This document shows, piece by piece, positions 1 to 64,000 of a stretch of 64,000 bases of DNA (positions are counted from its first letter, which is position 1; every line of letters begins with the position of its first letter). The translations under genes and the position numbers were made by a program. The stretch lies in IMG/VR virus record IMGVR_UViG_3300017613_001373. The stretch is one strand, 5' to 3'. Under the pieces are notes generated by a model. That model had not been told where the DNA came from. It ran no database searches and saw only the letters and a program-made list of their open reading frames with translations. This stretch comes from an uncultured virus (IMG/VR IMGVR_UViG_3300017613_001373). Lineage: Duplodnaviria; Heunggongvirae; Uroviricota; Caudoviricetes.

Positions 1-2
1 GT

Positions 3-254
3 GTGATTGCATTAAAGTATACCCCTATTGGGGAAAAGGGTCATACGCAATCAATTTTATCAGGTGTGCAAATCCCCATTACAGGATTACGAAAAAGCCT
101 GTTAGGGTTGTTGAATGATATAAAGAAACTAAACAAAAACGGCTATACTATTCTTGCCACACATGATCCAACCATACAATCTATCAGTGTTTTTGATTTG
201 AAACCTAACATAACAGTAAATAAATTGACAAAGGTTAACCATAAAGGAATATAA
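3..254 (+). CDS. hypothetical protein, possibly 5'-truncated, upstream of the head genes
   Basis: ORF at window edge; ends just before the SD (AAAGGA) of the next gene. Confidence 0.5.
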   Translation: MIALKYTPIGEKGHTQSILSGVQIPITGLRKSLLGLLNDIKKLNKNGYTILATHDPTIQSISVFDLKPNITVNKLTKVNHKGI

Positions 255-260
255 ATAAAT

Positions 261-1340
261 ATGAAAGAACAAAACAGTTTTTTAAACGATATTTTAAGCA
301 TGTTTCGACCGTCACCTAAACCCACTGAGGGTTTTACTGTGACAAAAGATCTCAATGGTGAATATAGATGGGTTGGAATTTCAACTAATCGTTATTTGGA
401 CCGTGAAGGTGAAATCTTGTCAGACAATGCTCATAAATATTTTGAAAAATATCTTGATGAGCATCCAGACCACAAAGTTGAGCTTCAATTGTGGCATGAA
501 CCATTAACAGCAATGAGTAAACCAGCAGATGGTTATGGATATGATGCTGAAAGTGGTTTCTTCATTTTCACAGGTGTTTTAACAGAAGATGAAGCGAAAT
601 CATTAGATGGCATTAAAGATGCTCGAATGTCACATGGTTTTTATGTGCTGGAAAAAGATGAACACATTATTACGAAGTATATTAGTCATGAGGTTTCTGT
701 ATTACCGGGGAAATATGTAGCAAATCCGTACACAGAATTCACATCAGAATATTATTTACAATACGATAATCTAAAGGAGGATGAAAGTATGTTGTTCGAT
801 AACCCCGCAAAACGGGAATTTTTCGTGGAACGTTTGGGTGAAGATCGCGTTACCCAAATGGAAAATGATACAAAGGCAAAAAGTGAGGCATTGCAAGCAA
901 TCCACACTGAATTTAAAGAATTAGAACAGGAGTTCTTAGACAATATGGACGAACAAAAAGCGAAGGATGTAGCAGAAGCGGCTATTCCAATGGTGAAAGA
1001 AACAGTCAAAGAAGTAATTGAAGCAATTGACCTAGAAGGGTTGAACGCCACAATTGTAGCCTTGACTGAAAAAGCCGAAGAAAATGCTGGCTTGGTAGCA
1101 AAGGTTGATGAACTTACTAAAATGGTTGAGTTCTTAAAATCAACAGAAGATGACAAACTGGAAAAAGCGTTGACACCAGATGAACCCTTTAGTTGGGCAT
1201 GGTCAGCAACGAAATCCGAAGACAATATTGTTGAAACGGAAGATCTTCCAGAAGAAGCTAAGAAAGAAGTGAGTGATGTCGATCCAGAATTTGCTTGGAT
1301 GAAAGGCATGACGAACCCATTGGCAAACGGAGGTGCATAA
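261..1340 (+). CDS. prohead protease-scaffold fusion
   Basis: N-terminal HK97-type protease-like motifs (DREGE, LWH, MSHGF, HEVSVLP, ANPYT); acidic helical C-terminal half; directly upstream of the capsid gene. Confidence 0.8.
   Translation: MKEQNSFLNDILSMFRPSPKPTEGFTVTKDLNGEYRWVGISTNRYLDREGEILSDNAHKYFEKYLDEHPDHKVELQLWHEPLTAMSKPADGYGYDAESGFFIFTGVLTEDEAKSLDGIKDARMSHGFYVLEKDEHIITKYISHEVSVLPGKYVANPYTEFTSEYYLQYDNLKEDESMLFDNPAKREFFVERLGEDRVTQMENDTKAKSEALQAIHTEFKELEQEFLDNMDEQKAKDVAEAAIPMVKETVKEVIEAIDLEGLNATIVALTEKAEENAGLVAKVDELTKMVEFLKSTEDDKLEKALTPDEPFSWAWSATKSEDNIVETEDLPEEAKKEVSDVDPEFAWMKGMTNPLANGGA
789..1340 (+). CDS. nested in-frame scaffolding protein (internal start)
   Basis: AAGGAGG at 774-780, 8 nt before in-frame ATG 789 at the protease/coiled-coil boundary. 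Confidence 0.6.
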   Translation: MLFDNPAKREFFVERLGEDRVTQMENDTKAKSEALQAIHTEFKELEQEFLDNMDEQKAKDVAEAAIPMVKETVKEVIEAIDLEGLNATIVALTEKAEENAGLVAKVDELTKMVEFLKSTEDDKLEKALTPDEPFSWAWSATKSEDNIVETEDLPEEAKKEVSDVDPEFAWMKGMTNPLANGGA

Positions 1341-1341
1341 G

Positions 1342-2715
1342 ATGGATATGCTGACAAAATTTAATGCGTTTTTAGAAGCGCAACAGGTGAAAGCGCAAGT
1401 TGATCCTAATGTTCATGGTCCAAATGGTCTGTTTGGTGCTGTAGGCGGGGAACGTGAGGTTGTTAACACAATGCTAACCCCCAACGGTTTAGCGAGTGTT
1501 CTACCCGCTGTAGGAACAACCACAATGTACCCCTTGTACCCGTATGTTTCTGGTGCTACGGATGCTGGCGCACAGGTAGCAGGTAGCTGTAATGATGCTC
1601 CTGCCGCTGGTAACTTGTTAAGTGCTTATCAAACAGCACAGTTTGGTGTCACACAGTTCCGTACTCGTGAATTGGACATTACAACTGTTGGACAAACCGT
1701 TAATCCCGGTGAAGCTCTTGACCTTCGTATTGCTGATTCTGCCTTAGCTTTAGCTATTGGACAAATCTGGTTAAACATCCCGAACAAAAGTCAAGCAATG
1801 GCATATGGACGTGAAATCCTTGCTCGTTTTGCTGATGTTGGTCGTGCTTTCCAACAATATACAAGTCGTCAAACCTACGTTGGTTCCGGCGCAGGTGTTG
1901 AATTCTTAGGGCTTGAAGGAATCGTTAAAGTTAATCATTTAGATGCACATACTGGTGCGGCTGTGACTTCCCTTGATTCTGATGTTCGTGACTTTGGTGA
2001 TGTTGACATTCTGACACAGGCTGGTGGAGCATCTATTGTTGCAACTGTCATGGATATGTACCGTAACTTGAAGAATAACAGCACTCGGATGGGATTTGGT
2101 GCTACATCGTTTGTTGCTGTAATGCGTCCTCAAATGTTCACTGACCTGACTGATGTGTGGCCTTGCCAAATGGCTACCTATCGCTGTGACTCCCCCAATG
2201 CTTCAACAAGTATTAACATCCAAACGGATCAAAATCTTGTTGCCGCTCAAGAGATGAGAGCGGGAAAATTCTTGTGGGTTGATGGCGACAAACTTCCAGT
2301 TATCGTTGATGACTTCTTGGCTGAGACTGCTTTGGTAACAGTCCCAGTGGTTTACACAAGTGATATTTACATCTTACCGATGAAAACTGGTGATGGTCGC
2401 ACACGCTTGTATTGGGAATATTTTGACTATGACGCTGGAATGAATACCGCTATCTCTGATGGTAACTTAGGTAATCATTTCTCAACTGATCGTGGCATTT
2501 ACGCCGCTGTTCAAAACCCAGTAGCAAACTGGTGTTTGACATATCAGTTCAAAAATCAATTACGCTTACGTTTAGAAACACCTCAATTGGCTGGTCGAAT
2601 CTTCGATGTTGGAGCTTCACACGCTAGTCTATATCGTAGTTCTAACGCAAGTGACGCAGGATATATCTCAAGTGGTGCGGCTGGAGTAACACCACCTAGC
2701 TATACACAACCCTAA
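1342..2715 (+). CDS. major capsid protein
   Basis: 457 aa after protease/scaffold; GGAGG SD at 1329-1333; EFLGLEGIV motif; followed by a strong terminator. Confidence 0.8.
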   Translation: MDMLTKFNAFLEAQQVKAQVDPNVHGPNGLFGAVGGEREVVNTMLTPNGLASVLPAVGTTTMYPLYPYVSGATDAGAQVAGSCNDAPAAGNLLSAYQTAQFGVTQFRTRELDITTVGQTVNPGEALDLRIADSALALAIGQIWLNIPNKSQAMAYGREILARFADVGRAFQQYTSRQTYVGSGAGVEFLGLEGIVKVNHLDAHTGAAVTSLDSDVRDFGDVDILTQAGGASIVATVMDMYRNLKNNSTRMGFGATSFVAVMRPQMFTDLTDVWPCQMATYRCDSPNASTSINIQTDQNLVAAQEMRAGKFLWVDGDKLPVIVDDFLAETALVTVPVVYTSDIYILPMKTGDGRTRLYWEYFDYDAGMNTAISDGNLGNHFSTDRGIYAAVQNPVANWCLTYQFKNQLRLRLETPQLAGRIFDVGASHASLYRSSNASDAGYISSGAAGVTPPSYTQP

Positions 2716-2739
2716 TCAATAAGTAACTGATTAAAATAG

Positions 2740-2780
2740 AAAAAAAAAAAGGATTATCATTATGATAATCCTTTTTTTTT
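2740..2780 (+). terminator. intrinsic terminator, bidirectional
   Basis: A-tract, GGATTATCAT-T-ATGATAATCC, T-tract. Confidence 0.85.
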
Positions 2781-2803
2781 CACATTAGTCTATAATAATA
2801 TCT

Positions 2804-2905
2804 ATGAATGAACCAGAAGAGAAACTAGAAGAAGAAGAAATTGAAGTTCATATCGGTGATGGAGTTCCACCACCAATTTACATACAACCTTGGAGAACGA
2901 TATGA
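2804..2905 (+). CDS. small acidic protein, 33 aa, probably leaderless
   Basis: TATAAT 2791-2796 is 7 nt before ATG; TGA overlaps the next ATG (ATGA). Confidence 0.5.
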   Translation: MNEPEEKLEEEEIEVHIGDGVPPPIYIQPWRTI

Positions 2906-3081
2906 CAGATAGAGTAATAGGCGGTTCAGCTATACCAGTCCATGTTATCAACGGGAGTGGTGATACAGCGAGTAGACCAGCAACCCCAACAATAGGACAG
3001 ACTTACTTTGATACCACACTTGGTATACCAGTTTGGTATGATGGTACAAACTGGATTAATGCAATGGGTACAATTGTGTAG
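2902..3081 (+). CDS. small head-fibre/decoration-like protein
   Basis: GGAGA SD; GxTAxRP..GQxYFDTTLGxPVWYDGTNW motif typical of phage fibre modules. Confidence 0.6.
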   Translation: MTDRVIGGSAIPVHVINGSGDTASRPATPTIGQTYFDTTLGIPVWYDGTNWINAMGTIV

Positions 3082-3083
3082 TG

Positions 3084-3542
3084 TTAACGCAATGTTTCCA
3101 TAACAGCTAGACTATCAGCGATGTGTTCTTGTTTTGCTTTGGTTTTAGGCCAATTCAATTCGGGATATTTTCGCATTCCCCATTCTATGATTTCATCCTT
3201 TGTTGCATTTTTCCCAACAATATTTTTAACCTGATTTGGAGAAACAGTTGTAAGATTTTCCAACCCCGCTAGGATACCGATAATTACGCCACTAGCCATT
3301 GCCGCACGGGAACTTTGTGATCCTGTTGGAAGTTCTGCGATGATAATATCTTTATCTTGTATAAAATTTTGCAATCCTTTGTGTATTTTCCTAGATGCAC
3401 GAAGGTCATCTAACCCGACTTTACCCTTACCTTTTTTTGTTTGTATAATGTCAAGATTATATGGAATTGGTATGCCGTCAACCAGATTGAATTCTACAAT
3501 CCCAATGTTTCTAAATGCTGGATCTAATGCTAAACCCCTCAT
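3084..3542 (-). CDS. RuvC-like Holliday junction resolvase
   Basis: LALDP, IAE and HIADS acidic catalytic motifs. Confidence 0.85.
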   Translation of the reverse strand: MRGLALDPAFRNIGIVEFNLVDGIPIPYNLDIIQTKKGKGKVGLDDLRASRKIHKGLQNFIQDKDIIIAELPTGSQSSRAAMASGVIIGILAGLENLTTVSPNQVKNIVGKNATKDEIIEWGMRKYPELNWPKTKAKQEHIADSLAVMETLR

Positions 3543-4102
3543 ATAGCACCACCCACATGATAATTATACATATCAATATACAATTCATTACCAAGTTGAA
3601 TATCCTCTAATGTCACACCTAATTTTACAATTTTACCACCGATCATAATTCCTACTGGGACTGTGATTTCTGGATTTATATCATCCTCTTTCCAAGGTGA
3701 TGCTGATAACAATGTATCTACTAATCTATTGTAAAAGTGGGTAGTAAGCAAATGACACGCTGATAAATAATCAATCAGTGTGCCATTTTTGTGTTTGTAC
3801 TTATATAGGTCTTGTAGTGCTAAGTTCACCATTGCACTAGCGAATTCTGTCAACGGTGAACGAAATTTATTAATGGGAACATATTCTTCATTTGTTTGCC
3901 CATTTGCTTTTCGTACTGGTAATCCTTTATTACGAAAAGCATTTGTCAATTGACTTCGAGATACACTTATACCATATTCTTCTTGTATCCATACAGTTGT
4001 CTTATCCAACGATTTAATCTCGTTGATATACTTGTGATTAATTTTTTCTAGGTCATTTGCGCCTAGAGCATCATTCCATTTCATATAGTGTAAAATATAC
4101 AC
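3539..4102 (-). CDS. hypothetical protein, possible N-terminal HTH
   Basis: WIQEEYGISVSRSQL is HTH-like; coupled to the resolvase gene. Confidence 0.5.
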   Translation of the reverse strand: MYILHYMKWNDALGANDLEKINHKYINEIKSLDKTTVWIQEEYGISVSRSQLTNAFRNKGLPVRKANGQTNEEYVPINKFRSPLTEFASAMVNLALQDLYKYKHKNGTLIDYLSACHLLTTHFYNRLVDTLLSASPWKEDDINPEITVPVGIMIGGKIVKLGVTLEDIQLGNELYIDMYNYHVGGAI

Positions 4103-4118
4103 TATATGTCAATGTTTG

Positions 4119-5420
4119 TCAAAACTGGGCTACTTTGGGCATATCTGTATAACTACCATTTGATGGATTCCACATTAGTTCAAACATGCCAACACCAATA
4201 TTACGACCTTTTGCGACATTAATTTCTGTTATATTCCCTCGTTCAGATTCGGGATTATAAACGCTATCACGATAAAGCAACCAGATATTATCAGCACTTT
4301 GCTCCACATAACTTGACTCTTTTAGGTCGCTTTTCAAGGGGCGCTTATCTTGTCGGTTCGCAAAACTACGATTTAATTGTGCCGCTAGTAAAATATGCAT
4401 ACCAGTAGACTTACCTAGTTCAGCAAGAGCTTGTGATGCTAACCCAATTGCCAATGTCCGATCTTTGGCATATTTCTCATACTGAATCAATTGCAAGTAA
4501 TCAACAGTGAATAATTTAGCACCGTTCATCGCCATTTTACGACCAATTGCTAAAATGCGCTCAAGTGATGTGTTTGATGTACCATAAATATTCCATAAGT
4601 CACGATGATCTTTCATTCGTTTTACAGCATTGAAATAATCATGTGTCATAGTTGGACTATTGTGATACTCCCCTTTACGGATTTGGGTCATGTCTAAAGA
4701 AGAATATCGCGCAATCTGTCTTTGTACGATTTGTTCTTCATCCATTTCTAAAATAACACTACCGACTTTATTACCATTATCAAGTGCATACGAGATCATG
4801 TCAGACAATATAGCAGTTTTACCAACACTGGTATCTGCCGCAATAACGGTCATGTCTTTTCGGAACAGTCCACCAAACCGTTCATTAAATTCAGAAAATG
4901 GCGTTTCAATTAACCGTGAGGACATCGGCATATCTTTTTCTGCCTCAGACTTTGCAACGGTAGCATCTAATAACGCATCAAATGATGAATCAATTAGATC
5001 AACATCACCATTGAAATCAATATTAGACAGCTTTGTTTCAATTTCAAGGGGTGCAGATGTTGGATCGGATATTGAATCTGCCATTTCTTGGATTTCTAAA
5101 CCAAGTTCTTTAAGCGAGTTACGGATTGCTTCATCACGAACGGTTTTGACATGTAGTGGTATATTTTTCTCTTCATATTTGAAGTTGAAAAACCGTTGAA
5201 CGTATTTTGTATCCAATCCTGAATACTTACTAATTAACAGCGGTGTCGGTACAGATAACTCGTCTATACATTGTTGAAACGCTACGTAAATGGCTTGTGT
5301 TTGTGTTTTCCCTTCATCACTATTAAACTCTTTTGGATCTAGCGTTATCTCAGAATGTAGTTCTGGATATTTTAACAGGTGTGCAACGATGGCAATCTGT
5401 TCTTGGATTGTATTAATCAT
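4119..5420 (-). CDS. dnaB: DnaB-like replicative helicase
   Basis: AADTSVGKT Walker A, VDYLQL, AQLNR, DLKESS.EQSAD, KGRN. Confidence 0.93.
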   Translation of the reverse strand: MINTIQEQIAIVAHLLKYPELHSEITLDPKEFNSDEGKTQTQAIYVAFQQCIDELSVPTPLLISKYSGLDTKYVQRFFNFKYEEKNIPLHVKTVRDEAIRNSLKELGLEIQEMADSISDPTSAPLEIETKLSNIDFNGDVDLIDSSFDALLDATVAKSEAEKDMPMSSRLIETPFSEFNERFGGLFRKDMTVIAADTSVGKTAILSDMISYALDNGNKVGSVILEMDEEQIVQRQIARYSSLDMTQIRKGEYHNSPTMTHDYFNAVKRMKDHRDLWNIYGTSNTSLERILAIGRKMAMNGAKLFTVDYLQLIQYEKYAKDRTLAIGLASQALAELGKSTGMHILLAAQLNRSFANRQDKRPLKSDLKESSYVEQSADNIWLLYRDSVYNPESERGNITEINVAKGRNIGVGMFELMWNPSNGSYTDMPKVAQF

Positions 5421-5859
5421 TAATTAGTTCTCCCATATACTCAGCAAAGTATTTGTCATACGCTCTTTTAAATGTCGCTCTATCGGCCATCAATGTCTTT
5501 GACGCTCCTAAGTATTTCCAACCTCCCACAGCATTGATAGCTTTTTTGGTAATAGGATTCAAAGTGTCTGGCATACTTGGATATGCACCAAATTTTGCAG
5601 ACAGTTCTCCCCATGCAGTTTCAGCATCAGTAATGCCTAATGCTTTAGCTTTTTCAACTTGTACTAAGCCAATTAGAGTAGACCAATCAAAAAAGGGTGT
5701 ATTAGGCATCATGAAATACCGATTAAGAGCTTTGAGTGATGATTCTCCATGTTGTTCTAAAATGGTCAATAAGGTACGCATTGTATCCATGTTCAACTCG
5801 TGTTTCTTTGTATTCAACACAAGTTTAAATTGTTTCTTTATTGCTGAATCGTCTGTCAT
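5413..5859 (-). CDS. replicative helicase loader/inhibitor-like protein (G39P/DUF6475-like)
   Basis: AxxAW...AINAVGGWxxL...DRAxFxxAY pattern; overlaps the dnaB start. Confidence 0.6.
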   Translation of the reverse strand: MTDDSAIKKQFKLVLNTKKHELNMDTMRTLLTILEQHGESSLKALNRYFMMPNTPFFDWSTLIGLVQVEKAKALGITDAETAWGELSAKFGAYPSMPDTLNPITKKAINAVGGWKYLGASKTLMADRATFKRAYDKYFAEYMGELIND

Positions 5860-6032
5860 TGTATTTATAATCTCCTTATATGTTTAATTACTGAGAATGA
5901 GTATATCCTATCTAAATATTTTGTAAATAAGATATTAGTACTATAGAAAACGACCATCCCAAATGTAGAATGATCGTCTTTTCGTTTCTATAAATTTTTC
6001 GTTTCTATAAATTGTAAAATTTTACAATTTGA

Positions 6033-6374
6033 TTACCCTTCTTTATTTAATGTTTGCCAACCTTTCCCTGACGCTACAAAGTCTTTTAAAATCCGTACCG
6101 CACGATCTCGATAAACAGTACTGTTTGCAGACTCCTTACCCTCATTCAACAATGTCTGTACTGAAATTGCCTCATTCTTAACAGTTGTCCCGACAAGAAA
6201 TTGAAGGAAGCGCAATGCGCCTTCTTCTAAATGTACACGAGGTACGATGTAATTCAATGCTTCCGTAAAATCATCAAATGTTTGTAACACTTTATGATCA
6301 GGGTATGTCCCAACAACTTGCTGATATACCCCTTTATTATTAAAAATACGATAATTAACGGTTGTCACCATCAC
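6033..6374 (-). CDS. hypothetical protein
   Basis: GGAGG SD; co-oriented in operon. Confidence 0.65.
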   Translation of the reverse strand: MMVTTVNYRIFNNKGVYQQVVGTYPDHKVLQTFDDFTEALNYIVPRVHLEEGALRFLQFLVGTTVKNEAISVQTLLNEGKESANSTVYRDRAVRILKDFVASGKGWQTLNKEG

Positions 6375-6885
6375 CTCCTAAGACATTCCGATCCTGACGA
6401 TCAGAAAGTTTTGCTAAATTCATTTCTAAAATATCTTGTAATTCAAACCCGTATCCGTTTACTAATGCACCGAACACTGCGAAAAATTGAACAAGAAATA
6501 ACCGCGCCCTTACTAATTGTTGTGCAGACCCATCACGTTCAAACTTCTTCAAACGACCCATCACATTGCTTAATAATAAATACCCTCGTTTTACAAGATC
6601 ATCAGCATGTTCATATTGGACATACATATCAGCAGATTCCATAATTAATTCACTAAACGAATAACCCATTTCCTGAGATAGAGCATTGGCTTCCCAATAT
6701 CCATCGCCGAACTCCATTTGAAGGTCATGTTCACTAAATGGTGGAGTAAAGCCCCAGATCTTCTCTGCGATTTCCCCCCACTCGTCCACCAATGCCTTAG
6801 ATGGATATGATAAATTACCCCCCACATTCGGATAAATTGCTGTGTTCATAGCCTGTTGACTATATTGCTGTAAAAATTGTTCCAT
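6355..6885 (-). CDS. MazG-like nucleotide pyrophosphohydrolase
   Basis: TAIYP, DEWGEIAEK, EFGD, NLAKLSDRQDR...GDGDNR. Confidence 0.85.
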   Translation of the reverse strand: MEQFLQQYSQQAMNTAIYPNVGGNLSYPSKALVDEWGEIAEKIWGFTPPFSEHDLQMEFGDGYWEANALSQEMGYSFSELIMESADMYVQYEHADDLVKRGYLLLSNVMGRLKKFERDGSAQQLVRARLFLVQFFAVFGALVNGYGFELQDILEMNLAKLSDRQDRNVLGGDGDNR

Positions 6886-6943
6886 GTGTCTCTCCTTAAT
6901 TATTATAAATACCTTTCTATTGTATATTCATTATCCGTTCTTG

Positions 6944-9151
6944 TCAAAATAAGAGTGGATTCTTGGGTTCGATTTTATCAATAATTTTGTAGACCTCATC
7001 AATGTAAAAGTTAAAATCAATCGGGTAATCTTTCGGATTCTCTGAACCAACGTCATTCATTAGTTGAACACGTTGTCCTGCTAAGATACTAGAGTCACTG
7101 CCACCAAGTTTATGAACTTTTACAAGTGAATAACCATCATGTGTAACGACAATCACACGGTTGGTTTTTTGTAGTTTAATTTCCTCATTTTCACCATTCG
7201 TATCAATCCCTCTCAGAACAGGTTGAAACTTATTAGTGTCTGATTTTTGTGATACCATAAAGTCATACACACTGTCGTGATTATAGATTGTTTCCGCTAC
7301 TGGTATATTTTTAACATAATATTGATATAATGCGATTGGGACTATTGGATGTTTAAACCCTTTAGAGAAATTTGGAATCGAACGATAGTTGTCAATACTT
7401 GCATCTTCTGGTTTTATACCATTAATATGATCGCTATATCCAGCTAAGTCATAAAAGTCATTCTCTCCTGTCCATGATTTGTTTGTGAACAATCCTGCAA
7501 AAACCCCTTTCAGTTTTACTTTGTCACCATATGGACTCTGGATTACAGCAATGTAATTATTCACATCACGAATGATCATCTTCCTGTATAGTGTTGCATC
7601 CAATTCGATCTCGAAATGAGTCTCTAATTTTTCACGCATTACTTCTAAATCATCCATACGTGTTCTTAATACTTTTAGATTTACACCATCTGTATTTGCG
7701 CCTGTCACTTCAAACCCGTTTTGTCCTGCTGTTTCAGCAACCATCAATAAAGATAATTGTCCACTTACTGTAACTGAAACCATTGCTTTTGGGTCATATA
7801 ACCAGAAATACTCGCTGTTTAGCAATCCAAAAATCGAATTAATGGCGATTTTAAGTGCCTGTGCTAACAATGCCGCATTCTTGTCAGTTTTTCCTTCCTT
7901 TTTCTTAGCAAGACGTGTTTCAATAATTTGTACCAATACATCCAAGATTTCAGGTAAATGTTCTGGTAAAAAATGATTGTTAGCCATTAGCATTGGATAG
8001 TACGATCCGAAGTCCAACTCAAGGTGCTGATACGAATCATCACTCTCAAGAACCTCTGGTGGTGAATCACTATGCAATCCACCAATACCCATTTTATATA
8101 AAATCCCGTCATAATCTAGTTTAAAAAGATACTTGCCTGTACTATATTCTTTGACAAGTATTCGCTCCAATGCTGGTTCTGGCGCATCTATATATTTAGG
8201 TAGCTTGTAATTATTCCGAGCCGATTTTTCACCATCAATCTTCAATCCCGTTGTTCCAAATAATGTAAAGCCCTCGTTCTCATCATCATCCATTACCTCA
8301 TAAGGTGCGTCTTCTGCATTTTTATATAAGGTAATGGTTTTCATATGGCGCAAAAGTGCTTGTAATTCAGGTGTTTCAAAGGTGACTTTTTCACTAATGC
8401 ATTCTCCTAACCATATTGTATTACGAGGTGATGAGCGATGTTTAATATCATCTAACGGAATACCTGTTAGTTTTGGAACAAGGTTTTCAAGGATACTTTT
8501 TGCCATTTTAGTATCATTGGCAGTGGTAACATCTGTTCCAAACTCTTTAGTAACAAATTCACGAAGATCAAATACTGGTCGAAGAATTCTGGTCAGCTTT
8601 TCTTGGATTCTCACATCGTTGATATTATAATCTGTCAATAATTCAACCTGATCTGGTTGAATTAATTCACTAGGGTGAATAGGTAAATCTTGAAGACGAT
8701 TATGGTGAAGATGTACACCAGCATGTTTCAATGACGTAACCATTCTATTAACACGGGTTACTGCCATTGTATCCAATGACATACCCCAGATAAGTTTCTT
8801 CGGCCACATCAATTCATAATAATCTGGGATATTATCTTTACGATCCTCACGGGGGGTTTCGATAATTAATTTTGTCAAACGCCCCAGATGTTCGGCTGTA
8901 ATATTCTCATATTTCAAAATTGCTAATAATAGTGCGCGATCATAAAATAAATTATTATGCCCGTTTAATCGCTTATTCTTGTCGTTCAAGAATTCTCTTA
9001 ATTGGGGTAAATCATTACGCTCACCATACACAATAAATATTCTTATGTCAGTTGGATCATCGAGTCGCCATGCTACAAATGAGAAGAAATTTATGTAACT
9101 CTCAATATCATAAACCCAATCTATCATTTTGTTATAATCAATCACATTCAT
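6944..9151 (-). CDS. family B DNA polymerase with 3'-5' exonuclease
   Basis: YDIE, NNLFYD, YNINDV exonuclease motifs; DFGSYYP, KIAINSIFG, NTDG polymerase motifs. Confidence 0.92.
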   Translation of the reverse strand: MNVIDYNKMIDWVYDIESYINFFSFVAWRLDDPTDIRIFIVYGERNDLPQLREFLNDKNKRLNGHNNLFYDRALLLAILKYENITAEHLGRLTKLIIETPREDRKDNIPDYYELMWPKKLIWGMSLDTMAVTRVNRMVTSLKHAGVHLHHNRLQDLPIHPSELIQPDQVELLTDYNINDVRIQEKLTRILRPVFDLREFVTKEFGTDVTTANDTKMAKSILENLVPKLTGIPLDDIKHRSSPRNTIWLGECISEKVTFETPELQALLRHMKTITLYKNAEDAPYEVMDDDENEGFTLFGTTGLKIDGEKSARNNYKLPKYIDAPEPALERILVKEYSTGKYLFKLDYDGILYKMGIGGLHSDSPPEVLESDDSYQHLELDFGSYYPMLMANNHFLPEHLPEILDVLVQIIETRLAKKKEGKTDKNAALLAQALKIAINSIFGLLNSEYFWLYDPKAMVSVTVSGQLSLLMVAETAGQNGFEVTGANTDGVNLKVLRTRMDDLEVMREKLETHFEIELDATLYRKMIIRDVNNYIAVIQSPYGDKVKLKGVFAGLFTNKSWTGENDFYDLAGYSDHINGIKPEDASIDNYRSIPNFSKGFKHPIVPIALYQYYVKNIPVAETIYNHDSVYDFMVSQKSDTNKFQPVLRGIDTNGENEEIKLQKTNRVIVVTHDGYSLVKVHKLGGSDSSILAGQRVQLMNDVGSENPKDYPIDFNFYIDEVYKIIDKIEPKNPLLF

Positions 9152-9163
9152 ATTTATACCTTA

Positions 9164-9898
9164 TTATAATTCGTCCAGATTTACTTTTCCAGCTTTCATA
9201 AACACTGTTTTTCTACCACCATCAACCCAACGATTGTAATTTTCCATAGTCAAATCGCTTGTAAACGGTTTCTTCACAGGTTGTCCATCAGATGATTTTG
9301 ATTTATACCAACTAGTTAAATAGGTTAGAAATGCCTTAAAATCATCTTCGGGTATATTCGCACCAACGAAGGGTTTAATCGCTGTACGCAAAGGATAAGC
9401 ACCATCAGAAACGAGATTTAGATAACGTTGTGACCACATGAAAATCTTAAATGTATCTTGCTCCGAAATATCCCCATTTAGGAATAGTTTAACTTGTCCT
9501 GCAAGTTGATGAACAGGAATATCTTTGAATTCTTTTTGAATACCGTATGCAATGGTATACTCAGGTTTGCGTTCCTTAACTTTTTTCTCTTTCGGTTTTG
9601 CAAGTTCTACTTCGGCTTTTTCCCACATATCGTAACAGGATTGATGAAACTTACTCCCATCCACATCATACGCTTTTCGCGTTACCAAACCCCGTTCTAC
9701 CATAGAATCAATAGCTTTGCCAATTGGGGTAATCGTTTTATATCCCATACGCTGTGCTACAATTTCCCAAGATTTTTTCCCACATCGAGGTTGTGCTTGA
9801 AGATGTCCAAGTAATATCAATTCCTTAACGCTGATAAAATTTTCGTAATGCGTAAATACATACATAGGGAACGATACGACTTCATGACCAATTAGCAT
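9164..9898 (-). CDS. DnaD-like winged-helix replication initiator
   Basis: N-terminal wHTH (ISVKELILL...VAQRMG...IDSMVERGLV); first gene of the replication block; AAGGAG SD. Confidence 0.6.
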   Translation of the reverse strand: MLIGHEVVSFPMYVFTHYENFISVKELILLGHLQAQPRCGKKSWEIVAQRMGYKTITPIGKAIDSMVERGLVTRKAYDVDGSKFHQSCYDMWEKAEVELAKPKEKKVKERKPEYTIAYGIQKEFKDIPVHQLAGQVKLFLNGDISEQDTFKIFMWSQRYLNLVSDGAYPLRTAIKPFVGANIPEDDFKAFLTYLTSWYKSKSSDGQPVKKPFTSDLTMENYNRWVDGGRKTVFMKAGKVNLDEL

Positions 9899-9953
9899 TT
9901 TTGACTCCTTTTTTGACAGTATCTATGAATGTGTTATCATATCTGTAATTCAT
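9882..9953 (-). CDS. putative 23-aa leader peptide overlapping the initiator start
   Basis: GAGAG SD then MNYRYDNTFIDTVKKGVKNANWS*; overlaps the initiator gene by 17 nt. Confidence 0.45.
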   Translation of the reverse strand: MNYRYDNTFIDTVKKGVKNANWS

Positions 9954-10010
9954 TTTTTATTTCTCTCAACCCAACCCCACCAAGACAATTTCTTGGTGGG
10001 GTTTTGTGTT
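9946..10010 (+). ncRNA. putative antisense (countertranscript) RNA
   Basis: TTGACA 9913-9918, TGn-TATCAT 9935-9940, 13-bp hairpin 9973-10003 with T-rich tail; no convincing ORF. Confidence 0.55.
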
Positions 10011-10064
10011 TAGTAATAAAACAAGTTTATCCGAATTTGAATATTTTTCAATGGGTAAATAGTA

Positions 10065-10292
10065 CTAAATCATTTGATAATTTACTACAATATAATGATG
10101 CCCCTGTTTCGACACCAATAAATCATATGGTTGATTGTCAAAAACAATGAAATCTTTTGTCACAATTAATGATGTTGATGGGAAATCCACTTCACATTGT
10201 ACTTCACCAAAACGTTCACCAAACCTCTGTGATTGCAGTCTTTCATCAAGCCTCACATAGAACAATTTATCTATATATTCGGGTATTACCAT
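10065..10292 (-). CDS. hypothetical protein
   Basis: AGGAGA SD; co-oriented. Confidence 0.6.
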   Translation of the reverse strand: MVIPEYIDKLFYVRLDERLQSQRFGERFGEVQCEVDFPSTSLIVTKDFIVFDNQPYDLLVSKQGHHYIVVNYQMI

Positions 10293-10316
10293 AACATTCT
10301 CCTAATTTCTTTAGAA

Positions 10317-10655
10317 TCACCAAGACAATCCTATGTCCAATAACTGATCATACTCCCGATCTTTTTGCTCTTGGGATGCAATCTGATCTGCATTATCACG
10401 ATTGTAAATTTGCAATGTAATTGCTTCATCTAAGTCATTGGATACATATTCATAATCCAGTCCTGATATGTCTATAGTTTCATTATTTATAGAAATTGTT
10501 ACCTCATCAGGATCATACCACATTTCTAAAATTTTATCATCATCTATTATCTTTGATGTCATATAAGAATTACGATCACTCATGTAATTCCATATGATAT
10601 CACCATTATTTGTTTTATTAGTAATGTTGACAACAAGATTGTATTCTTTACTCAT
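10317..10655 (-). CDS. hypothetical protein (N-terminal T-x-x-G-x-x-x-W motif)
   Basis: AAGGAGG SD. Confidence 0.65.
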   Translation of the reverse strand: MSKEYNLVVNITNKTNNGDIIWNYMSDRNSYMTSKIIDDDKILEMWYDPDEVTISINNETIDISGLDYEYVSNDLDEAITLQIYNRDNADQIASQEQKDREYDQLLDIGLSW

Positions 10656-10664
10656 TCAACCTCC

Positions 10665-11471
10665 TTAATAGTTCACAACCAATACTTCACTGGTATTTCC
10701 ATTGTCTCCACGTTGATAATTTGAACCACGATATGAGGCATAAATGTCTATAACTCGATATCGCCCTGACCAGCGTGATAACAAATGATTAATCTTCCCA
10801 TTATTTGTCAAAGCATTTGACAATGCCCATTTTATACCTTTGTTATCTAACCTATTTAACAAAGTGAACAATCTTTGATCATGATCGGTTGACCAACCAG
10901 TATTATAACTCGCAACTCCGTTTGTATATGGCGGATCAAAATATACAAACCCCTCATATTCAAGTTCTTCAAAATCAGTCGAATGAAATTCAACATTTTT
11001 CTGTTGCCATTTCTTAACAAAATTAATCATGTTACGTCTGCGTGTAGGATTAAAAGTTCTTACTCCAAAAGGTAGATTGAAATTTCCAGCTTTAGCGAAA
11101 CGGATTTGATTACTGAAAGAATGAGCATTTAGTAAATAAAACCAGTACGGGTTAGGTAAAAGATTATATGCATCTCGTAATGTGTAATAACCTTTTTTAT
11201 TTGAGGCTGAAAGTTTATAATACTCAATTTCTTTATCTAAGCGGTATAAAATCCTTTCAATTGGTTCTTCGTACATCACCGTCAACCATTCTACAATCGG
11301 TTGACAAGAATCATTAATTACAATTTTTTCAGCGTCTACATTTACTGCCACATTGCCCGACCCAACGAAAGGTTCAGTAAACACCTTTGTCTCTGGAAAA
11401 TGTGGTAACAGTTGATCTAATAGTTTATATTTGTGTCCTGTTTGACCAAGCGGTGACTTAATTTGTGTCAT
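10665..11471 (-). CDS. Dam-family (D12) N6-adenine DNA methyltransferase
   Basis: EPFVGSG SAM motif, IRF..GNFNLPFG, DPPY. Confidence 0.9.
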   Translation of the reverse strand: MTQIKSPLGQTGHKYKLLDQLLPHFPETKVFTEPFVGSGNVAVNVDAEKIVINDSCQPIVEWLTVMYEEPIERILYRLDKEIEYYKLSASNKKGYYTLRDAYNLLPNPYWFYLLNAHSFSNQIRFAKAGNFNLPFGVRTFNPTRRRNMINFVKKWQQKNVEFHSTDFEELEYEGFVYFDPPYTNGVASYNTGWSTDHDQRLFTLLNRLDNKGIKWALSNALTNNGKINHLLSRWSGRYRVIDIYASYRGSNYQRGDNGNTSEVLVVNY

Positions 11472-11489
11472 TTTGATTCATTCCTTTCC

Positions 11490-11612
11490 TTATTTATCAT
11501 CTTCAATTAAATACCCTTGTTGTTCATCAACAACTTCTAATTGCAATCCGTATACTAATTCGTCTACTTCTGCCTCTGTTAGTTCATCATCATCTGGTAA
11601 ATATCTCATCAT
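11490..11612 (-). CDS. small acidic protein, 40 aa
   Basis: AAGGAG SD; MMRYLPDDDELTEAEVDELV...; below the ORF-track length cutoff. Confidence 0.55.
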   Translation of the reverse strand: MMRYLPDDDELTEAEVDELVYGLQLEVVDEQQGYLIEDDK

Positions 11613-11645
11613 TTTTTACTCCTTATACTCTCAATAACGCTAATA

Positions 11646-11879
11646 CTACCGCGCTCGTAAACACACTATTAAATTTGACTCATCGAATGAGTCGTCCTCA
11701 TCAATTTCGTTCCTATCCAAATAATATCCGTCTTCCCAATAACCAATCGTGGCAGGTTTTTTAACTTGTACCCCACCCGCTTCATCATATTGAGTCATCA
11801 CCATCACATTCAACTTTAACGATTCTGGCTCACCGATTGACAATGCAATTAACTCATTTAAATATTGTTCAAATGTCAT
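11646..11879 (-). CDS. hypothetical protein
   Basis: overlaps the upstream gene's stop. Confidence 0.6.
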   Translation of the reverse strand: MTFEQYLNELIALSIGEPESLKLNVMVMTQYDEAGGVQVKKPATIGYWEDGYYLDRNEIDEDDSFDESNLIVCLRAR

Positions 11880-12285
11880 ATATACCCTGTAATCGAGTGG
11901 ATTCCGTCAATAATACTTGTCGCCTTTCTTCCGCAAACTCGACAAATTCTACGAAATTTTCATCAGATTGAATGAGTAATTCTACATAACGTTTCTTAGC
12001 ATCACTCATTGTTTTAAATACTTCAAATTGTACAACTCGATGTCGAGAATTATAATCATTCATACCATAGAGAGGATAATACATACTTGACAACACACTA
12101 TTGGATTCCCAATGATACGCTCTGGTTGATTCACCAAGTTTGTTGTTTTGACTTATTCGTACCTTTGTTGGTTTTATATTTCTCTCGTGTGATATAAGCG
12201 GGTTCCATGAAGTGATCAGACTACAAATATAAAATGTTTCACCGTCATGGAGTCCATCTACTACCTCTTGTGTTAGTCTATTCAT
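11869..12285 (-). CDS. hypothetical protein
   Basis: co-oriented ORF. Confidence 0.6.
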   Translation of the reverse strand: MNRLTQEVVDGLHDGETFYICSLITSWNPLISHERNIKPTKVRISQNNKLGESTRAYHWESNSVLSSMYYPLYGMNDYNSRHRVVQFEVFKTMSDAKKRYVELLIQSDENFVEFVEFAEERRQVLLTESTRLQGIYDI

Positions 12286-12297
12286 TATTCACATCCC

Positions 12298-12597
12298 CTA
12301 TTCTCTAATAACAATTTCACCATTTACAACTTCACCATCCCATGTTGAGAAATCACATGAGACACCATATTGACTAGCATCAACAAAACCGTGATGATAC
12401 ACGATACACGCCATGCCGTCCACTACTATATATTCAAAATCCGATTCTTGTATTTCTGTAATTGTTACTTCACCTGACGAATCTGAATTGTCTGATAACC
12501 CATCAGCGATTAATGTAGCACTGGCGATTACAACAATTGCGACCAATACTAACACTAAAGCATACTCTACCAAACCTTGCCCTTTTTGATTTTTCAT
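12298..12597 (-). CDS. Flp/type IVb pilin-like N-terminus fused to a small soluble domain
   Basis: KG|QGLVEYALVLVLVAIVVI prepilin cleavage site and Flp EY motif. Confidence 0.75.
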   Translation of the reverse strand: MKNQKGQGLVEYALVLVLVAIVVIASATLIADGLSDNSDSSGEVTITEIQESDFEYIVVDGMACIVYHHGFVDASQYGVSCDFSTWDGEVVNGEIVIRE

Positions 12598-12630
12598 AAA
12601 TGTTTCCTTTATCTAATTAATTTGAATATA

Positions 12631-13077
12631 TTATATTGTTACATCCAATGCTGAAATAATGTCACCATAACAACGTTTAAAATCTTCTTTCATGTCTTCA
12701 ACATCTGAATTTGTAGGAAGTGATACTGGTTCTGAGATCCCACCGTCGTATTTATCAAAATGTAACCACATCGGCTTATCACCATCCTCTATCTTATTTC
12801 CAATACATACAATCTTACCTCTTTCAAACAAATAGTCTGATGTAACCTCATGTAGCACATCTTCCCATTCTCCATCAAGTATCCAATCAACAATAAAACG
12901 TGGATGTATTTTAATCACTTCTTCCTTCTCCGCGATTATAAAACCACAGTTTTGACAGTACACACCATCCTGTTGCTTATGACCGTTTTTACACCCACGA
13001 AATGTCATATGATGATTAATTTCATATGTATCTATTTCCAAATATACTCCAAAATAATGATATAGATTGTTACCCAT
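12631..13077 (-). CDS. hypothetical zinc-ribbon protein
   Basis: CKNGH...YCQNCG. Confidence 0.6.
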   Translation of the reverse strand: MGNNLYHYFGVYLEIDTYEINHHMTFRGCKNGHKQQDGVYCQNCGFIIAEKEEVIKIHPRFIVDWILDGEWEDVLHEVTSDYLFERGKIVCIGNKIEDGDKPMWLHFDKYDGGISEPVSLPTNSDVEDMKEDFKRCYGDIISALDVTI

Positions 13078-13096
13078 AATTTCTCCCTAAATAAAA

Positions 13097-13132
13097 ATAA
13101 ACTTCTTTCGCTTGAATCTGAAAGAAGTTTAT
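13097..13132. terminator. hairpin/terminator downstream of rtcB
   Basis: ATAAACTTCTTTC...GAAAGAAGTTTAT inverted repeat. Confidence 0.5.
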
Positions 13133-13175
13133 CGTAGTTTGTTGCTTTTGTCGATAGGACTTTTGTACTGACTTA

Positions 13176-14501
13176 TTATTTCCCACCCATAATTACTACA
13201 ACAGGTGTCATAACAGCTACCTTATCAACTAATTCTGATTGAGCATTCATAACATCATCAATGTTCTTGTATGCGAATGGATTTTCATCCTCCTCAACAC
13301 CAATCCATGTGACATCTAAATAATCTTTTGCTTGCTGTACCCGTACAGGATCATAGTTTTGTTTAGCTTTTGTGCGTGATGATACACGACCAGCACCGTG
13401 AGAAGATGACCATAATCCATCAGGATTACCCAACCCCTCGACAATGTAACTATGTGTTCCTGCTGAACCAGGTATTAATGATGCTTGACCTAATCCTGCT
13501 GGTGATGCGCCTTTACGATGGATCACCGTTCCGTCATCTTGAACCCATGCGAAATTATGATGATTTTCTAAACGTACACCTCCGTCTAAACCGGCATATT
13601 GTAAAAAGTGATCATGAATTAAATAATGATTAGCTTGCGCGTAATCACCCATTAGATTCATGACTTCCAAGTATTCTGCCCCATCCTCAGATTGTGTGTC
13701 TAACCATTCATATCCTGTAGGGATATTATATCCACCTGTTTGACGATGTGCTAGTTTCATATAATGTTGTGCCATTTTATAACCAGTACCACGACTACCT
13801 GAATGTGTTAAAAGTACTAACACTTCTTCATCAGCCTCATATGGGAAAAATTCAGTCCATCCCAAACTTTTTGCCGTCATAATGTTTGCAAAATGGTTTC
13901 CGCTTCCGCTAGAACCCAACTGATCCCATGCCTTATCTTTCAAGTTGCTCAAATGCGGTAATTCATCCCACAATGAATCATACATCACATCATGATCACG
14001 ATTCTTATATGGCGTATCACCATATTGAGCCTTGCCTAATCCAAAATGTGTAACATCAACCAACATGTTAGCAAATTGATCACGATCTGATTTGTCTTTG
14101 ATTAATTCAGTTCCACCTAAAACAGTCAATGTCATTCGACAAGCAATATCATATCCAACCATTGAGGGTGAAACAGCATGATCTAATTGTGCAACCCCAC
14201 CAATGTTCAAGGCGTACCCCAAGTGAGCATCAGGCATTACCGCCCCACGTACAGCAACAGGTAATCGCATTGCAATATCCATTTGATCCAATGCGGTTTG
14301 ATCAATATCCCCATAAACACTATACGGAGCGGCTTCATCATTCATTTGAGGACGTTGAATTGGTAAACCAAATTCTGCTTCAACAGCATTTAATACATCA
14401 ACCCCTTGCTCCAACCTAGCGGCGTATTGTGCAATTACTCCAAAGTTATCTACCGTATGTCCGTTATACCCTGCGTCTCGTAAAATTTCGTGAGTTTTCA
14501 T
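13176..14501 (-). CDS. rtcB: RtcB-family RNA ligase
   Basis: MPDAHLG, VGYDIAC, GSGNHF, HSGSRG, HHN, HRKGA, SHGAGR, AYK. Confidence 0.95.
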   Translation of the reverse strand: MKTHEILRDAGYNGHTVDNFGVIAQYAARLEQGVDVLNAVEAEFGLPIQRPQMNDEAAPYSVYGDIDQTALDQMDIAMRLPVAVRGAVMPDAHLGYALNIGGVAQLDHAVSPSMVGYDIACRMTLTVLGGTELIKDKSDRDQFANMLVDVTHFGLGKAQYGDTPYKNRDHDVMYDSLWDELPHLSNLKDKAWDQLGSSGSGNHFANIMTAKSLGWTEFFPYEADEEVLVLLTHSGSRGTGYKMAQHYMKLAHRQTGGYNIPTGYEWLDTQSEDGAEYLEVMNLMGDYAQANHYLIHDHFLQYAGLDGGVRLENHHNFAWVQDDGTVIHRKGASPAGLGQASLIPGSAGTHSYIVEGLGNPDGLWSSSHGAGRVSSRTKAKQNYDPVRVQQAKDYLDVTWIGVEEDENPFAYKNIDDVMNAQSELVDKVAVMTPVVVIMGGK

Positions 14502-14541
14502 AATTCTCTCCTTTTTTCTTTTTCTCTTTCAATATGTTAAG

Positions 14542-14586
14542 AGTATATATCACTTTGTAATTTTTTACAATAGCCTCTTGGTACTA
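14542..14586 (-). promoter_or_regulatory. sigma70-like promoter with upstream TAGTAC-N4 box and TTGTAA-N4-TTACAA palindrome
   Basis: TTGTAA-17-TATACT facing rtcB. Confidence 0.7.
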
Positions 14587-14602
14587 TTATTCTAACCGTG
14601 AA

Positions 14603-14759
14603 TTATAATTTAGTTATTATTAAAATTAAATTCTTAGGAGGAATAAATTATGGCGTTTGTAAGTCCCGAACAAGGGAAAGTGGAAATGAGATTCGACTCA
14701 ACTGGTGCTTTATTTGGTCGATCCAATAGTGTTGCCGAAATCGAAGTTAGCCCTGCTGG
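14603..14759 (+). repeat. 157-bp direct repeat copy 1 (-10 box, RBS, first 37 codons)
   Basis: matches 15645-15801 with 7 mismatches. Confidence 0.95.
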
Positions 14760-15510
14760 GAGTAGTGCTGGAATTGGCTTTGACACGCTCGGTAACGTGC
14801 TGGTCGTTGATCCTACATTTACAGAGGCGACAAGTGGATGGGGTGTGAGGGCGTTTGCTTATGTATCAGCGGCAGTTACCGCTTCAACTGCAAATGACCT
14901 TATTTACTGCAATGGGATTCTCGCAGAGGAAGTAGCTCTGATTACAATCACGCACGACCTAACATTTACAGGGAATGCAATACTTGACCCGACACAAAGT
15001 AATTTTGATGTGGATGGTTGCAATGTGACCATCTATGGCAATCTTGAATTCCAAGCTCCTACTTCATCGTTCATTGTACAAAACGGTGGGACGCTTACCA
15101 TGTTTGGAGGCAAGGCTGTGGGGGCAAACGTGCATGATGACGGATCAAAGTTTATTATCCACAACACAGAAATTACAGGATTGATTAGTGGTGATGATGG
15201 ACTAGGGACGCTTGGAAATGTTGTTGCGAGAAACTGTACGATAGATACATTATCGTCATTTGCGTCAACAACGGCGGATGTAAGGCGTTGTGACATCATT
15301 ACTCAATTAAACAATGTGACACTCGATCCACTCGATGGCACAAACACGTTAGTCAACATTCCATACAGAGAAGTCGTCACCCTCGCCTCCTTACCAGCGG
15401 CTTCGGCGGCGAACGCTGGTGCAACAGCTGCAACGTCAGACGGTGGAAGTGGTTCGATTCCCGCTCTGATGTACTCCAATGGGAGTGCTTGGGTTGTTGC
15501 GGCTGAATAA
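14650..15510 (+). CDS. virion fibre/decoration-like beta-rich protein, paralog A
   Basis: N-terminus shared with paralog B; C-terminal LASLPAA...YSNGSAW fibre motif. Confidence 0.6.
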   Translation: MAFVSPEQGKVEMRFDSTGALFGRSNSVAEIEVSPAGSSAGIGFDTLGNVLVVDPTFTEATSGWGVRAFAYVSAAVTASTANDLIYCNGILAEEVALITITHDLTFTGNAILDPTQSNFDVDGCNVTIYGNLEFQAPTSSFIVQNGGTLTMFGGKAVGANVHDDGSKFIIHNTEITGLISGDDGLGTLGNVVARNCTIDTLSSFASTTADVRRCDIITQLNNVTLDPLDGTNTLVNIPYREVVTLASLPAASAANAGATAATSDGGSGSIPALMYSNGSAWVVAAE

Positions 15511-15598
15511 TTTTAGTTACTAACAGGAAGAAAAACAACTAAGAAAAGATTGGCAAAGTAATATGAAATAATTGGATAAATAATAATATTCAAGAAAC

Positions 15599-15636
15599 AA
15601 AAAGAGATTGATTACCAATGATCAATCTCTTTTTTT
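15599..15636 (+). terminator. intrinsic terminator
   Basis: AAGAGATTGAT...ATCAATCTCTT followed by a T-tract. Confidence 0.8.
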
Positions 15637-15644
15637 ACCATAGT

Positions 15645-15801
15645 TTATAATTTAGTTATTATTAAAATTAAATTCTTAGGAGGAATAAATTATGGCTTTT
15701 GTAAACCCTGAACAGGGCAAAGTAGAAATGAGATTCGACTCAACTGGTGCTTTATTTGGTCGATCCAATAGTGTTGCCGAAATCGAAGTTAGCCCTGCTG
15801 G
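15645..15801 (+). repeat. 157-bp direct repeat copy 2
   Basis: see copy 1. Confidence 0.95.
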
Positions 15802-16510
15802 TGGTGTTGTAACCCCTTTTGATGACGGTTCATTCATAGTTGCACCAACGGGCGGCGACTACACAACGGTTAAAGAGGCATTGGATGTATTGACCACACA
15901 AGCTGGAGTGCATATTATAAAATTGTATGGGCGTGTATTAGAGACAGCCGATATGTCTTATCCTGCTTGCGTTTGTGATGAGATTATTATCGAAATGCAG
16001 TCAGCGGCGGGATGGGGTGTCGAATCAATTACAATGAATAAAGGTCTTACGATACATGGTGCGGGTGCAAGTCGTTCGATTCTCCCAAGTGTTGAGTTTC
16101 AAGAGGACGCTGTTGTTTACCCGCGATATTTGGTATTGGAATACTTAGCTATTGGCGGGGTTGCCACGAAAGGTGCAAAACCTATTCTAACATCGACGAA
16201 CTTCACTAAAATATCGCATTGCACAGTTACCTATGATCCCTTATTAGTTATCACATCTGATGACGCAGTAACCATCGATCATACCTCTCTATTAGATGGA
16301 AATGGAAACGCCAATGCTGATGTTGATGTAAATGGACTTTCTCATATATCATTAAAGCATTCTAGCTTTGGAGAGTTACAACACGCATCGGGGCTTGCTC
16401 TATCTGCTTACCAAATAGGATTCTGCGAGATTGACGCATTAGTAAATGTAACTCTACCTGCGGGGAACTTTTCAAACACTGTACAAGGGATCACCAATCC
16501 AGTACCATAA
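15692..16510 (+). CDS. virion fibre/decoration-like beta-helix protein, paralog B
   Basis: shared N-terminus; VAPTGGDYTTVKEALD pectin-lyase-like cap. Confidence 0.6.
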   Translation: MAFVNPEQGKVEMRFDSTGALFGRSNSVAEIEVSPAGGVVTPFDDGSFIVAPTGGDYTTVKEALDVLTTQAGVHIIKLYGRVLETADMSYPACVCDEIIIEMQSAAGWGVESITMNKGLTIHGAGASRSILPSVEFQEDAVVYPRYLVLEYLAIGGVATKGAKPILTSTNFTKISHCTVTYDPLLVITSDDAVTIDHTSLLDGNGNANADVDVNGLSHISLKHSSFGELQHASGLALSAYQIGFCEIDALVNVTLPAGNFSNTVQGITNPVP

Positions 16511-16923
16511 TGAAAACAATAACACTAGCAGAGATTCTAGCAAGTAATGAACAGCACTGTATAAACCCTCTTACTGGAATTAGTGAAAGTGGTAATCAAA
16601 CAGATAAGAAAACGCTTCTTGATGGTTGGTCAGGGACTATCATCGAGGCGTTTTCACTTCTTGACGATTGGGAACCAGAAAGGCTTATCGGAGTTATATC
16701 GTGGAATGATTGGTTATCAAATGACGATTTTATTATTATTTGTGAAGCAATTAAACAAGAACTTGATAGCAGTTATATGGAAAGAGTAGAATTACTGATT
16801 GGTTATATAGAAAATAATTATAGTGTTAAACAATCAGTTCTACTTATTTTACAAATGGCAAAATCTACTATTGGAAAAGCGAAAACATTAGATATAATAT
16901 TATCATGTTTTCCCAAATATTGA
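16510..16923 (+). CDS. hypothetical protein coupled to paralog B
   Basis: TAATG overlap. Confidence 0.6.
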   Translation: MKTITLAEILASNEQHCINPLTGISESGNQTDKKTLLDGWSGTIIEAFSLLDDWEPERLIGVISWNDWLSNDDFIIICEAIKQELDSSYMERVELLIGYIENNYSVKQSVLLILQMAKSTIGKAKTLDIILSCFPKY

Positions 16924-17143
16924 AAGATCACTTAATTTAAACTTAGTTATAACTTTAACATCATCAACCATTTCAAAGGATTTAATAGTACCACCAACTA
17001 ACACCACCATCTTATCTGACTCAAACCCGCCTTGGAGTATAGCTGAAAACGTCTCGTTATCTATCATGTTATTTATAGCATCTTCCGTATATACGATCTA
17101 CTTCCCCTGATTTTAGTACAATCGCGGAGAACTTCTTACGCAT
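16903..17143 (-). pseudogene. frameshifted small gene
   Basis: MRKKFSAIVLKSGEVDR continues in another frame as IVYTEDAINNMID...; the ATG overlaps the end of the upstream gene. Confidence 0.4.
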
Positions 17144-17534
17144 CAGATTCATACTCATTAATATCTGTTTCGAGGTCTTGTACACGTTCCTCTAACTCAT
17201 AAATCTCATCATCTTTCTCTTGAATATCATTTTTTAAATCATGAATAGTGTTTTCTCTGTCTTCAAGCGTATCTTCTAATTCAATGATCAGTTCGTCTTG
17301 TTCTGTCGCATTGTTGACATCCTCAACATGTTCATCTTCTAATTCATCAATACACTCCAAAAGTGCAAAGAATATATCCTCGGTGACATCGGATAATAGC
17401 CACCCATCGCGTGTTACTCGATCTCGTACTTGATTATATATGTTCATAATTTCTCCTTTTCCGACAAATCGTTTTGCATGTTCTTCTGAGTCAAAAATAA
17501 TTCTTCGACCATCTACAAATACTGTGCAACCCAT
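17136..17534 (-). CDS. acidic coiled-coil protein (start may be MNIYNQ)
   Basis: heptad-rich acidic C-terminus; AGGAGA before the internal ATG. Confidence 0.6.
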   Translation of the reverse strand: MGCTVFVDGRRIIFDSEEHAKRFVGKGEIMNIYNQVRDRVTRDGWLLSDVTEDIFFALLECIDELEDEHVEDVNNATEQDELIIELEDTLEDRENTIHDLKNDIQEKDDEIYELEERVQDLETDINEYESDA

Positions 17535-17782
17535 TATTTTACATCCATTATTGTTCCATCACAATCTGGACAAACAACCTTGATTACACGATCTAATACT
17601 CTATCGACCACATTGATTTCACGCTTAAACGGTGTTCCCAATGCCCTATCGCGTAAATCAGAATTGCAATGAGGACATGTTAAGATACCAACATACATAT
17701 TCCAAAAATCGCCATACATTCTTTGCATATCGGCGGCATCATAGCCTCGTTTTGCCATAAATGGTGTGATCATTTTACCCAC
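17534..17782 (-). CDS. zinc-ribbon protein
   Basis: CPHC...CPDC. Confidence 0.65.
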   Translation of the reverse strand: MGKMITPFMAKRGYDAADMQRMYGDFWNMYVGILTCPHCNSDLRDRALGTPFKREINVVDRVLDRVIKVVCPDCDGTIMDVK

Positions 17783-18042
17783 TAATTACCCACTAAGTGA
17801 TCCAATACCGCGTCATTGTCTGCTGATGTTAAGGTGTTGTTGATAGCATCGAGCAAGTGCTGGTTGAAAGGGTGATTCACGTAGAATGCCGCTTTGCCAA
17901 TGTATAACATTTGATGTTGGTATTGATAGACAACATCATATCCATTAAAACTTGTATAGCAATCCAATTCTCTCAGCCATTTCATATAACCCTCTTTTGT
18001 ATCCCTAATCATTGTATTGATTAAGATTTGCAATCTGTTCAT
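17782..18042 (-). CDS. hypothetical protein (N-terminal T-x-x-G-x-x-x-W motif)
   Basis: GGAGA SD; coupled. Confidence 0.6.
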   Translation of the reverse strand: MNRLQILINTMIRDTKEGYMKWLRELDCYTSFNGYDVVYQYQHQMLYIGKAAFYVNHPFNQHLLDAINNTLTSADNDAVLDHLVGN

Positions 18043-18045
18043 GAT

Positions 18046-18267
18046 TTATCTCCAATTAACAAAGTCACGTTCTTGTTCACATTTGACTACCAATTCCTCT
18101 AAACGATTTGTTTGCCCCATGTGTTCATAGAAAGCGATTAGCAATGCCATCTTTCCATTGAATGTGGGGAACTCGTCAGACATGAAACCTAAGTGAAAAA
18201 TCATTGTCTTGATTTCATTCATGGAAAATTTCTCATTCATTTGTTTCAAAAACATTGTTTGATCCAT
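18046..18267 (-). CDS. standalone effector-associated domain (EAD7-like, Death-like helical bundle)
   Basis: FSxxEIKTMxFxLG..DEFP..GK...RLEEL...ER..VNW matches the EAD7 pattern as recalled; AAGGGAGA SD. Confidence 0.7.
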   Translation of the reverse strand: MDQTMFLKQMNEKFSMNEIKTMIFHLGFMSDEFPTFNGKMALLIAFYEHMGQTNRLEELVVKCEQERDFVNWR

Positions 18268-18301
18268 TATATTTTCTCCCTTATTAAAATAATATGCTAC
18301 A

Positions 18302-18346
18302 ACTATAAGACCTATTGTAAAAAGTTACAATAGGTCTTTTGTACTA
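18302..18346 (-). promoter_or_regulatory. promoter with perfect 14-bp-arm palindrome
   Basis: AAGACCTATTGTAA-AAAG-TTACAATAGGTCTT (18307-18338); TTGTAA-17-TATAGT. Confidence 0.7.
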
Positions 18347-18679
18347 TTCTGTTATAACACCAAGTGTTGTTAAATATTGTTCCACAAACTCGTTCATATC
18401 TATTAGTTCACTCGGTACAAGGTGATCTTTCGGATTTCGCTTTGTGAACTTTTGTCGATTATACCGCTCAATATCATATAATGCTATGCGTATAAATTTA
18501 ATAGTATTTTGTGGTACATTTTCTTTCCCCTTCATTAAACGCAACAAACCCAATATATCAGATTTGTTCCTATCCAATTTCATAATCGCTGTAGGAACTT
18601 GATCCTCGCCATTGATCATTACAGATAAACGACCTTTATCATTTTTTAGCGTCATTGCGCCGTCAAAAACTTCTAACAT
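18344..18679 (-). CDS. hypothetical protein
   Basis: AAGGAG SD. Confidence 0.6.
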   Translation of the reverse strand: MLEVFDGAMTLKNDKGRLSVMINGEDQVPTAIMKLDRNKSDILGLLRLMKGKENVPQNTIKFIRIALYDIERYNRQKFTKRNPKDHLVPSELIDMNEFVEQYLTTLGVITE

Positions 18680-18695
18680 TTACAATCTCCTTTTT

Positions 18696-19070
18696 TTAAT
18701 TAAATTGTTTCTCTTTCCGTTTCAAGTAGTTTATCTCAATCCTTCGTACAGGTTGCTTTCTAACAAAATCCCACACACTATGATTGTCACCATTGGAAAC
18801 AATGATAACCAAATCACTCATATCTACTAAGAAATCTATATTAGCGTGAAATGTACACAACGCAGAAGGATGTTCATAACCACCCCATTTTGACACAACC
18901 ATATAATCAACTCCTGCGATTTTTTCCATCATATTCCATCCAGAATTAGTCATGATTATAAATGTTGCATTTTTATCACGTCCTCGTTGTACAATACTGT
19001 CTAACTTTTCATTAATCCAATCCTCAATTTTCGGATTGAGGACGAAATCTCCAAGTAATCCTATAATCAT
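18696..19070 (-). CDS. hypothetical protein, possible SLOG/Rossmann-like fold
   Basis: MIIGLLG...LVDMSDLVIIV pattern. Confidence 0.45.
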   Translation of the reverse strand: MIIGLLGDFVLNPKIEDWINEKLDSIVQRGRDKNATFIIMTNSGWNMMEKIAGVDYMVVSKWGGYEHPSALCTFHANIDFLVDMSDLVIIVSNGDNHSVWDFVRKQPVRRIEINYLKRKEKQFN

Positions 19071-19675
19071 GTTATAAATGAAACTCTTGCAAAATCATCA
19101 TAAGTACTATTGCCTTTTTTCAAATAGTAAAAACCTTCAACCAGTGTATTAGAATGTTCTGGTAAATTTGACATTTTTTGAAATTTTCTTTTTGGATTAA
19201 AGAAATTACCATTCCGAAAAGATTTTAATGAGAAAAATTGATCATCAAATATCACCCCAAAATGAATGGCCTTAACACCCAGAGAGGGTAAATCAACATA
19301 GTCTGCTTTACCGTTTGTAAAAACAGATACAGTATCGTTCACATCAATAATTGTCAAAGGTAGTGACAATCTAGGGATAATATCGTATGCCTCATGTGAA
19401 TTGTATACTCCGTCAATAGGGAATTTTGGAACAATAATGTCATCATCCAACCATAACATTTCATCTTTTGCTTGCATCTGACCAATATCTACCCAATACG
19501 AAAGAGCGGATAATGCTTCTTTACGTTGAATCTTCGGCAAATCATGTTCGCAATCGCTTTTAAAACATAGGTGACAGACCATCTTAGCTTTTTCATTTCT
19601 ATAATTGTTATATTCATCCAATACACGGTAATATCGTGCAACTGATGACACTACTCGTTCAGTATCTCTAACCAT
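19067..19675 (-). CDS. hypothetical protein
   Basis: CxxC...CxH cluster; coupled. Confidence 0.6.
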   Translation of the reverse strand: MVRDTERVVSSVARYYRVLDEYNNYRNEKAKMVCHLCFKSDCEHDLPKIQRKEALSALSYWVDIGQMQAKDEMLWLDDDIIVPKFPIDGVYNSHEAYDIIPRLSLPLTIIDVNDTVSVFTNGKADYVDLPSLGVKAIHFGVIFDDQFFSLKSFRNGNFFNPKRKFQKMSNLPEHSNTLVEGFYYLKKGNSTYDDFARVSFIT

Positions 19676-20643
19676 AATTCTCCAATATCGTCATAGTCTT
19701 CTCCATTAATCGTTAAATATTCTTGCATGATTTCGTCTGGTGTCATATCACGCATATTGCCAGTGAACCTTGTCGATCTCTCTGTTCTCGTTATATTGTG
19801 TTTAACATCTAGTGAAAAACATCCCATGAATGCGCGATCTATTTGTGCTGGTGTGAAATCATCATCTGTGTACTCAAATCTATAGATGGTTTCTTCATCA
19901 ATGCGCTCTGGTAATTCATGTAATACTTCTCTAGGACGTAGATTGTACTTGATATGTTCCCAACCATCATCTGTGATGTGAACAAAGCCCATCTTAGGTG
20001 TCCCCCCAAAATGCGAGTGTTGTAGACTACCCGCATACATAATGAGGGGTTCATGACACAACACATCATAAGGGTGAATATGTCCCAGCACGGTATAGTC
20101 AAATTGTTTGAAATACTCTAACGGAATTTGGTAATCTTGTCCTGAATCCTCCCACGCTGGTTTGTCACGAAATGTGCTACAATGAGCAACCCCAATTGTT
20201 GTTCGCGTTAGATCAAACTTTGGAATAATATCATTCTCATTCCAAGGAATACATGCCAAATCATAGTCGCCGAACGATAGTAGTTCTGGTTCTTCAATGA
20301 CACGAATATTTGCTGGTTTCAATGTTGCCAAGTCGAACATGGAATGTTTTGCCGTCTTATTGGCAGGAATATCATGATTACCCAATAATAATGTAACCTT
20401 TATATTCTGTTCAGTAAGCGATTCCAACCAATTATAAAACACATCTCGATAATGTGAATGAACATAGTAACTGTCGAAAGTATCACCAGTTACCACAAAT
20501 TCTTCAACATCATGTTCCCTACAATACTCTGTCATATCATAGAGTGAATCTATACCATCTTGTACACGAACAAACTCATGGTCTTTACGACGACCTTTCG
20601 TATTCTTATCAATGTGTAAATCACTACATATTACAACATTCAT
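19651..20643 (-). CDS. Mre11/SbcD-like metallophosphoesterase nuclease
   Basis: SDLH, GDTFD, GNHD, GHIH, YAGS. Confidence 0.9.
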   Translation of the reverse strand: MNVVICSDLHIDKNTKGRRKDHEFVRVQDGIDSLYDMTEYCREHDVEEFVVTGDTFDSYYVHSHYRDVFYNWLESLTEQNIKVTLLLGNHDIPANKTAKHSMFDLATLKPANIRVIEEPELLSFGDYDLACIPWNENDIIPKFDLTRTTIGVAHCSTFRDKPAWEDSGQDYQIPLEYFKQFDYTVLGHIHPYDVLCHEPLIMYAGSLQHSHFGGTPKMGFVHITDDGWEHIKYNLRPREVLHELPERIDEETIYRFEYTDDDFTPAQIDRAFMGCFSLDVKHNITRTERSTRFTGNMRDMTPDEIMQEYLTINGEDYDDIGELWLEILNE

Positions 20644-21002
20644 TATTGTGCGTTTTCCAGATTAAACGTGTCCCATGTTAATGATGGTTTCCGTGTTTGT
20701 TTCCGTTTAAACAAGGCATATCGCGCATCCTCTGAGGCAAAACGATTTGTTGTTTCCTGTGTAGGTACAGTTTTTGAAAATGATGTGTGTGGGAATGCGA
20801 CAAACTCGATCTTTACTCGTGGGTCTGTAAAATCAATGAAACTGTTCCAGTTGACAGGGTTTTTTTGAAATTTACGATTCCCATGTTCGTTTTCAACTGA
20901 TAATACATAAAAGTTATCCCCACTCTTATGTGCCAGATTAATCGCTTTTTTCTTAATTGCTTGACTCTTTTCACTCTTTGTTCGTTTTCTTCTATTTTGC
21001 AT
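20643..21002 (-). CDS. basic hypothetical protein
   Basis: AAGGAGA SD; coupled. Confidence 0.6.
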   Translation of the reverse strand: MQNRRKRTKSEKSQAIKKKAINLAHKSGDNFYVLSVENEHGNRKFQKNPVNWNSFIDFTDPRVKIEFVAFPHTSFSKTVPTQETTNRFASEDARYALFKRKQTRKPSLTWDTFNLENAQ

Positions 21003-21140
21003 AACATCTCCTTATATTTTATATAGTGTAACTTATACACTAAGTTTATCAGCATAGTTATATCAAGTCAAGAGATTGGTCATATTTGATTGAGATAGTT
21101 CAACAGTGTTTTATAATCAATACCATAGGAGGTGAAAATT

Positions 21141-21437
21141 ATGGAAGAAGTTTTAGGAGTTGCATTAGGGATTTTGAGTTTAGCAGTTGTAGCAGAAGGA
21201 TTATCCGAAGGGGTATTATCAACCCTACCATTTATGGATGATTTAGGTAAATATCAAGAATTGGCTAAGAGATCATTTGTATTAGTTGTAGCATTAGCAT
21301 TGGTCTTCGGATTCAGCATTGATTTGTCTACTGAAATCATGCATTCTGAACCTATCACACCAGTTGTTGGTCAAATTTTAACCGCAACAGTTATAGCGTT
21401 TGGTTCATCATTAATCCACAAAGCAGTAAAAAAATAG
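21141..21437 (+). CDS. holin-like small membrane protein (3 TM)
   Basis: three hydrophobic segments; GxILTAxxIxxGSSLIH; GGAGG SD; own terminator. Confidence 0.55.
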   Translation: MEEVLGVALGILSLAVVAEGLSEGVLSTLPFMDDLGKYQELAKRSFVLVVALALVFGFSIDLSTEIMHSEPITPVVGQILTATVIAFGSSLIHKAVKK

Positions 21438-21468
21438 GTTTAAAACAACCACAATAACATAACCGAAC

Positions 21469-21503
21469 AAAAACCCGTATGAAGAGGTGACATACGGGTT
21501 TTT
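21469..21503 (+). terminator. intrinsic terminator
   Basis: AAAAACCCGTATG...CATACGGGTTTTT. Confidence 0.85.
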
Positions 21504-21576
21504 AGTTCTGTTATAACCCCGCTTAATTACAATTCATTGTTTATAAAAAATTACAATATGACTTTTGTACTATTAC

Positions 21577-21613
21577 TTGACAATAATAAATAAGTGTATA
21601 TAATACACTTATT
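21577..21613 (+). promoter_or_regulatory. promoter with an 11-bp perfect inverted-repeat operator over the -10
   Basis: TTGACA 21577-21582, TATAAT 21599-21604; AATAAGTGTAT-ATA-ATACACTTATT. Confidence 0.75.
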
Positions 21614-21667
21614 GAACTTACGGAAAGTCGTTTTTTCGTAATTACGTTAAAAGGAAGAGGATCATAT

Positions 21668-21844
21668 ATGGATAAAAAACGAACTGAAATAGTTCTTGAA
21701 TATGGTTTTTGGATGAAGCTGAAATGGATTGCTTTATCACAAGGCATGAGCCTAGCAGGACTGTTTAGAAAAGTATTAACACAATATATAGAGGACTATG
21801 AGCGAACGAAAGAGACGAATACTAAAACAAGACGAGAGAGTTAG
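21668..21844 (+). CDS. ribbon-helix-helix (CopG-like) regulator, 58 aa
   Basis: MDKKRTEIVL-EYGFWMKLKWIALSQGMSLAGLFRKVLTQYI; SD upstream; absent from the ORF track. Confidence 0.7.
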   Translation: MDKKRTEIVLEYGFWMKLKWIALSQGMSLAGLFRKVLTQYIEDYERTKETNTKTRRES

Positions 21845-22169
21845 ACTATGGTTACGACAAGGAGGTGTTTGTTGTTATTGTGGTATCCCCACAATACCGA
21901 TTTTTTACCAACAGGCGAATATGTTAGTTAAAATATTAAATCGTAAAAATAGATGGATCGATGTAAGCGAATTTGACCATTGGATAGCGTTCGCAAAGAA
22001 CGGATCAAACGATGATGGGAATATTTTTAATAGTTGTAAAACATGCAACAGATCGAAAAGTGATTCTAACATCGGTTGGACAAAACCAAAAACATCAATG
22101 TTAGGGAAATTTCTATATATGATTTTCCCAACAATTGAAGATGAGTTGAAACAAATCAAGGAGAAGTAA
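21798..22169 (+). CDS. HNH endonuclease-like protein
   Basis: CCYCG, DHWIA...G...N...SCKTCN. Confidence 0.85.
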   Translation: MSERKRRILKQDERVRLWLRQGGVCCYCGIPTIPIFYQQANMLVKILNRKNRWIDVSEFDHWIAFAKNGSNDDGNIFNSCKTCNRSKSDSNIGWTKPKTSMLGKFLYMIFPTIEDELKQIKEK

Positions 22170-22172
22170 CTT

Positions 22173-23234
22173 ATGGCAGAACAAAGAGGGAGTGCGAGTC
22201 GTGGGAGTCGTGGAAGTGGTTCACGATTCTACAATGAAAACGTAAATGTAGCAGGTAAAGATTTATCAATAGCCACTATTATACTAGGTGGTTTAACACT
22301 GTTTGGATTGTTTGGTGGCACATTTGCTACTGGATTAATGTCTAGGTATGGCTTTGTACTTGCCCTGTTTGCTGGTGCAGTATGGTTAGCATGGTCTGTT
22401 AGTCGTGATGGTGTATTCAGCCTCATGAACCAAATCTTCACATTTGTTTTAGCATTGTTAGCAATTATTTGGATTTTCTTCTCGTTTATCCCACATCAAT
22501 TGAATAATGTTAATACAAACGAATGGGAGCAGGTTTTTACAAACTTCAATACTAACGTGCAGACCACATCACCGTTTGTCAATCAACCTATTACTGGCGT
22601 GACATTGCCGAATTTCGATAATGCGATTACCACAAATGATCCTAATATTGGTGGTGGGAGTCCGTCATATACGTCTCAACCAGATGTAGATGTACATGAA
22701 CAACCTGTTTATACACAACAACCAAATGAAGCCAACAATGTTCCAGCAGTATCACAACCAGCAACACCATCACCAGCAACACCATCACCCACAGCGGGAT
22801 TGGAACGACAATTGGAAAACGCAATTATGGAAAATGACGGTGTGATGGTGATGGAATTAACTGGTCAAATTTTGACAATCAATCCTGACCATGCCAATGC
22901 GAAAGTTTGGAATAGTCAAGTAATTTCAGAAAAAATACATGTTGATTCTTTACGGAATATGCCACAACCAACAGGTGATTTTATGGCAGGGGTTGACAGT
23001 AATAGTCTGCAAAAAGCGATAGACCTATTGGGCAGTAATGGTGAGAAACCAAACGGGTATCAATACATTGTACTAGACAATGGTGCAAAAACGAGTAGTG
23101 TTGGTTGTAATGAAACAGCGATTCTTGAATTACAAAGCGGATTGTATGCAGGACAAAGTTTTACAACCCAACGCTGTTTGGTATCTAGTATTGCTGGTGG
23201 TTCTGAAAATGGAAAAGTCTTTACAGTACGGTAA
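22173..23234 (+). CDS. membrane protein (about 3 TM, Pro/Thr/Gln linker, soluble domain)
   Basis: hydrophobic segments near the N-terminus; AAGGAG SD. Confidence 0.75.
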   Translation: MAEQRGSASRGSRGSGSRFYNENVNVAGKDLSIATIILGGLTLFGLFGGTFATGLMSRYGFVLALFAGAVWLAWSVSRDGVFSLMNQIFTFVLALLAIIWIFFSFIPHQLNNVNTNEWEQVFTNFNTNVQTTSPFVNQPITGVTLPNFDNAITTNDPNIGGGSPSYTSQPDVDVHEQPVYTQQPNEANNVPAVSQPATPSPATPSPTAGLERQLENAIMENDGVMVMELTGQILTINPDHANAKVWNSQVISEKIHVDSLRNMPQPTGDFMAGVDSNSLQKAIDLLGSNGEKPNGYQYIVLDNGAKTSSVGCNETAILELQSGLYAGQSFTTQRCLVSSIAGGSENGKVFTVR

Positions 23235-23249
23235 TAAATAGGAGTTATC

Positions 23250-24776
23250 ATGAGTGAAAACATATTACAAACATTACAGAGTTGGACAGATGAACCCGAT
23301 GAAAAAGTACGCATTGGTGCGATGGCTGGTCTAGCCACAATTGTATATGGTGCTAAATCTGGTTTTGATGCTGTTGCAAGTGTATATCCTGACGACGCTC
23401 TAGGAATTGTTTTAGGTACATCTATTGTAGTAGCAGGAGCAGGTGCAGTAGGCTTATATACATATGGTAAAAAGGCTGGACAACGTATGGAGACTGAGAC
23501 ACCAGCGCAAACACCTCCTGTAATTGACCCAGAAGAAATTCGAGAAGTTGTGCAACGTAGTGAACCTGTTGTGGCAGATGAGGTTGCAGAAGTTGTTCAA
23601 GATACCATAAATGTTAACACCGATGCTTTCGATGAACTGATGAGCGATTTAGCAAACAAGGCATATCATATATTCATTCCCTCAACATCTGGTAGCGGTA
23701 AGACCACATTAATCAACCACTTCTTAAATACACAACTAGGTGAAAAAGATTCTTATTTGGTGTTAGATGGTAAAATCGAGGGTGATGATTCTTTGAAATA
23801 TGCCGATAGTAAATATACAGTAAACGATCCTAAAAAATACAGTGCTGTTCTAAACCGTGTCGTTGCACAAATGGAGAAGAGACAAGCAAAAAGTATGTAT
23901 GAGTATCCGAAACTACATGTAGTGATTGATGAGAGTTCATTGTTAGATCAGGAAAGTATGGATTTGGTTGTTGAATTGTTGTCTCGTTCCCGTAGTGCGA
24001 ATATAAAGGTCATATTAATGACGCAAAGTGTTTCGGCAAAAATAAATGGGACTGAGGGAATTACTGACTTATTGAATCGTATTACAATTTTGAATTTAGG
24101 ATTCGATGATAGAAATGATCGTGTTGTTTCCTATGCTCGGATTGCAAGCGGTAAAATTAAAAACATTGGCCGTGAGATCAAAGTGCCAAAACTCGATGCA
24201 CCTTGGAATGTTGATCTCGAATTTGAGGATGATACTGACAGTTTTGATTTTGGCGATGATATGGTAAAAAATATTGATACATCTGTTACAACACCCATTA
24301 TTGATGTTGTTTCAGAAACAACACTTATTCGAGATGAATCTGATAATGAACAGATTACAAAGATTACTGAAATGTTATCGGAATTAGTTGGTGCGGATTT
24401 GACAAGTGTTGTTGAAGAAAGTCGTAGAAAAGTTGTTGAAATGGATCATGAAGAACTACCTCCTATGTTACGAGAAACATCAGAAGAGGATAAGAATAAG
24501 TATGATTTTCAACCGCAAAAAAACAATGATAAAGAAAATCCATCATTGCGTTTAACATGTAAAATAATGCGTAATGTAGATTTATCGGATTCAGGTTATC
24601 GTATTGGAAAAAACATTGTGACCAATGGCGATCTAAACACGATTAAATTCTTAAATAAATGGTTCAACGGTAATGACCCAGATGGAAATCATCGACGTGA
24701 AATTTGTGAATTAACATTCGACAAATACTCTCCGTATCATTTCAAGGTTATCAGTTCTGTATTAGGGGATAAATAA
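23250..24776 (+). CDS. membrane-anchored FtsK/HerA-superfamily ATPase
   Basis: two N-terminal hydrophobic segments, SGSGKTT, VLDGK, VVIDE, RSANIKVILMTQ. Confidence 0.8.
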   Translation: MSENILQTLQSWTDEPDEKVRIGAMAGLATIVYGAKSGFDAVASVYPDDALGIVLGTSIVVAGAGAVGLYTYGKKAGQRMETETPAQTPPVIDPEEIREVVQRSEPVVADEVAEVVQDTINVNTDAFDELMSDLANKAYHIFIPSTSGSGKTTLINHFLNTQLGEKDSYLVLDGKIEGDDSLKYADSKYTVNDPKKYSAVLNRVVAQMEKRQAKSMYEYPKLHVVIDESSLLDQESMDLVVELLSRSRSANIKVILMTQSVSAKINGTEGITDLLNRITILNLGFDDRNDRVVSYARIASGKIKNIGREIKVPKLDAPWNVDLEFEDDTDSFDFGDDMVKNIDTSVTTPIIDVVSETTLIRDESDNEQITKITEMLSELVGADLTSVVEESRRKVVEMDHEELPPMLRETSEEDKNKYDFQPQKNNDKENPSLRLTCKIMRNVDLSDSGYRIGKNIVTNGDLNTIKFLNKWFNGNDPDGNHRREICELTFDKYSPYHFKVISSVLGDK

Positions 24777-24778
24777 TT

Positions 24779-25057
24779 ATGAACAATGTTTTAGAGAAAC
24801 TTACATCCCCGTTAGTTGCGCTAGGATGGATCGGTGTATGTATCATAGCAATAATTGTCATAAACATTCTAATAGTAACGAATACGATTTTTATCTCACT
24901 TCGTGACAGTTTATGGTTGAATCATAATATATCAGCAATATGGGCTTTTTTAGTATTCATAGTATTAATTCCTGTATTCGTTATCACTATCTGGTTCATC
25001 ATTAACGGGATATGGATTCTTGCAAATAAAGGATTAAGCAAACTCCAAGATTGGTAA
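24779..25057 (+). CDS. 2-TM membrane protein
   Basis: two long hydrophobic helices. Confidence 0.7.
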   Translation: MNNVLEKLTSPLVALGWIGVCIIAIIVINILIVTNTIFISLRDSLWLNHNISAIWAFLVFIVLIPVFVITIWFIINGIWILANKGLSKLQDW

Positions 25058-25104
25058 GAATTAGTATTGTAAAAAATTACAAAGTCTCCTATAATTAATC
25101 TCTT

Positions 25105-26148
25105 ATGAAATTGATTATAGAGAGACTTTTTTTGCTTTATGCTGATATAATGGAAACAATGGGTTGGATACTCACTGTTTTAATTTATGCTGGAACGGCA
25201 TACATCGGACTCTCTCTAATTAGCGGTGATGTAATGATGCCAACACCATTTACCACAATTGATATGAACAACCAAACCACTTCAAATTATCAACAAGATT
25301 TGAACTATTCTGATTTAATAGGTATACCATTAATGATGTCTCCATATGATCCCGCTTTAGGTGGTACAAACTGTCAAGCACCGTGTTCTATCACTGCGTC
25401 TGGTGAATTAGTGTCAGATTGGAAAGATAATGGAGGTATCGCTTGTCCTCAAAGTTTTCCAGATTTTACAAAGATTGAAATTGAAGGAATTATTTATACA
25501 TGTATTGATCATGGGGGATGGATTCAACATATTCAAAAGGGTGAAAATGATCCAGCTTTAGCAAATCATTATGGTGTTGATGAATATGCCGCAAAAGAAG
25601 AACATATTTGGATTGATGTATTATCTTCCGCAAGTACACATGGTACACAATATTATTATACAGAACTTGTATATGACTGGCGTATTGTTACAGAGATTTC
25701 AGAAACATCGTTTACACAACCTGTACAAAAAGCTGTACAACAAACATCATCTTGCCCTATTCAAAAACCGTATGAATACGGAGGGTTAACACAAGAATTA
25801 CATGGGAATCAGGCGTTAGATTACAAAGCAGGTGAAGGAATTAGTGTCCTATCTCCAATATCAGGCACAGTAATACAAAATGAAATTACTGTTTCGGATA
25901 ATACCACACTTGTGATTGAAAATGATTGTTATATGGTGAAAATGTATCATGGTGATTGGACAGCGGAAGTAGGTAGCCAAATTATTATTGGACAACCAGT
26001 AGGAACAGAGAGTAATAAAGGCTACACGTTTACAAATAACGGTAACACTTTTTGTGGCACAGGTTCTAATTGTGGTTATCATACACATTTGGAAGTTTTT
26101 GACAAAGAATTAAACATATATATTGACCCTCGTGAACGATATGAATGA
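25105..26148 (+). CDS. membrane-anchored cell-wall hydrolase (3D/DPBB-like domain plus M23 peptidase)
   Basis: TASG...IACP...CIDHGG; HxxxxxD and HTH zinc motifs. Confidence 0.75.
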   Translation: MKLIIERLFLLYADIMETMGWILTVLIYAGTAYIGLSLISGDVMMPTPFTTIDMNNQTTSNYQQDLNYSDLIGIPLMMSPYDPALGGTNCQAPCSITASGELVSDWKDNGGIACPQSFPDFTKIEIEGIIYTCIDHGGWIQHIQKGENDPALANHYGVDEYAAKEEHIWIDVLSSASTHGTQYYYTELVYDWRIVTEISETSFTQPVQKAVQQTSSCPIQKPYEYGGLTQELHGNQALDYKAGEGISVLSPISGTVIQNEITVSDNTTLVIENDCYMVKMYHGDWTAEVGSQIIIGQPVGTESNKGYTFTNNGNTFCGTGSNCGYHTHLEVFDKELNIYIDPRERYE

Positions 26149-27244
26149 GAACAACGAAGAAATTGAAACATTATCTGAAATCCTTATAAAAACACTGTTT
26201 GATGCTTTACATGTCCTAATCCATCTCATTAAACGTGTTGGTACACATTTGATCATGTCTGGTTTAATGATATTGATTATGTCTACATTGACTGAGAATA
26301 GAGTGTATCTAGGTGCTTTCGTAGGTTTTGGAGACACTGATCAGAATAGTAATCAAATCATTAATCCACCAGTTTCACAATCAAACATACCAAATTCTGG
26401 TAATATTATTGAAAATATGTATGGGCATAAAATAGCACCATTAAATTCTATACATTACATTGCAGGTAGTCAAACAAAAGGTAGCGGGACAGGTCTTATC
26501 AGAGAAGGTCAAATGTTTGACTTTTATTACTACGGACGGGATTATGTGAATGTGTGTGGCGCAGATGTGTATGCACCATTTGATGCAGTGCTATCTTATC
26601 AGTCAAACATCGGTGGAGGAACACCACAATTAACATTTACCAGCATGGATGGATCAATAAAGGTTCACAGTATGCATCTAAACGCTATTCAAACAAGTGG
26701 TTATGTGTCACAGGGAGAGTTAGTCGGATATGTTGATAAATTAGGTGCATATAGTGGTGGAGTTTGTCATGGACATGATTCATTGTATGTCAATGGAAAA
26801 TTACAAGATATTGAAACGTATCAGTTGGAAATGAGCGAATCAGTGCCAGAAACAACTATGTCCAATCAACCACCATATCAAATGCCATACAAAGATTGGT
26901 ATGGAATAGGGGATGCTGAGTTACATGGTCGTGACAATCTGAAAGGTATTGATGTTTCAGGAGGATGTGATACGCCATTATACGCAATACTTAGCGGAGT
27001 AGTAACAGAAGTAGGTATGGAAACAGTACTCTCAAATGGGAAACGAAATAGTATTTTAACCATAACAGGTGATGATGGTATACACACCGCTACAATCCTT
27101 CATGGTAATTATACACCCACATTGAATCAACATTTAAACATAGGTGATCCAGTTGGTACAGAAGGAACAATTGGTAACAGTACAGCTTGCCATAGTCATA
27201 TTATATTAAAAGAAAACGGTGTTGAAATAAATATCTTACCTTAG
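26141..27244 (+). CDS. membrane-anchored tandem M23 peptidase
   Basis: two M23-like repeats (GRDY..CGADVYAP...CHGH and GID..CDTPLYA...CHSH). Confidence 0.75.
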   Translation: MNENNEEIETLSEILIKTLFDALHVLIHLIKRVGTHLIMSGLMILIMSTLTENRVYLGAFVGFGDTDQNSNQIINPPVSQSNIPNSGNIIENMYGHKIAPLNSIHYIAGSQTKGSGTGLIREGQMFDFYYYGRDYVNVCGADVYAPFDAVLSYQSNIGGGTPQLTFTSMDGSIKVHSMHLNAIQTSGYVSQGELVGYVDKLGAYSGGVCHGHDSLYVNGKLQDIETYQLEMSESVPETTMSNQPPYQMPYKDWYGIGDAELHGRDNLKGIDVSGGCDTPLYAILSGVVTEVGMETVLSNGKRNSILTITGDDGIHTATILHGNYTPTLNQHLNIGDPVGTEGTIGNSTACHSHIILKENGVEINILP

Positions 27245-27280
27245 TAAATACAAGGGTTAAATCAATAACCCTTGTATTTA
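27245..27280. terminator. bidirectional terminator between convergent operons
   Basis: TAAATACAAGGGTTA...TAACCCTTGTATTTA. Confidence 0.75.
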
Positions 27281-27336
27281 CATCCCCTAACTCTTAAAAC
27301 CTGTCTACGAAAGGGAAATCACTGTTAAAACCAATC

Positions 27337-30300
27337 CTATACTGCTTGTGTCGCTTGTAAAATCATCTGTGTCACAACGCTTTGAATAATACTGATTTGA
27401 CCACTGGTTAAAACATCAGGATTTAACATTGACAAATCAACTTGAATATTTTTAGAATTGTCCACATTACCGCCAGAATTGAATGATGGAAATGTTGCTT
27501 GTGTAGCTTGTGTTTGATTATTCAAGCGAGATGCAAACTCGTTCACAGATGGTACTACTGTCCCATTTTCATCTGGTACAAATACTTCGGAAACCCCACC
27601 ATCGCCTACAATAATTGGTTGACCCTTTTTCGCTCGACCCCCGTTCGCCATTCGTGGTAACTTGTTTAACTTATTAATCAACGCTGTTAAACTATCAGTA
27701 TTATTAGATTCTGCTAATGATTCTATTTGAGCCAGATATTGATCGACAACACCACGATCTGCCGCAATTCTCAAAGCCGCATCTCTTAATTGTGTTATAG
27801 ATCCAAAACCTCCACCCGAACTAGATGGCGATCCTACCGCTGAATTATTTGAAGGATTTACAGTACTACTATCAAGGAATCCAGATAATGACCCTTCCGA
27901 AATACTATCCTGCGTTTGTTTGAAAATACCAATAATTGCGGAAGCATGTTCACGCGCAAGATTTTGTTCTAGTCGATATTTTTCTGCCTCCATCGTTAAA
28001 ATCATGTCATGTCCATCACTAATAATATCGAATTGTTCACGCATGGTTTCCTTAACAGCATTACGTTGTTGGATACCATGTTCAATAAGAGCTTCAACCT
28101 CCTCTTTTTGAGTTTTCTTCAAATCAGTACGTCGTTCTTCTTCACGTATCCTAAATTCACGTTTTTGAATCGCCCAAGCCTTTTGCAAGTCTTCCAATTT
28201 ACGATCTTGTGATGTTCGTAAATCTTCCTCACTTCTACGGTTTGCTAAATCAGCCGCTCTACGTGCCTCTTCCGCATTATCACGAATTTTTTGAACATTA
28301 TCAGCCGCTTCGCCATCTTCATCTTCATTTGCACGATCTCTAGCAATACGCGCACCCTCTTGGTCAAATTCAAATTTCCGTTTTAATCTCAAAAATGCAA
28401 CAGCATCGTTTTGACGAATTGCTTCATTAGCATCGAATTGGAATTGTCGGCGTAAATCTGCTAGTTTTCGTAAATATTCTTCTTCAATATCTAATTTCTT
28501 TTTAGCACTATCTATAGCGGCATTAAGCTCATCATTGGAACGTTTGTTCTCAATATCTTCCAGTTTACGATCATGTTTCAATGCCAAGTCTTCTACATCA
28601 TCTGCACCATCATCTGCCAATTTTTCTAAATCGTCGAGATGTTTCCGTTTCATTCTGGCGATTTCACGATGAAGGTCTAGCTCTAGTTTAATAACTTGAT
28701 CCGCATGTTCTTTTTGTAATTCTAACTCTGCCTGATTAAACTCTTTTTGAATATCTGCCAATTCTTCATCAACTGCTCTTTGAGCGGCTGTGACTTCCTT
28801 TCCTGTTTCTTCAATAGCATCAGTTAAATAATCGAGTCTAAATTTATCTGCGTCATCTTGACTAGCACGGTCAGTATTTATTTCAATGTCTACAACTGTC
28901 CCATCGAGTGATGTTAACGCTTCTTGAGTTTCCCGAATTTCATCTGTGAATGCCGCCATACCTGCCGCTTGCATTTGCTTATCTAATTCTGCAAAACCGA
29001 CAAAATCATCTTCGTTAAATATTGCTTTTAATCCCTCAAAGCCTGTGATAGCACTAGCAAGCATACCTTGAATCACACCATTAACAAGACCTACAACCTT
29101 TATAAAAGTTCGATACACTTCTGATAAATTTTCTGCACTAAACAATGCACGATCTTCAAATGTCTCAAAATCATCACCCGCCATACCCAAAAGTACTCGA
29201 ATTGTTTGTATCGGTTCTGTTATTCCCGCTATAGCAACACCAGCAAAGTGTAGCAGGTTTCCAAAGACAAGAGATACGGTATCTCCAAATAATTGAAGTG
29301 TTTTTATCGGAACAAGAGATGCCGCCCCTATTGTTTTAAAAAATGTAAAGAATACATCAAACTGTTCTTTACCAGTTTTCAAAGTATTTATAAAATTCTT
29401 AATAGATTCATCAACCTCATCCAAATCAAGATTTTTAATAAAATCTTCCAACTTGCTACCAGCCAAGTTTCCTATTTCAGTCACAAATTGACCTAAACGA
29501 CGCACAATAGTCTCTATCTCATCACTATTTTCTGCAATGAATTCGTTTATTGATATTAAAAACTTAGAAAAGTTTTCATTAATCGCGTCACCATATGCAC
29601 CTTGTAATAATCTGACATTTTCTCGCAACACCCCTAATTGCCGTGATGTTGTTTCCGTAAAGGTTTCAAATTCGACACCACGACCCGCTGTAATTTCACC
29701 CAATCTTTCCAACGCACTAAACGTATCACCTGACTGAGCAAAAGCGATAACCTCATCCAAACCTTCACCACTGGTAAGTTCAAAGATTTGTTTAATAGAT
29801 CGAGCATTACCTTCAACCAACGCATCAATCGCAGAACGAATTGCAGAGGCTTGATCTTTCGGATCACCACCCAATGCCGACAATGATAATAGTTCTGTGA
29901 TTGTTTCCGCAAAGGGATCTAGTTCATCAATATTTTTAACAAATGGTAACACAGCACTAACGATACCCGAAGCATCAACACCCAATCTTCGACTAATATC
30001 AGAAGCAGTATTAAATAGTCGATCACCACCACCCTCATTAACTGAATCAGGTAGAATGTTCTCAAATGCGATAACCTGACCAGCAAATTGATCCGCTATT
30101 TTAGCACTTTCCGCTGTAAGATTAAAAAACGCTCTACTAACCTGCTCTGCAACCCTTAATGCAACTCTACCAATTTCCCTCAATCCCGCTAATATAATCC
30201 CACCCTTTAACAGTTTACCAAAACCTGCCAAAGAACTATTCATATTCTGCATTCCTTGTGATGGTCTTTTGAAATCAGTCCGTTTCAATGCTAGATTAAA

Positions 30301-31413
30301 CTCGCCCGTTTCATCAGCCAACTCGTCAATAACTTTAACAAGGCGTTCATCAGAACGGATCAGATCCAATACCTCTTGTTGCTGTTTATCTAATTCACGA
30401 TTCACATTTCCAATCGGTACAACTAATCCATCATATTCATCTGCTAATTCTGCCAACTTGTTTTTTACAGCAGGAATCGCTTTAATCTGAGCTTTTAAAG
30501 TTCGTTCTGCAACTTTTCTAGATCTAATATTTGCTTTCTCAATACGTGCTTGTAGTTTCAAATCTGCTTCTGCGGATTTTTGTTTAGCTCTTTGAATGTC
30601 CCCCAATATTTTCAACTGAGCTTTTGCATCTTTCTCAATTGCTTTTATTTTGGATTTATCTGAACCAGCCTCGTCCAAAGCATCGTTTAATCTGACTATT
30701 TCATTAGCTACTTTCTGTACATCATCATCAACTTCACCAAAACTATCCAATGCATCAATTAGTTGGACTGCTTCTTGACCCGCTTCTATTAGTGCTTTTT
30801 TAGTATTTGTTATCGAATTTTCACTAGCAGTGGCTTCAAGTGATCGTTGCAATCGTTGTATTTTATCTAAAAACTCTTCACTCTCGTCATTAGCTTTAAC
30901 AAATTCACCTGTCGCTTCTTCTATCTTCAAACGTGTGTTTGCTGTTGCTCTAGCACTTGCTAATTGGCTTTCTGTAAATTGACCTGATAATTTTACCAAT
31001 TCTTCCAGTTCAGCAGGACTTGTTGTTTGCCGTGCTGATTGTTGCACAAAATCTCTTGATTCTGTTGTTTGAGGTAATCGTTGTAATTCTTGAGAAAATA
31101 TATTCTTTTCGCGTCTTGTCGAACGTGTTTTAGGAAGTTCAGATGCATCTTTTGATGTAACTTTCACATCTCCTAGTTCACTACCCAACGATTTTAGATC
31201 TTGTTTTAATAAATCTGTTTCACCTCTAATCGCTGAAATAGCACCCTTACCCGCTTTTTCAATCGCTGTAAATGAAGATTTGGCTTCTACCAAAGGTTTA
31301 AAGAGGTTATTCATCGTATCACTCAATTGCATCATTTTATCATCAATGCGCCCAAGTGCTTCTGTCACCCCTTTGTCATCTAAATCTGCAATGAAAGCAT
31401 AATCAACTGCCAT
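27337..31413 (-). CDS. tape measure protein
   Basis: 1358 aa, helical/coiled-coil; C-terminal MANGG...IVGDGG.SEVFVP...G motif. Confidence 0.88.
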   Translation of the reverse strand: MAVDYAFIADLDDKGVTEALGRIDDKMMQLSDTMNNLFKPLVEAKSSFTAIEKAGKGAISAIRGETDLLKQDLKSLGSELGDVKVTSKDASELPKTRSTRREKNIFSQELQRLPQTTESRDFVQQSARQTTSPAELEELVKLSGQFTESQLASARATANTRLKIEEATGEFVKANDESEEFLDKIQRLQRSLEATASENSITNTKKALIEAGQEAVQLIDALDSFGEVDDDVQKVANEIVRLNDALDEAGSDKSKIKAIEKDAKAQLKILGDIQRAKQKSAEADLKLQARIEKANIRSRKVAERTLKAQIKAIPAVKNKLAELADEYDGLVVPIGNVNRELDKQQQEVLDLIRSDERLVKVIDELADETGEFNLALKRTDFKRPSQGMQNMNSSLAGFGKLLKGGIILAGLREIGRVALRVAEQVSRAFFNLTAESAKIADQFAGQVIAFENILPDSVNEGGGDRLFNTASDISRRLGVDASGIVSAVLPFVKNIDELDPFAETITELLSLSALGGDPKDQASAIRSAIDALVEGNARSIKQIFELTSGEGLDEVIAFAQSGDTFSALERLGEITAGRGVEFETFTETTSRQLGVLRENVRLLQGAYGDAINENFSKFLISINEFIAENSDEIETIVRRLGQFVTEIGNLAGSKLEDFIKNLDLDEVDESIKNFINTLKTGKEQFDVFFTFFKTIGAASLVPIKTLQLFGDTVSLVFGNLLHFAGVAIAGITEPIQTIRVLLGMAGDDFETFEDRALFSAENLSEVYRTFIKVVGLVNGVIQGMLASAITGFEGLKAIFNEDDFVGFAELDKQMQAAGMAAFTDEIRETQEALTSLDGTVVDIEINTDRASQDDADKFRLDYLTDAIEETGKEVTAAQRAVDEELADIQKEFNQAELELQKEHADQVIKLELDLHREIARMKRKHLDDLEKLADDGADDVEDLALKHDRKLEDIENKRSNDELNAAIDSAKKKLDIEEEYLRKLADLRRQFQFDANEAIRQNDAVAFLRLKRKFEFDQEGARIARDRANEDEDGEAADNVQKIRDNAEEARRAADLANRRSEEDLRTSQDRKLEDLQKAWAIQKREFRIREEERRTDLKKTQKEEVEALIEHGIQQRNAVKETMREQFDIISDGHDMILTMEAEKYRLEQNLAREHASAIIGIFKQTQDSISEGSLSGFLDSSTVNPSNNSAVGSPSSSGGGFGSITQLRDAALRIAADRGVVDQYLAQIESLAESNNTDSLTALINKLNKLPRMANGGRAKKGQPIIVGDGGVSEVFVPDENGTVVPSVNEFASRLNNQTQATQATFPSFNSGGNVDNSKNIQVDLSMLNPDVLTSGQISIIQSVVTQMILQATQAV

Positions 31414-31770
31414 TTATATCACCTCGTTAAACTTTAAAAGTCTTTCTATGTCATCCTGCAATTCCATAGCGTCAATTAAAAGTATCTTTTTCACTGTTAA
31501 ATCAGTCTCGCTTTCTATTGTCGATAACTGAGTCTTCAATACCGCTACTTGCATTTTTATATACATCTCCAAATAGTTAATTGCCTGAACATATTGTCCC
31601 TGTTCTTGAAGTTTTTCGTAATATGATTCCATAACATCTAATGTAAACCCGTAATTATTAGAAACACCTATCATTGTGTTTCTTTTGATATTATGTGCAA
31701 GCAGTTTTGGCAATCGCTCTGGTTGAAACTTAAATATATCTTTATTTAATATTGTATCACTATCTAGCAT
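31414..31770 (-). CDS. hypothetical protein in tail operon
   Basis: abuts the tape measure gene. Confidence 0.6.
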   Translation of the reverse strand: MLDSDTILNKDIFKFQPERLPKLLAHNIKRNTMIGVSNNYGFTLDVMESYYEKLQEQGQYVQAINYLEMYIKMQVAVLKTQLSTIESETDLTVKKILLIDAMELQDDIERLLKFNEVI

Positions 31771-32320
31771 TTCTTGTTTTCCCCTGTACCTCTTTAAACC
31801 CTTTTCGATATCCCTTTTTAATACGATTTGTCATCATTGGACGTAATATCTCATTAGCGGTTTCATCCCATAATCTAGCGTCAATGCCTTCTGCATTGTT
31901 TGATGTTAACACCTTACCATTCTTTTTAACCACTGTTCCACCCTTACCAAACAAGCCGAAAGCTCTTGTAGCAGTTTTGTTCCGATAACCCTCTGCTAAG
32001 AATACACGACGTACTGCTGTTGCTTTTTTACCATGTCGAGCATCATTTAACATTCTATAAACAGAAATACTAGCTTGTCTTGCTTTTCTAGCTTTAACCA
32101 TTACACCAAATTCCATTTTTCGATTTGGTGATTTGTAAAATTTTACAAATTTTGGAAATTTAGGTTTATTACGGGAAGACCACCCTTTAGTTGCTTTATC
32201 ACGCATTTCCTGATGTTTCCGTAAAGCAACATTAATATCGTCCAATGCTGTAGTACGAATCTGTTTCATACGATTATTCACAGTAATAGGTTTCTTTACT
32301 AATCTCACAGTTCGTGCCAT
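31760..32320 (-). CDS. basic neck/tail completion protein
   Basis: highly basic; PG/EG-I-x-A-R-x-W type C-terminal motif (EGIDARLWDE); position. Confidence 0.55.
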   Translation of the reverse strand: MARTVRLVKKPITVNNRMKQIRTTALDDINVALRKHQEMRDKATKGWSSRNKPKFPKFVKFYKSPNRKMEFGVMVKARKARQASISVYRMLNDARHGKKATAVRRVFLAEGYRNKTATRAFGLFGKGGTVVKKNGKVLTSNNAEGIDARLWDETANEILRPMMTNRIKKGYRKGFKEVQGKTRNAR

Positions 32321-33015
32321 TATTTAGAAACTCCATCTTGTTTTGATTTTTCTTTTTGACGAGATTCCTCCATTTCAAGATAACTCATCATATCATCTAT
32401 AAACAATGTACAAACTTTTCTAGCACGTTCATCAAGTGGTAATAATGAATACTCAGCCTCACTTAATTGCATTTCAACCATTAATTTGTTTTCCCACAAC
32501 CTAATTGTGTTGTATTCACCTGAACCTTTTGATAATCCTGATAATGCTTCTAAAATAGGTTGACCTTTGAATTTAGCATTGTATGTTTTGTGTAAAACTT
32601 CTGCTATTTTTTCCATTGTCAAAGGTTCAACTAATGCCGCATCATAAACTCTAATCCAATCATCTTCTGTGACAATTAAAGTAGGATCATCAATACAATG
32701 TTCTAAAATATGTCTAGCAACTCGTTCATAATATACCTCAACACTTTGTTCACGACGTTTGTTATGAAGCAATGCGGCATGATACAAATTATAATCATTT
32801 AATTCAAACCACTCTTGTGTGTTTTCTTTAATCTCACCCAAAGGTTTTACTGGCGGTTCATCATATCCCGCTAAATTAAATTCAATTTCATATTCTTGGT
32901 TTAACACTTCGGTTTTATACGTGAATAACCCTAAAGATTCAGGTGTTAAATCATCTAGCTCGAATAACGCTAGTTTTTTTATATCAGTTTTTCCTGTAGA
33001 TAGTTTAATTTCCAT
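32320..33015 (-). CDS. putative tail assembly chaperone
   Basis: acidic, between tail tube and tape measure genes. Confidence 0.5.
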   Translation of the reverse strand: MEIKLSTGKTDIKKLALFELDDLTPESLGLFTYKTEVLNQEYEIEFNLAGYDEPPVKPLGEIKENTQEWFELNDYNLYHAALLHNKRREQSVEVYYERVARHILEHCIDDPTLIVTEDDWIRVYDAALVEPLTMEKIAEVLHKTYNAKFKGQPILEALSGLSKGSGEYNTIRLWENKLMVEMQLSEAEYSLLPLDERARKVCTLFIDDMMSYLEMEESRQKEKSKQDGVSK

Positions 33016-33062
33016 ACAAGTATTATATATTATTGTATAGAATGTTTTATGGGGGGATCAAA

Positions 33063-33094
33063 AAAACATCCTAGAATATGTCCTAGGATGTTTT
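33063..33094 (-). terminator. intrinsic terminator after the tail tube gene
   Basis: AAAACATCCTAG...CTAGGATGTTTT. Confidence 0.8.
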
Positions 33095-33115
33095 CATATA
33101 ATTATTTAACTATGA

Positions 33116-34627
33116 TTAAGGAAGCAATCCCTGAATCAAACCTAATGCACTATGAGTATCACCAACAATGGTCATACGGTTTGCATCAGTAGTTCCAAAA
33201 TAACTGTCGTTGTATCCAGAGTTAGCCAACAATGTGTATTGAGTAAAAGTAGAACCACCATCAACAGATTGGAATACAGTTCCTTCACCTGCAACCGAAT
33301 CGTTTACAACTACTCGTAAAAGCTGTGATTCGTTTTTCACACATTCAATGCTGATAACTTGTTTGTTAACACCGAAATCTTTCAAAACACTCCAGTTACC
33401 AACAACCCCAGCCTCGTCTACGCTTAAATATAAACTTTGCCCATTACCAGCATATAGCAATCCATCTTCCGCAATTGTTATCGCTGTGAAATCACCACCA
33501 CCACTTGGTCCTACTTTTGATACAAACGTATCGTTACCGTCAGTTTCAAGTAAAATGGTATTTGTTGCGCCTACTGCCCAAACTTGTGATTCATCGGTCG
33601 ATGCGGTAATAGCATTAATCTGTGCAGAACCAACATAAATTGGCGCACCGGGGTCATTTGTGAAACCATCAGTTGATACATAAATATCACCAGCAGAACC
33701 AATATAACCACGATCAAAAGACACCTGTTCTAATGCTTCAATCACATCACCAGTTGCACCAGCACTAATTAAAACAGTTGTCCAAGTAGCATTTACCTCA
33801 TCACCAATTAAGATGTCTGAGAATGCAAATTTAGCTTCTGCGGCAACATCTGTCGTACCTGTTCCAACCACAACACGGAAACTATCGCTACCAATAAAAG
33901 ACACTTGAATGAAATCAATATCTTCATCAGCCGCAAATGGATCAGCCGTTATTTCTGTCCATGTCCCACCACCATTATTAGTGAAAAGCACATTGGCAGT
34001 CAACCCACCTGCCGCTGATGTACCAGCGAACATGTGTTGATTTGCACCTTTGTATGCACCTGATGTACATCCACCGCAAACAACATCTTCAATACCATCC
34101 ACGCTCAATACGTTTTCAGTTTCAGTCGTCACATAATTAACCAGCGACAATTGAACAATGCGTAAAACACTGTCAAACGTGATTGAACCCTCTGTGGTCA
34201 ACTCGGTTCCGTCGAAACCGAGCGGCTTATCCGCACCTGTGAGATCTTCAAATACCCCACCCGACCAAAGATCGATTGTTTCCCACCCTGTTGGGTTTGT
34301 AAGTGAACCACATTTGATAATTCGAGAATGAATATTAATCGGACAACCGCTATCAACATGTTCTCGGATTAAGTCTAAACTACCTTGTTCGTAAATTGAC
34401 AACGATGCTGAGGGACTACCAGATGGAGCCTCCTTATTTTTCTTTACTAAAAGTGGACGACCAAAACGATCTGTACTAAACACATCACTTGTTGAAATAC
34501 CGGGAATACTCAAACCTGTGAAACCCGCCGCATCAGAACCCACCGCATATGGGATAAAACCACTCCCTTTGTCCTCTTGTATCCATATTACGACGTTATC
34601 AGCACCTATTACCTTATTACTAGCCAT
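33116..34627 (-). CDS. major tail tube protein with C-terminal beta-propeller (BNR/Asp-box-like)
   Basis: AGGAGG SD, own terminator; TNNGGGTW, STDG, SVDGGSTF repeats. Confidence 0.6.
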   Translation of the reverse strand: MASNKVIGADNVVIWIQEDKGSGFIPYAVGSDAAGFTGLSIPGISTSDVFSTDRFGRPLLVKKNKEAPSGSPSASLSIYEQGSLDLIREHVDSGCPINIHSRIIKCGSLTNPTGWETIDLWSGGVFEDLTGADKPLGFDGTELTTEGSITFDSVLRIVQLSLVNYVTTETENVLSVDGIEDVVCGGCTSGAYKGANQHMFAGTSAAGGLTANVLFTNNGGGTWTEITADPFAADEDIDFIQVSFIGSDSFRVVVGTGTTDVAAEAKFAFSDILIGDEVNATWTTVLISAGATGDVIEALEQVSFDRGYIGSAGDIYVSTDGFTNDPGAPIYVGSAQINAITASTDESQVWAVGATNTILLETDGNDTFVSKVGPSGGGDFTAITIAEDGLLYAGNGQSLYLSVDEAGVVGNWSVLKDFGVNKQVISIECVKNESQLLRVVVNDSVAGEGTVFQSVDGGSTFTQYTLLANSGYNDSYFGTTDANRMTIVGDTHSALGLIQGLLP

Positions 34628-34785
34628 ATTTTAATTTCCTCCTAAGAAATAAATCTTGTATATTTTTAATTTTATTACCATATCAACTAAGAATAAATCA
34701 ACATGGATTTTTGTCAAAAGAATTGGTGCAAAATAGGTATTTATGGTAAACTTATGTGGTATCATAGTTAACGAAAGGAGGAAAT

Positions 34786-34923
34786 ATGCAAGAAATAGAT
34801 TATCCATATGAAGAAAACGGGTTGATATATTTTAATGAAGATACAATTGTTGAACAATTCGCATATACTACTTGGAACGGTTTTTACAAGGTTGAGAACC
34901 AAAAAAGAAAGCACTCGTTATGA
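34786..34923 (+). CDS. small protein (45 aa) inserted opposite to the tail operon
   Basis: AAAGGAGG SD; MQEIDYPYEENG... Confidence 0.5.
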   Translation: MQEIDYPYEENGLIYFNEDTIVEQFAYTTWNGFYKVENQKRKHSL

Positions 34924-34955
34924 GTACTTTTTTAACCTTATTTCCAACCCATTTA

Positions 34956-36068
34956 TTATCTATTCCACAATCTATGACTTTTAACAAACTGTTCTGCTAA
35001 ATATCCTCCATAAGTCGTTACCCCAAAAATATTATTAAGAACACCTAAAACAAGCACTCTTGATATTGCTTGATCTATTTCAAGAGTTGATTTTTGCCAT
35101 TTTGACATAAGCGCATTTTCATCATTTTGATCACAACTAGGTTTTTTTGTCAATAGTGATACTGCTAGTGCGACAACAGGTATTTCAAATTTCCTATCCA
35201 GAACACTTTTGTCACGTCCTTCAAAACCGCTTAGAATATCTACTTCAACGCTATTAGGAGTGGTTGGTGCAGTGTGTTTAAAATATCCAAATTTCTTATG
35301 TTCAACGTATCCACAATATTTAGCAAAACCTTTCATACAATCTCCATCATCATCAGCACAAGGTTGATTGTCAGGATTATATAAAACCTTTACTGGATTT
35401 GTACGATCTGGGAAAATTCTATAAACATCCAGTTCTGTTTCATAAGAATCATCATCGTCCCATGTCAGAGGTACGAAATCAATTGCATTTAACATCGACC
35501 ATTTTCCAATGTTGTAAATCGGTGTTGATGCTGTCCTAACCATCCCTTTATCCTTAACTACAAAATCTGTTATCTCGACATCTGTATCTTTATAATAGAA
35601 TTTCAACTCGTTTGGATCTATTAAACGATGTGCTGATAAGTCGATTGTCGCGGTTTCAAGAAATCCACTATTCAGTGTAGATATACGGACAATGGGTAAT
35701 GTCCCTAAGAGTTCTTCACCTCTTGATGCAATGTCGATCAGAAATCCCTTATTGTCTGTTTGTAATACTTTTGTGGGTGATAATTTATAAGGCGTTTTCC
35801 AGCGTAGTGTTTGTAATTCTTGTGTTTCATATCTAGGAAGAATATTATATCCGAGTTGTTCAGAGATCATTTCTTCCGCTGTAAACACGGCTTGTGCTAA
35901 ATCGTCACGACTCAAGAGATCACCATAACTTTGCTCCCAGGGTGCGGCACATGCATCTGTAATGCGAAAATCTGGTAGGTCAAACCCATTAAATGAGAAA
36001 AGGTCATAATTTAATATCTGTGCTACTTTATTTAAACTTATTGATGTTTCTATTGTTGAAGTTGCCAT
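34956..36068 (-). CDS. head-tail adaptor/connector-like protein
   Basis: RDDLAQAVFTAEEMISEQLGY gp6/gp15-like helix; position; Cys-rich. Confidence 0.55.
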   Translation of the reverse strand: MATSTIETSISLNKVAQILNYDLFSFNGFDLPDFRITDACAAPWEQSYGDLLSRDDLAQAVFTAEEMISEQLGYNILPRYETQELQTLRWKTPYKLSPTKVLQTDNKGFLIDIASRGEELLGTLPIVRISTLNSGFLETATIDLSAHRLIDPNELKFYYKDTDVEITDFVVKDKGMVRTASTPIYNIGKWSMLNAIDFVPLTWDDDDSYETELDVYRIFPDRTNPVKVLYNPDNQPCADDDGDCMKGFAKYCGYVEHKKFGYFKHTAPTTPNSVEVDILSGFEGRDKSVLDRKFEIPVVALAVSLLTKKPSCDQNDENALMSKWQKSTLEIDQAISRVLVLGVLNNIFGVTTYGGYLAEQFVKSHRLWNR

Positions 36069-36093
36069 AATTGTATTTTACCTTAATGTAAAC

Positions 36094-36128
36094 AAAAAAG
36101 AGACTGATTATTCCCAATCAGTCTCTTT
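36094..36128 (-). terminator. intrinsic terminator
   Basis: AAAGAGACTGATT...AATCAGTCTCTTT with a T-tract on the minus strand. Confidence 0.8.
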
Positions 36129-36158
36129 CCCTCCTTTATTCAAACCTTATTATTAAAA

Positions 36159-36506
36159 TTATTTGTAATTCCGATGGATAATGCTTTTGATAAAATCATC
36201 CAATGTGTCCAACTTCACCGCAACATAGCTAAATGTCATAAAAATAGCGAAACCATAGAACACTGGTTCATAGATGAAATACAACATAGAAACGAATAGT
36301 GCTACCCAAACACTTGTGCAGGAAAAACAACTTAACATGTTCCCTACAAAGTCTTTTAACTTGTTTCCACTATCCATAAATGTATTTTGACCAGTATTAA
36401 CGTTATTATATATCCCAAAGTATTCACGTAAACTTGCGAATATTTTTTCATATGTTAATAGCTCTGTTACTCGCGCTGTTGCTAAGATTCCTAAAATTAT
36501 AATCAT
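36159..36506 (-). CDS. DUF1360-like membrane protein with CxxC
   Basis: ATARVTELL..EKIF..LR...MLSCFSCTSVWVA. Confidence 0.75.
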   Translation of the reverse strand: MIIILGILATARVTELLTYEKIFASLREYFGIYNNVNTGQNTFMDSGNKLKDFVGNMLSCFSCTSVWVALFVSMLYFIYEPVFYGFAIFMTFSYVAVKLDTLDDFIKSIIHRNYK

Positions 36507-37099
36507 AGTTGTGCTTCAAGCAGTTTAATCATACCGTTACGGTTCTTATTTGATTTTTCTGCATCAATTAACATCGTAATCGTACCTTCATCAAGTTCAT
36601 TACTAACAATCACTTTTTTCATTTCGCTAATAGATACATTCACGTCAAAAAGGGTTTCCTCACTCGCTTCTTCCATGATTTCATCCACAACGGGTTCTTT
36701 TACAACCTCTTCCACAACCTTTTCTTCAACAGGGTTATCGACAACCAGAACACGAAACAATGATCGACCTCCTGCTACCACACCTAAAAGTTGTTCTGCG
36801 TCACTTGCTAAAATTTCTTGTGGATTGCCACGATCTTGTATCTCACCCACCGTCATCACAATTCGTTTTTTAGAACCTATGTATGCCGCTTTGAACGCAC
36901 GGGACTCATTCTTATGAGGTGATTTAAATGAGTACTGTATACGTGGTTCATACAAGCTGTTGATACGACGTTTCTCAATACTGTCTGGAATAAACTCTAA
37001 AACCATATATTGGTCTTCGGTAATTTCTGGTAAAATATTCATAGTTTTGTTATAAGTGCCAACTGGCAATATTTGGTTTCCCTTTCCTCAGTTACCCAC
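36503..37099 (-). CDS. candidate selenoprotein (MGN-U-GKG..., 198 aa) with C-terminal HeH/Rho-N-like helical motif
   Basis: AAAGGAGA 37108-37115, GTG 37097-37099, in-frame TGA 37088-37090, then open to 36503; body equals ORF 36503..37069. Confidence 0.65.
37051..37072 (-). promoter_or_regulatory. putative bacterial SECIS element
   Basis: AUAU-UGCCA-GU-UGGCA-CUUAUA; stem begins 19 nt 3' of the UGA. Confidence 0.55.
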
Positions 37100-37365
37100 T
37101 TTTTATTTCTCCTTTGGTTGTTATTATCTCTAAAAATTAATCATACGTTGGTATTATATCATACTTTATTACTGTAATGCATTGATATATGGTGGAACTT
37201 TATAAACCAATTCTTCCACATAAAACACATCCAACGATCCATTGCCGTTATTGACAACATTTACCATGATCACTTGACCCCATACCATTGATTCATCAGG
37301 TCTTGATCCACCACCGCCAGCATAGAAAGTTGAATTTTGACCATATTAGGAGTTCGTATTGTTTA

Positions 37366-39570
37366 TTAAAAATGACCACCAAAACACCATGTAAGGAAAT
37401 CTGCGGCTATCCCGACAAGTGCAATATCTCCTGAATGTGTATCTGAACCACTATCACCAACTCGTTCTAATGAAACCCATAACGTATCAGGGAAACCTCC
37501 TAACCTACGACTGATCATATCAGAAATATCTAAATCTGTCTTATACCATTGAACCGTGTTTGCGGATATAGGTGCGGCTTCAACCACTGTTGTATTTTGC
37601 TCATTTGGAGCAGTTGTTGGAGCAGATCCTTGTGATTTATAAACATTCCCTGTAGGAGTGTTGAAACCCCAACTTACAACCCATTCGATATTCCCTGCTG
37701 TTGCGTCATCTGTGATAACACTCCATGCAAATACAATTGGTGTACTAGTATCAATAGTTTCAGGAATCGGTGATAAGAAACCAACACGATCTATATTATT
37801 GTTTACAAATTTATTTTCAACACGCCCTACATCTAAGTTGTCCGATAAAAACAAGTCTTGATTTGATGGTGATGCCGCCGCCGCTTCTAAAAGACCAGCA
37901 TCCCAAGGAAAACGAGAAATACTACGAGCCAATCCGAAGGTTTCAATGTATCCATCACTGTTAATCTCTGTGCGACCCGCTGTATGCAACTTAAACTGCT
38001 CCAATGAAGGACTTGTTGTGATTGCGGTTTTTATTCGGATTCTTGTCCAAAAACGATCTATACCACTTGTTATAGGATCATTTTTCACCCAATTATCTGT
38101 CATATTTATATCAAATCGAACTTGATAACTTCCACTCGCTTCAAACAACTGTTTTGCATGAGGTAAATATTTTCCACCACTATCTGTTACCATGTAGTTA
38201 AACTCAACCCATGTACCACCATCCCAATATTCATACACAATCTCTCCCCCACCCAATACAATAGGTGACATAACATTTATCTTCATCCCCGGATGTGTCA
38301 AATAATCTCCGTTACGATAATCAGATGTTATATAAAAGGCTGTATTAACGTTTGGGTTTGCAAAGTTGAAAGCTGAACCAGAAGGGGATTGAGCCGCTGT
38401 AGAAATATCTGTATATGTTGTACCATCAAAACTATATACAAACATACCGTTCGTGTATGAGTCCCCGTGTCCCAATACTGTTTCCCCGCCCACAAGAGGC
38501 GTACCAACTGAAAACTCCCCATAAACAACAACACCTGAATCACCCTCTTTGTCGCTAATACCAAGTCCGATAACAGTGGCAGATGGAGAAATATTTGTAT
38601 TATCCAGAATGGTTATGATATTACCCAATACTATTGCCGCTCCTGTTATATTAACATTGTACTGAGCAGAATTACTAATATGCAAGGCGTTCACATCTAC
38701 ATTGCCTGTCCCGATTCTCAAACCATCATTTGTACAGTCATGTATTTCTACACCCGATATTGTAGTGTGACTACTGCCACCATTTATCACAATCCCATCT
38801 GTACTGTTTTCTAAATTTATACCACGCAATGTTGCAACGGTATTAAACATATCAAACCCTGTTGTAACATTTGATCCAAACGAATCAACTCCGTTCACCA
38901 TCACTCGTCCACCAACACCTTTAACAATTGTCCCAACAGTAGTCTGATCTGTAACAGTTAACCCTGACAGGGTTAACTGACCAGATGTGACTTCAAACAA
39001 ATTACCTGTATTTATACCGATACTTGTTGAATTTGTGATAACTACAGCCGAAGAAACATGGTTAACATGGATACCATTTTCACAGTCTCCAATAACACAC
39101 CCGTCTATGCTAATCCCCCCCAATGTTGCCATTTCGACCGCATAACCACTAGTAACATTACCAAATGTGACGTTAGTAAATGCGATCAATACTGAACCTG
39201 TGAACAAATTACCAGCATTTGTCGCGTTTAATCTAACAGCACCAGTACTACCAATACCAAAAACAGAAACAAAGGCTTTGCTCACAATTGGATTATTTTC
39301 TTCATATACTCCCGGTGTTACTAAAATAGTATACGGTTTACTGCCAGAACTATCTGTAATACTATCCATTGCGTCTTTAACATTTGTATAATCACCATTT
39401 GCTCCGACATGTAATATAACTGACTCTGTTTTAACCAAGTTCAAAGCCGCTTCTAAATTTGCTTTTGTGATACTACTGACAATTACATCACCATCTCGTT
39501 GTGTGATAAATAAATCAGGATCAAGTGTTGTTGCGGTTGTTGGTAATCCTGTCGGTAAAATTCCTGCCAT
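37366..39570 (-). CDS. tail fibre/spike with pectin-lyase-like beta-helix
   Basis: VGANGDYTNVKDAMD...ILVTPGVYEE cap followed by beta-helix repeats. Confidence 0.75.
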   Translation of the reverse strand: MAGILPTGLPTTATTLDPDLFITQRDGDVIVSSITKANLEAALNLVKTESVILHVGANGDYTNVKDAMDSITDSSGSKPYTILVTPGVYEENNPIVSKAFVSVFGIGSTGAVRLNATNAGNLFTGSVLIAFTNVTFGNVTSGYAVEMATLGGISIDGCVIGDCENGIHVNHVSSAVVITNSTSIGINTGNLFEVTSGQLTLSGLTVTDQTTVGTIVKGVGGRVMVNGVDSFGSNVTTGFDMFNTVATLRGINLENSTDGIVINGGSSHTTISGVEIHDCTNDGLRIGTGNVDVNALHISNSAQYNVNITGAAIVLGNIITILDNTNISPSATVIGLGISDKEGDSGVVVYGEFSVGTPLVGGETVLGHGDSYTNGMFVYSFDGTTYTDISTAAQSPSGSAFNFANPNVNTAFYITSDYRNGDYLTHPGMKINVMSPIVLGGGEIVYEYWDGGTWVEFNYMVTDSGGKYLPHAKQLFEASGSYQVRFDINMTDNWVKNDPITSGIDRFWTRIRIKTAITTSPSLEQFKLHTAGRTEINSDGYIETFGLARSISRFPWDAGLLEAAAASPSNQDLFLSDNLDVGRVENKFVNNNIDRVGFLSPIPETIDTSTPIVFAWSVITDDATAGNIEWVVSWGFNTPTGNVYKSQGSAPTTAPNEQNTTVVEAAPISANTVQWYKTDLDISDMISRRLGGFPDTLWVSLERVGDSGSDTHSGDIALVGIAADFLTWCFGGHF

Positions 39571-39583
39571 TTTCTAACTCCTC

Positions 39584-39817
39584 CTATTGTACTATTAAAT
39601 GATCAACAGCGTTTACCGCAAGCCAATCAAAACTATTAACCTGTAAAGAATCAGGTGGAAATTCACTAGGGATAAACGGTACTACAATACTACCATTTAT
39701 TTCACCCGTACCCGTGATATAAACAGGCAATGCCGAACCACCTTGAGATGTCCATCCCTCAATCCCTGAAACATCGTACACAACTGTTGTAGAACCACCT
39801 TGAACCCTATCTGTCAT
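39584..39817 (-). CDS. small virion-associated protein
   Basis: AAGGAGA SD; N-terminus resembles gene 2902..3081. Confidence 0.6.
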   Translation of the reverse strand: MTDRVQGGSTTVVYDVSGIEGWTSQGGSALPVYITGTGEINGSIVVPFIPSEFPPDSLQVNSFDWLAVNAVDHLIVQ

Positions 39818-39859
39818 ATTTCTCTCCTTTCATGACATTATTATAATACAGTGTAGAAT

Positions 39860-39904
39860 TAGGACGATAGTACTATTGTAAAAAATTACAATCTTTGTTA
39901 TAAT
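39860..39904 (+). promoter_or_regulatory. dual-palindrome promoter
   Basis: TAGGACGATAGTACTA-TTGTAAAAAATTACAA, TTGTAA-17-TATAAT. Confidence 0.7.
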
Positions 39905-39910
39905 ATCTTT

Positions 39911-39998
39911 AGTGGGTTGGTTAGTTGGCACTTAATTTGAGCCGTAAAACCCTACAGGTGGAACAGACTTTTATAAGATTAGGACAATCACTAACCAT
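39911..39998 (+). ncRNA. candidate structured small RNA
   Basis: follows promoter; closing stem TGGTTAGT 39918-39925 / ACTAACCA 39990-39997; no ORF. Confidence 0.35.
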
Positions 39999-40037
39999 TA
40001 AATTTGACTTATATCTACAATTGGATATAATACTTGT

Positions 40038-40141
40038 AAATGAGGTCACGCCAGTGATTTCATAAAATACCCCACAATAGCAAATCAACACTTCATGTTT
40101 TTTTATTCATCATTTAAAAACCCCGCTATTGTGGGTTTTTT
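40038..40141 (+). ncRNA. candidate small RNA or attenuator
   Basis: TTGACT-16-TATAAT promoter, 10-bp hairpin 40040-40063, terminator ending at 40141. Confidence 0.45.
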
Positions 40142-40184
40142 GCGTTTATTTGACAGTGACGAACATTGTGTTATACTGTTTTCA

Positions 40185-41018
40185 ATGATGGATAAACAAA
40201 ACATGAAATTCCGAGTGAATTTCATTCAAGAAATCGCATTAGAGAGAAAACATACAGTATTCCGTTACTACGTCGGGATGTGTTTATTCGATCTATCTGG
40301 TCAAGGATGGGTTTCTAAATCAGATTTCGTACCGTTTATCGCAAAACAATTCAATGCTAGTGAGAAAACCGTCAAAAATAATCTACAAAAACTTCATACA
40401 TTGAAATGGGTGAATAATACTCCTGACAGAGTTTACTATCGCAATCAAGAGTTTATCCTTTCAACAATGCACCCACATCATCGTACCAATAAAGCTGTCT
40501 ATATTTCTATGGACAACATTGGCGGTGATATTGTAGATTTTCGTGCATTTGTCCATGAGGCTACTATTGCAGGACAGATTAAAGACGGTTCGGTAACAAT
40601 AGCAAGAGATACAATCAGAGAACAAGTAAATGGTCATGGTCGGAAAACACAGCGGAAGTACGAAAAAATGCGACATGTCAAAAGTGTATATAATTTCGCT
40701 CGATTAAATGGTGATGACCAACTAGAATTAATTTATAAACTTAACCAACCTGTTTTTCCAGTATTACCAGAAGATGTTGATGATGATTTATATTTTGTTC
40801 GTCAACTACCCAATAGCTATACGTCAAATATCAAAATAGGTAAAAGAATAAGATTACGCAAATATGGTATTTCTAATAACCAGATGCCCAATGACAAATG
40901 CGTAAAATTATACTTTGATCGTGATGATGATGTTAAAAATATTGAACAATCTGGATATATCAAAACTAATGATAAATTAAATCATAACGATTTATGGAGT
41001 GAGGTGTCGCTTGGCTAA
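40185..41018 (+). CDS. winged-helix DNA-binding protein, probably leaderless
   Basis: KQFNASEKTVKNNLQKLHTLKWV; TTGACA-16-TATACT ends 7 nt before ATG. Confidence 0.6.
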   Translation: MMDKQNMKFRVNFIQEIALERKHTVFRYYVGMCLFDLSGQGWVSKSDFVPFIAKQFNASEKTVKNNLQKLHTLKWVNNTPDRVYYRNQEFILSTMHPHHRTNKAVYISMDNIGGDIVDFRAFVHEATIAGQIKDGSVTIARDTIREQVNGHGRKTQRKYEKMRHVKSVYNFARLNGDDQLELIYKLNQPVFPVLPEDVDDDLYFVRQLPNSYTSNIKIGKRIRLRKYGISNNQMPNDKCVKLYFDRDDDVKNIEQSGYIKTNDKLNHNDLWSEVSLG

Positions 41019-41176
41019 CTCACCCGCAAATGTCACTGCATATAATAACCTCAATGTTTCTCTTTGCTTTAATGCTTGTGTCAGGGTGAAGTAAGGGTAG
41101 GACTAAAGACCTATTGTAAAAAATTGTAGTAGCTTGTATACTATTGGTCATAAGTTAAACAAACGGAGAATAAATT

Positions 41177-41359
41177 ATGGAACGAATTATAAATATTAAA
41201 TGGTACATGAAAGATAGTATTGCGTACTATGAGGTGATTACTAAAAAGGGTAGTTTTAGTATTAAAGATATTAACGATGTGCCATTACTTGAGGACAATC
41301 AAGAATCTAAAAAATGGGTGATCGAACATTATTCAATATTATTTGATTTACTATTTTAA
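41177..41359 (+). CDS. hypothetical protein
   Basis: GGAGA SD; promoter 41098-41142. Confidence 0.6.
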   Translation: MERIINIKWYMKDSIAYYEVITKKGSFSIKDINDVPLLEDNQESKKWVIEHYSILFDLLF

Positions 41360-41407
41360 ATTGGGCGAAGCATTAATTCGTCGTTCTTACAAAATGAAGG
41401 AGAGAAC

Positions 41408-41683
41408 ATGATATACGAAGATTTAGTAAAACAATATCAACCACGTCCTTGTCATACTGAGAAACAAGCGAAAGTGTTACAAGGACATATTGATATTCTT
41501 TTAGATAAAGCGTCTTTGAATGAAGATGAACAAGATTATTTAACAATGTTAGGATTGGTTATGTGGAATTATGAAGAACGATATGTCGAACCAATCACAA
41601 TGACACGGTGGGAGTATTTTCAAGCAAGTGTCGAACAAGGTTTTTATAATCTTGTGTGGCGATGGGAAAATAAAACGTGGTAG
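41408..41683 (+). CDS. HigA-like antitoxin N-terminal domain lacking the HTH
   Basis: YxxLVxxYQPRP..TE...LLDK..LxEDExDYLxxLxxxxxxYEE. Confidence 0.6.
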   Translation: MIYEDLVKQYQPRPCHTEKQAKVLQGHIDILLDKASLNEDEQDYLTMLGLVMWNYEERYVEPITMTRWEYFQASVEQGFYNLVWRWENKTW

Positions 41684-41759
41684 GACTAATATCCTATTGT
41701 GTATCAGCGATATTTAGATATAATTTGACTGTATTAGAAATTGATTTAGGAGCAGAAAA

Positions 41760-42059
41760 ATGGATATTTTAGATGTAGTAGTTGCTATTGTGGCAATCTG
41801 TAGTTTTTCGATAGGGTTTTTCTTTATATATTATGCTATTGATACCATGAACGGTTGGGGTATTGTAGCAGGAGCGTTTATGATATTCTTGGGTGTGTTG
41901 GGATTTTCATTAATTGAAAACAATTCAAATACACTATATGATATTGAATGTACACGAGATGAGAAGGTTGTATATCTTGACACAACAGATCAACTACCAG
42001 ATCTTAATCTTAGCGATTTTGATTCATGTTACTATACAGTGGTTAACGAAGGGGAATAA
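41760..42059 (+). CDS. 2-TM membrane protein
   Basis: two hydrophobic helices; AGGAG SD. Confidence 0.65.
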   Translation: MDILDVVVAIVAICSFSIGFFFIYYAIDTMNGWGIVAGAFMIFLGVLGFSLIENNSNTLYDIECTRDEKVVYLDTTDQLPDLNLSDFDSCYYTVVNEGE

Positions 42060-42093
42060 ATGATTAAACAATGACGAAAAATAGGAGAACATT

Positions 42094-42171
42094 ATGTTTT
42101 TAAAAGCAGTGGTAGTATTGATTGTTATCGCATTCTTGTTAGTGTGGTTAACAAGTCCGATGATGTATTAA
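42094..42171 (+). CDS. 25-aa single-TM microprotein
   Basis: AGGAGA SD; MFLKAVVVLIVIAFLLVWLTSPMMY. Confidence 0.45.
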   Translation: MFLKAVVVLIVIAFLLVWLTSPMMY

Positions 42172-42181
42172 AGGGGTTATT

Positions 42182-42502
42182 ATGAATGTTAAAGATTATT
42201 TGTGTAAAGTTGCGCTGGAAGAAGGTGCAACATATGAAAATGTTAATTTATGGGCGATTGACTTACTCGCTGACTCTGAGGAACTATCTAGTGGTGATAC
42301 GGTGAGTTATAACACTCATTATGAATATGACGCGGTTGTCAAAGTTAAATCTGAACAATATGGCGATAGGTATATCCGATTTGAGAAATATGTCATAACA
42401 GGTGATTATGGTTTGTCGGAATTAGGTTTAGGATATGACTTGGATGCCGCTGAATTTGTTGAGCCGAAGACACATGTTATTACTGAAACGTTTTATGTAT
42501 GA
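42182..42502 (+). CDS. hypothetical acidic protein
   Basis: SD; co-oriented early region. Confidence 0.65.
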   Translation: MNVKDYLCKVALEEGATYENVNLWAIDLLADSEELSSGDTVSYNTHYEYDAVVKVKSEQYGDRYIRFEKYVITGDYGLSELGLGYDLDAAEFVEPKTHVITETFYV

Positions 42503-42555
42503 CAAGAAGTAATATGGTGGTTGAGTTAAATAATAAGTAAGGATGGTTAAATAAT

Positions 42556-42969
42556 ATGTTATCTACAATATATGATGGAAAGGTGTTAGATTGGAGTTAT
42601 AAGAAAATGACTATTGATGACTGGTACGCTTTCTATATTGGCGATATTTATGTCGGACAAGTTTCAAAGCGGGATCGAGATGACAGTTGGACAGCAATAT
42701 CAGCGGAATCATCTGTCATGTTCCCCGTAACAGGTTTTCAAACTCGTTATTATGCATCTAAGTTTTTAATTGAAATACAGTCATATGATCGTGCAGGTAG
42801 TCGTTGTACAGTGTCATCCTCAACGTTGTCTGGTGAGGTTGTGGCGATACATGCTAAAGTGAATGCACATGATAGTGTCGATGACGTAAAAACATGGGCG
42901 AAACAGGTGTTGGAAAATCGTCATGATCCTATGAATGAGGAATGGTATGAGGAACGAGGTATTAATTAG
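42556..42969 (+). CDS. hypothetical protein
   Basis: co-oriented ORF. Confidence 0.6.
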   Translation: MLSTIYDGKVLDWSYKKMTIDDWYAFYIGDIYVGQVSKRDRDDSWTAISAESSVMFPVTGFQTRYYASKFLIEIQSYDRAGSRCTVSSSTLSGEVVAIHAKVNAHDSVDDVKTWAKQVLENRHDPMNEEWYEERGIN

Positions 42970-42971
42970 AT

Positions 42972-43232
42972 ATGGGAGATGATATGATTAACCAAATTGA
43001 TGCGGTGATTGGCGGTTTAGTGCCTGATGTATCACTCCAGATACATGATATGTTAGTGTTGAATAATGCGGGACAAGATGATTTGCTATATGACATAGTA
43101 GTTATGTCTCGTATCGAATCAGCGATAGGACTTCAAATTGCAAGGGAATTATCTAAAATACGATATTATAACAATCGTCAAAGGGGGTCGAGCATCATTG
43201 AAACAATTCAAAAGATTATTGGAATTCATTGA
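42972..43232 (+). CDS. hypothetical protein
   Basis: co-oriented ORF. Confidence 0.55.
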   Translation: MGDDMINQIDAVIGGLVPDVSLQIHDMLVLNNAGQDDLLYDIVVMSRIESAIGLQIARELSKIRYYNNRQRGSSIIETIQKIIGIH

Positions 43233-43621
43233 TGCATTGGAGGCGCAGTCTATTAGATACGATGATTAGTACTAAGAGCGTAGATACCATTCTGTATCCT
43301 GTATTACTCTATGGGCGCACTTGGGGGATATATGCTCCAAGCGGATACTTTTTGAATATTATTATGAGGGATAGATATCATACCATTGAGTTTAGGATTT
43401 ATTATAATGACATTTCAAATGTTGCATACAAACTACGTGGTGAAATTGATGGTGTTGCAATATTTTCAAAATCTGCCAACTGGTATGATAAGAGTTTTAC
43501 AGACCATATCCAAGAGATTGTAATGTCTCCCGAAATGCAAGATTTATATACATTTGTAATTGATTGGGGAGAATACTCAATAATTGTGTGGAATCAGCGA
43601 ATTGAGGTATTACACATATGA
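43229..43621 (+). CDS. hypothetical protein
   Basis: coupled ORF. Confidence 0.55.
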   Translation: MMHWRRSLLDTMISTKSVDTILYPVLLYGRTWGIYAPSGYFLNIIMRDRYHTIEFRIYYNDISNVAYKLRGEIDGVAIFSKSANWYDKSFTDHIQEIVMSPEMQDLYTFVIDWGEYSIIVWNQRIEVLHI

Positions 43622-43702
43622 AAGTATAGTACAAGCGTACTATTGTAATTTTTTACAAAATTGTTAATATCAGATCATTAAAACTTAATGAAGGAGATAA
43701 CC

Positions 43703-44068
43703 ATGTCGAATAAAACGAATATCGACACGTCAAAGATTTTAGAATTATTAGTGAATAAAGGACTTAGATCATTGTTTAATAATGTTCGTTATGATATACA
43801 CCCCAATCAAAGTGTTGTGTTTAGCGGTTCACCATATTATGATAGTGCTATGTTTGATATTATTTTTTGTGGATTTAGAACAACATTATCTTTTGTGGAT
43901 AATTCAGGAGTGTTAGATACATCTTTTATTGTAGATGATACTGTTCATATGTCTTTTAATGGGCGAGAGTTTTATTCAATAAATCATTTTATTAATTTCT
44001 TAGATGGAAAACTTGAATCATACAGTAATTATGCTAATACAATCGGATTGACAACATTTTTTATTTGA
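43703..44068 (+). CDS. hypothetical protein
   Basis: AAGGAGA SD; promoter 43627-43670. Confidence 0.6.
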   Translation: MSNKTNIDTSKILELLVNKGLRSLFNNVRYDIHPNQSVVFSGSPYYDSAMFDIIFCGFRTTLSFVDNSGVLDTSFIVDDTVHMSFNGREFYSINHFINFLDGKLESYSNYANTIGLTTFFI

Positions 44069-44162
44069 AATCAAGACACAAAGAAAGGTACTAGGGTACT
44101 ATTGTAAAATTTCACAATCTGATTATAATACTATTATATTAATTAACGAAAGGAGAATACGA

Positions 44163-46190
44163 ATGGAATTTGAAAAATTTAAAGAATTACAACAAGCGTT
44201 TTTTGCCAAGATGACACAAGATGTGTTTCATCTATTTGTCGTAGATATTGATAAAGACATCTTATGGAATACTTATTTAAATGCGTTCCCAGAAGGTACG
44301 AACGAAGTTTTCAGAGAACGTCGTGAATATGATTGTTCTGGATGTGGGAACTTTGTGAAAAACTTTGGTGGTGTGGTCGCAATTGTTGATAATAAAATTC
44401 AAACAATTTGGGATTTTGAATCAGACGAAGATAAATTCAGTGTTGTTACAAGCGTGATGTCTGACCTAGTACGTTCCGCACCTGTTCGTGACGTATTTGT
44501 ATCGAAACAGGTTTCATACGGTATAAATCAAAATCGTGAACAACTCGAAAACGGAACTGTAATTTCATGGGAGCATTTATTTGTACGCTTACCTAAGAAA
44601 CTTAAGTCAACATCAAGTGAGTCAGAAGCAAGTTTGATGGGGCAATATCGAGATAGTCGTAATGTGTTCAAACGTTCATTGACAGAGATTTCTCGTGACG
44701 CTGTGATGACAGTGTTGGATATGGTAGATGAGAAAACCTTGTACAAAGGTGAAGAATGGGTTGGTGCATTGACCCAATTCTTATCATTACAAGATAAATT
44801 TTCAGCCTTGTCAGGTGAAGACCAAGAAAACTTCTGCTGGAAGGTTTCAACAACATTGAGCGGTGGTGTAAGTCGAATTCGTAATCATTCCATTGGCGTA
44901 TTGTTACAAGACATTACCGAAGGTGTTGATTTGAATACTGCTGTGAAACGATATGAAAACATTGTAGCACCACATAATTACAAACGACCAAAGGCGATTT
45001 TTTCCAGAAAAATGGTAGAACAAGCAGAACAAACAATTACTGAATTAGGTTTGTTAGAATCGTTAGGTCGTCGCCATGCGAAGTTGAGCGATATTTCAAT
45101 TAACAATGTCTTATGGGCGGATCGTGATGCAGAAAAGGTTATGGGCGGTATTGGTGGTGTGTTTGAAGCCATGAAACAAGAAGTATCAGTTACGCCAAAT
45201 AGTTTTAAAAATGTTAAAGGGATTGGGATTGATCAATTTATGGAAAATGTGTTACCATCAGCTAAAAAAGTTGAGGTCTTGATGGAAAATGGACATATTT
45301 CTAATTTGGTATCATTGATTGCACCAATTAACAGTGAGTCGAAATCAATGTTTAAGTGGTCTAACCCTTTTGGTTGGGCGTATTCTGGAAACATTACGGA
45401 TAGTTCCATGAAACAGAACGTGCAAGCCGCTGGTGGTAAAGTAGATGGTGTGTTACGATTCTCATTACAGTGGAATGACCGTGAATACAATCGTAATGAT
45501 TATGATGCTCATTGTGTAGAACCTAATGGAAATCATATTTACTTTTCAAATGCTGGTCGTCGTCATAGTTCAACTGGTGTGTTAGATGTTGATATTGTGA
45601 GTCCACGACAAGGTATACCAGCGGTTGAAAATATCGCATGGGAACGTTTACTTGATGGTGATTATCATTTCTATGTTAAGAACTATTCGCATAATGGTGG
45701 TACGGATGGGTTTGATGCAGAGATTGAGTATAATGGGCAAGTATTTCATTATGAATATCATAATGATTTACGACACAAGTCCAATGTTACTATTGCTAAA
45801 ATCCGTTTTACAAATGGTTCAATGGAGATTTTAGAATCCTTACCTTCCACAACGTCAAGTCGAGAAGTGTGGGGTTTGAAAACGAATCAGTTCCAAACAG
45901 TGTCCTCAGTGATGTATTCACCTAACTATTGGGATGGACAGGACGGGATTGGAAACAAGCACTATATGTTCATGATTGCGGGATGTGAGAATGACACCCG
46001 ACCATACGGGTTTTTTAACGAATACCTGTGTGAAGATTTGAACAAGCATCGTAAGGTGTTTGAAGCATTGGGTGGTCGAATGAAAGTGGAACGTTCAGAA
46101 GATCAATTGTCTGGTTTAGGATTTAGTTCAACAAAGCGTAATGCTTTGATTGTGAAAGTAGGTAATAAAGTATTTAAGGTAATTTTTTAA
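44163..46190 (+). CDS. large conserved phage protein with YfaP/DUF2135-like domain
   Basis: R.EYDCxxC N-terminus; LQWN...DYDAHCVEP...LDVD...VENI. Confidence 0.7.
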   Translation: MEFEKFKELQQAFFAKMTQDVFHLFVVDIDKDILWNTYLNAFPEGTNEVFRERREYDCSGCGNFVKNFGGVVAIVDNKIQTIWDFESDEDKFSVVTSVMSDLVRSAPVRDVFVSKQVSYGINQNREQLENGTVISWEHLFVRLPKKLKSTSSESEASLMGQYRDSRNVFKRSLTEISRDAVMTVLDMVDEKTLYKGEEWVGALTQFLSLQDKFSALSGEDQENFCWKVSTTLSGGVSRIRNHSIGVLLQDITEGVDLNTAVKRYENIVAPHNYKRPKAIFSRKMVEQAEQTITELGLLESLGRRHAKLSDISINNVLWADRDAEKVMGGIGGVFEAMKQEVSVTPNSFKNVKGIGIDQFMENVLPSAKKVEVLMENGHISNLVSLIAPINSESKSMFKWSNPFGWAYSGNITDSSMKQNVQAAGGKVDGVLRFSLQWNDREYNRNDYDAHCVEPNGNHIYFSNAGRRHSSTGVLDVDIVSPRQGIPAVENIAWERLLDGDYHFYVKNYSHNGGTDGFDAEIEYNGQVFHYEYHNDLRHKSNVTIAKIRFTNGSMEILESLPSTTSSREVWGLKTNQFQTVSSVMYSPNYWDGQDGIGNKHYMFMIAGCENDTRPYGFFNEYLCEDLNKHRKVFEALGGRMKVERSEDQLSGLGFSSTKRNALIVKVGNKVFKVIF

Positions 46191-46213
46191 AGTAGGAACA
46201 AAGGAGCTATACT

Positions 46214-46585
46214 ATGATGTTTCAAAGAGCGGTAAAAATGAAGTTACGATTCCCTTCACAGCGAGGTCGAATTAATGTGGAAGATTTGTGGGATTTAAAT
46301 GTTCGAGAATTAGATGGGATTTTTAAGACACTTAATCGTCAAGCACGAGTTCTTGATGAGGAAAGTTTATTAGATTCACCCTCTGCGGCAGATACAAAGT
46401 TACGTTTGCAAATCAAAATCGTTACTCATATCGTAGAGGCTAAATTGGCAGAACAGGAATCACGTCTAAATCGTGCGGAGAAATCAGCACGTAAAGAAAA
46501 GTTACTGGCAATTTTGGAAGCCAAGCAGGACGCAGAGTTACACGATTTGTCTACGGACGAGTTACAGGCTTTGATTGACGCATAA
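46214..46585 (+). CDS. conserved phage partner protein (coiled coil)
   Basis: KLRFPS.RG.I.VEDLWDL motif; AAGGAG SD. Confidence 0.7.
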   Translation: MMFQRAVKMKLRFPSQRGRINVEDLWDLNVRELDGIFKTLNRQARVLDEESLLDSPSAADTKLRLQIKIVTHIVEAKLAEQESRLNRAEKSARKEKLLAILEAKQDAELHDLSTDELQALIDA

Positions 46586-46597
46586 AGATAGTACAAT

Positions 46598-46635
46598 AAA
46601 AAACCCCTTAGTTGTAATGACTGAGGGGTTTTTTT
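46598..46635 (+). terminator. intrinsic terminator
   Basis: AAAAAACCCCTTAG...CTGAGGGGTTTTTTT. Confidence 0.85.
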
Positions 46636-46711
46636 GGTATCAGCGTACTATTGTTATAAGCCATCAGTAGGTGTATAATTCTATTTATATTGAAGTGACT
46701 AAGGAGAAATT

Positions 46712-46855
46712 ATGCACAAAGTAATTGAAAAATTGGTAGAAATGACAAAGAATGGTGACTTATTCTGGTATGATGTCGATGAGGGTGATTCTGCTAACTA
46801 TGCCGATATTGTCATCAATGTAGATCATTACGGTTTAACAAGATGGTATTTTTGA
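46712..46855 (+). CDS. short, possibly truncated protein (T-x-x-G-x-x-x-W motif)
   Basis: AAGGAGA SD, own promoter; MHKVIEKLVEMTKNGDLFWY. Confidence 0.5.
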   Translation: MHKVIEKLVEMTKNGDLFWYDVDEGDSANYADIVINVDHYGLTRWYF

Positions 46856-47037
46856 GCGAGATACGTTTATGACAATAACATCTTTTAAAGATATAGCGTA
46901 TATTCATCGAAAAGGTTCTGGTACAGAGAGGAATATGTTGCGAAGGAATAGTACAAAAGACCTATTGTGAAAAATTACGACTCTGCTATAATCATTTTCA
47001 TTAAGCGTTGTTGAAATATATTATTTAGGAGAATATT

Positions 47038-47388
47038 ATGAAACAGTTATACGAAGTAGGGCAAGAAGTGTATGTTGATACTGGCACAGTTGCATCAGGT
47101 GGTCGTGTTGTATCATATTTTAATGGCTACTACGTTATTGATAATTATACCCCAGTTGTTCATTATACAAATGTTCATACACGCATGGTGCGTGTGGAAT
47201 ATGAGAAAACAGGCGATAATGATTTCAAAATGTATCATGTGCATATTTCTTGGGAATATTATCTGTCAACAAAAGATGATTTAGAAGACATGTTGGCAAA
47301 AAAAGGTATTGATGGTCAAGTAAAGGCCACATCTGTTGAATTATGTAGAGTGAATCGATCAACGCAGATGTTACAACAATTCTATTAA
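47038..47388 (+). CDS. hypothetical protein
   Basis: AGGAGA SD; promoter 46949-46992. Confidence 0.65.
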   Translation: MKQLYEVGQEVYVDTGTVASGGRVVSYFNGYYVIDNYTPVVHYTNVHTRMVRVEYEKTGDNDFKMYHVHISWEYYLSTKDDLEDMLAKKGIDGQVKATSVELCRVNRSTQMLQQFY

Positions 47389-47434
47389 ACACCTCAAAGA
47401 TCAAATATTAGAATGACAGTACTAGTAAAAATTT

Positions 47435-47508
47435 GCGCTCTTAGCTCAGTGGATCAGAGCAAATGGTTTCTACCCATTAGGTCGGGAGTTCGAGTCTCTC
47501 AGGGCGTA
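47435..47508 (+). tRNA. tRNA-Arg(UCU)
   Basis: acceptor GCGCTCT/AGGGCGT, anticodon arm AATGG-TTTCTAC-CCATT, T loop GTTCGAG; CCA not encoded. Confidence 0.93.
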
Positions 47509-47553
47509 CAAAGAAGTGATATACAATCATCACACAATATTTAGGAGATAATT

Positions 47554-47964
47554 ATGGGAAACGAATTGGATAATTTAGTGGAAGATTTGGCTGATGTTAG
47601 TCATCAGATTTGGTCGCATTGGATGAGCTACATGATGACGCAGGGAACATATACTGATATGGGGTGGATAATGCCACTGGAAAAGGTTGAACGCTGGACG
47701 CGACAAATGGAAACTGATTACGCTGATTTAACGGAACGAGAAAAGGATTCTGATCGAAGTCAAGCACACAAAATCATGAAGGTATTATATCCGATTGAAG
47801 AACCTGTATTAATGGAAAATGGTAAATATGAGAATGTTATGGTGAAAATACAAGGTAAAAGTTTCCGTTGTCATTGTAGTGGAAATGTGTTTCATAAACC
47901 AGATAAGACGGATTTAAATTTGTTTGAGTGTAATAGTTGTGGTGAAAGATATAATTCCGAATAG
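47554..47964 (+). CDS. RyR-repeat-like helical domain fused to a zinc ribbon
   Basis: LA..SH..W...YADLTEREKDSDR; CHC...CNSCG. Confidence 0.55.
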   Translation: MGNELDNLVEDLADVSHQIWSHWMSYMMTQGTYTDMGWIMPLEKVERWTRQMETDYADLTEREKDSDRSQAHKIMKVLYPIEEPVLMENGKYENVMVKIQGKSFRCHCSGNVFHKPDKTDLNLFECNSCGERYNSE

Positions 47965-47969
47965 GAGAT

Positions 47970-48272
47970 ATGATGGATATTTTTGGAACAGGTCGATTAA
48001 GACACAATCATGACGTTGTTGTAGAGGTGGTGTGTAATAATGAAACAATGTTAGCTCATATCACAATCAAGCGTATGAATAAAAGAAGTTCATATTACTC
48101 TAAAACCTATATTATTCCAAGCGGTTCGGCAAGTGATTTTAGACTTAGTGCATTACTTGGTCATTACACAAAATTAAATGGGATTTCAGAATATCGTGAT
48201 GGAAAATTGATTTATCAATTTAATAGTCGTAATGAAAGAATTATTAACGATGGTACGGGGAGAGTGTTATGA
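47970..48272 (+). CDS. hypothetical protein
   Basis: AGGAGA SD. Confidence 0.6.
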   Translation: MMDIFGTGRLRHNHDVVVEVVCNNETMLAHITIKRMNKRSSYYSKTYIIPSGSASDFRLSALLGHYTKLNGISEYRDGKLIYQFNSRNERIINDGTGRVL

Positions 48273-48520
48273 GAACTATGGTAACAGTACACAAATTAGC
48301 AAATGGTTCAGCTTTTATGAACGTGAAAAATGATGTTAGTGGTGGTGTAGCAGTATGGGGGACTTTATACAACCAGCCAACATTTCTTTTAGTGAACAAT
48401 GATAAAACTGCTTATCAGTTTATGCAATTTGAGGATGATGAATGGGCAACGGAATGGTTTGACTCGAATCCTTTTTATACAGAAGAGTACACCATAACGG
48501 ATTTGACATTTCGGAAATAG
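48269..48520 (+). CDS. hypothetical protein
   Basis: ATGA coupling. Confidence 0.6.
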   Translation: MRTMVTVHKLANGSAFMNVKNDVSGGVAVWGTLYNQPTFLLVNNDKTAYQFMQFEDDEWATEWFDSNPFYTEEYTITDLTFRK

Positions 48521-48568
48521 TACCCATTGGCTATTGTAAAAAATTACAAAAACCTATAAAATAATATT

Positions 48569-49582
48569 ATGCGAACAATAACTAAGACATTTATCCACCC
48601 AAGTGATGGACTTGAAATGAAATATTCTGTTGATATTTATGCGCCTAAAGGAACGCTACTTGTTTCAACTATTCGTGGCAATTTAGGTCATAAACAAGCA
48701 ACAGGTGATGATCGAAAGTATTCAATAGAATTACATAATGCTATTACTTGGGAGAAAATGATTCTTGATGGGGTTACTACAATCCCAGCATACATAAATA
48801 GATTCCCGAATGCTGATTGGTTATCTCGTGAAAGAATGCATGTCACATCCCCACGTATACGTGAAAATTTTATAAAATCACGCTATCTCGAACAAGATGA
48901 TGATAGTGGTATTGGGAACATTGTTGACTTTTGGTTAGAGGACGAATTTTTCAAAGAGTATGGATATAGTTTTATTGAAAGTAGTTCTAGTACACCAGAA
49001 CATGGTAAGGGACATCCTGTAATTGTTTTTGATAAAGTTATAACAGATAAAGATTATTATGAAACATGTTTAAAGGCTTGGATATGGGTATATGCAGAAC
49101 ACGCAGATCGCTCGATTTCAAGTTGTAATGAATTGAGTTTTCATAAAAAAGGATCTAAAATCCATATTGTGGGTAATATTTGTCCTTTGTCAGTATATCA
49201 CGAAGAATTTGTAGCACCGTATGAAAACCATGTTGAGCGATTACGTGTAGAGCGTTTACGCAAACGTGAAGCAAATAAAAACAAACGTAGTTCGGGTGGT
49301 ACTAAAAACCGATATGTTCAAGTGGCATCTGAAAATATTTTGAGAGATTTATCAACATTGTCTGCTGGATCAGGTGATAGACATACTGAACTTTTACGAT
49401 CTGGAATGTTACTTGCTGGTTTCGCAAATGCTGATTGGCACGATTTTGACACCAGTGGTTTTCAAGCGGATATTATAGATGCATGTAAGCAAAATGGGTA
49501 TGTAGCTGATTATGGAGAATCATCAGTACAGCGCACGTTGTTGAATTGGGATACTGTTCCAGCAATGGATGAACCAAATTAA
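48569..49582 (+). CDS. putative primase-polymerase (AEP-like) with PriCT-like C-terminus
   Basis: LEQDDD, SSS..H..GHPVIVF, GDRHTELL..G..LAG. Confidence 0.55.
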   Translation: MRTITKTFIHPSDGLEMKYSVDIYAPKGTLLVSTIRGNLGHKQATGDDRKYSIELHNAITWEKMILDGVTTIPAYINRFPNADWLSRERMHVTSPRIRENFIKSRYLEQDDDSGIGNIVDFWLEDEFFKEYGYSFIESSSSTPEHGKGHPVIVFDKVITDKDYYETCLKAWIWVYAEHADRSISSCNELSFHKKGSKIHIVGNICPLSVYHEEFVAPYENHVERLRVERLRKREANKNKRSSGGTKNRYVQVASENILRDLSTLSAGSGDRHTELLRSGMLLAGFANADWHDFDTSGFQADIIDACKQNGYVADYGESSVQRTLLNWDTVPAMDEPN

Positions 49583-49799
49583 TAGTACCAATATCCTATT
49601 GTAAATAATCTAAGATTTATTATAATTATATTTATTGAAACAAGTGGGTGATATGGTATTCATGGAGGTGATTCAGGCAAAATTGAGTGACGAATAAGTT
49701 GTAAAAAACGTAAAATGATGTATAATACTGAGTGACAAAATGACTAAAAAACAAGAAATTAGTCGAAGAATAAATGAAGAACAAAAGGAGAAATAAACA

Positions 49800-50555
49800 A
49801 TGAGTAAGTATGGTAATTTTGGTGGAGCAACAGCAAGTGCAGTAAAAGAGCAAGCATCATATGATGGTTTTGGTTATAATGGTCGTCATGGGAAATGGAT
49901 GGTTGGTCAAGGGGACGAGCAAGAAGAATTGACTGAGATTAATTTGGTCGTATTGGGTATGCGTCGTTGTAAAGAAGTTGGTACACGCGATGATGATGAC
50001 CGTTTTCATGCATCTGCTCGTTATCCGATTTATACCAATCAGCGTGATATGGATATGACACAACCAGAACGTCAAAATCGGATTCAAGTGATCGGGTTGT
50101 TGAATGGTGACTCTACGCCGAAGGTATGGGGAAGTACTTCTTACACGGTAGATGCTTTTTGGCACAATCCAAAAACAGGTTCGTATAACAATGAATTATT
50201 CCCAGAAGGTTATTGGCGAATTTTCAAAGATTTTATTAAAACAGAAAGTGCTGATGCGGGTGTCCAACTAGCTCCATCCTGTTTTGAACTAACTTTGAAA
50301 GTTGATCCAAAGTCATTTGAGGTTGGTTCGGGACGCAAGAAAAGCGTCACTCATCGTATTTTGATTGATGGTGAACCAAAATATGTTGGTGAAGAATTAG
50401 CAACCAAATATGATCAACTATACGCAAGTGAAGATATTGATGCTTGGATTCAGGAATGGGAAGGTGGTGCAACGAATGTTGAACCCGTTACCGAAGATGA
50501 ATTCGCTACGGACACTGTTGAAGATGATTCTGAACAAGACGAAATTCCGTTTTAA
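49800..50555 (+). CDS. putative ssDNA-binding/annealing protein
   Basis: acidic tail ending DEIPF; strong SD; own terminator. Confidence 0.55.
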   Translation: MSKYGNFGGATASAVKEQASYDGFGYNGRHGKWMVGQGDEQEELTEINLVVLGMRRCKEVGTRDDDDRFHASARYPIYTNQRDMDMTQPERQNRIQVIGLLNGDSTPKVWGSTSYTVDAFWHNPKTGSYNNELFPEGYWRIFKDFIKTESADAGVQLAPSCFELTLKVDPKSFEVGSGRKKSVTHRILIDGEPKYVGEELATKYDQLYASEDIDAWIQEWEGGATNVEPVTEDEFATDTVEDDSEQDEIPF

Positions 50556-50585
50556 ACCATTTTTAAGTGTCTGATTAATATAAAG

Positions 50586-50614
50586 AAAAACCCCATCATT
50601 GATGGGGTTTTTTT
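50586..50614 (+). terminator. intrinsic terminator
   Basis: AAAACCCCATCA-T-TGATGGGGTTTTTTT. Confidence 0.85.
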
Positions 50615-50693
50615 GTTATCTATTTGATTCTCTGAAACCGCTTCTAATAAGGTAAATACGCTCTGTACGGCGATTAAACGACTCGGTGGTGAA

Positions 50694-51704
50694 TTAACCC
50701 ACTGTTGCCTTAAAAGCGTCTATCAGGTAACTTGGTTTCATTTTACCATTTAATTCTGACGGTTTTAAAACATCATCTCCTTTGTTTATTAATGGTTCGT
50801 TTTTGGTATAAACCCCTACACAAAACACACCATATTCACCATTTTCTATGGATTTAGATAATTGGTGAATATCATATACATCGTCTGGGAATAGATATAT
50901 CATTTCTTTTTCGTTTCTGTATTCATGTAATTTCTCAGCGATTTCTACACCTGTTAATATTACAACATGAGAATCAATCTTAGTTTCCTCAATTGCATAG
51001 TCACGATCTAATTGATTGCGTTCCCAATAAAGTCTTGAAAGATGTGTCTGGACATCGCGTTTTGTTAAATCTCTGAATTGAATGTTATAACGACCCATTA
51101 ACCAACCACTCGTACCAATTGTTATAAACTCGTCTTCAAACTGTTTTTCAAGTGTTTGTAATTCGAGCAAAGCATCGGTTTGAATCTCTGTTCCATAAAG
51201 CATCACCATTTCACGATAATAGTCAGGTAAACGATTCAATGTTTTGATTAAATCATATCCATGTTGAGGAGTGATTTTACCTGAAAGAATGTCAGAACCA
51301 ATACTAGGATCATTTTCTAGCACATAATATTTTTGAGCAAAGGAAGCAACTAGATCTGCTTTGATTTCTATCCCCATTTTTTCAGAGGTGTCTACAACAT
51401 CGTCCCATGCATCGTTTCTAAAATTTACATCTTTGATAATGGAAAGTTTGTTGACATGACTTGCACGAGAGGGTAATGTTTCTGAGGTAAGAGTCGCGGT
51501 GATACTGGAAGAACGAATTAATTGATACGCTCGTGATTCACCAATGCTAAACTTTGCCCTACAATATTCTTCAAATGTTTCAAACTCTTGTGTGTAAAGT
51601 TTGTCATCTTTCACTTCTCTCAAGGCTTTTCCTACTAAAACGAACTTTTCCAATCCGTCTTTTATAATTGCCTCTAATTCTTCCAAACGTGATGTGACTA
51701 GCAT
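50694..51704 (-). CDS. DUF3102/ParB-associated-like helical DNA-binding protein
   Basis: LEAII..GL..F..VG.AL..V....LY...FETFEEYC...F...RAYQLI. Confidence 0.65.
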   Translation of the reverse strand: MLVTSRLEELEAIIKDGLEKFVLVGKALREVKDDKLYTQEFETFEEYCRAKFSIGESRAYQLIRSSSITATLTSETLPSRASHVNKLSIIKDVNFRNDAWDDVVDTSEKMGIEIKADLVASFAQKYYVLENDPSIGSDILSGKITPQHGYDLIKTLNRLPDYYREMVMLYGTEIQTDALLELQTLEKQFEDEFITIGTSGWLMGRYNIQFRDLTKRDVQTHLSRLYWERNQLDRDYAIEETKIDSHVVILTGVEIAEKLHEYRNEKEMIYLFPDDVYDIHQLSKSIENGEYGVFCVGVYTKNEPLINKGDDVLKPSELNGKMKPSYLIDAFKATVG

Positions 51705-51796
51705 TTAATTCTCCAGTTTAATTTGATTATGTGACCTATAATACTCCAAATGTTATTTTCTTTATCATTTATATATTTTATCAGAATTGTAAAATT

Positions 51797-52306
51797 TTAC
51801 AATATATTACTATCATCTTCATTGTTTTCAATAAGCAATGTGTTTGATTGTCTGAATTTTTCAATATCACCCTGTAATTGGGAAATATTTTCTAATAAGG
51901 TGACATTCATCTTAGTCAATAGTTTGATTTCATTGGTGAGACTGAGAACTTTCATTGTTAGCGTGTCTCTTTCAACTTCCACAATACTTAATTCTCTTTT
52001 CACACTATCAAGGTTGTTTTCAATTACTCTAAAATCACTCAATAGTGTTTTATAATTACTTTCAATTTTGAGCCGCTGTTCTTCTTGTTCACGGGTATGG
52101 CTTTGAAGACCGTCTATCGTCGTCTTCATTCGTTTGATTTCCTCCTGTAACTCGTTTACCAACTCCAAAGCCGTGCCTGTTAATTTTGAAGCGGTGTCTG
52201 CATTACGTCCATCTGCGCCTTTAACCCATGCATAACCCGTCCCTATTGCCGCACCAGCTGATAATATGAGAGGGAGATTGTTTAAAATCATACTTATTAT
52301 CTCCAT
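51797..52306 (-). CDS. TM plus coiled-coil protein (lysis-accessory-like)
   Basis: N-terminal TM, long heptad repeat. Confidence 0.55.
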   Translation of the reverse strand: MEIISMILNNLPLILSAGAAIGTGYAWVKGADGRNADTASKLTGTALELVNELQEEIKRMKTTIDGLQSHTREQEEQRLKIESNYKTLLSDFRVIENNLDSVKRELSIVEVERDTLTMKVLSLTNEIKLLTKMNVTLLENISQLQGDIEKFRQSNTLLIENNEDDSNIL

Positions 52307-52590
52307 TTACCACCTCTAAAATCGCTTAACGAACTGAATAGCCAGATAAATTGTACCCACATTAAACTTACTCTGAACATCGCAATCAATTCGCGTTGAG
52401 AATACGCATGATCAAATATCATTAATATATAAAAGGCTGATGTCAATAATAAACCAATCGCGTGTAAGGGATAATAGCGGTGATTTGTGGAATCCTTTCG
52501 TTTAAATAAGAAAATTGCATTTAACATGGTGACAATAGCTATGAACCATGTTGGGGTTATAAAAAATACTACTTCGGTAAAATATTCCAT
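52297..52590 (-). CDS. 3-TM membrane protein (holin-like)
   Basis: three hydrophobic helices. Confidence 0.55.
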   Translation of the reverse strand: MEYFTEVVFFITPTWFIAIVTMLNAIFLFKRKDSTNHRYYPLHAIGLLLTSAFYILMIFDHAYSQRELIAMFRVSLMWVQFIWLFSSLSDFRGGKWR

Positions 52591-52626
52591 ACTATTGATT
52601 TTACCTTAGTGTACATAACATCGTAC

Positions 52627-53415
52627 CTATTTTATAAGTTCAGCGGTTAATCCTTTATACTTCTCTGATACATCGCCTAAATAACTATTCCAATCAGCTA
52701 TTTGTGGTTTTACTTGGGGTCTAATTGTATGTAAATCCATTCGATGTAATGTGTCGTCCTCGTGTGTGTACTGTTCCACACTGTTGAAGTTGTGATTGAA
52801 ATAAGGTTTTTGTAAAAAATTATAAATTCCAATCATAGTCTCTCTAGGGTTCAATGTTAATTTTTCATATTCAACAAAATGTAAATTATCACGCCAACCA
52901 CGATGAATAGCATCTCTTACTCTGTTAAATGCCATTCCGACTAATTGATCGCCTTGTATCCACATGTCACAACGTCCTTCAATTGTTTGAAATTTAAGTG
53001 GATGACTTTGTTCTTGTCCTATTAAATTGGTAACACTGCTATTACGCCATACCTTCTCTAGTGAACTCAATACGCCACGAATATCACGGACAGGTACTAG
53101 AACCTTTGGTGTTGTGAAATTTGATGCTAACTCAAGATATTGTAACCAACCTCGTGATTTGTCAAAGACTACAGGGCGATTAATATGTGAATAATATCCT
53201 TCTACAATTCCTGAAAACACTTGTTTCTTTACTTGATCACTTTCAGGCATTGTTTTATGCTCAATTAAAGTATCCCAATAAAGTCGTGTATTAGCTAATA
53301 CGTCTAATAAACCCGATGTAGCACTTGGATGGAATTCTGGGTTCTGTGCTAACAAATTTTGTATTAGTGTTGAACCAGCTCTAGGAAAACCCGATGTTAA
53401 AATTATTTCTTTCAT
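52627..53415 (-). CDS. sulfotransferase (Sulfotransfer_3-like)
   Basis: SGFPRAGSTL 5'-PSB loop, DKSR, VRD...LSS 3'-PB, YEKL..NP. Confidence 0.85.
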   Translation of the reverse strand: MKEIILTSGFPRAGSTLIQNLLAQNPEFHPSATSGLLDVLANTRLYWDTLIEHKTMPESDQVKKQVFSGIVEGYYSHINRPVVFDKSRGWLQYLELASNFTTPKVLVPVRDIRGVLSSLEKVWRNSSVTNLIGQEQSHPLKFQTIEGRCDMWIQGDQLVGMAFNRVRDAIHRGWRDNLHFVEYEKLTLNPRETMIGIYNFLQKPYFNHNFNSVEQYTHEDDTLHRMDLHTIRPQVKPQIADWNSYLGDVSEKYKGLTAELIK

Positions 53416-53437
53416 GGTATATAGTGTACCTTAAACA

Positions 53438-55258
53438 CTAAGAAAAAACAACCTCTACCATTCGACATGTCATAACCCATCGTATATCTTCACTACCTGT
53501 CCCTGATGAGTCTTGTACTTCAACATTGATCGACTCGTTCCCGCTGTCTGCAATTACTCTAGTATCATATGTAGCTACCGATTCAAATAATGTTGTCACA
53601 TTGAAACTTGATACTGTGACCGTTCCAGCAATATTATGTGCGCTACCTTCTATTTTATAATGGTAACTCTCACCAACATTTTGTGAAATACCGACAATTA
53701 AAATATCAAAAGTTATAGCACTGTCTTGGTCAATCTTAATGCGTTCTGATATACCATCTAAGAATAATTCACGCCATGTAGTATCATCATGTGTCTCAGT
53801 TGCGATCCCTGTTATTTGAATGGTTGCCTGTCCATCCCCTCGTGTTCCAAAACCTATACCATTGCCAACAACCTCTCCATAACGCTTTGTGAGAACTTGA
53901 TTACCATTTAGGATTGCTGAAAATGAATGATATAGATCGTTTGTATAACCACCTAAGATTGTTGATGACGTACCTGCCATAACACGGCATAACTGTCCAT
54001 TTATAACAGTGTTTTTATCATCATTAGATAAAATCTCGTTGGCAAATCCGTTTACGACACTGTTAAAATTGCCCAATGATGAGATACTATTTTGGCGACC
54101 ATTACCTATACTGTGATATTGTCCATTTGAGATAGTGTTAGTAGAACCAGTTCCGATTATTCCAAGACTACCATCCGATATTATATTATATTCGCCGTTT
54201 AAAATTGTCCCAATACCGTTTGCTGACAATTCATTATAGTCCCCATTTAAAATCACACCATGATTACCATCGGTGATTTCATTGTATGCACCGTTTAAGA
54301 TGAGACTTTCCCCGGCTCCTGCTGAGATGGTATTGTTATAACCGTTTCCAATAATATGATTACTACCATTTGTGATATTATGACCATATCCATTTCCTAT
54401 GGTATTACCATATCCAGAAGATGAGATAGTACTACCCTCACCATTTGAAATATGGTTGTAGTCGCCATTTGTTATTGAAAGATTATAACCATTTAAAACT
54501 GTACTATGACCATATCCCCCAATTGTTGATTGTGAAGTTGTTCCGATGAAACTACCATCTGATGTGATAGTATTATCTTGTCCACCTATAAGCGCAGAAC
54601 GCTCACCACCAGCAATTTGTGTCGCTAATGATCGAACATTTTGTAAATCTACCGAACCTATCCCGCGAGAATTACCAATAGGAACTGACCCCGCACCACC
54701 TGTTATTACTAAGGCTTCATTCAACGCACCATTGGTACTGACTTTCATTACGGTATTACCATTCCTACTAGCATCTGTAGGATCGGTATATGTCATTTCA
54801 ATTGTACCAATGTCTCGATCAGGTGTTGTATCTGTTTCTGCTTGTAATGTTATACCAACACCAAATCCGGCAATGGGTGTACCTGTAGAATTGTGGCCGA
54901 TAGCAACGGGACTACTCACACTATCTGTCACGGCATCTTCTATGATATGTGAATCTGTGGATATGGGGGCATTTACCCATTCCGCGCCATCATAAACCAG
55001 TCCTTCATCCAACACAGGTGCGGTAATTGTTACATCCGATAAGTCGTCTAATGTTATTGCACCAGCACCCGTTGCAAATGCAACCCATGTTGGTGTTATG
55101 TCTCCTAAATAATATACCGTTTGTGTATCCTGTACCAAACCCGCTTTATTTAAATCATTAACAGTAATGATCTGTGCCAATCTCGCGGTATCATCTGCCC
55201 AAACCCAGTTGAAAAGTTGATGAATCTCGCCCACGCTTAAATCTGTATGTTTACTAAT
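53438..55258 (-). CDS. tail fibre with Gly/Asn beta-roll repeats (start ATT 55258 or GTG 55234)
   Basis: LDDLSDV...LVYDG..WVN fibre motif; about 15 I(G/L)NGxxNxI repeats. Confidence 0.75.
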   Translation of the reverse strand: MSKHTDLSVGEIHQLFNWVWADDTARLAQIITVNDLNKAGLVQDTQTVYYLGDITPTWVAFATGAGAITLDDLSDVTITAPVLDEGLVYDGAEWVNAPISTDSHIIEDAVTDSVSSPVAIGHNSTGTPIAGFGVGITLQAETDTTPDRDIGTIEMTYTDPTDASRNGNTVMKVSTNGALNEALVITGGAGSVPIGNSRGIGSVDLQNVRSLATQIAGGERSALIGGQDNTITSDGSFIGTTSQSTIGGYGHSTVLNGYNLSITNGDYNHISNGEGSTISSSGYGNTIGNGYGHNITNGSNHIIGNGYNNTISAGAGESLILNGAYNEITDGNHGVILNGDYNELSANGIGTILNGEYNIISDGSLGIIGTGSTNTISNGQYHSIGNGRQNSISSLGNFNSVVNGFANEILSNDDKNTVINGQLCRVMAGTSSTILGGYTNDLYHSFSAILNGNQVLTKRYGEVVGNGIGFGTRGDGQATIQITGIATETHDDTTWRELFLDGISERIKIDQDSAITFDILIVGISQNVGESYHYKIEGSAHNIAGTVTVSSFNVTTLFESVATYDTRVIADSGNESINVEVQDSSGTGSEDIRWVMTCRMVEVVFS

Positions 55259-55269
55259 AATATCCTCCT

Positions 55270-56412
55270 TTATATGTTACTATGTGCTACTAAATCCCAA
55301 TCTGGTGATGTAATATATTGTTGAAATGAAATATCAACTCCATATGCGTCTTGTGTTGACGATTGTGCGCCACTACCTATGATTAACTCCCCATTTAATG
55401 CTGGATTAGCTGTCCATTCATTTACTATCTCCACATAATCTGTTGATGCTGGAATTGGAATAGTGAAAAGAACCTGACAAAGATCTTGTAATGGCGCACC
55501 CCCAGTACCTTCTTCTATAAACAACGTGTTATATGAAATCCATGCTCCATTATCTGTTTGATCCAAAACCTCATATTCGTAATAACGGGTTGGGTCGGAT
55601 AAATTTGCAACCCTTATTGTTGTTCCTGTGATAACAGTAGTCAAATCTGCACTTCTATCTGTACCACCATCATCAGTTTTGTTTATTCGTAAGATTCTCT
55701 GTTGCCTTCGGTTTTCTACATTGCCTAGACCGGGGTTATCATTTGGAGTACTGTCACCAATATAACCCCAGGTATGATTAAAAGAACTTGTTCCTGATGT
55801 ATTCTCTGTGAGTAACCATATTGTAATATCATCATTGGGTAATAGCCATACTGGTTCGATATGTGTTGTAAGCCATCCAGCAACAGGCAATATGTCACCT
55901 GTAAATATTTGCCCAATTGAAAGTTGATCTGTGATATTATCTTTAATAATGACCCTATAATCAACACTGGAGGTGACAATAGGTAGCCATACTCTTATTG
56001 AATTAATTAAATATGAATTGACTAAGTTTGATATTCGCAAACCTGTCCAAATAACATCGGATGACGATTGTGGCGACCAGACTGGCACTGTTGGTAATAA
56101 ATAAGAATCTTCTCCAAACGGTTGTGGTGATGGACGATCTGATGTTGTCTTATTTGCTATCATTGTCCAACTTTCATCCCTCGTTACTTCATATTGTTCA
56201 AATGTACCCTCAACCCACTTACCTGTCCAAAGCATCGCATTTGCACCAACGGGTGCAATATATAAAACCCATATACCGCCAGATATGATATACACATTTA
56301 ATGTATCTGTTTCGTAGAATTTCAAACCTTCCTGAGTTGAGCTAGGGATATTTAAAATCCTTTCAGCATTTGTGCCATGCCAACTTTCACCATTGTCTCT
56401 GATCTTAATCAT
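55270..56412 (-). CDS. tail fibre-associated protein
   Basis: FYETDT..VY....W and W.G.W...F...EV motifs. Confidence 0.65.
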   Translation of the reverse strand: MIKIRDNGESWHGTNAERILNIPSSTQEGLKFYETDTLNVYIISGGIWVLYIAPVGANAMLWTGKWVEGTFEQYEVTRDESWTMIANKTTSDRPSPQPFGEDSYLLPTVPVWSPQSSSDVIWTGLRISNLVNSYLINSIRVWLPIVTSSVDYRVIIKDNITDQLSIGQIFTGDILPVAGWLTTHIEPVWLLPNDDITIWLLTENTSGTSSFNHTWGYIGDSTPNDNPGLGNVENRRQQRILRINKTDDGGTDRSADLTTVITGTTIRVANLSDPTRYYEYEVLDQTDNGAWISYNTLFIEEGTGGAPLQDLCQVLFTIPIPASTDYVEIVNEWTANPALNGELIIGSGAQSSTQDAYGVDISFQQYITSPDWDLVAHSNI

Positions 56413-56444
56413 ATTGATAATTATAACGCATTGTTTCAACCGTG

Positions 56445-57329
56445 TTATGTCGTAACAATTATTCCTTCGGAAGTTACAACGATTTCCCCAAAACTATCCG
56501 TCACAGGTAGGCCACGTCTCCATTCAGAACCATTATGACTGATTAATATATCTCCCTCACGTTCTGGTGGTGGTACATAACTACTGGTTAATCCCATGAA
56601 GTTCCTAGCATCAATCACGTCGCCAAGTTTACTATCTATTTCAGTTTGACCAGTGATTAGAGTGATAAAACTACTAGGAATTGTCTGTGATTGTATTGTG
56701 GGAAATACTGTAGGGGCAAAAGATAATGTTTCAACTCCCGATGTTACAACAATTGAATTACTAATAACATCTAATGCTAATAATAAGCCCACTTTACTAT
56801 TTGTGGTTACAGGTACATATGACGACAAATCTATAATAGTTCCACCATAGATATATAAATTATTTTCGTAAATATAACGATGTTCCGCAACCGTGATATT
56901 TAACGTAGCATCTGTAGTTGTTTTTAGCAATCCTAATGCGGGTTGATAAACCATTACAGGATCGATAGGAGGTGCTAATTCATCTCGAAATATATGATTG
57001 GGTGCATGTAGTGGTAATGAAAAACTAGCACCACCACCTTCATTCAAATCTAAATGATCGAGGAACAAACCCCATACTTCCAGTTCACCACCAGGTAAAG
57101 GACTTTCTCTAACCCATACTTCAATTCCTTCAACAGATGCCACTTTTATATTTAGAACCATTAGAACATTGCTTTTTTTATTTTGCTCCAATACCCATAC
57201 ATAGTTTGGTCGATTAGGAGGGTGAACATCGCCATCAACTTCGACAATTGTTGCAGGGAACCCAACGCTCTTTTCAGCGCGTGTATCTAATCGAGCTTTT
57301 TGAGCAAGTTTAATATCTCTTATGGTCAT
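56445..57329 (-). CDS. tail tip-associated protein
   Basis: HAPNH and DAR motifs; coupled to the large tail protein. Confidence 0.6.
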   Translation of the reverse strand: MTIRDIKLAQKARLDTRAEKSVGFPATIVEVDGDVHPPNRPNYVWVLEQNKKSNVLMVLNIKVASVEGIEVWVRESPLPGGELEVWGLFLDHLDLNEGGGASFSLPLHAPNHIFRDELAPPIDPVMVYQPALGLLKTTTDATLNITVAEHRYIYENNLYIYGGTIIDLSSYVPVTTNSKVGLLLALDVISNSIVVTSGVETLSFAPTVFPTIQSQTIPSSFITLITGQTEIDSKLGDVIDARNFMGLTSSYVPPPEREGDILISHNGSEWRRGLPVTDSFGEIVVTSEGIIVTT

Positions 57330-60300
57330 TGTGACACCTCAATTGATCTAATGTTACCTAATATTGAATGATTAAATGTATAATTAGTATAGGTTGTAAG
57401 TGGATATATTGTTTTTGTAACCATATATGCTTGAGCAGTATCAGATGCTATATATGTACCTCTTGAATTTACACCCATTCCATGCGGATAGACAGTTTGA
57501 TTAATTGGTATAATTCCGCGATTATTAGCTACACCGTCATATAAGTACAAATCTGATAAACTGCTTGCCCTATTTTCAACAAACTGTAATGTCCCATCAC
57601 CGTATTCATATAATGATCCTGCCATGTTCCCGTTCAAATCAACCGTACTATCCAACCATGTTGTCCCACCATCAACGGTTGCCGTTACATAGTTTACGGC
57701 TGATGGATGTTCAAATTTACCAATCAAATATGCTGTAGAATCACCGTACCAGCTTGAAATAGGAAATGCCCACTCTGATCTGTTTACGACTCCGCTGGCA
57801 AGTGTTGTACTGCCTAATAAATCAAGGTTTGTATCGAATGTTAACACTATCAATAGTGAATTTGTAATACTGTAGAATGTGGCATATATGATCTGAGCAA
57901 ATGATCTACCTATATCAACACCTAATCCTTCGGCGTTGTAATCACTACCTCCTTGTTCACTAATTAAATTATTGATAAAACCATCGTTTATAACCAGATT
58001 GCCACCACTATAAATCAATAAATCGTCGTAAACAATACCGCCCATATTTATTATTTTTGAACCTGTATTGTATGATGTTCGATCTCCACCGAACGGTATT
58101 TCTAATCCGCTTAAAGGATTGCTATATTCATGAGACATTACACCGTATTCATCTATAAGAATATACATTAATCCGTTATACTCAATTATCACTTTCGGAA
58201 TACCAGAAGGAACAGTGCCAATTAAACTTGTTAATGCACCATCATAGCTAAAAATATCACCAGTGATACCATCAGCAAAATATAAATTTGATCCAACCTG
58301 TTTTAGCGCATGGATATTTGAAGCAGGAGCAATGTCTGTCCATGTTAAGCCATTAAATTCTCTCAATTGACCTTGTGTTCCTGCAAACAAAACATTATTG
58401 TAATCTGCCAGTTTGAAAATAGGAGGGGTTGATGATGTGGTTTCAGGTGTTATCAAAGATGCACCTGATAATTGAAACAAGTGTTTACTTAGTGTAGGTG
58501 TTATATTATCGCTTGTACCTACATAAACTTCCCCATCAACCTCTACAATTGTATTAGGGTTTAATGTACCAGTAAATGTGTGTATGCTATGATCAATAAT
58601 TCCAGTAAATCTAAGAAACACACCGGGGATATCCGCAACACGATATGCCACACTGAGATAAATATACCCACCAAAACTTATCATGTCTGTAATGTATGGA
58701 TCATTTGCGATATTAGGGATTGTCAATGTATAAAAGTGTACAAACTTATCCCCATCGAACACATAAATATCTGGTTGTGTATTGGTTGTATGTGACACAG
58801 CAATATATAAATCATCATTGTGTAAAATTGGAGAGTTTGCAATAAAAAATTCATCGCGTTGTTCAGAAATAAAACCGATGTTTTTTTGATAATACGTGAA
58901 CCAGCCCTCTATCTCTAAACAATCTACTCCAGTACCACCCTGATACATAACGCTTACAGGGTTAGTGTTTAAAATCTTTGTCTGGTTATGATCTACGGTA
59001 TTTGCTGTATAATAATTAGAATCAGATAATCCTGTGATGGTTAATCCACTTATTGTATATTCTAACGCTTCACCTGTGTTCAATGTGATTAAGAGTGTAT
59101 TGTTTCCAATATTTGCACCACCTGTTATTTGTGACCCCGGATAGTCTATATCAATATTATGAACATATTCTGTACTAATTCCTGTACTCATGTCCACACC
59201 GATAAAGGCCTCGTCTGTACATACCGCACCAACCAATGTTCGACCGATATAAAAGAACTGTGTACTGTTATATGGTATAAACGCGGCATGGATGTCGGGT
59301 GTTAATGTTGAATAGCACATTTCTAACAATATTGGAGTATCAACGGTGATGGTATTACTAGACGTATCAACATTTACCATATCAATACCACCAACATTGA
59401 AGGTTAATAACAAACCACTAGTGGGTGACATGTAATGATAATCGTCTGCGCTATAGTCAAAATCAACAATTACTGTGTCTACAGCGGCAATTGGATCACT
59501 TGTATATGCGATTAATTCCAAATGACTACTTCCATCATTGTAATTGCGTAATGAAATAAAATGACTATTGTTCATTTTATGAATTGAATATTCCTCATCC
59601 ACCATTACACCCGCACCCAACACCTCTAATCCACTTACTTCTATTATCGAACCACTGTTTTCCTCATATGATTTTAAAAAATATCTATCATACGAAAATT
59701 CACAATCACAATTAGAACAGGAACCCATATTACTGATAGCTATAGTGAATGTATCATTAGATACGCATGATCCAAACAATTGAATCCCATCAGCAGAATC
59801 GAGAATAGGGTCAGGTATAACATCTAATGTTATTGTACTCTTCACATACGGATTTTTTACAGGCGTTGTATAATTCACACTCGCACTTATTATATGTACA
59901 CTTAAATGACCACCTATCATAATAGGTTCTGCGCTAAATAAATTGTCTTCATCAGTAATAAATGTATGATATGGATCTCCTAATCGTCCTTCTGGATCAA
60001 CAATTGATTGACCTCCTGAAAAGGATATAGAACGCCAATCCCATGACACACCATTATCTATTGTTTTGACAATCCATACTCGTTTTTCACCATTGTCCCA
60101 ATTTGCTAAAAATGCAAATTCACCCTCATTTGGATAACTAACCCCAAGGTGTTCAAATATTACGTCATCACTTGTTGGAGCAGGATTGTCAGATGCATCA
60201 TTTGGGGGATTTGATGGTGTTACATCTATCCATGTATCCCCATGGTCTATTGAGCGTTTTACATAACCCAATCCACCACGCCATACTCTGCTCCAATAAT

Positions 60301-62383
60301 AAGGATCAACCTGCATATCGTAAGTATCTTCGGTAGTTGTTTGTAGCCATGATCCACATCCAAATCTATGAAAACCAGATGTACCAGCCGTATATATTGG
60401 TTCTGTACAACCTGCTGACTCATTTGGTGGTGGTGGTATAATTGGTGGTTCAAACTCTGTTGGTAAATCTGTTACACATTCTTCAAAAACACCCTGAAGT
60501 TCTTCAACTTCAACTTCTAGTACCACATTTGTTATAGCTGTTCCTGCATTGGGATTTAGTGTAGTTGTTACACTTCTTAGCCATGACTTTTTATCAGTGA
60601 TTGTGAAACCACGAATTGTATCAGCTTGTTGATATATTTTAGTGTAAAAATACGGGAATGCAGGATCAAAAACACCAAAATAGTTTCCATGTGTTTTGAT
60701 TCGTAATTCTGGATACAAGTTGTTTATTGCCCCAAACTTACGTCCCGCAATTTGATTTGTATGCGTTTGTGATCGTACTGTTTGTCTATCAAAATTAGTA
60801 ATAGACTTACCATCATCATCTGGAAATAAACCGCTAGTTGAACAATACGGTTGACTATCTGGACAGTTATTTGAACCCGCTGGACAACCGTTTGATTTAA
60901 AACTCCCATCCCATGAGAAACCAGAAGTTTTTACCATAGCGGTACGATTTGGTGGTTTTCTTATAATTGTTTCAACACTGCTAGAATCTGACATCTCCAA
61001 TTCAAAAACTTCTGTTAGAATAGCTCTTTCATCATTCGTCAAAAGCTGTAAATCAGGTGTCGTATGAATTGCACCCGAATGATCACATATAACCTTGTAT
61101 CGAATACCTGTGTTCTGCATTAACCCATTTGGAATACTGTATAGCGTCCCTGCCGCAAGATCGGTATATGGTCGCAATAGGTCACTATCGCTATTTAATC
61201 CAATCACATCGCTTATTTCTAAAACAGTACTTTGCCATTTCCAAAAACTGTGTACGCCTCTCAAAACTGTTAATAAGTTATGATATTCATACCATTGACT
61301 AGGTGTTCCTTGAACTGCCGCCAAACTCATCGAAAACATATAATGATTTGACATAACTTGTTGTAATGTATGCACCTCAAATGAAACTGAACCTGTTCCA
61401 TCTTCTAATCCCCGTTCAATTGATTCATTACGAAAATAGCCAGAAATCAATGTGTTTGAATTGTCAGGAATCAATGTGATAGAACCATCAACCCCTCCAT
61501 ATGTAGCGTCTTCCCATATTATCACAATTGTTTCATCATCTATATCGGATAATGTAGCATCGTCATATGGTTTGATTGAACAAGAATATCCACCCGCACT
61601 GAAACTTCCAGTAATTGTTGTAATACCAACATCCACAAGTGGCATATCAGATACATCATGAATTCTATAAAATCTGTATGATCTTTGAATTGTTCCATTC
61701 GAGTCAGTAACGCTAAATTCAATCCAGTATTGACCTGTTGAATTGAATTGAATTGTACCAATCCCTGTATTATTATCTAAAATTACCGTTGGGGCAGAAC
61801 CAGATGTATATAAGGGGATAGCATTGTAGAAGGTTAACGTTGCTCCTATTGCCATTGGATATGAATTTTCTAAGTGAGGATTGATTATAGCATCATCAAG
61901 CCACATAGCGCGATTTCCACCCGCTATAACTACAGGATGAACATTAACGTGCTGGTTCGTATATGGAATATCAAAATCCTTTCTGAAATCTGGATTTAAC
62001 GCTGTTCCCGCGATACGGGGAAATTTGGGTCGTAATCTAAATGATAATTTTATGGAAATAATATCGCCTGTTTCTATTTCATAATTATTGCTAGAAACCT
62101 TGATATTACCCGTTATCCCATCACCGCTATTAAATTCTCGTAATCGTAACGTACCTACATTTTTACTATTAACACCTTGTCCGATCCAAACTTCGCATCC
62201 TTCTCTGATCAAACTCACGTTGCCGACACCAGTATTGAAGTCGATAACATCTGAAAACCTATCGGGATTTATTCCAACGATTGCGCTCCAAATTGTTTCG
62301 GGTTGCTCCACTGAAATGTATGTTGACGAAGTGTGTAAATTCCCTCGTAATAGTTCTAATTCTCCGCTTGAAAGTATTGTCAT
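57326..62383 (-). CDS. large tail tip/host-specificity protein (Ig/PKD-like and beta-propeller regions)
   Basis: 1685 aa; G.Y...FSVTDSNG PKD-like segment; SIDHGDTW, TIDNGVSW, TVDGGTTW Asp-boxes. Confidence 0.75.
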   Translation of the reverse strand: MTILSSGELELLRGNLHTSSTYISVEQPETIWSAIVGINPDRFSDVIDFNTGVGNVSLIREGCEVWIGQGVNSKNVGTLRLREFNSGDGITGNIKVSSNNYEIETGDIISIKLSFRLRPKFPRIAGTALNPDFRKDFDIPYTNQHVNVHPVVIAGGNRAMWLDDAIINPHLENSYPMAIGATLTFYNAIPLYTSGSAPTVILDNNTGIGTIQFNSTGQYWIEFSVTDSNGTIQRSYRFYRIHDVSDMPLVDVGITTITGSFSAGGYSCSIKPYDDATLSDIDDETIVIIWEDATYGGVDGSITLIPDNSNTLISGYFRNESIERGLEDGTGSVSFEVHTLQQVMSNHYMFSMSLAAVQGTPSQWYEYHNLLTVLRGVHSFWKWQSTVLEISDVIGLNSDSDLLRPYTDLAAGTLYSIPNGLMQNTGIRYKVICDHSGAIHTTPDLQLLTNDERAILTEVFELEMSDSSSVETIIRKPPNRTAMVKTSGFSWDGSFKSNGCPAGSNNCPDSQPYCSTSGLFPDDDGKSITNFDRQTVRSQTHTNQIAGRKFGAINNLYPELRIKTHGNYFGVFDPAFPYFYTKIYQQADTIRGFTITDKKSWLRSVTTTLNPNAGTAITNVVLEVEVEELQGVFEECVTDLPTEFEPPIIPPPPNESAGCTEPIYTAGTSGFHRFGCGSWLQTTTEDTYDMQVDPYYWSRVWRGGLGYVKRSIDHGDTWIDVTPSNPPNDASDNPAPTSDDVIFEHLGVSYPNEGEFAFLANWDNGEKRVWIVKTIDNGVSWDWRSISFSGGQSIVDPEGRLGDPYHTFITDEDNLFSAEPIMIGGHLSVHIISASVNYTTPVKNPYVKSTITLDVIPDPILDSADGIQLFGSCVSNDTFTIAISNMGSCSNCDCEFSYDRYFLKSYEENSGSIIEVSGLEVLGAGVMVDEEYSIHKMNNSHFISLRNYNDGSSHLELIAYTSDPIAAVDTVIVDFDYSADDYHYMSPTSGLLLTFNVGGIDMVNVDTSSNTITVDTPILLEMCYSTLTPDIHAAFIPYNSTQFFYIGRTLVGAVCTDEAFIGVDMSTGISTEYVHNIDIDYPGSQITGGANIGNNTLLITLNTGEALEYTISGLTITGLSDSNYYTANTVDHNQTKILNTNPVSVMYQGGTGVDCLEIEGWFTYYQKNIGFISEQRDEFFIANSPILHNDDLYIAVSHTTNTQPDIYVFDGDKFVHFYTLTIPNIANDPYITDMISFGGYIYLSVAYRVADIPGVFLRFTGIIDHSIHTFTGTLNPNTIVEVDGEVYVGTSDNITPTLSKHLFQLSGASLITPETTSSTPPIFKLADYNNVLFAGTQGQLREFNGLTWTDIAPASNIHALKQVGSNLYFADGITGDIFSYDGALTSLIGTVPSGIPKVIIEYNGLMYILIDEYGVMSHEYSNPLSGLEIPFGGDRTSYNTGSKIINMGGIVYDDLLIYSGGNLVINDGFINNLISEQGGSDYNAEGLGVDIGRSFAQIIYATFYSITNSLLIVLTFDTNLDLLGSTTLASGVVNRSEWAFPISSWYGDSTAYLIGKFEHPSAVNYVTATVDGGTTWLDSTVDLNGNMAGSLYEYGDGTLQFVENRASSLSDLYLYDGVANNRGIIPINQTVYPHGMGVNSRGTYIASDTAQAYMVTKTIYPLTTYTNYTFNHSILGNIRSIEVSQ

Positions 62384-62453
62384 ATAGAGAATTATAACTT
62401 ATTGTTCAACTGTTATGTTTTAGGATTGGCGTGTTTGTCACATTAAATATTCA

Positions 62454-62873
62454 TTAAACAGGAATTAGATTATTGATCACGAGAGTGATACTAGAGTACA
62501 CCACACCCCTGCCGAACACTTGTTCCTGCTCTTGGGGGTTTATCGGTTGCACAATCCCAGAAAATTCACCAAATGTTCTTCCCACGAACTCTCCATTATT
62601 TATAGGAATAGTGATTAAGAATTCTCGATCATTGTTTATCGCGTTATCAACAAGTTTCTTCAAGTTATATATTGTTTTTGAACTCGGATTCACCCATGTA
62701 TATGTGCAACTCGAAAACCCGTGCCGAATCCCAAAGCCCTCCCCAACCTCAATAATATCGCTGAAACCTTGGTAATCGAAGGATTCTGGGGGCGAGATAT
62801 TTCTAACAAAGATCGGTGCTTTAGTTAGTAAGGTTGTTCCAATGGCAAATTCACAAACTTTAGAATCAATCAT
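62454..62873 (-). CDS. distal tail (Dit)-like protein, paralog 2
   Basis: aligns end to end with 62873..63313; upstream of the tail tip gene. Confidence 0.5.
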   Translation of the reverse strand: MIDSKVCEFAIGTTLLTKAPIFVRNISPPESFDYQGFSDIIEVGEGFGIRHGFSSCTYTWVNPSSKTIYNLKKLVDNAINNDREFLITIPINNGEFVGRTFGEFSGIVQPINPQEQEQVFGRGVVYSSITLVINNLIPV

Positions 62874-63313
62874 TATACGACTCCTAAAATAAGTACGTTA
62901 TTTAGTGTAAGTGTCAACGATTGGTACACGATTCCACGCCCTGTCATCTTAGCTTGCTCTCGGATAAGAAGCGGGTAGACATTACCTACAACATTATTAA
63001 ACTGTCGTGAGGCGATGGTTTGACCTGAGTTAAGTGGGATACTCATATAGAGTTGTTTAGATCCGCTTAGAGCGGATTCTACAAATTTCTTTATACGAAA
63101 CACGCTGATGGACGACGGATTTGCCCAAGTCATTTCTACTCGACGATACCCTTCTTGTATGATTCCACCATCTGATTGTGATTGGGTAGCACTAAAGGGT
63201 GTATATTGTGACGTATTTGGTGGAGCAATGTTGGCAACAAAGAAGTTTGTCAATTCTGCTTCCGAAATACCTATTCTGAAATTGCATAAATTACTCTTAA
63301 TTATGTCTGTCAT
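62873..63313 (-). CDS. distal tail (Dit)-like protein, paralog 1
   Basis: shared C.F.IG, PP...Y..FS, TW.NPSS, IP.N.G, GRG.VY.S.TL..NN. Confidence 0.5.
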   Translation of the reverse strand: MTDIIKSNLCNFRIGISEAELTNFFVANIAPPNTSQYTPFSATQSQSDGGIIQEGYRRVEMTWANPSSISVFRIKKFVESALSGSKQLYMSIPLNSGQTIASRQFNNVVGNVYPLLIREQAKMTGRGIVYQSLTLTLNNVLILGVV

Positions 63314-63334
63314 GTTTTCAATTATACACCAGCG

Positions 63335-63499
63335 TTATCCCCACAAGTAAAAAGCACAATTCAAAATTACAGCAATTGGTAGTGAATGATAAAACGGTAT
63401 TATCCCCATTATGTCCAATAACCCTATTGTTACACCGCTAAAAACTATTAGAAGCCCAATAGAATATCTTTTGATAATTTGTTCTTTCGTTCTAAACAT
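63335..63499 (-). CDS. 54-aa 2-TM membrane protein
   Basis: MFRTKEQIIKRYSIGLLIVFSG...; TAAGGTATACT 6 nt upstream. Confidence 0.5.
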   Translation of the reverse strand: MFRTKEQIIKRYSIGLLIVFSGVTIGLLDIMGIIPFYHSLPIAVILNCAFYLWG

Positions 63500-63580
63500 C
63501 GTCATAGTATACCTTAATGCAAAAATCCCATCATTTAGATGAGGTTTTTGTAATTTTTTACAATTTGATCATCTGCCATA

Positions 63581-63811
63581 TTAAATAACTCTCATCGTAT
63601 TAAAATCTATAACATCTTTTTTATATGCTTGAATCATTTTCTGAATATCTGTCCTCAACTCGTCCATATCTTCTCCGAATGGGGATTTTGGCATATCGCC
63701 GATGTTTATCACAAGACCGTTGATTAAGGATACCTCATATATGCCAAAATAATCGTTATGTTTAACTCGTTTTCTAACAATCCTATATTCCCAATAAATT
63801 TCTTTTTTCAT
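63581..63811 (-). CDS. conserved small phage protein
   Basis: WEYRIV...YFGIYEV...P..P.GE..DEL; AAGGAG SD. Confidence 0.65.
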   Translation of the reverse strand: MKKEIYWEYRIVRKRVKHNDYFGIYEVSLINGLVINIGDMPKSPFGEDMDELRTDIQKMIQAYKKDVIDFNTMRVI

Positions 63812-63812
63812 T

Positions 63813-64000
63813 TCACTCCTTTTCTTGTATACCCATTTTGGTCCTAATCTCAAATAATATCACATTGACCCATTCGGATGAGATTTTAAACCATTCACCT
63901 TTTAATTTCTGCTGTCGTCCTATTATATCAGGTCGTAACTTATCGTGAATTATCTTTTCCAAGTCTCTATCACCGTACCATTGTTTAATTAAAATCAATT
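63813..64000 (-). CDS. T5orf172/GIY-YIG-like protein, 5'-truncated
   Basis: LEK.IH..L.......GEWF. Confidence 0.6.
   Translation of the reverse strand, partial: LILIKQWYGDRDLEKIIHDKLRPDIIGRQQKLKGEWFKISSEWVNVILFEIRTKMGIQEKE

Follow-up and report, generated by a model that had tools for sequence, protein, structure and literature searches.

A predicted antisense RNA cassette in the leader of a DnaD-like gene from an uncultured phage

Antisense control of replication initiators is textbook knowledge for plasmids, and phage lambda has oop. The locus described here raises the question of whether an uncultured phage places a putative replication initiator under an antisense RNA and, if so, which of the known schemes the arrangement resembles. 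In plasmid R1, repA is controlled via the CopA antisense RNA and the coupled Tap leader peptide, and an earlier note on this DNA had proposed the same kind of architecture from the letters alone. The window (the whole 64,000-nucleotide [nt] stretch that was analyzed) is part of a 133,340-bp phage contig (36.5% G+C).

The gene in question (9164–9898, minus strand; ATG at 9898) encodes a 244-amino acid (aa) protein with an N-terminal winged helix of the DnaD-NTD fold and a helical C-terminal domain. Three close relatives share 44 to 65% identity with it, and a profile search returned 36 matches at E ≤ 0.001; alignment A3, which excludes the partial or repetitive profile matches P0031, P0035, and P0038, as well as P0032, holds 33 sequences. 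The A3 profile matches the DnaD-NTD of G. kaustophilus (2vn2) at E 2.9e-4. Among the 33 A3 members, 7 match Pfam DnaD_N (best E 5e-7) and 8 match NCBIfam DnaD_Mollicutes, the window protein itself being in neither set; 2 members weakly match the PHROG "replication initiation protein," none matches the Pfam RepA_N family, and the source annotation of one homolog is "DNA replication protein DnaD." The structure model (pLDDT 93.5), when compared with DnaD-NTD (VIA), gives Z scores of 10.2 (rmsd 4.0 over 98 residues) and 9.8 (rmsd 2.9 over 95), the next being 6.7, and Foldseek returned nothing at E ≤ 0.001 with either model. For the C-terminal domain there are only leads, at 0.89 to 0.90, to the initiator C-terminal domains RepB_C, DnaB_2, and Phg_2220_C. 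Clustered iteron-like repeats are absent from positions 8900 to 10700 of the window and from one related locus (L001, below), by a search that short or degenerate boxes could escape; an initiator function therefore rests on fold and neighborhood. Where the earlier note simply spoke of the replication initiator, the DnaD-like identity has gained fold and profile support, and a role as phage replication initiator or replisome organizer is plausible from sequence and model.

Relatives of the locus proved rare. A metagenome scan yielded loci from 2 of 246 candidates, L001 and L002, the only relatives with upstream DNA; their DnaD-like proteins are 46% identical to that of the window over the whole protein (L001) and 90% identical over 52 residues (L002). 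All conservation comparisons rest on these three loci, as against 32 homologs in alignment A3. Searches of 50,697 GenBank phage records with the initiator and with the capsid candidate (a 460-aa ORF at 1333–2715 that has no family match, is read as the major capsid protein, and has 47 metagenomic relatives) found no close relative, nor did scans of viral contigs with the initiator, its alignment, a homolog, the neighboring polymerase and helicase, the capsid alignment, or the hairpin pattern. Scanning of genome contigs gave a single locus (L003) by its capsid match only, and the initiator profile matches nothing in that genome. Neither the initiator nor a homolog found a counterpart in phages or plasmids by tblastn, and blastn of the cassette gave short, chance-level matches only.

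In the window, a gene for a family B-like DNA polymerase (6944–9151, minus strand; phrog_1252 at E 2e-129, Pfam DNA_pol_B at E 0.088 only) begins 12 nt downstream of the DnaD-like gene, and a DnaB-like replicative helicase follows at 4119–5420 (minus strand; PF03796 at E 3.6e-51, phrog_19 at E 3e-65). The proposal that the initiator heads a block carrying PolB and DnaB holds for the window, where both lie downstream, but linkage to PolB is not conserved, since unrelated ORFs follow the DnaD-like gene in L001. RuvC-like, MazG-like, and Dam genes (Pfam, PHROGs) also lie on the minus strand around the cassette. Immediately upstream is a 75-aa ORF (10065–10292, minus strand) that has no match in family searches and is not overlapped by the predicted antisense RNA; its place is taken by a similar 74-aa ORF in L001 and by the Dam gene in L002, which lacks the 112-aa and 75-aa ORFs separating dam from the cassette in the window. 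The residues VVNY occur at or near the ends of the window Dam and 75-aa ORF (within 10065–11471), the L001 74-aa ORF (17–241), and the L002 Dam (118–924), and the absence of the intervening ORFs from L002 suggests an indel at microhomology. Elsewhere, the window carries a Flp/Fap pilin-like ORF in the phage early region (12298–12597, minus strand; PF04964 at E 1.8e-5, below cut-off), an RtcB RNA ligase gene (13176–14501, minus strand), a plus-strand island within a minus-strand region (14650–16923), whose two ORFs (starting at 14650 and 15692) share an identical 35-residue N terminus and have no family matches, a tRNA-Arg(TCT) (47435–47509, plus strand), and a sulfotransferase gene among the tail genes (52627–53415, minus strand).

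Opposing the DnaD-like gene, a sigma-70-type promoter lies on the plus strand at 9913–9940, with TTGACA at 9913–9918, a 16-nt spacer, an extended −10 TG at 9932–9933, and TATCAT at 9935–9940. It scores 11/12 plus the TG, the best within positions 3000 to 15000, although the site counts of promoter scans are close to those of shuffled sequences (16 versus 11.8 ± 4.5 and 62 versus 53.2 ± 8.2) and are not significant alone. What lifts this promoter above chance is its conservation in both relatives, each of which scores 11/12 plus TG and has, on the antisense strand, the same TTGACA, 16-nt spacer, TG, and TAnnAT. In all three pairwise comparisons the −35 box is identical at 6/6 positions, the TG is kept, and positions T1, A2, A5, and T6 of the −10 box are kept, while the spacer between the boxes matches at 5/13, 5/13, and 2/13 positions and fourfold sites at 13/37, 8/20, and 27/67; silent sites are saturated, and identity in the spacer and at silent sites has fallen to about 35 to 40% around boxes that have been kept. 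At 0.4 per site, the chance of keeping 11 consensus positions is about 4e-5 per relative, a figure that somewhat overstates the case because the −35 box adjoins the Shine-Dalgarno (SD) sequence of the DnaD-like gene and is perhaps partly co-constrained with it. The distance from the −35 box to the initiator ATG is nearly constant (20, 19, and 21 nt in the window, L001, and L002) despite the differing neighbors. We set aside the single match of the promoter pattern in the window (versus 0.04 expected) as circular, the pattern having been built from the same loci.

Transcription from this promoter would start at an A, the seventh base after the −10 box in 3/3 loci, and yield an RNA of about 63 nt (9947–10009, plus strand) consisting of a 26-nt unpaired, pyrimidine-rich 5′ tail, one hairpin, and a U-tail. 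With both ends predicted, the lengths are 63, 59, and 60 nt in the window, L001, and L002. This agrees well with the RNA of roughly 65 nt that had been proposed to run from TTGACA/TGnTATCAT across the SD and ATG of a leader ORF: the elements are all there, and the leader sequence complementary to the RNA lies between about −49 and −111 from the initiator ATG. All three loci keep both the loop and the motif UUUCUC in the 5′ tail, and the tails of the three RNAs are computed to pair less well with one another's targets than with their own.

The RNA would end at an intrinsic terminator (9973–10011, plus strand), which has a stem at 9973–10003 with the 13 pairs originally described, the loop CAAUU, and the tail UUUUGUGUUU. 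Its stability exceeds that of every shuffle (z −5.0, 0/200). The same hairpin lies near the 5′ end of the sense mRNA and is stable on that strand too; the U-tail, however, is present on the plus strand only, and a terminator is called there only, in 3/3 loci. A hairpin serving solely as the terminator of upstream genes, which the earlier note named as the result that would speak against it, does not fit a U-tail on the plus strand between flanking genes on the minus strand. Antisense stem pairs number 13, 14, and 13 in the window, L001, and L002, with all pairs kept: the L001 stem has a symmetric 1-bp insertion in both arms, and the middle pairs are replaced across loci. The respective stems contain zero, two, and one wobbles, and all three wobbles are G-U pairs on the antisense strand and mismatches on the mRNA strand. 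By sequence comparison, the stem changes are compensatory and the wobbles favor the antisense strand, although a formal pair-count control is not significant with three sequences (161/500 shuffles; only 8 pairs are countable on the alignment). In L001 and L002 the antisense strand folds better than the sense strand by 2 to 3 kcal/mol, and in the window the sense strand folds slightly better (−25.0 versus −23.3). The loop and upper stem are near-invariant (12/13 nt), a conservation for which the mechanism proposed below offers no explanation. A reading of the loop as a repeated DNA operator was rejected, as 7 matches at up to 2 mismatches compare with 7.66 expected.

Judged from these three diverged phages, the antisense unit is real, with a promoter and a one-way terminator under selection at a near-constant distance from the ATG, and the cassette travels with the DnaD-like gene. 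Conservation in relatives, which had been suggested as a check, thus came out in favor of the unit: promoter and terminator are kept in 2/2 relatives with upstream DNA. No Rfam family accounts for it: CopA is not among the 13 weak Rfam matches at E ≤ 10 in the window, and at the gathering score the window, L001, and L002 yield tRNA only. A covariance-model search for a second copy recovered no locus other than the three used in training, each on both strands, the next best hit scoring 17 bits.

We infer that a constitutive counter-transcribed RNA of about 60 nt probably lowers the expression of the phage DnaD-like initiator. In the proposed mechanism, the unpaired pyrimidine-rich 5′ tail would pair with a purine-rich single-stranded stretch (conserved GAGAAA) just after the 5′ hairpin of the mRNA, initiating pairing as in pMV158 RNAII and without a U-turn kissing step. 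The resulting duplex would close an upstream ribosome-loading site, which in the window and L002 is the leader start, and would present a double-stranded nuclease target that exposes the mRNA to cleavage; convergent transcription may contribute interference, as proposed for lambda pO. The output would be a damped, dosage-dependent level of initiator.

How binding would lead to repression is constrained by the ribosome site of the DnaD-like gene. Its SD (AAGGAG, 9905–9910, minus strand) stands 6 nt before the ATG and is predicted to be accessible, and about 49 nt separate the antisense RNA from the ATG. When the RNA target is blocked, the computed accessibility of the ribosome site barely changes (0.71 to 0.72, 0.62 to 0.66, and 0.74 to 0.67 at the three loci), so that the predictions give no sign of a refolding switch, and how binding would lead on to repression is inferred. 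Since the site is not remodeled, attenuation and induced-hairpin models find no support: neither an alternative terminator nor an SD-sequestering stem is predicted of the kinds that such models (pT181, pIP501, repABC, and pSK41) call for. A pseudoknot linking the loop to the initiator start, as in the IncB/IncI type, was likewise rejected, the 5-pair match seen by eye being weak and lost in L002. The U-turn motif YUNR occurs in 0/6 loops (three antisense, three target).

The foremost alternative is the R1-type scheme, in which the initiator is translated only by ribosomes finishing the leader, and the RNA blocks the SD and ATG of the leader and thereby sets the copy number at which a plasmid prophage is maintained. 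The window does contain the 23-codon ORF that had been described as overlapping the initiator start (9882–9953, minus strand, running over the ATG at 9898; weak SD-like GAGAG at 9967–9963), and the antisense RNA covers its SD and ATG exactly. L002 has a 20-codon counterpart, beginning MNYR, which also overlaps the initiator start, ending over the ATG in a different frame, so that the geometry of the overlap differs between the two. Such arrangements are uncommon (3/59 window genes have an upstream ORF overlapping the gene start, the leader included), and an open frame of 18 codons, arising in 13 to 16% of composition shuffles, is mildly unusual. L001, however, has no leader ORF, with ATA at the homologous place and a stop three codons on. 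Furthermore, the codons common to the window and L002 leaders coincide with the RNA 5′ end, the −10 and −35 boxes, and the SD, and at codons 9 to 12, in the promoter spacer, the residue differs at all four; these changes say little alone, because conservation of leader products is not required and a leader is missing from some related plasmid control modules (PMC5304414, in the available text).

The R1 initiator ribosome-binding site is closed unless the leader is translated. Here, in contrast, the DnaD-like gene has an SD of its own in 3/3 loci, with a low predicted opening energy (3.95 kcal/mol in the window, 3.46 and 4.09 in the relatives, versus a median of 6.07 for 36 other genes). Also counting against the R1-type scheme are the missing YUNR loop, the lack of an Rfam match, and the lack of an integrase, ParA/B, or CI above cut-off within the 64-kb window, to be set against a possible plasmid-type transfer module there (see below). 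We regard this scheme as unlikely, and in the best explanation of the data the leader ORF is an optional add-on rather than the core of the switch. Of the copy-control architecture originally proposed, what survives is the counter-transcribed RNA in the leader, carried by its promoter, terminator, and wobbles; Tap-style control by the leader, and with it the specific R1 CopA/Tap mechanism, finds no support, given a leader missing from L001, a ribosome site predicted to be open, no YUNR loop, and no Rfam CopA match.

Ranked next, and a little further from likely, is an arrangement like lambda pO-oop, in which convergent transcription throttles read-through, or the RNA cuts a polycistronic mRNA at the junction of upstream gene and initiator, serving lytic timing or a lysis-lysogeny circuit with no role in copy number. 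The placement is that of oop (an antisense RNA with its own terminator, shortly ahead of the initiator start), the phage encodes its own polymerase and helicase, and pO is proposed to act via transcription interference (PMC3985674, in the part available). The antisense promoter (11/12 plus TG) is also much nearer consensus than the candidate sense promoter (10024–10051, minus strand: TTGAAA at 10051–10046, a 16-nt spacer, and TAAACT at 10029–10024), which is present just as the earlier note had it but scores only 9/12; the homologous place has TTGATA-16-TACAAT (10/12) in L002 and no sense promoter found by the scanner in L001. On the other hand, there is no overlap with the upstream coding sequence of the kind that oop has with cII, the upstream gene varies between loci, and pure interference would not need the UUUCUC tail and loop that are conserved in 3/3 loci. 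Transcription interference is both a contributor and the main rival to tail-initiated pairing, and we favor pairing.

It is very improbable that the cassette encodes an independent trans-acting small RNA or type I antitoxin unconnected with initiator control. The 5′ tail is anti-SD-like, and a generic promoter-plus-terminator pattern found three viral-contig cassettes, none of them in an initiator-like leader (0/3, ORFs judged by reading), but the spacing to the initiator ATG is fixed in 3/3 loci while neighbors change, the leader peptide is polar and absent from L001, and the longest other complementary sites within the window are four 12-mers. One of these, a perfect complement to the 5′ arm and loop at 10318–10329, 26 nt upstream of the start of the 75-aa ORF, is possibly a chance match and falls in the region absent from L002. 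The three compact cassettes lie on unrelated viral contigs (L004, 1128–1214; L005, 1501–1587; L006, 1501–1592), and in L004 and L006 the cassette comes after genes that look like lysis genes and has an anti-SD-like 5′ tail. Finally, a chance promoter match beside a hairpin that only terminates or stabilizes minus-strand genes is scarcely credible, even with promoter scans of AT-rich DNA near shuffle level and a hairpin stable on the mRNA strand, given the antisense-only U-tail and antisense-favoring wobbles, the promoter kept against a saturated background, and the absence of any plus-strand gene of the selected ORF set between 3081 and the hairpin.

What the cassette would mean for the lifestyle of the phage is a more speculative matter. 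Of 86 selected ORFs in 64 kb of the 133-kb contig, 84 were searched with Pfam and 82 with PHROGs, and none gave an integrase, ParA/ParB, or CI match above cut-off; weak partition-type matches occur at 261–1340 (E 0.046) and in residues 8 to 64 of 50694–51704 (E 0.0016). A 12/12 promoter at 21577 (plus strand) heads a block extending to 27244, whose genes (21668–27244, plus strand) encode an RHH protein, an HNH nuclease, membrane proteins, an FtsK/TraD-like ATPase that also matches a terminase family (E 3e-9), and two M23 peptidases; this content hints at a plasmid-type DNA transfer module inside the phage. Extrachromosomal prophages with RepA exist (PMC7157519, in the text available). We can only tentatively entertain, and on balance doubt, the fuller picture of a 133-kb phage that persists extrachromosomally, with copy number and incompatibility set by a new minimal antisense RNA family on the DnaD-like initiator and cell-to-cell spread via the FtsK/coupling-ATPase and M23 module at 21.7 to 27.2 kb.

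Another region of the window, 40004–41018, reads as a second regulated replication-type gene. A promoter (TTGACT-16-TATAAT) at 40004 (plus strand) is followed by a structured RNA of about 105 nt (z −4.8), in which an 11-base box can pair with an arm of a terminator-like hairpin. A further promoter (TTGACA-16-TG-TATACT) at 40150 (plus strand) ends 7 nt before the ATG at 40185, a possible leaderless start, and the gene encodes an HTH protein with a weak match to a DnaD-like loader (phrog_186, E 0.007).

A literature search in which subscription journals were thinly covered found no single-hairpin counter-transcript on a phage DnaD-like initiator. The cassette matches no Rfam family and does not open a new mechanism; it is a compact, testable module, some 150 bases long, and serves as a sequence marker that hints at a regulated, possibly nonlytic state in an uncultured phage group.

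Among known systems, the best comparisons, by analogy, are pMV158 RNAII, pSK41 RNAI, and, among phages, lambda pO-oop. Like the cassette RNA, pMV158 RNAII begins with an unpaired 5′ tail, followed by a single terminator hairpin whose loop has no U-turn and by a U-tract; its target, too, lies upstream of the rep translation signals, and its binding is driven by the 5′ tail rather than the loop (PMC4485353, as excerpted). RNAII is 48 nt long, however, and abuts the repB initiation region (PMC4485353), whereas the RNA predicted here is 59 to 63 nt long and ends about 49 nt before the ATG, a 28-nt promoter and discriminator separating its 5′ end from the SD. The initiators also differ, RepB being a rolling-circle initiator with a cotranscribed copG (same excerpt) and the present protein having a DnaD-NTD fold in a 133-kb phage contig; bearing on a CopG-like partner, the nearest and sole RHH match lies 11.7 kb from the cassette. 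In pSK41, RNAI pairs with a part of the leader that lies well ahead of the initiation region, and the structure of the RepA_N initiator is described as resembling DnaD (PMC5703833, in the text available), as the N-terminal domain does here. The differences are that RNAI, at about 83 nt with two stem-loops, induces a hairpin that sequesters the ribosome-binding site, and that Rep boxes lie inside rep (PMC5703833); the cassette has one hairpin with no induced structure predicted, and no clustered repeats were found in 8900–10700 or L001.

Lambda pO-oop-tO provides the phage counterpart, with a self-terminating antisense RNA directly upstream of the initiator start and its promoter beside the translation signals (PMC3349717 and PMC3985674, each in part); oop spans −90 to −10 from the O start (PMC3349717, supplementary legend). 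It differs in that oop targets the cII 3′ end, which it overlaps, as described in those excerpts, whereas the cassette RNA lies in a noncoding leader beneath an upstream gene that is not constant; in the window 55 nt separate the end of the RNA from the upstream ORF, and in L001 the RNA reaches only the stop codon of that ORF. That oop RNA is reported to leave O-P mRNA stability unaltered (PMC3985674, in the part available) counts against the pairing and decay model proposed here.

More distant likenesses concern single features. In R1 CopA/tap/repA, as in the window and L002, a short ORF overlaps the start of the initiator gene and has its own start covered by the antisense RNA (PMC12361487 and PMC5717011, in part). 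The leader is absent from L001, however, the ribosome-binding site is predicted to be open, the loops lack the YUNR U-turn that is a feature of the recognition loop of R1-type antisense RNAs (PMC4485353), and there is no Rfam match; the initiator belongs to another family, and no CopB-like gene is recognized upstream of the cassette. Pseudomonas REx-C modules and ColE2-type replicons share the portable antisense module, the conserved terminator stem with compensatory changes, and a leader peptide that only some members possess, but they are plasmid-borne and have three stem-loops over 175 to 194 nt (PMC5304414, in part), compared with one hairpin in about 100 nt here. B. subtilis ArrA, which is compared by description and not by homology, is antisense to the dnaA 5′ untranslated region and lowers initiator mRNA and protein, but it is chromosomal, and its production is inhibited by DnaA (PMC12112137, in part); the literature compared also includes part of PMC3155836. 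By the features tested, the cassette is not a member of the CopA/Tap, pMV158, pSK41, or oop systems; by analogy, it would work like plasmid counter-transcript control and sit like lambda oop.

Follow-up and report, generated by a model that had tools for sequence, protein, structure and literature searches.

Why would a phage carry a docking domain with nothing attached to it? The question is raised by a 73-aa ORF (P0001; 18046..18267, minus strand, ATG start) in a 64-kb stretch of viral DNA, referred to below as the window, which is part of a 133-kb contig and has a GC content of about 36%. The first-pass annotation had assigned the ORF to the effector-associated domain family EAD7 (PF19960; Kaur et al. 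2020, PMC7159879; 2021, PMC8195603) and had read its product as a decoy against host immune signaling. The window reads as phage DNA, with genes for a DnaB helicase, a RuvC-like resolvase, a phrog_1252 polymerase, an SbcD-like nuclease, and a MazG-like protein, further genes of the RtcB, HNH, M23 peptidase, and phrog_1735 (E 7e-249) types, and one tRNA; no gene within the 64 kb could be securely called as terminase or capsid.

The family assignment was borne out by Pfam, phmmer, and Atlas. In a Pfam scan the sole match of the 73-aa protein was to EAD7 (E 1.5e-4, profile positions 2–61/62), with a score of 21.9 bits, below the curated cut-off of 32 bits, and its ortholog P0002 gave no Pfam EAD7 match at E 0.001. 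A phmmer search of 1.84 billion representatives returned 18 matches, namely a 72-aa protein that is 74% identical and 17 distant proteins, in 14 of which EAD7 scored above the cut-off (the other three were repeat artefacts). A profile search of proteins of 37–128 aa gave 163 matches; among the 120 matches listed all are annotated as EAD7, and a second 72-aa ortholog was found there. An EAD7 profile built without the three orthologs scores them at 56.6 (the 73-aa protein), 45.0, and 43.4 bits; hhalign of the 73-aa protein against EAD7 gave 94.6% (E 6.9e-8); and Atlas assigned EAD7 both from features (0.93) and by structure match (TM 0.82–0.93, EAD7 in all 10 rows). Judged by its sequence, the 73-aa protein is a divergent EAD7 homolog that lies below curated Pfam membership. 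It resembles PF19960 over its whole length, is all-helical, and keeps F14, E18, F24, L26, L59, R67, and W72, and it differs in being phage-encoded and unfused, in having no second copy in the window, in its sub-cut-off score, and in carrying L-L-I-A in place of K-A-R-E.

The structure model (pLDDT 90) is compact, entirely α-helical, and without catalytic features, with helices at residues 3–13, 16–25, 39–52, and 56–66 (four helices of at least four residues, plus a helical turn of three) and a non-helical stretch at residues 67–73. The modeled bundle superposes on Death-fold domains (DD/CARD/DED/PYD), in agreement with the Death-like fold proposed earlier, and the model suggests a reduced version of the six-helix Death fold.

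The EAD7 domain makes up the whole of the protein, which has no fused core component or effector. The frame is open for just 19 codons above the ATG and holds no earlier start, and the upstream gene, on the same strand, stops at 18344, so that an in-frame fusion with it is impossible. All three orthologs (73, 72, and 72 aa; 74% identical) are domain-only, share both ends, and contain no stops. EAD7 is otherwise normally fused, as the first-pass annotation had held: the 79 metagenome loci that we analyzed (the best 80 of 273 matches, picked by the canonical motif) contained 82 EAD7 frames, 64 complete and 18 open at an end, and none of the 64 complete frames was domain-only. The partners in the 40 complete frames that were scanned included caspase, CHAT, trypsin, TIR, NB-ARC, nSTAND, TPR, kinase, FGS, and Mrr, and many frames had no other Pfam match. 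On contigs of at least 10 kb, 5 of 15 other short EAD7 matches (P0035, P0086, P0109, P0118, and P0139) had at most 25 extra residues per side, and two rows of the Kaur source tables mark a cellular gene as EAD7 alone, its length not given. The domain-only architecture is thus rare but not unique to phages.

Is the 73-aa protein simply a copy of a host adaptor? We compared the three orthologs with 222 other EAD7 domains. The orthologs keep F14, E18, T21, F24, L26, K39, R55, L59, R67, and W72, and they lose D-Y after helix 2, R52, P68, and, above all, the helix-4 motif K-A-R-E (83–89% conserved in the other domains; 87–94% for K-A-R-E-L), which is replaced in all three by L-L-I-A-F/L. The helix-4 register is uncertain by three residues, and R and E are lost in both registers. 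They have 7–8 basic residues, where the family median is 11 (5th percentile 8). Loss of all of K, R, and E was seen in only 7 of the 222 other domains (4/32 in the phmmer set, 0/113 in the word-search set, 1/70 in the metagenome loci, and 2/7 in the viral set). Because the most conserved EAD7 helix-4 surface motif is gone, the 73-aa protein, on the evidence of its residues, is not a plain copy of a host adaptor; the loss fits a capping decoy and also a changed partner. In both trees the orthologs sit on a long branch, grouped with cellular-type domains whose motif is degenerate (P0007, which is a CHAT protease fusion, P0012, P0019, and P0005) and separated from the viral EAD7s linked to lysis. 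Support is weak (FastTree 0.71–0.85), these neighbors had themselves been selected as query matches, and the second tree holds 33 of the 225 domains. One host-type locus, L084, pairs a canonical with a motif-less EAD7, a single case: an EAD7-TPR-ATPase-like gene with the canonical helix-4 motif (1908–4790, plus strand) adjoins an ATPase-like-EAD7 gene that has none (4786–6300, plus strand). This gene pair offers a compact test system for EAD7 pairing.

The ORF has a good Shine–Dalgarno sequence, as had been noted (AAGGGAG, 18276..18282, minus strand, with the ATG 8 nt further on), and it directly follows one copy of a promoter that recurs in the phage. This predicted σ70-type promoter (18302..18330, minus strand), identified by consensus match, consists of a −35 box TTGTAA (18330–18325), a 17-nt spacer, and a −10 box TATAGT (18307–18302). 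A perfect inverted repeat with 14-bp arms and a 4-nt loop (18307..18338) lies over the −35 box, and the TAGTAC box common to the promoter family (18341..18346, minus strand) supplies with its TAG the stop codon of the upstream gene. In the family layout a TAG(T/G)AC box is followed by CTATTGTAA-N4-TTACAA and this in turn by a −10 box. The pattern TAGKAC-N7/8-[ACT]TATTGT occurs 10 times in the window, compared with a mean of 0.03 and a maximum of 1 in 200 block shuffles. The claim that this copy has the most perfect palindrome also stands, in that its 14-bp arms are the longest (the next are of 9 bp) among the 17 motif entries examined, three sites being entered on both strands; the window has longer palindromes of terminator-like form at 2742 (19 bp) and 27244 (16 bp). 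The inverted repeat is a candidate operator for a phage regulator, and it could possibly also form a hairpin that ends the upstream transcript (−19.6 kcal/mol for the RNA hairpin, a value without a shuffle control). Family copies precede RtcB, small accessory genes, an M23 gene, and replication-type genes, and none was found at the heads of long structural-looking runs. Their positions would suit an early or middle regulon with its operator over the −35 box. We also note that the promoter/operator family (TAG(T/G)AC ... TTGTAA-N4-TTACAA plus a −10 box) numbers about 14 sites between 6010 and 63565, and that an RHH-like ORF (21668–21844) is one candidate for its regulator.

Downstream in the predicted unit, all on the minus strand, are an 86-aa gene to which the family scan assigned no family (17782..18042), a gene for an 82-aa zinc-ribbon-like protein (17534..17782; weak zinc-ribbon matches, all below cut-off), a gene for an acidic 132-aa coiled-coil protein (17136..17534; coiled-coil matches only, below cut-off), and a 54-aa ORF that possibly closes the unit (16903..17067). 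The Shine–Dalgarno sequence of the 86-aa gene overlaps the EAD7 gene at its final two codons, and the two genes are probably translationally coupled. Genes upstream lie on the same strand, and the place of the EAD7 gene as first in its unit would depend on the predicted promoter being active.

The likely host is suggested by where EAD7 occurs. Of the 14 Atlas rows with EAD7-bearing clusters, 13 have Chloroflexota as their most frequent phylum, Chloroflexi account for 9 of 10 EAD7 rows in two supplementary tables of Kaur et al., and named EAD7 matches, among the matches listed, are mostly from Anaerolineae or Chloroflexi. These counts uphold the link drawn earlier between EAD7 and defense-type proteins of Chloroflexota, and the host is probably an Anaerolineae-type member of that phylum. 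The earlier interpretation is supported in part, namely for the EAD7 homology, the Death-like fold, the stand-alone form, the phage context, and the Chloroflexota link. Homotypic EAD coupling had been called established; the source paper (PMC7159879) gives it as a prediction, and no experimental test of EAD7 coupling was found in the papers searched.

Death-fold domains assemble via complementary faces, and adaptor-only proteins cap such assemblies or compete with them. We give an about even chance to the reading that the 73-aa protein is made early and serves the phage as a decoy or cap for EAD7-coupled defense complexes of a Chloroflexota host: a docking module that normally sits on immune sensors or suicide enzymes is here alone and so may act as a jamming decoy. 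The phage would make the protein early, judging from a promoter family that serves accessory and replication genes, and the protein would fold as a small, unfused EAD7 domain of Death-like form. Host EAD7 is predicted to link sensors of the STAND/TPR type with effectors (caspase-like, trypsin, TIR, and nuclease), and the phage protein may dock on it via the retained helix-2 surface. Once docked it would be unable to extend the EAD7 assembly, because the helix-4 K/R/E surface is gone and no effector is carried; it would therefore cap or out-compete effector recruitment and block cell suicide. Helix 2 and helix 4 would then be the two binding faces.

Other viral EAD7 carriers bear on a different reading, in which the protein is an adaptor that binds EAD7 partners to recruit, tune, or trigger them, be they host effectors (for timed lysis or to keep rival phages out) or another EAD7 of the phage encoded outside the window. 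A survey of EAD-only phage genes had been proposed; our motif scans of viral contigs found seven other EAD7 carriers, none of them domain-only, although such scans would overlook copies that have diverged as far as the query (pattern recall 0–14 of 38 in the divergent set). In five of the seven, EAD7 is fused to a coiled coil, in some with a membrane helix as well, in proteins of 108–177 aa (L001 5989–6414, L004 5665–6198, L036 3868–4194, L047 3944–4441, and L048 3773–4192), and a gene for a C39- or M23-type peptidase lies nearby in three of these five (L001, L036, and L048). Both features would suit a hijacking role, as would the prediction of paired copies of the same EAD under the EAD principle as set out in PMC7159879, given a window that covers 64 of 133 kb. 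However, the six frames of the window hold no second EAD7 (next best 7.3 bits), the gene has an early-type promoter and small accessory genes for neighbors and is not in a lysis block, and both trees, with weak support, separate it from the lysis-linked viral EAD7s. The coiled-coil proteins share with the 73-aa protein a phage-carried EAD7 without an enzymatic effector but differ from it in their mostly near-canonical helix-4 motif and in lying often near peptidase genes, and they are not its closest relatives in either tree. We regard a hijacking adaptor as unlikely. The short families P0014, P0068, and P0085 resemble these coiled-coil EAD7 proteins of lysis regions, which we did not find in print, and Atlas includes an EAD7 cluster (123 aa) with 57% viral members.

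In the remaining two carriers EAD7 lies within a terminase-large-subunit-like ORF. One ORF, of 588 aa (L003 776–2542, plus strand), carries the domain at residues ~427–498, and a near-identical contig has it in the same ORF (L002 3–959). The terminase match of L003 is weak (E 5e-4); the ORF lies upstream of a head protease gene on a high-GC phage contig, and its EAD7 is without the helix-4 motif. Terminase is described as a known trigger of STAND sensors (PMC13581612), and a terminase-inserted EAD7 could thus shield in cis.

The 73-aa protein could instead be a captured EAD7 fold put to new use, its new hydrophobic helix-4 face binding a non-EAD partner such as itself, the coupled 86-aa neighbor, or a host protein unrelated to immunity. 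The change from K-A-R-E to L-L-I-A in three of three orthologs, the low count of basic residues, the long branch to the ortholog clade, and the apparent translational coupling to the 86-aa gene all point in this direction. Against it, E18, T21, F24, and L26 of helix 2, together with R55, R67, and W72, stay family-like, and cellular-type EAD7s altered in a similar way remain joined to a CHAT protease or an ATPase-like protein, so that we consider repurposing, too, improbable. Finally, a functionless relic, the drifting remnant of one end of a captured fusion gene, would account for the sub-cut-off Pfam score and the many changed conserved residues, and the short EAD7-only ORFs of databases, which often lie on short contigs, may be fragments, but a relic is very unlikely for a gene with its own predicted promoter and Shine–Dalgarno sequence, three versions 74% identical with the same ends and no stops, and a confident compact model.

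The decoy reading has a published precedent. pCARD, a CARD-only protein of Acinetobacter phage 133, was shown to inhibit a gasdermin system and so to weaken gasdermin defense (Wein et al., PMC10312443), which makes the decoy idea more plausible and less novel. Compared by its description, pCARD is likewise a small phage protein with one Death-fold domain for which a dominant-negative logic has been proposed; it differs in being a 141-aa gasdermin inhibitor encoded beside rIIAB, whereas the 73-aa protein belongs to the EAD7 branch and is a putative decoy. Animal Death-fold decoys (vFLIP MC159, pyrin-only, and CARD-only proteins) are eukaryotic, have six helices, and are about 90 aa long, and at 4–20% identity to the 73-aa protein they offer an analogy of fold and logic only. 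No EAD7-only phage gene was found in the literature searched, the scope of which left out most subscription journals, and the main text of the EVADES preprint has no match for CARD, death, or EAD, though its supplements could list such proteins. A phage CARD-only inhibitor being already published, an EAD7-only phage protein would add a second Death-fold branch.

Multicellular bacteria have EAD-coupled systems, predicted to be immune and suicide networks that parallel animal Death-domain signaling, and an adaptor-only phage protein is a ready probe of EAD7 systems. Should the 73-aa protein block such a system, a single experiment would show an antiphage role, EAD7-EAD7 binding, and the binding face, and the CARD-only decoy strategy would extend to a second Death-fold branch. 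More tentatively, and with doubts that outweigh our confidence, we suggest that EAD7s are two-faced, polymerizing Death-fold adaptors and that Chloroflexota phages attack the network in at least three independent ways: by an early one-faced cap, by EAD7 tips on lysis-region proteins, and by EAD7 inserted in a terminase-like protein, where it could shield a classic immune trigger. On this view the gene for the 73-aa protein would encode the first known inhibitor of an EAD system and would argue indirectly that EAD-wired systems act against phages.

Finally, we note several other features of the window. A phage-encoded Flp-type pilin-like protein with a C-terminal extension (12298–12597, minus strand; similar forms of 96–99 aa exist) possibly alters host pili. 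The RtcB RNA ligase gene (13176–14501, minus strand), directly downstream of a copy of the EAD7-gene promoter family, could plausibly counter RNA-cleaving defenses. A 170-nt duplication, 92% identical (14590–14759 and 15632–15801, plus strand), takes in, for each of two adjacent genes with different C-termini, the upstream region and about the first 36 codons. A block at 22173–27244 (plus strand), encoding a membrane protein, an FtsK/TraD-like ATPase (weak matches), and two membrane-anchored M23 peptidase-like proteins, is reminiscent of a conjugation or cell-wall module, and a sulfotransferase gene (52627–53415, minus strand) adjoins putative lysis and tail genes.
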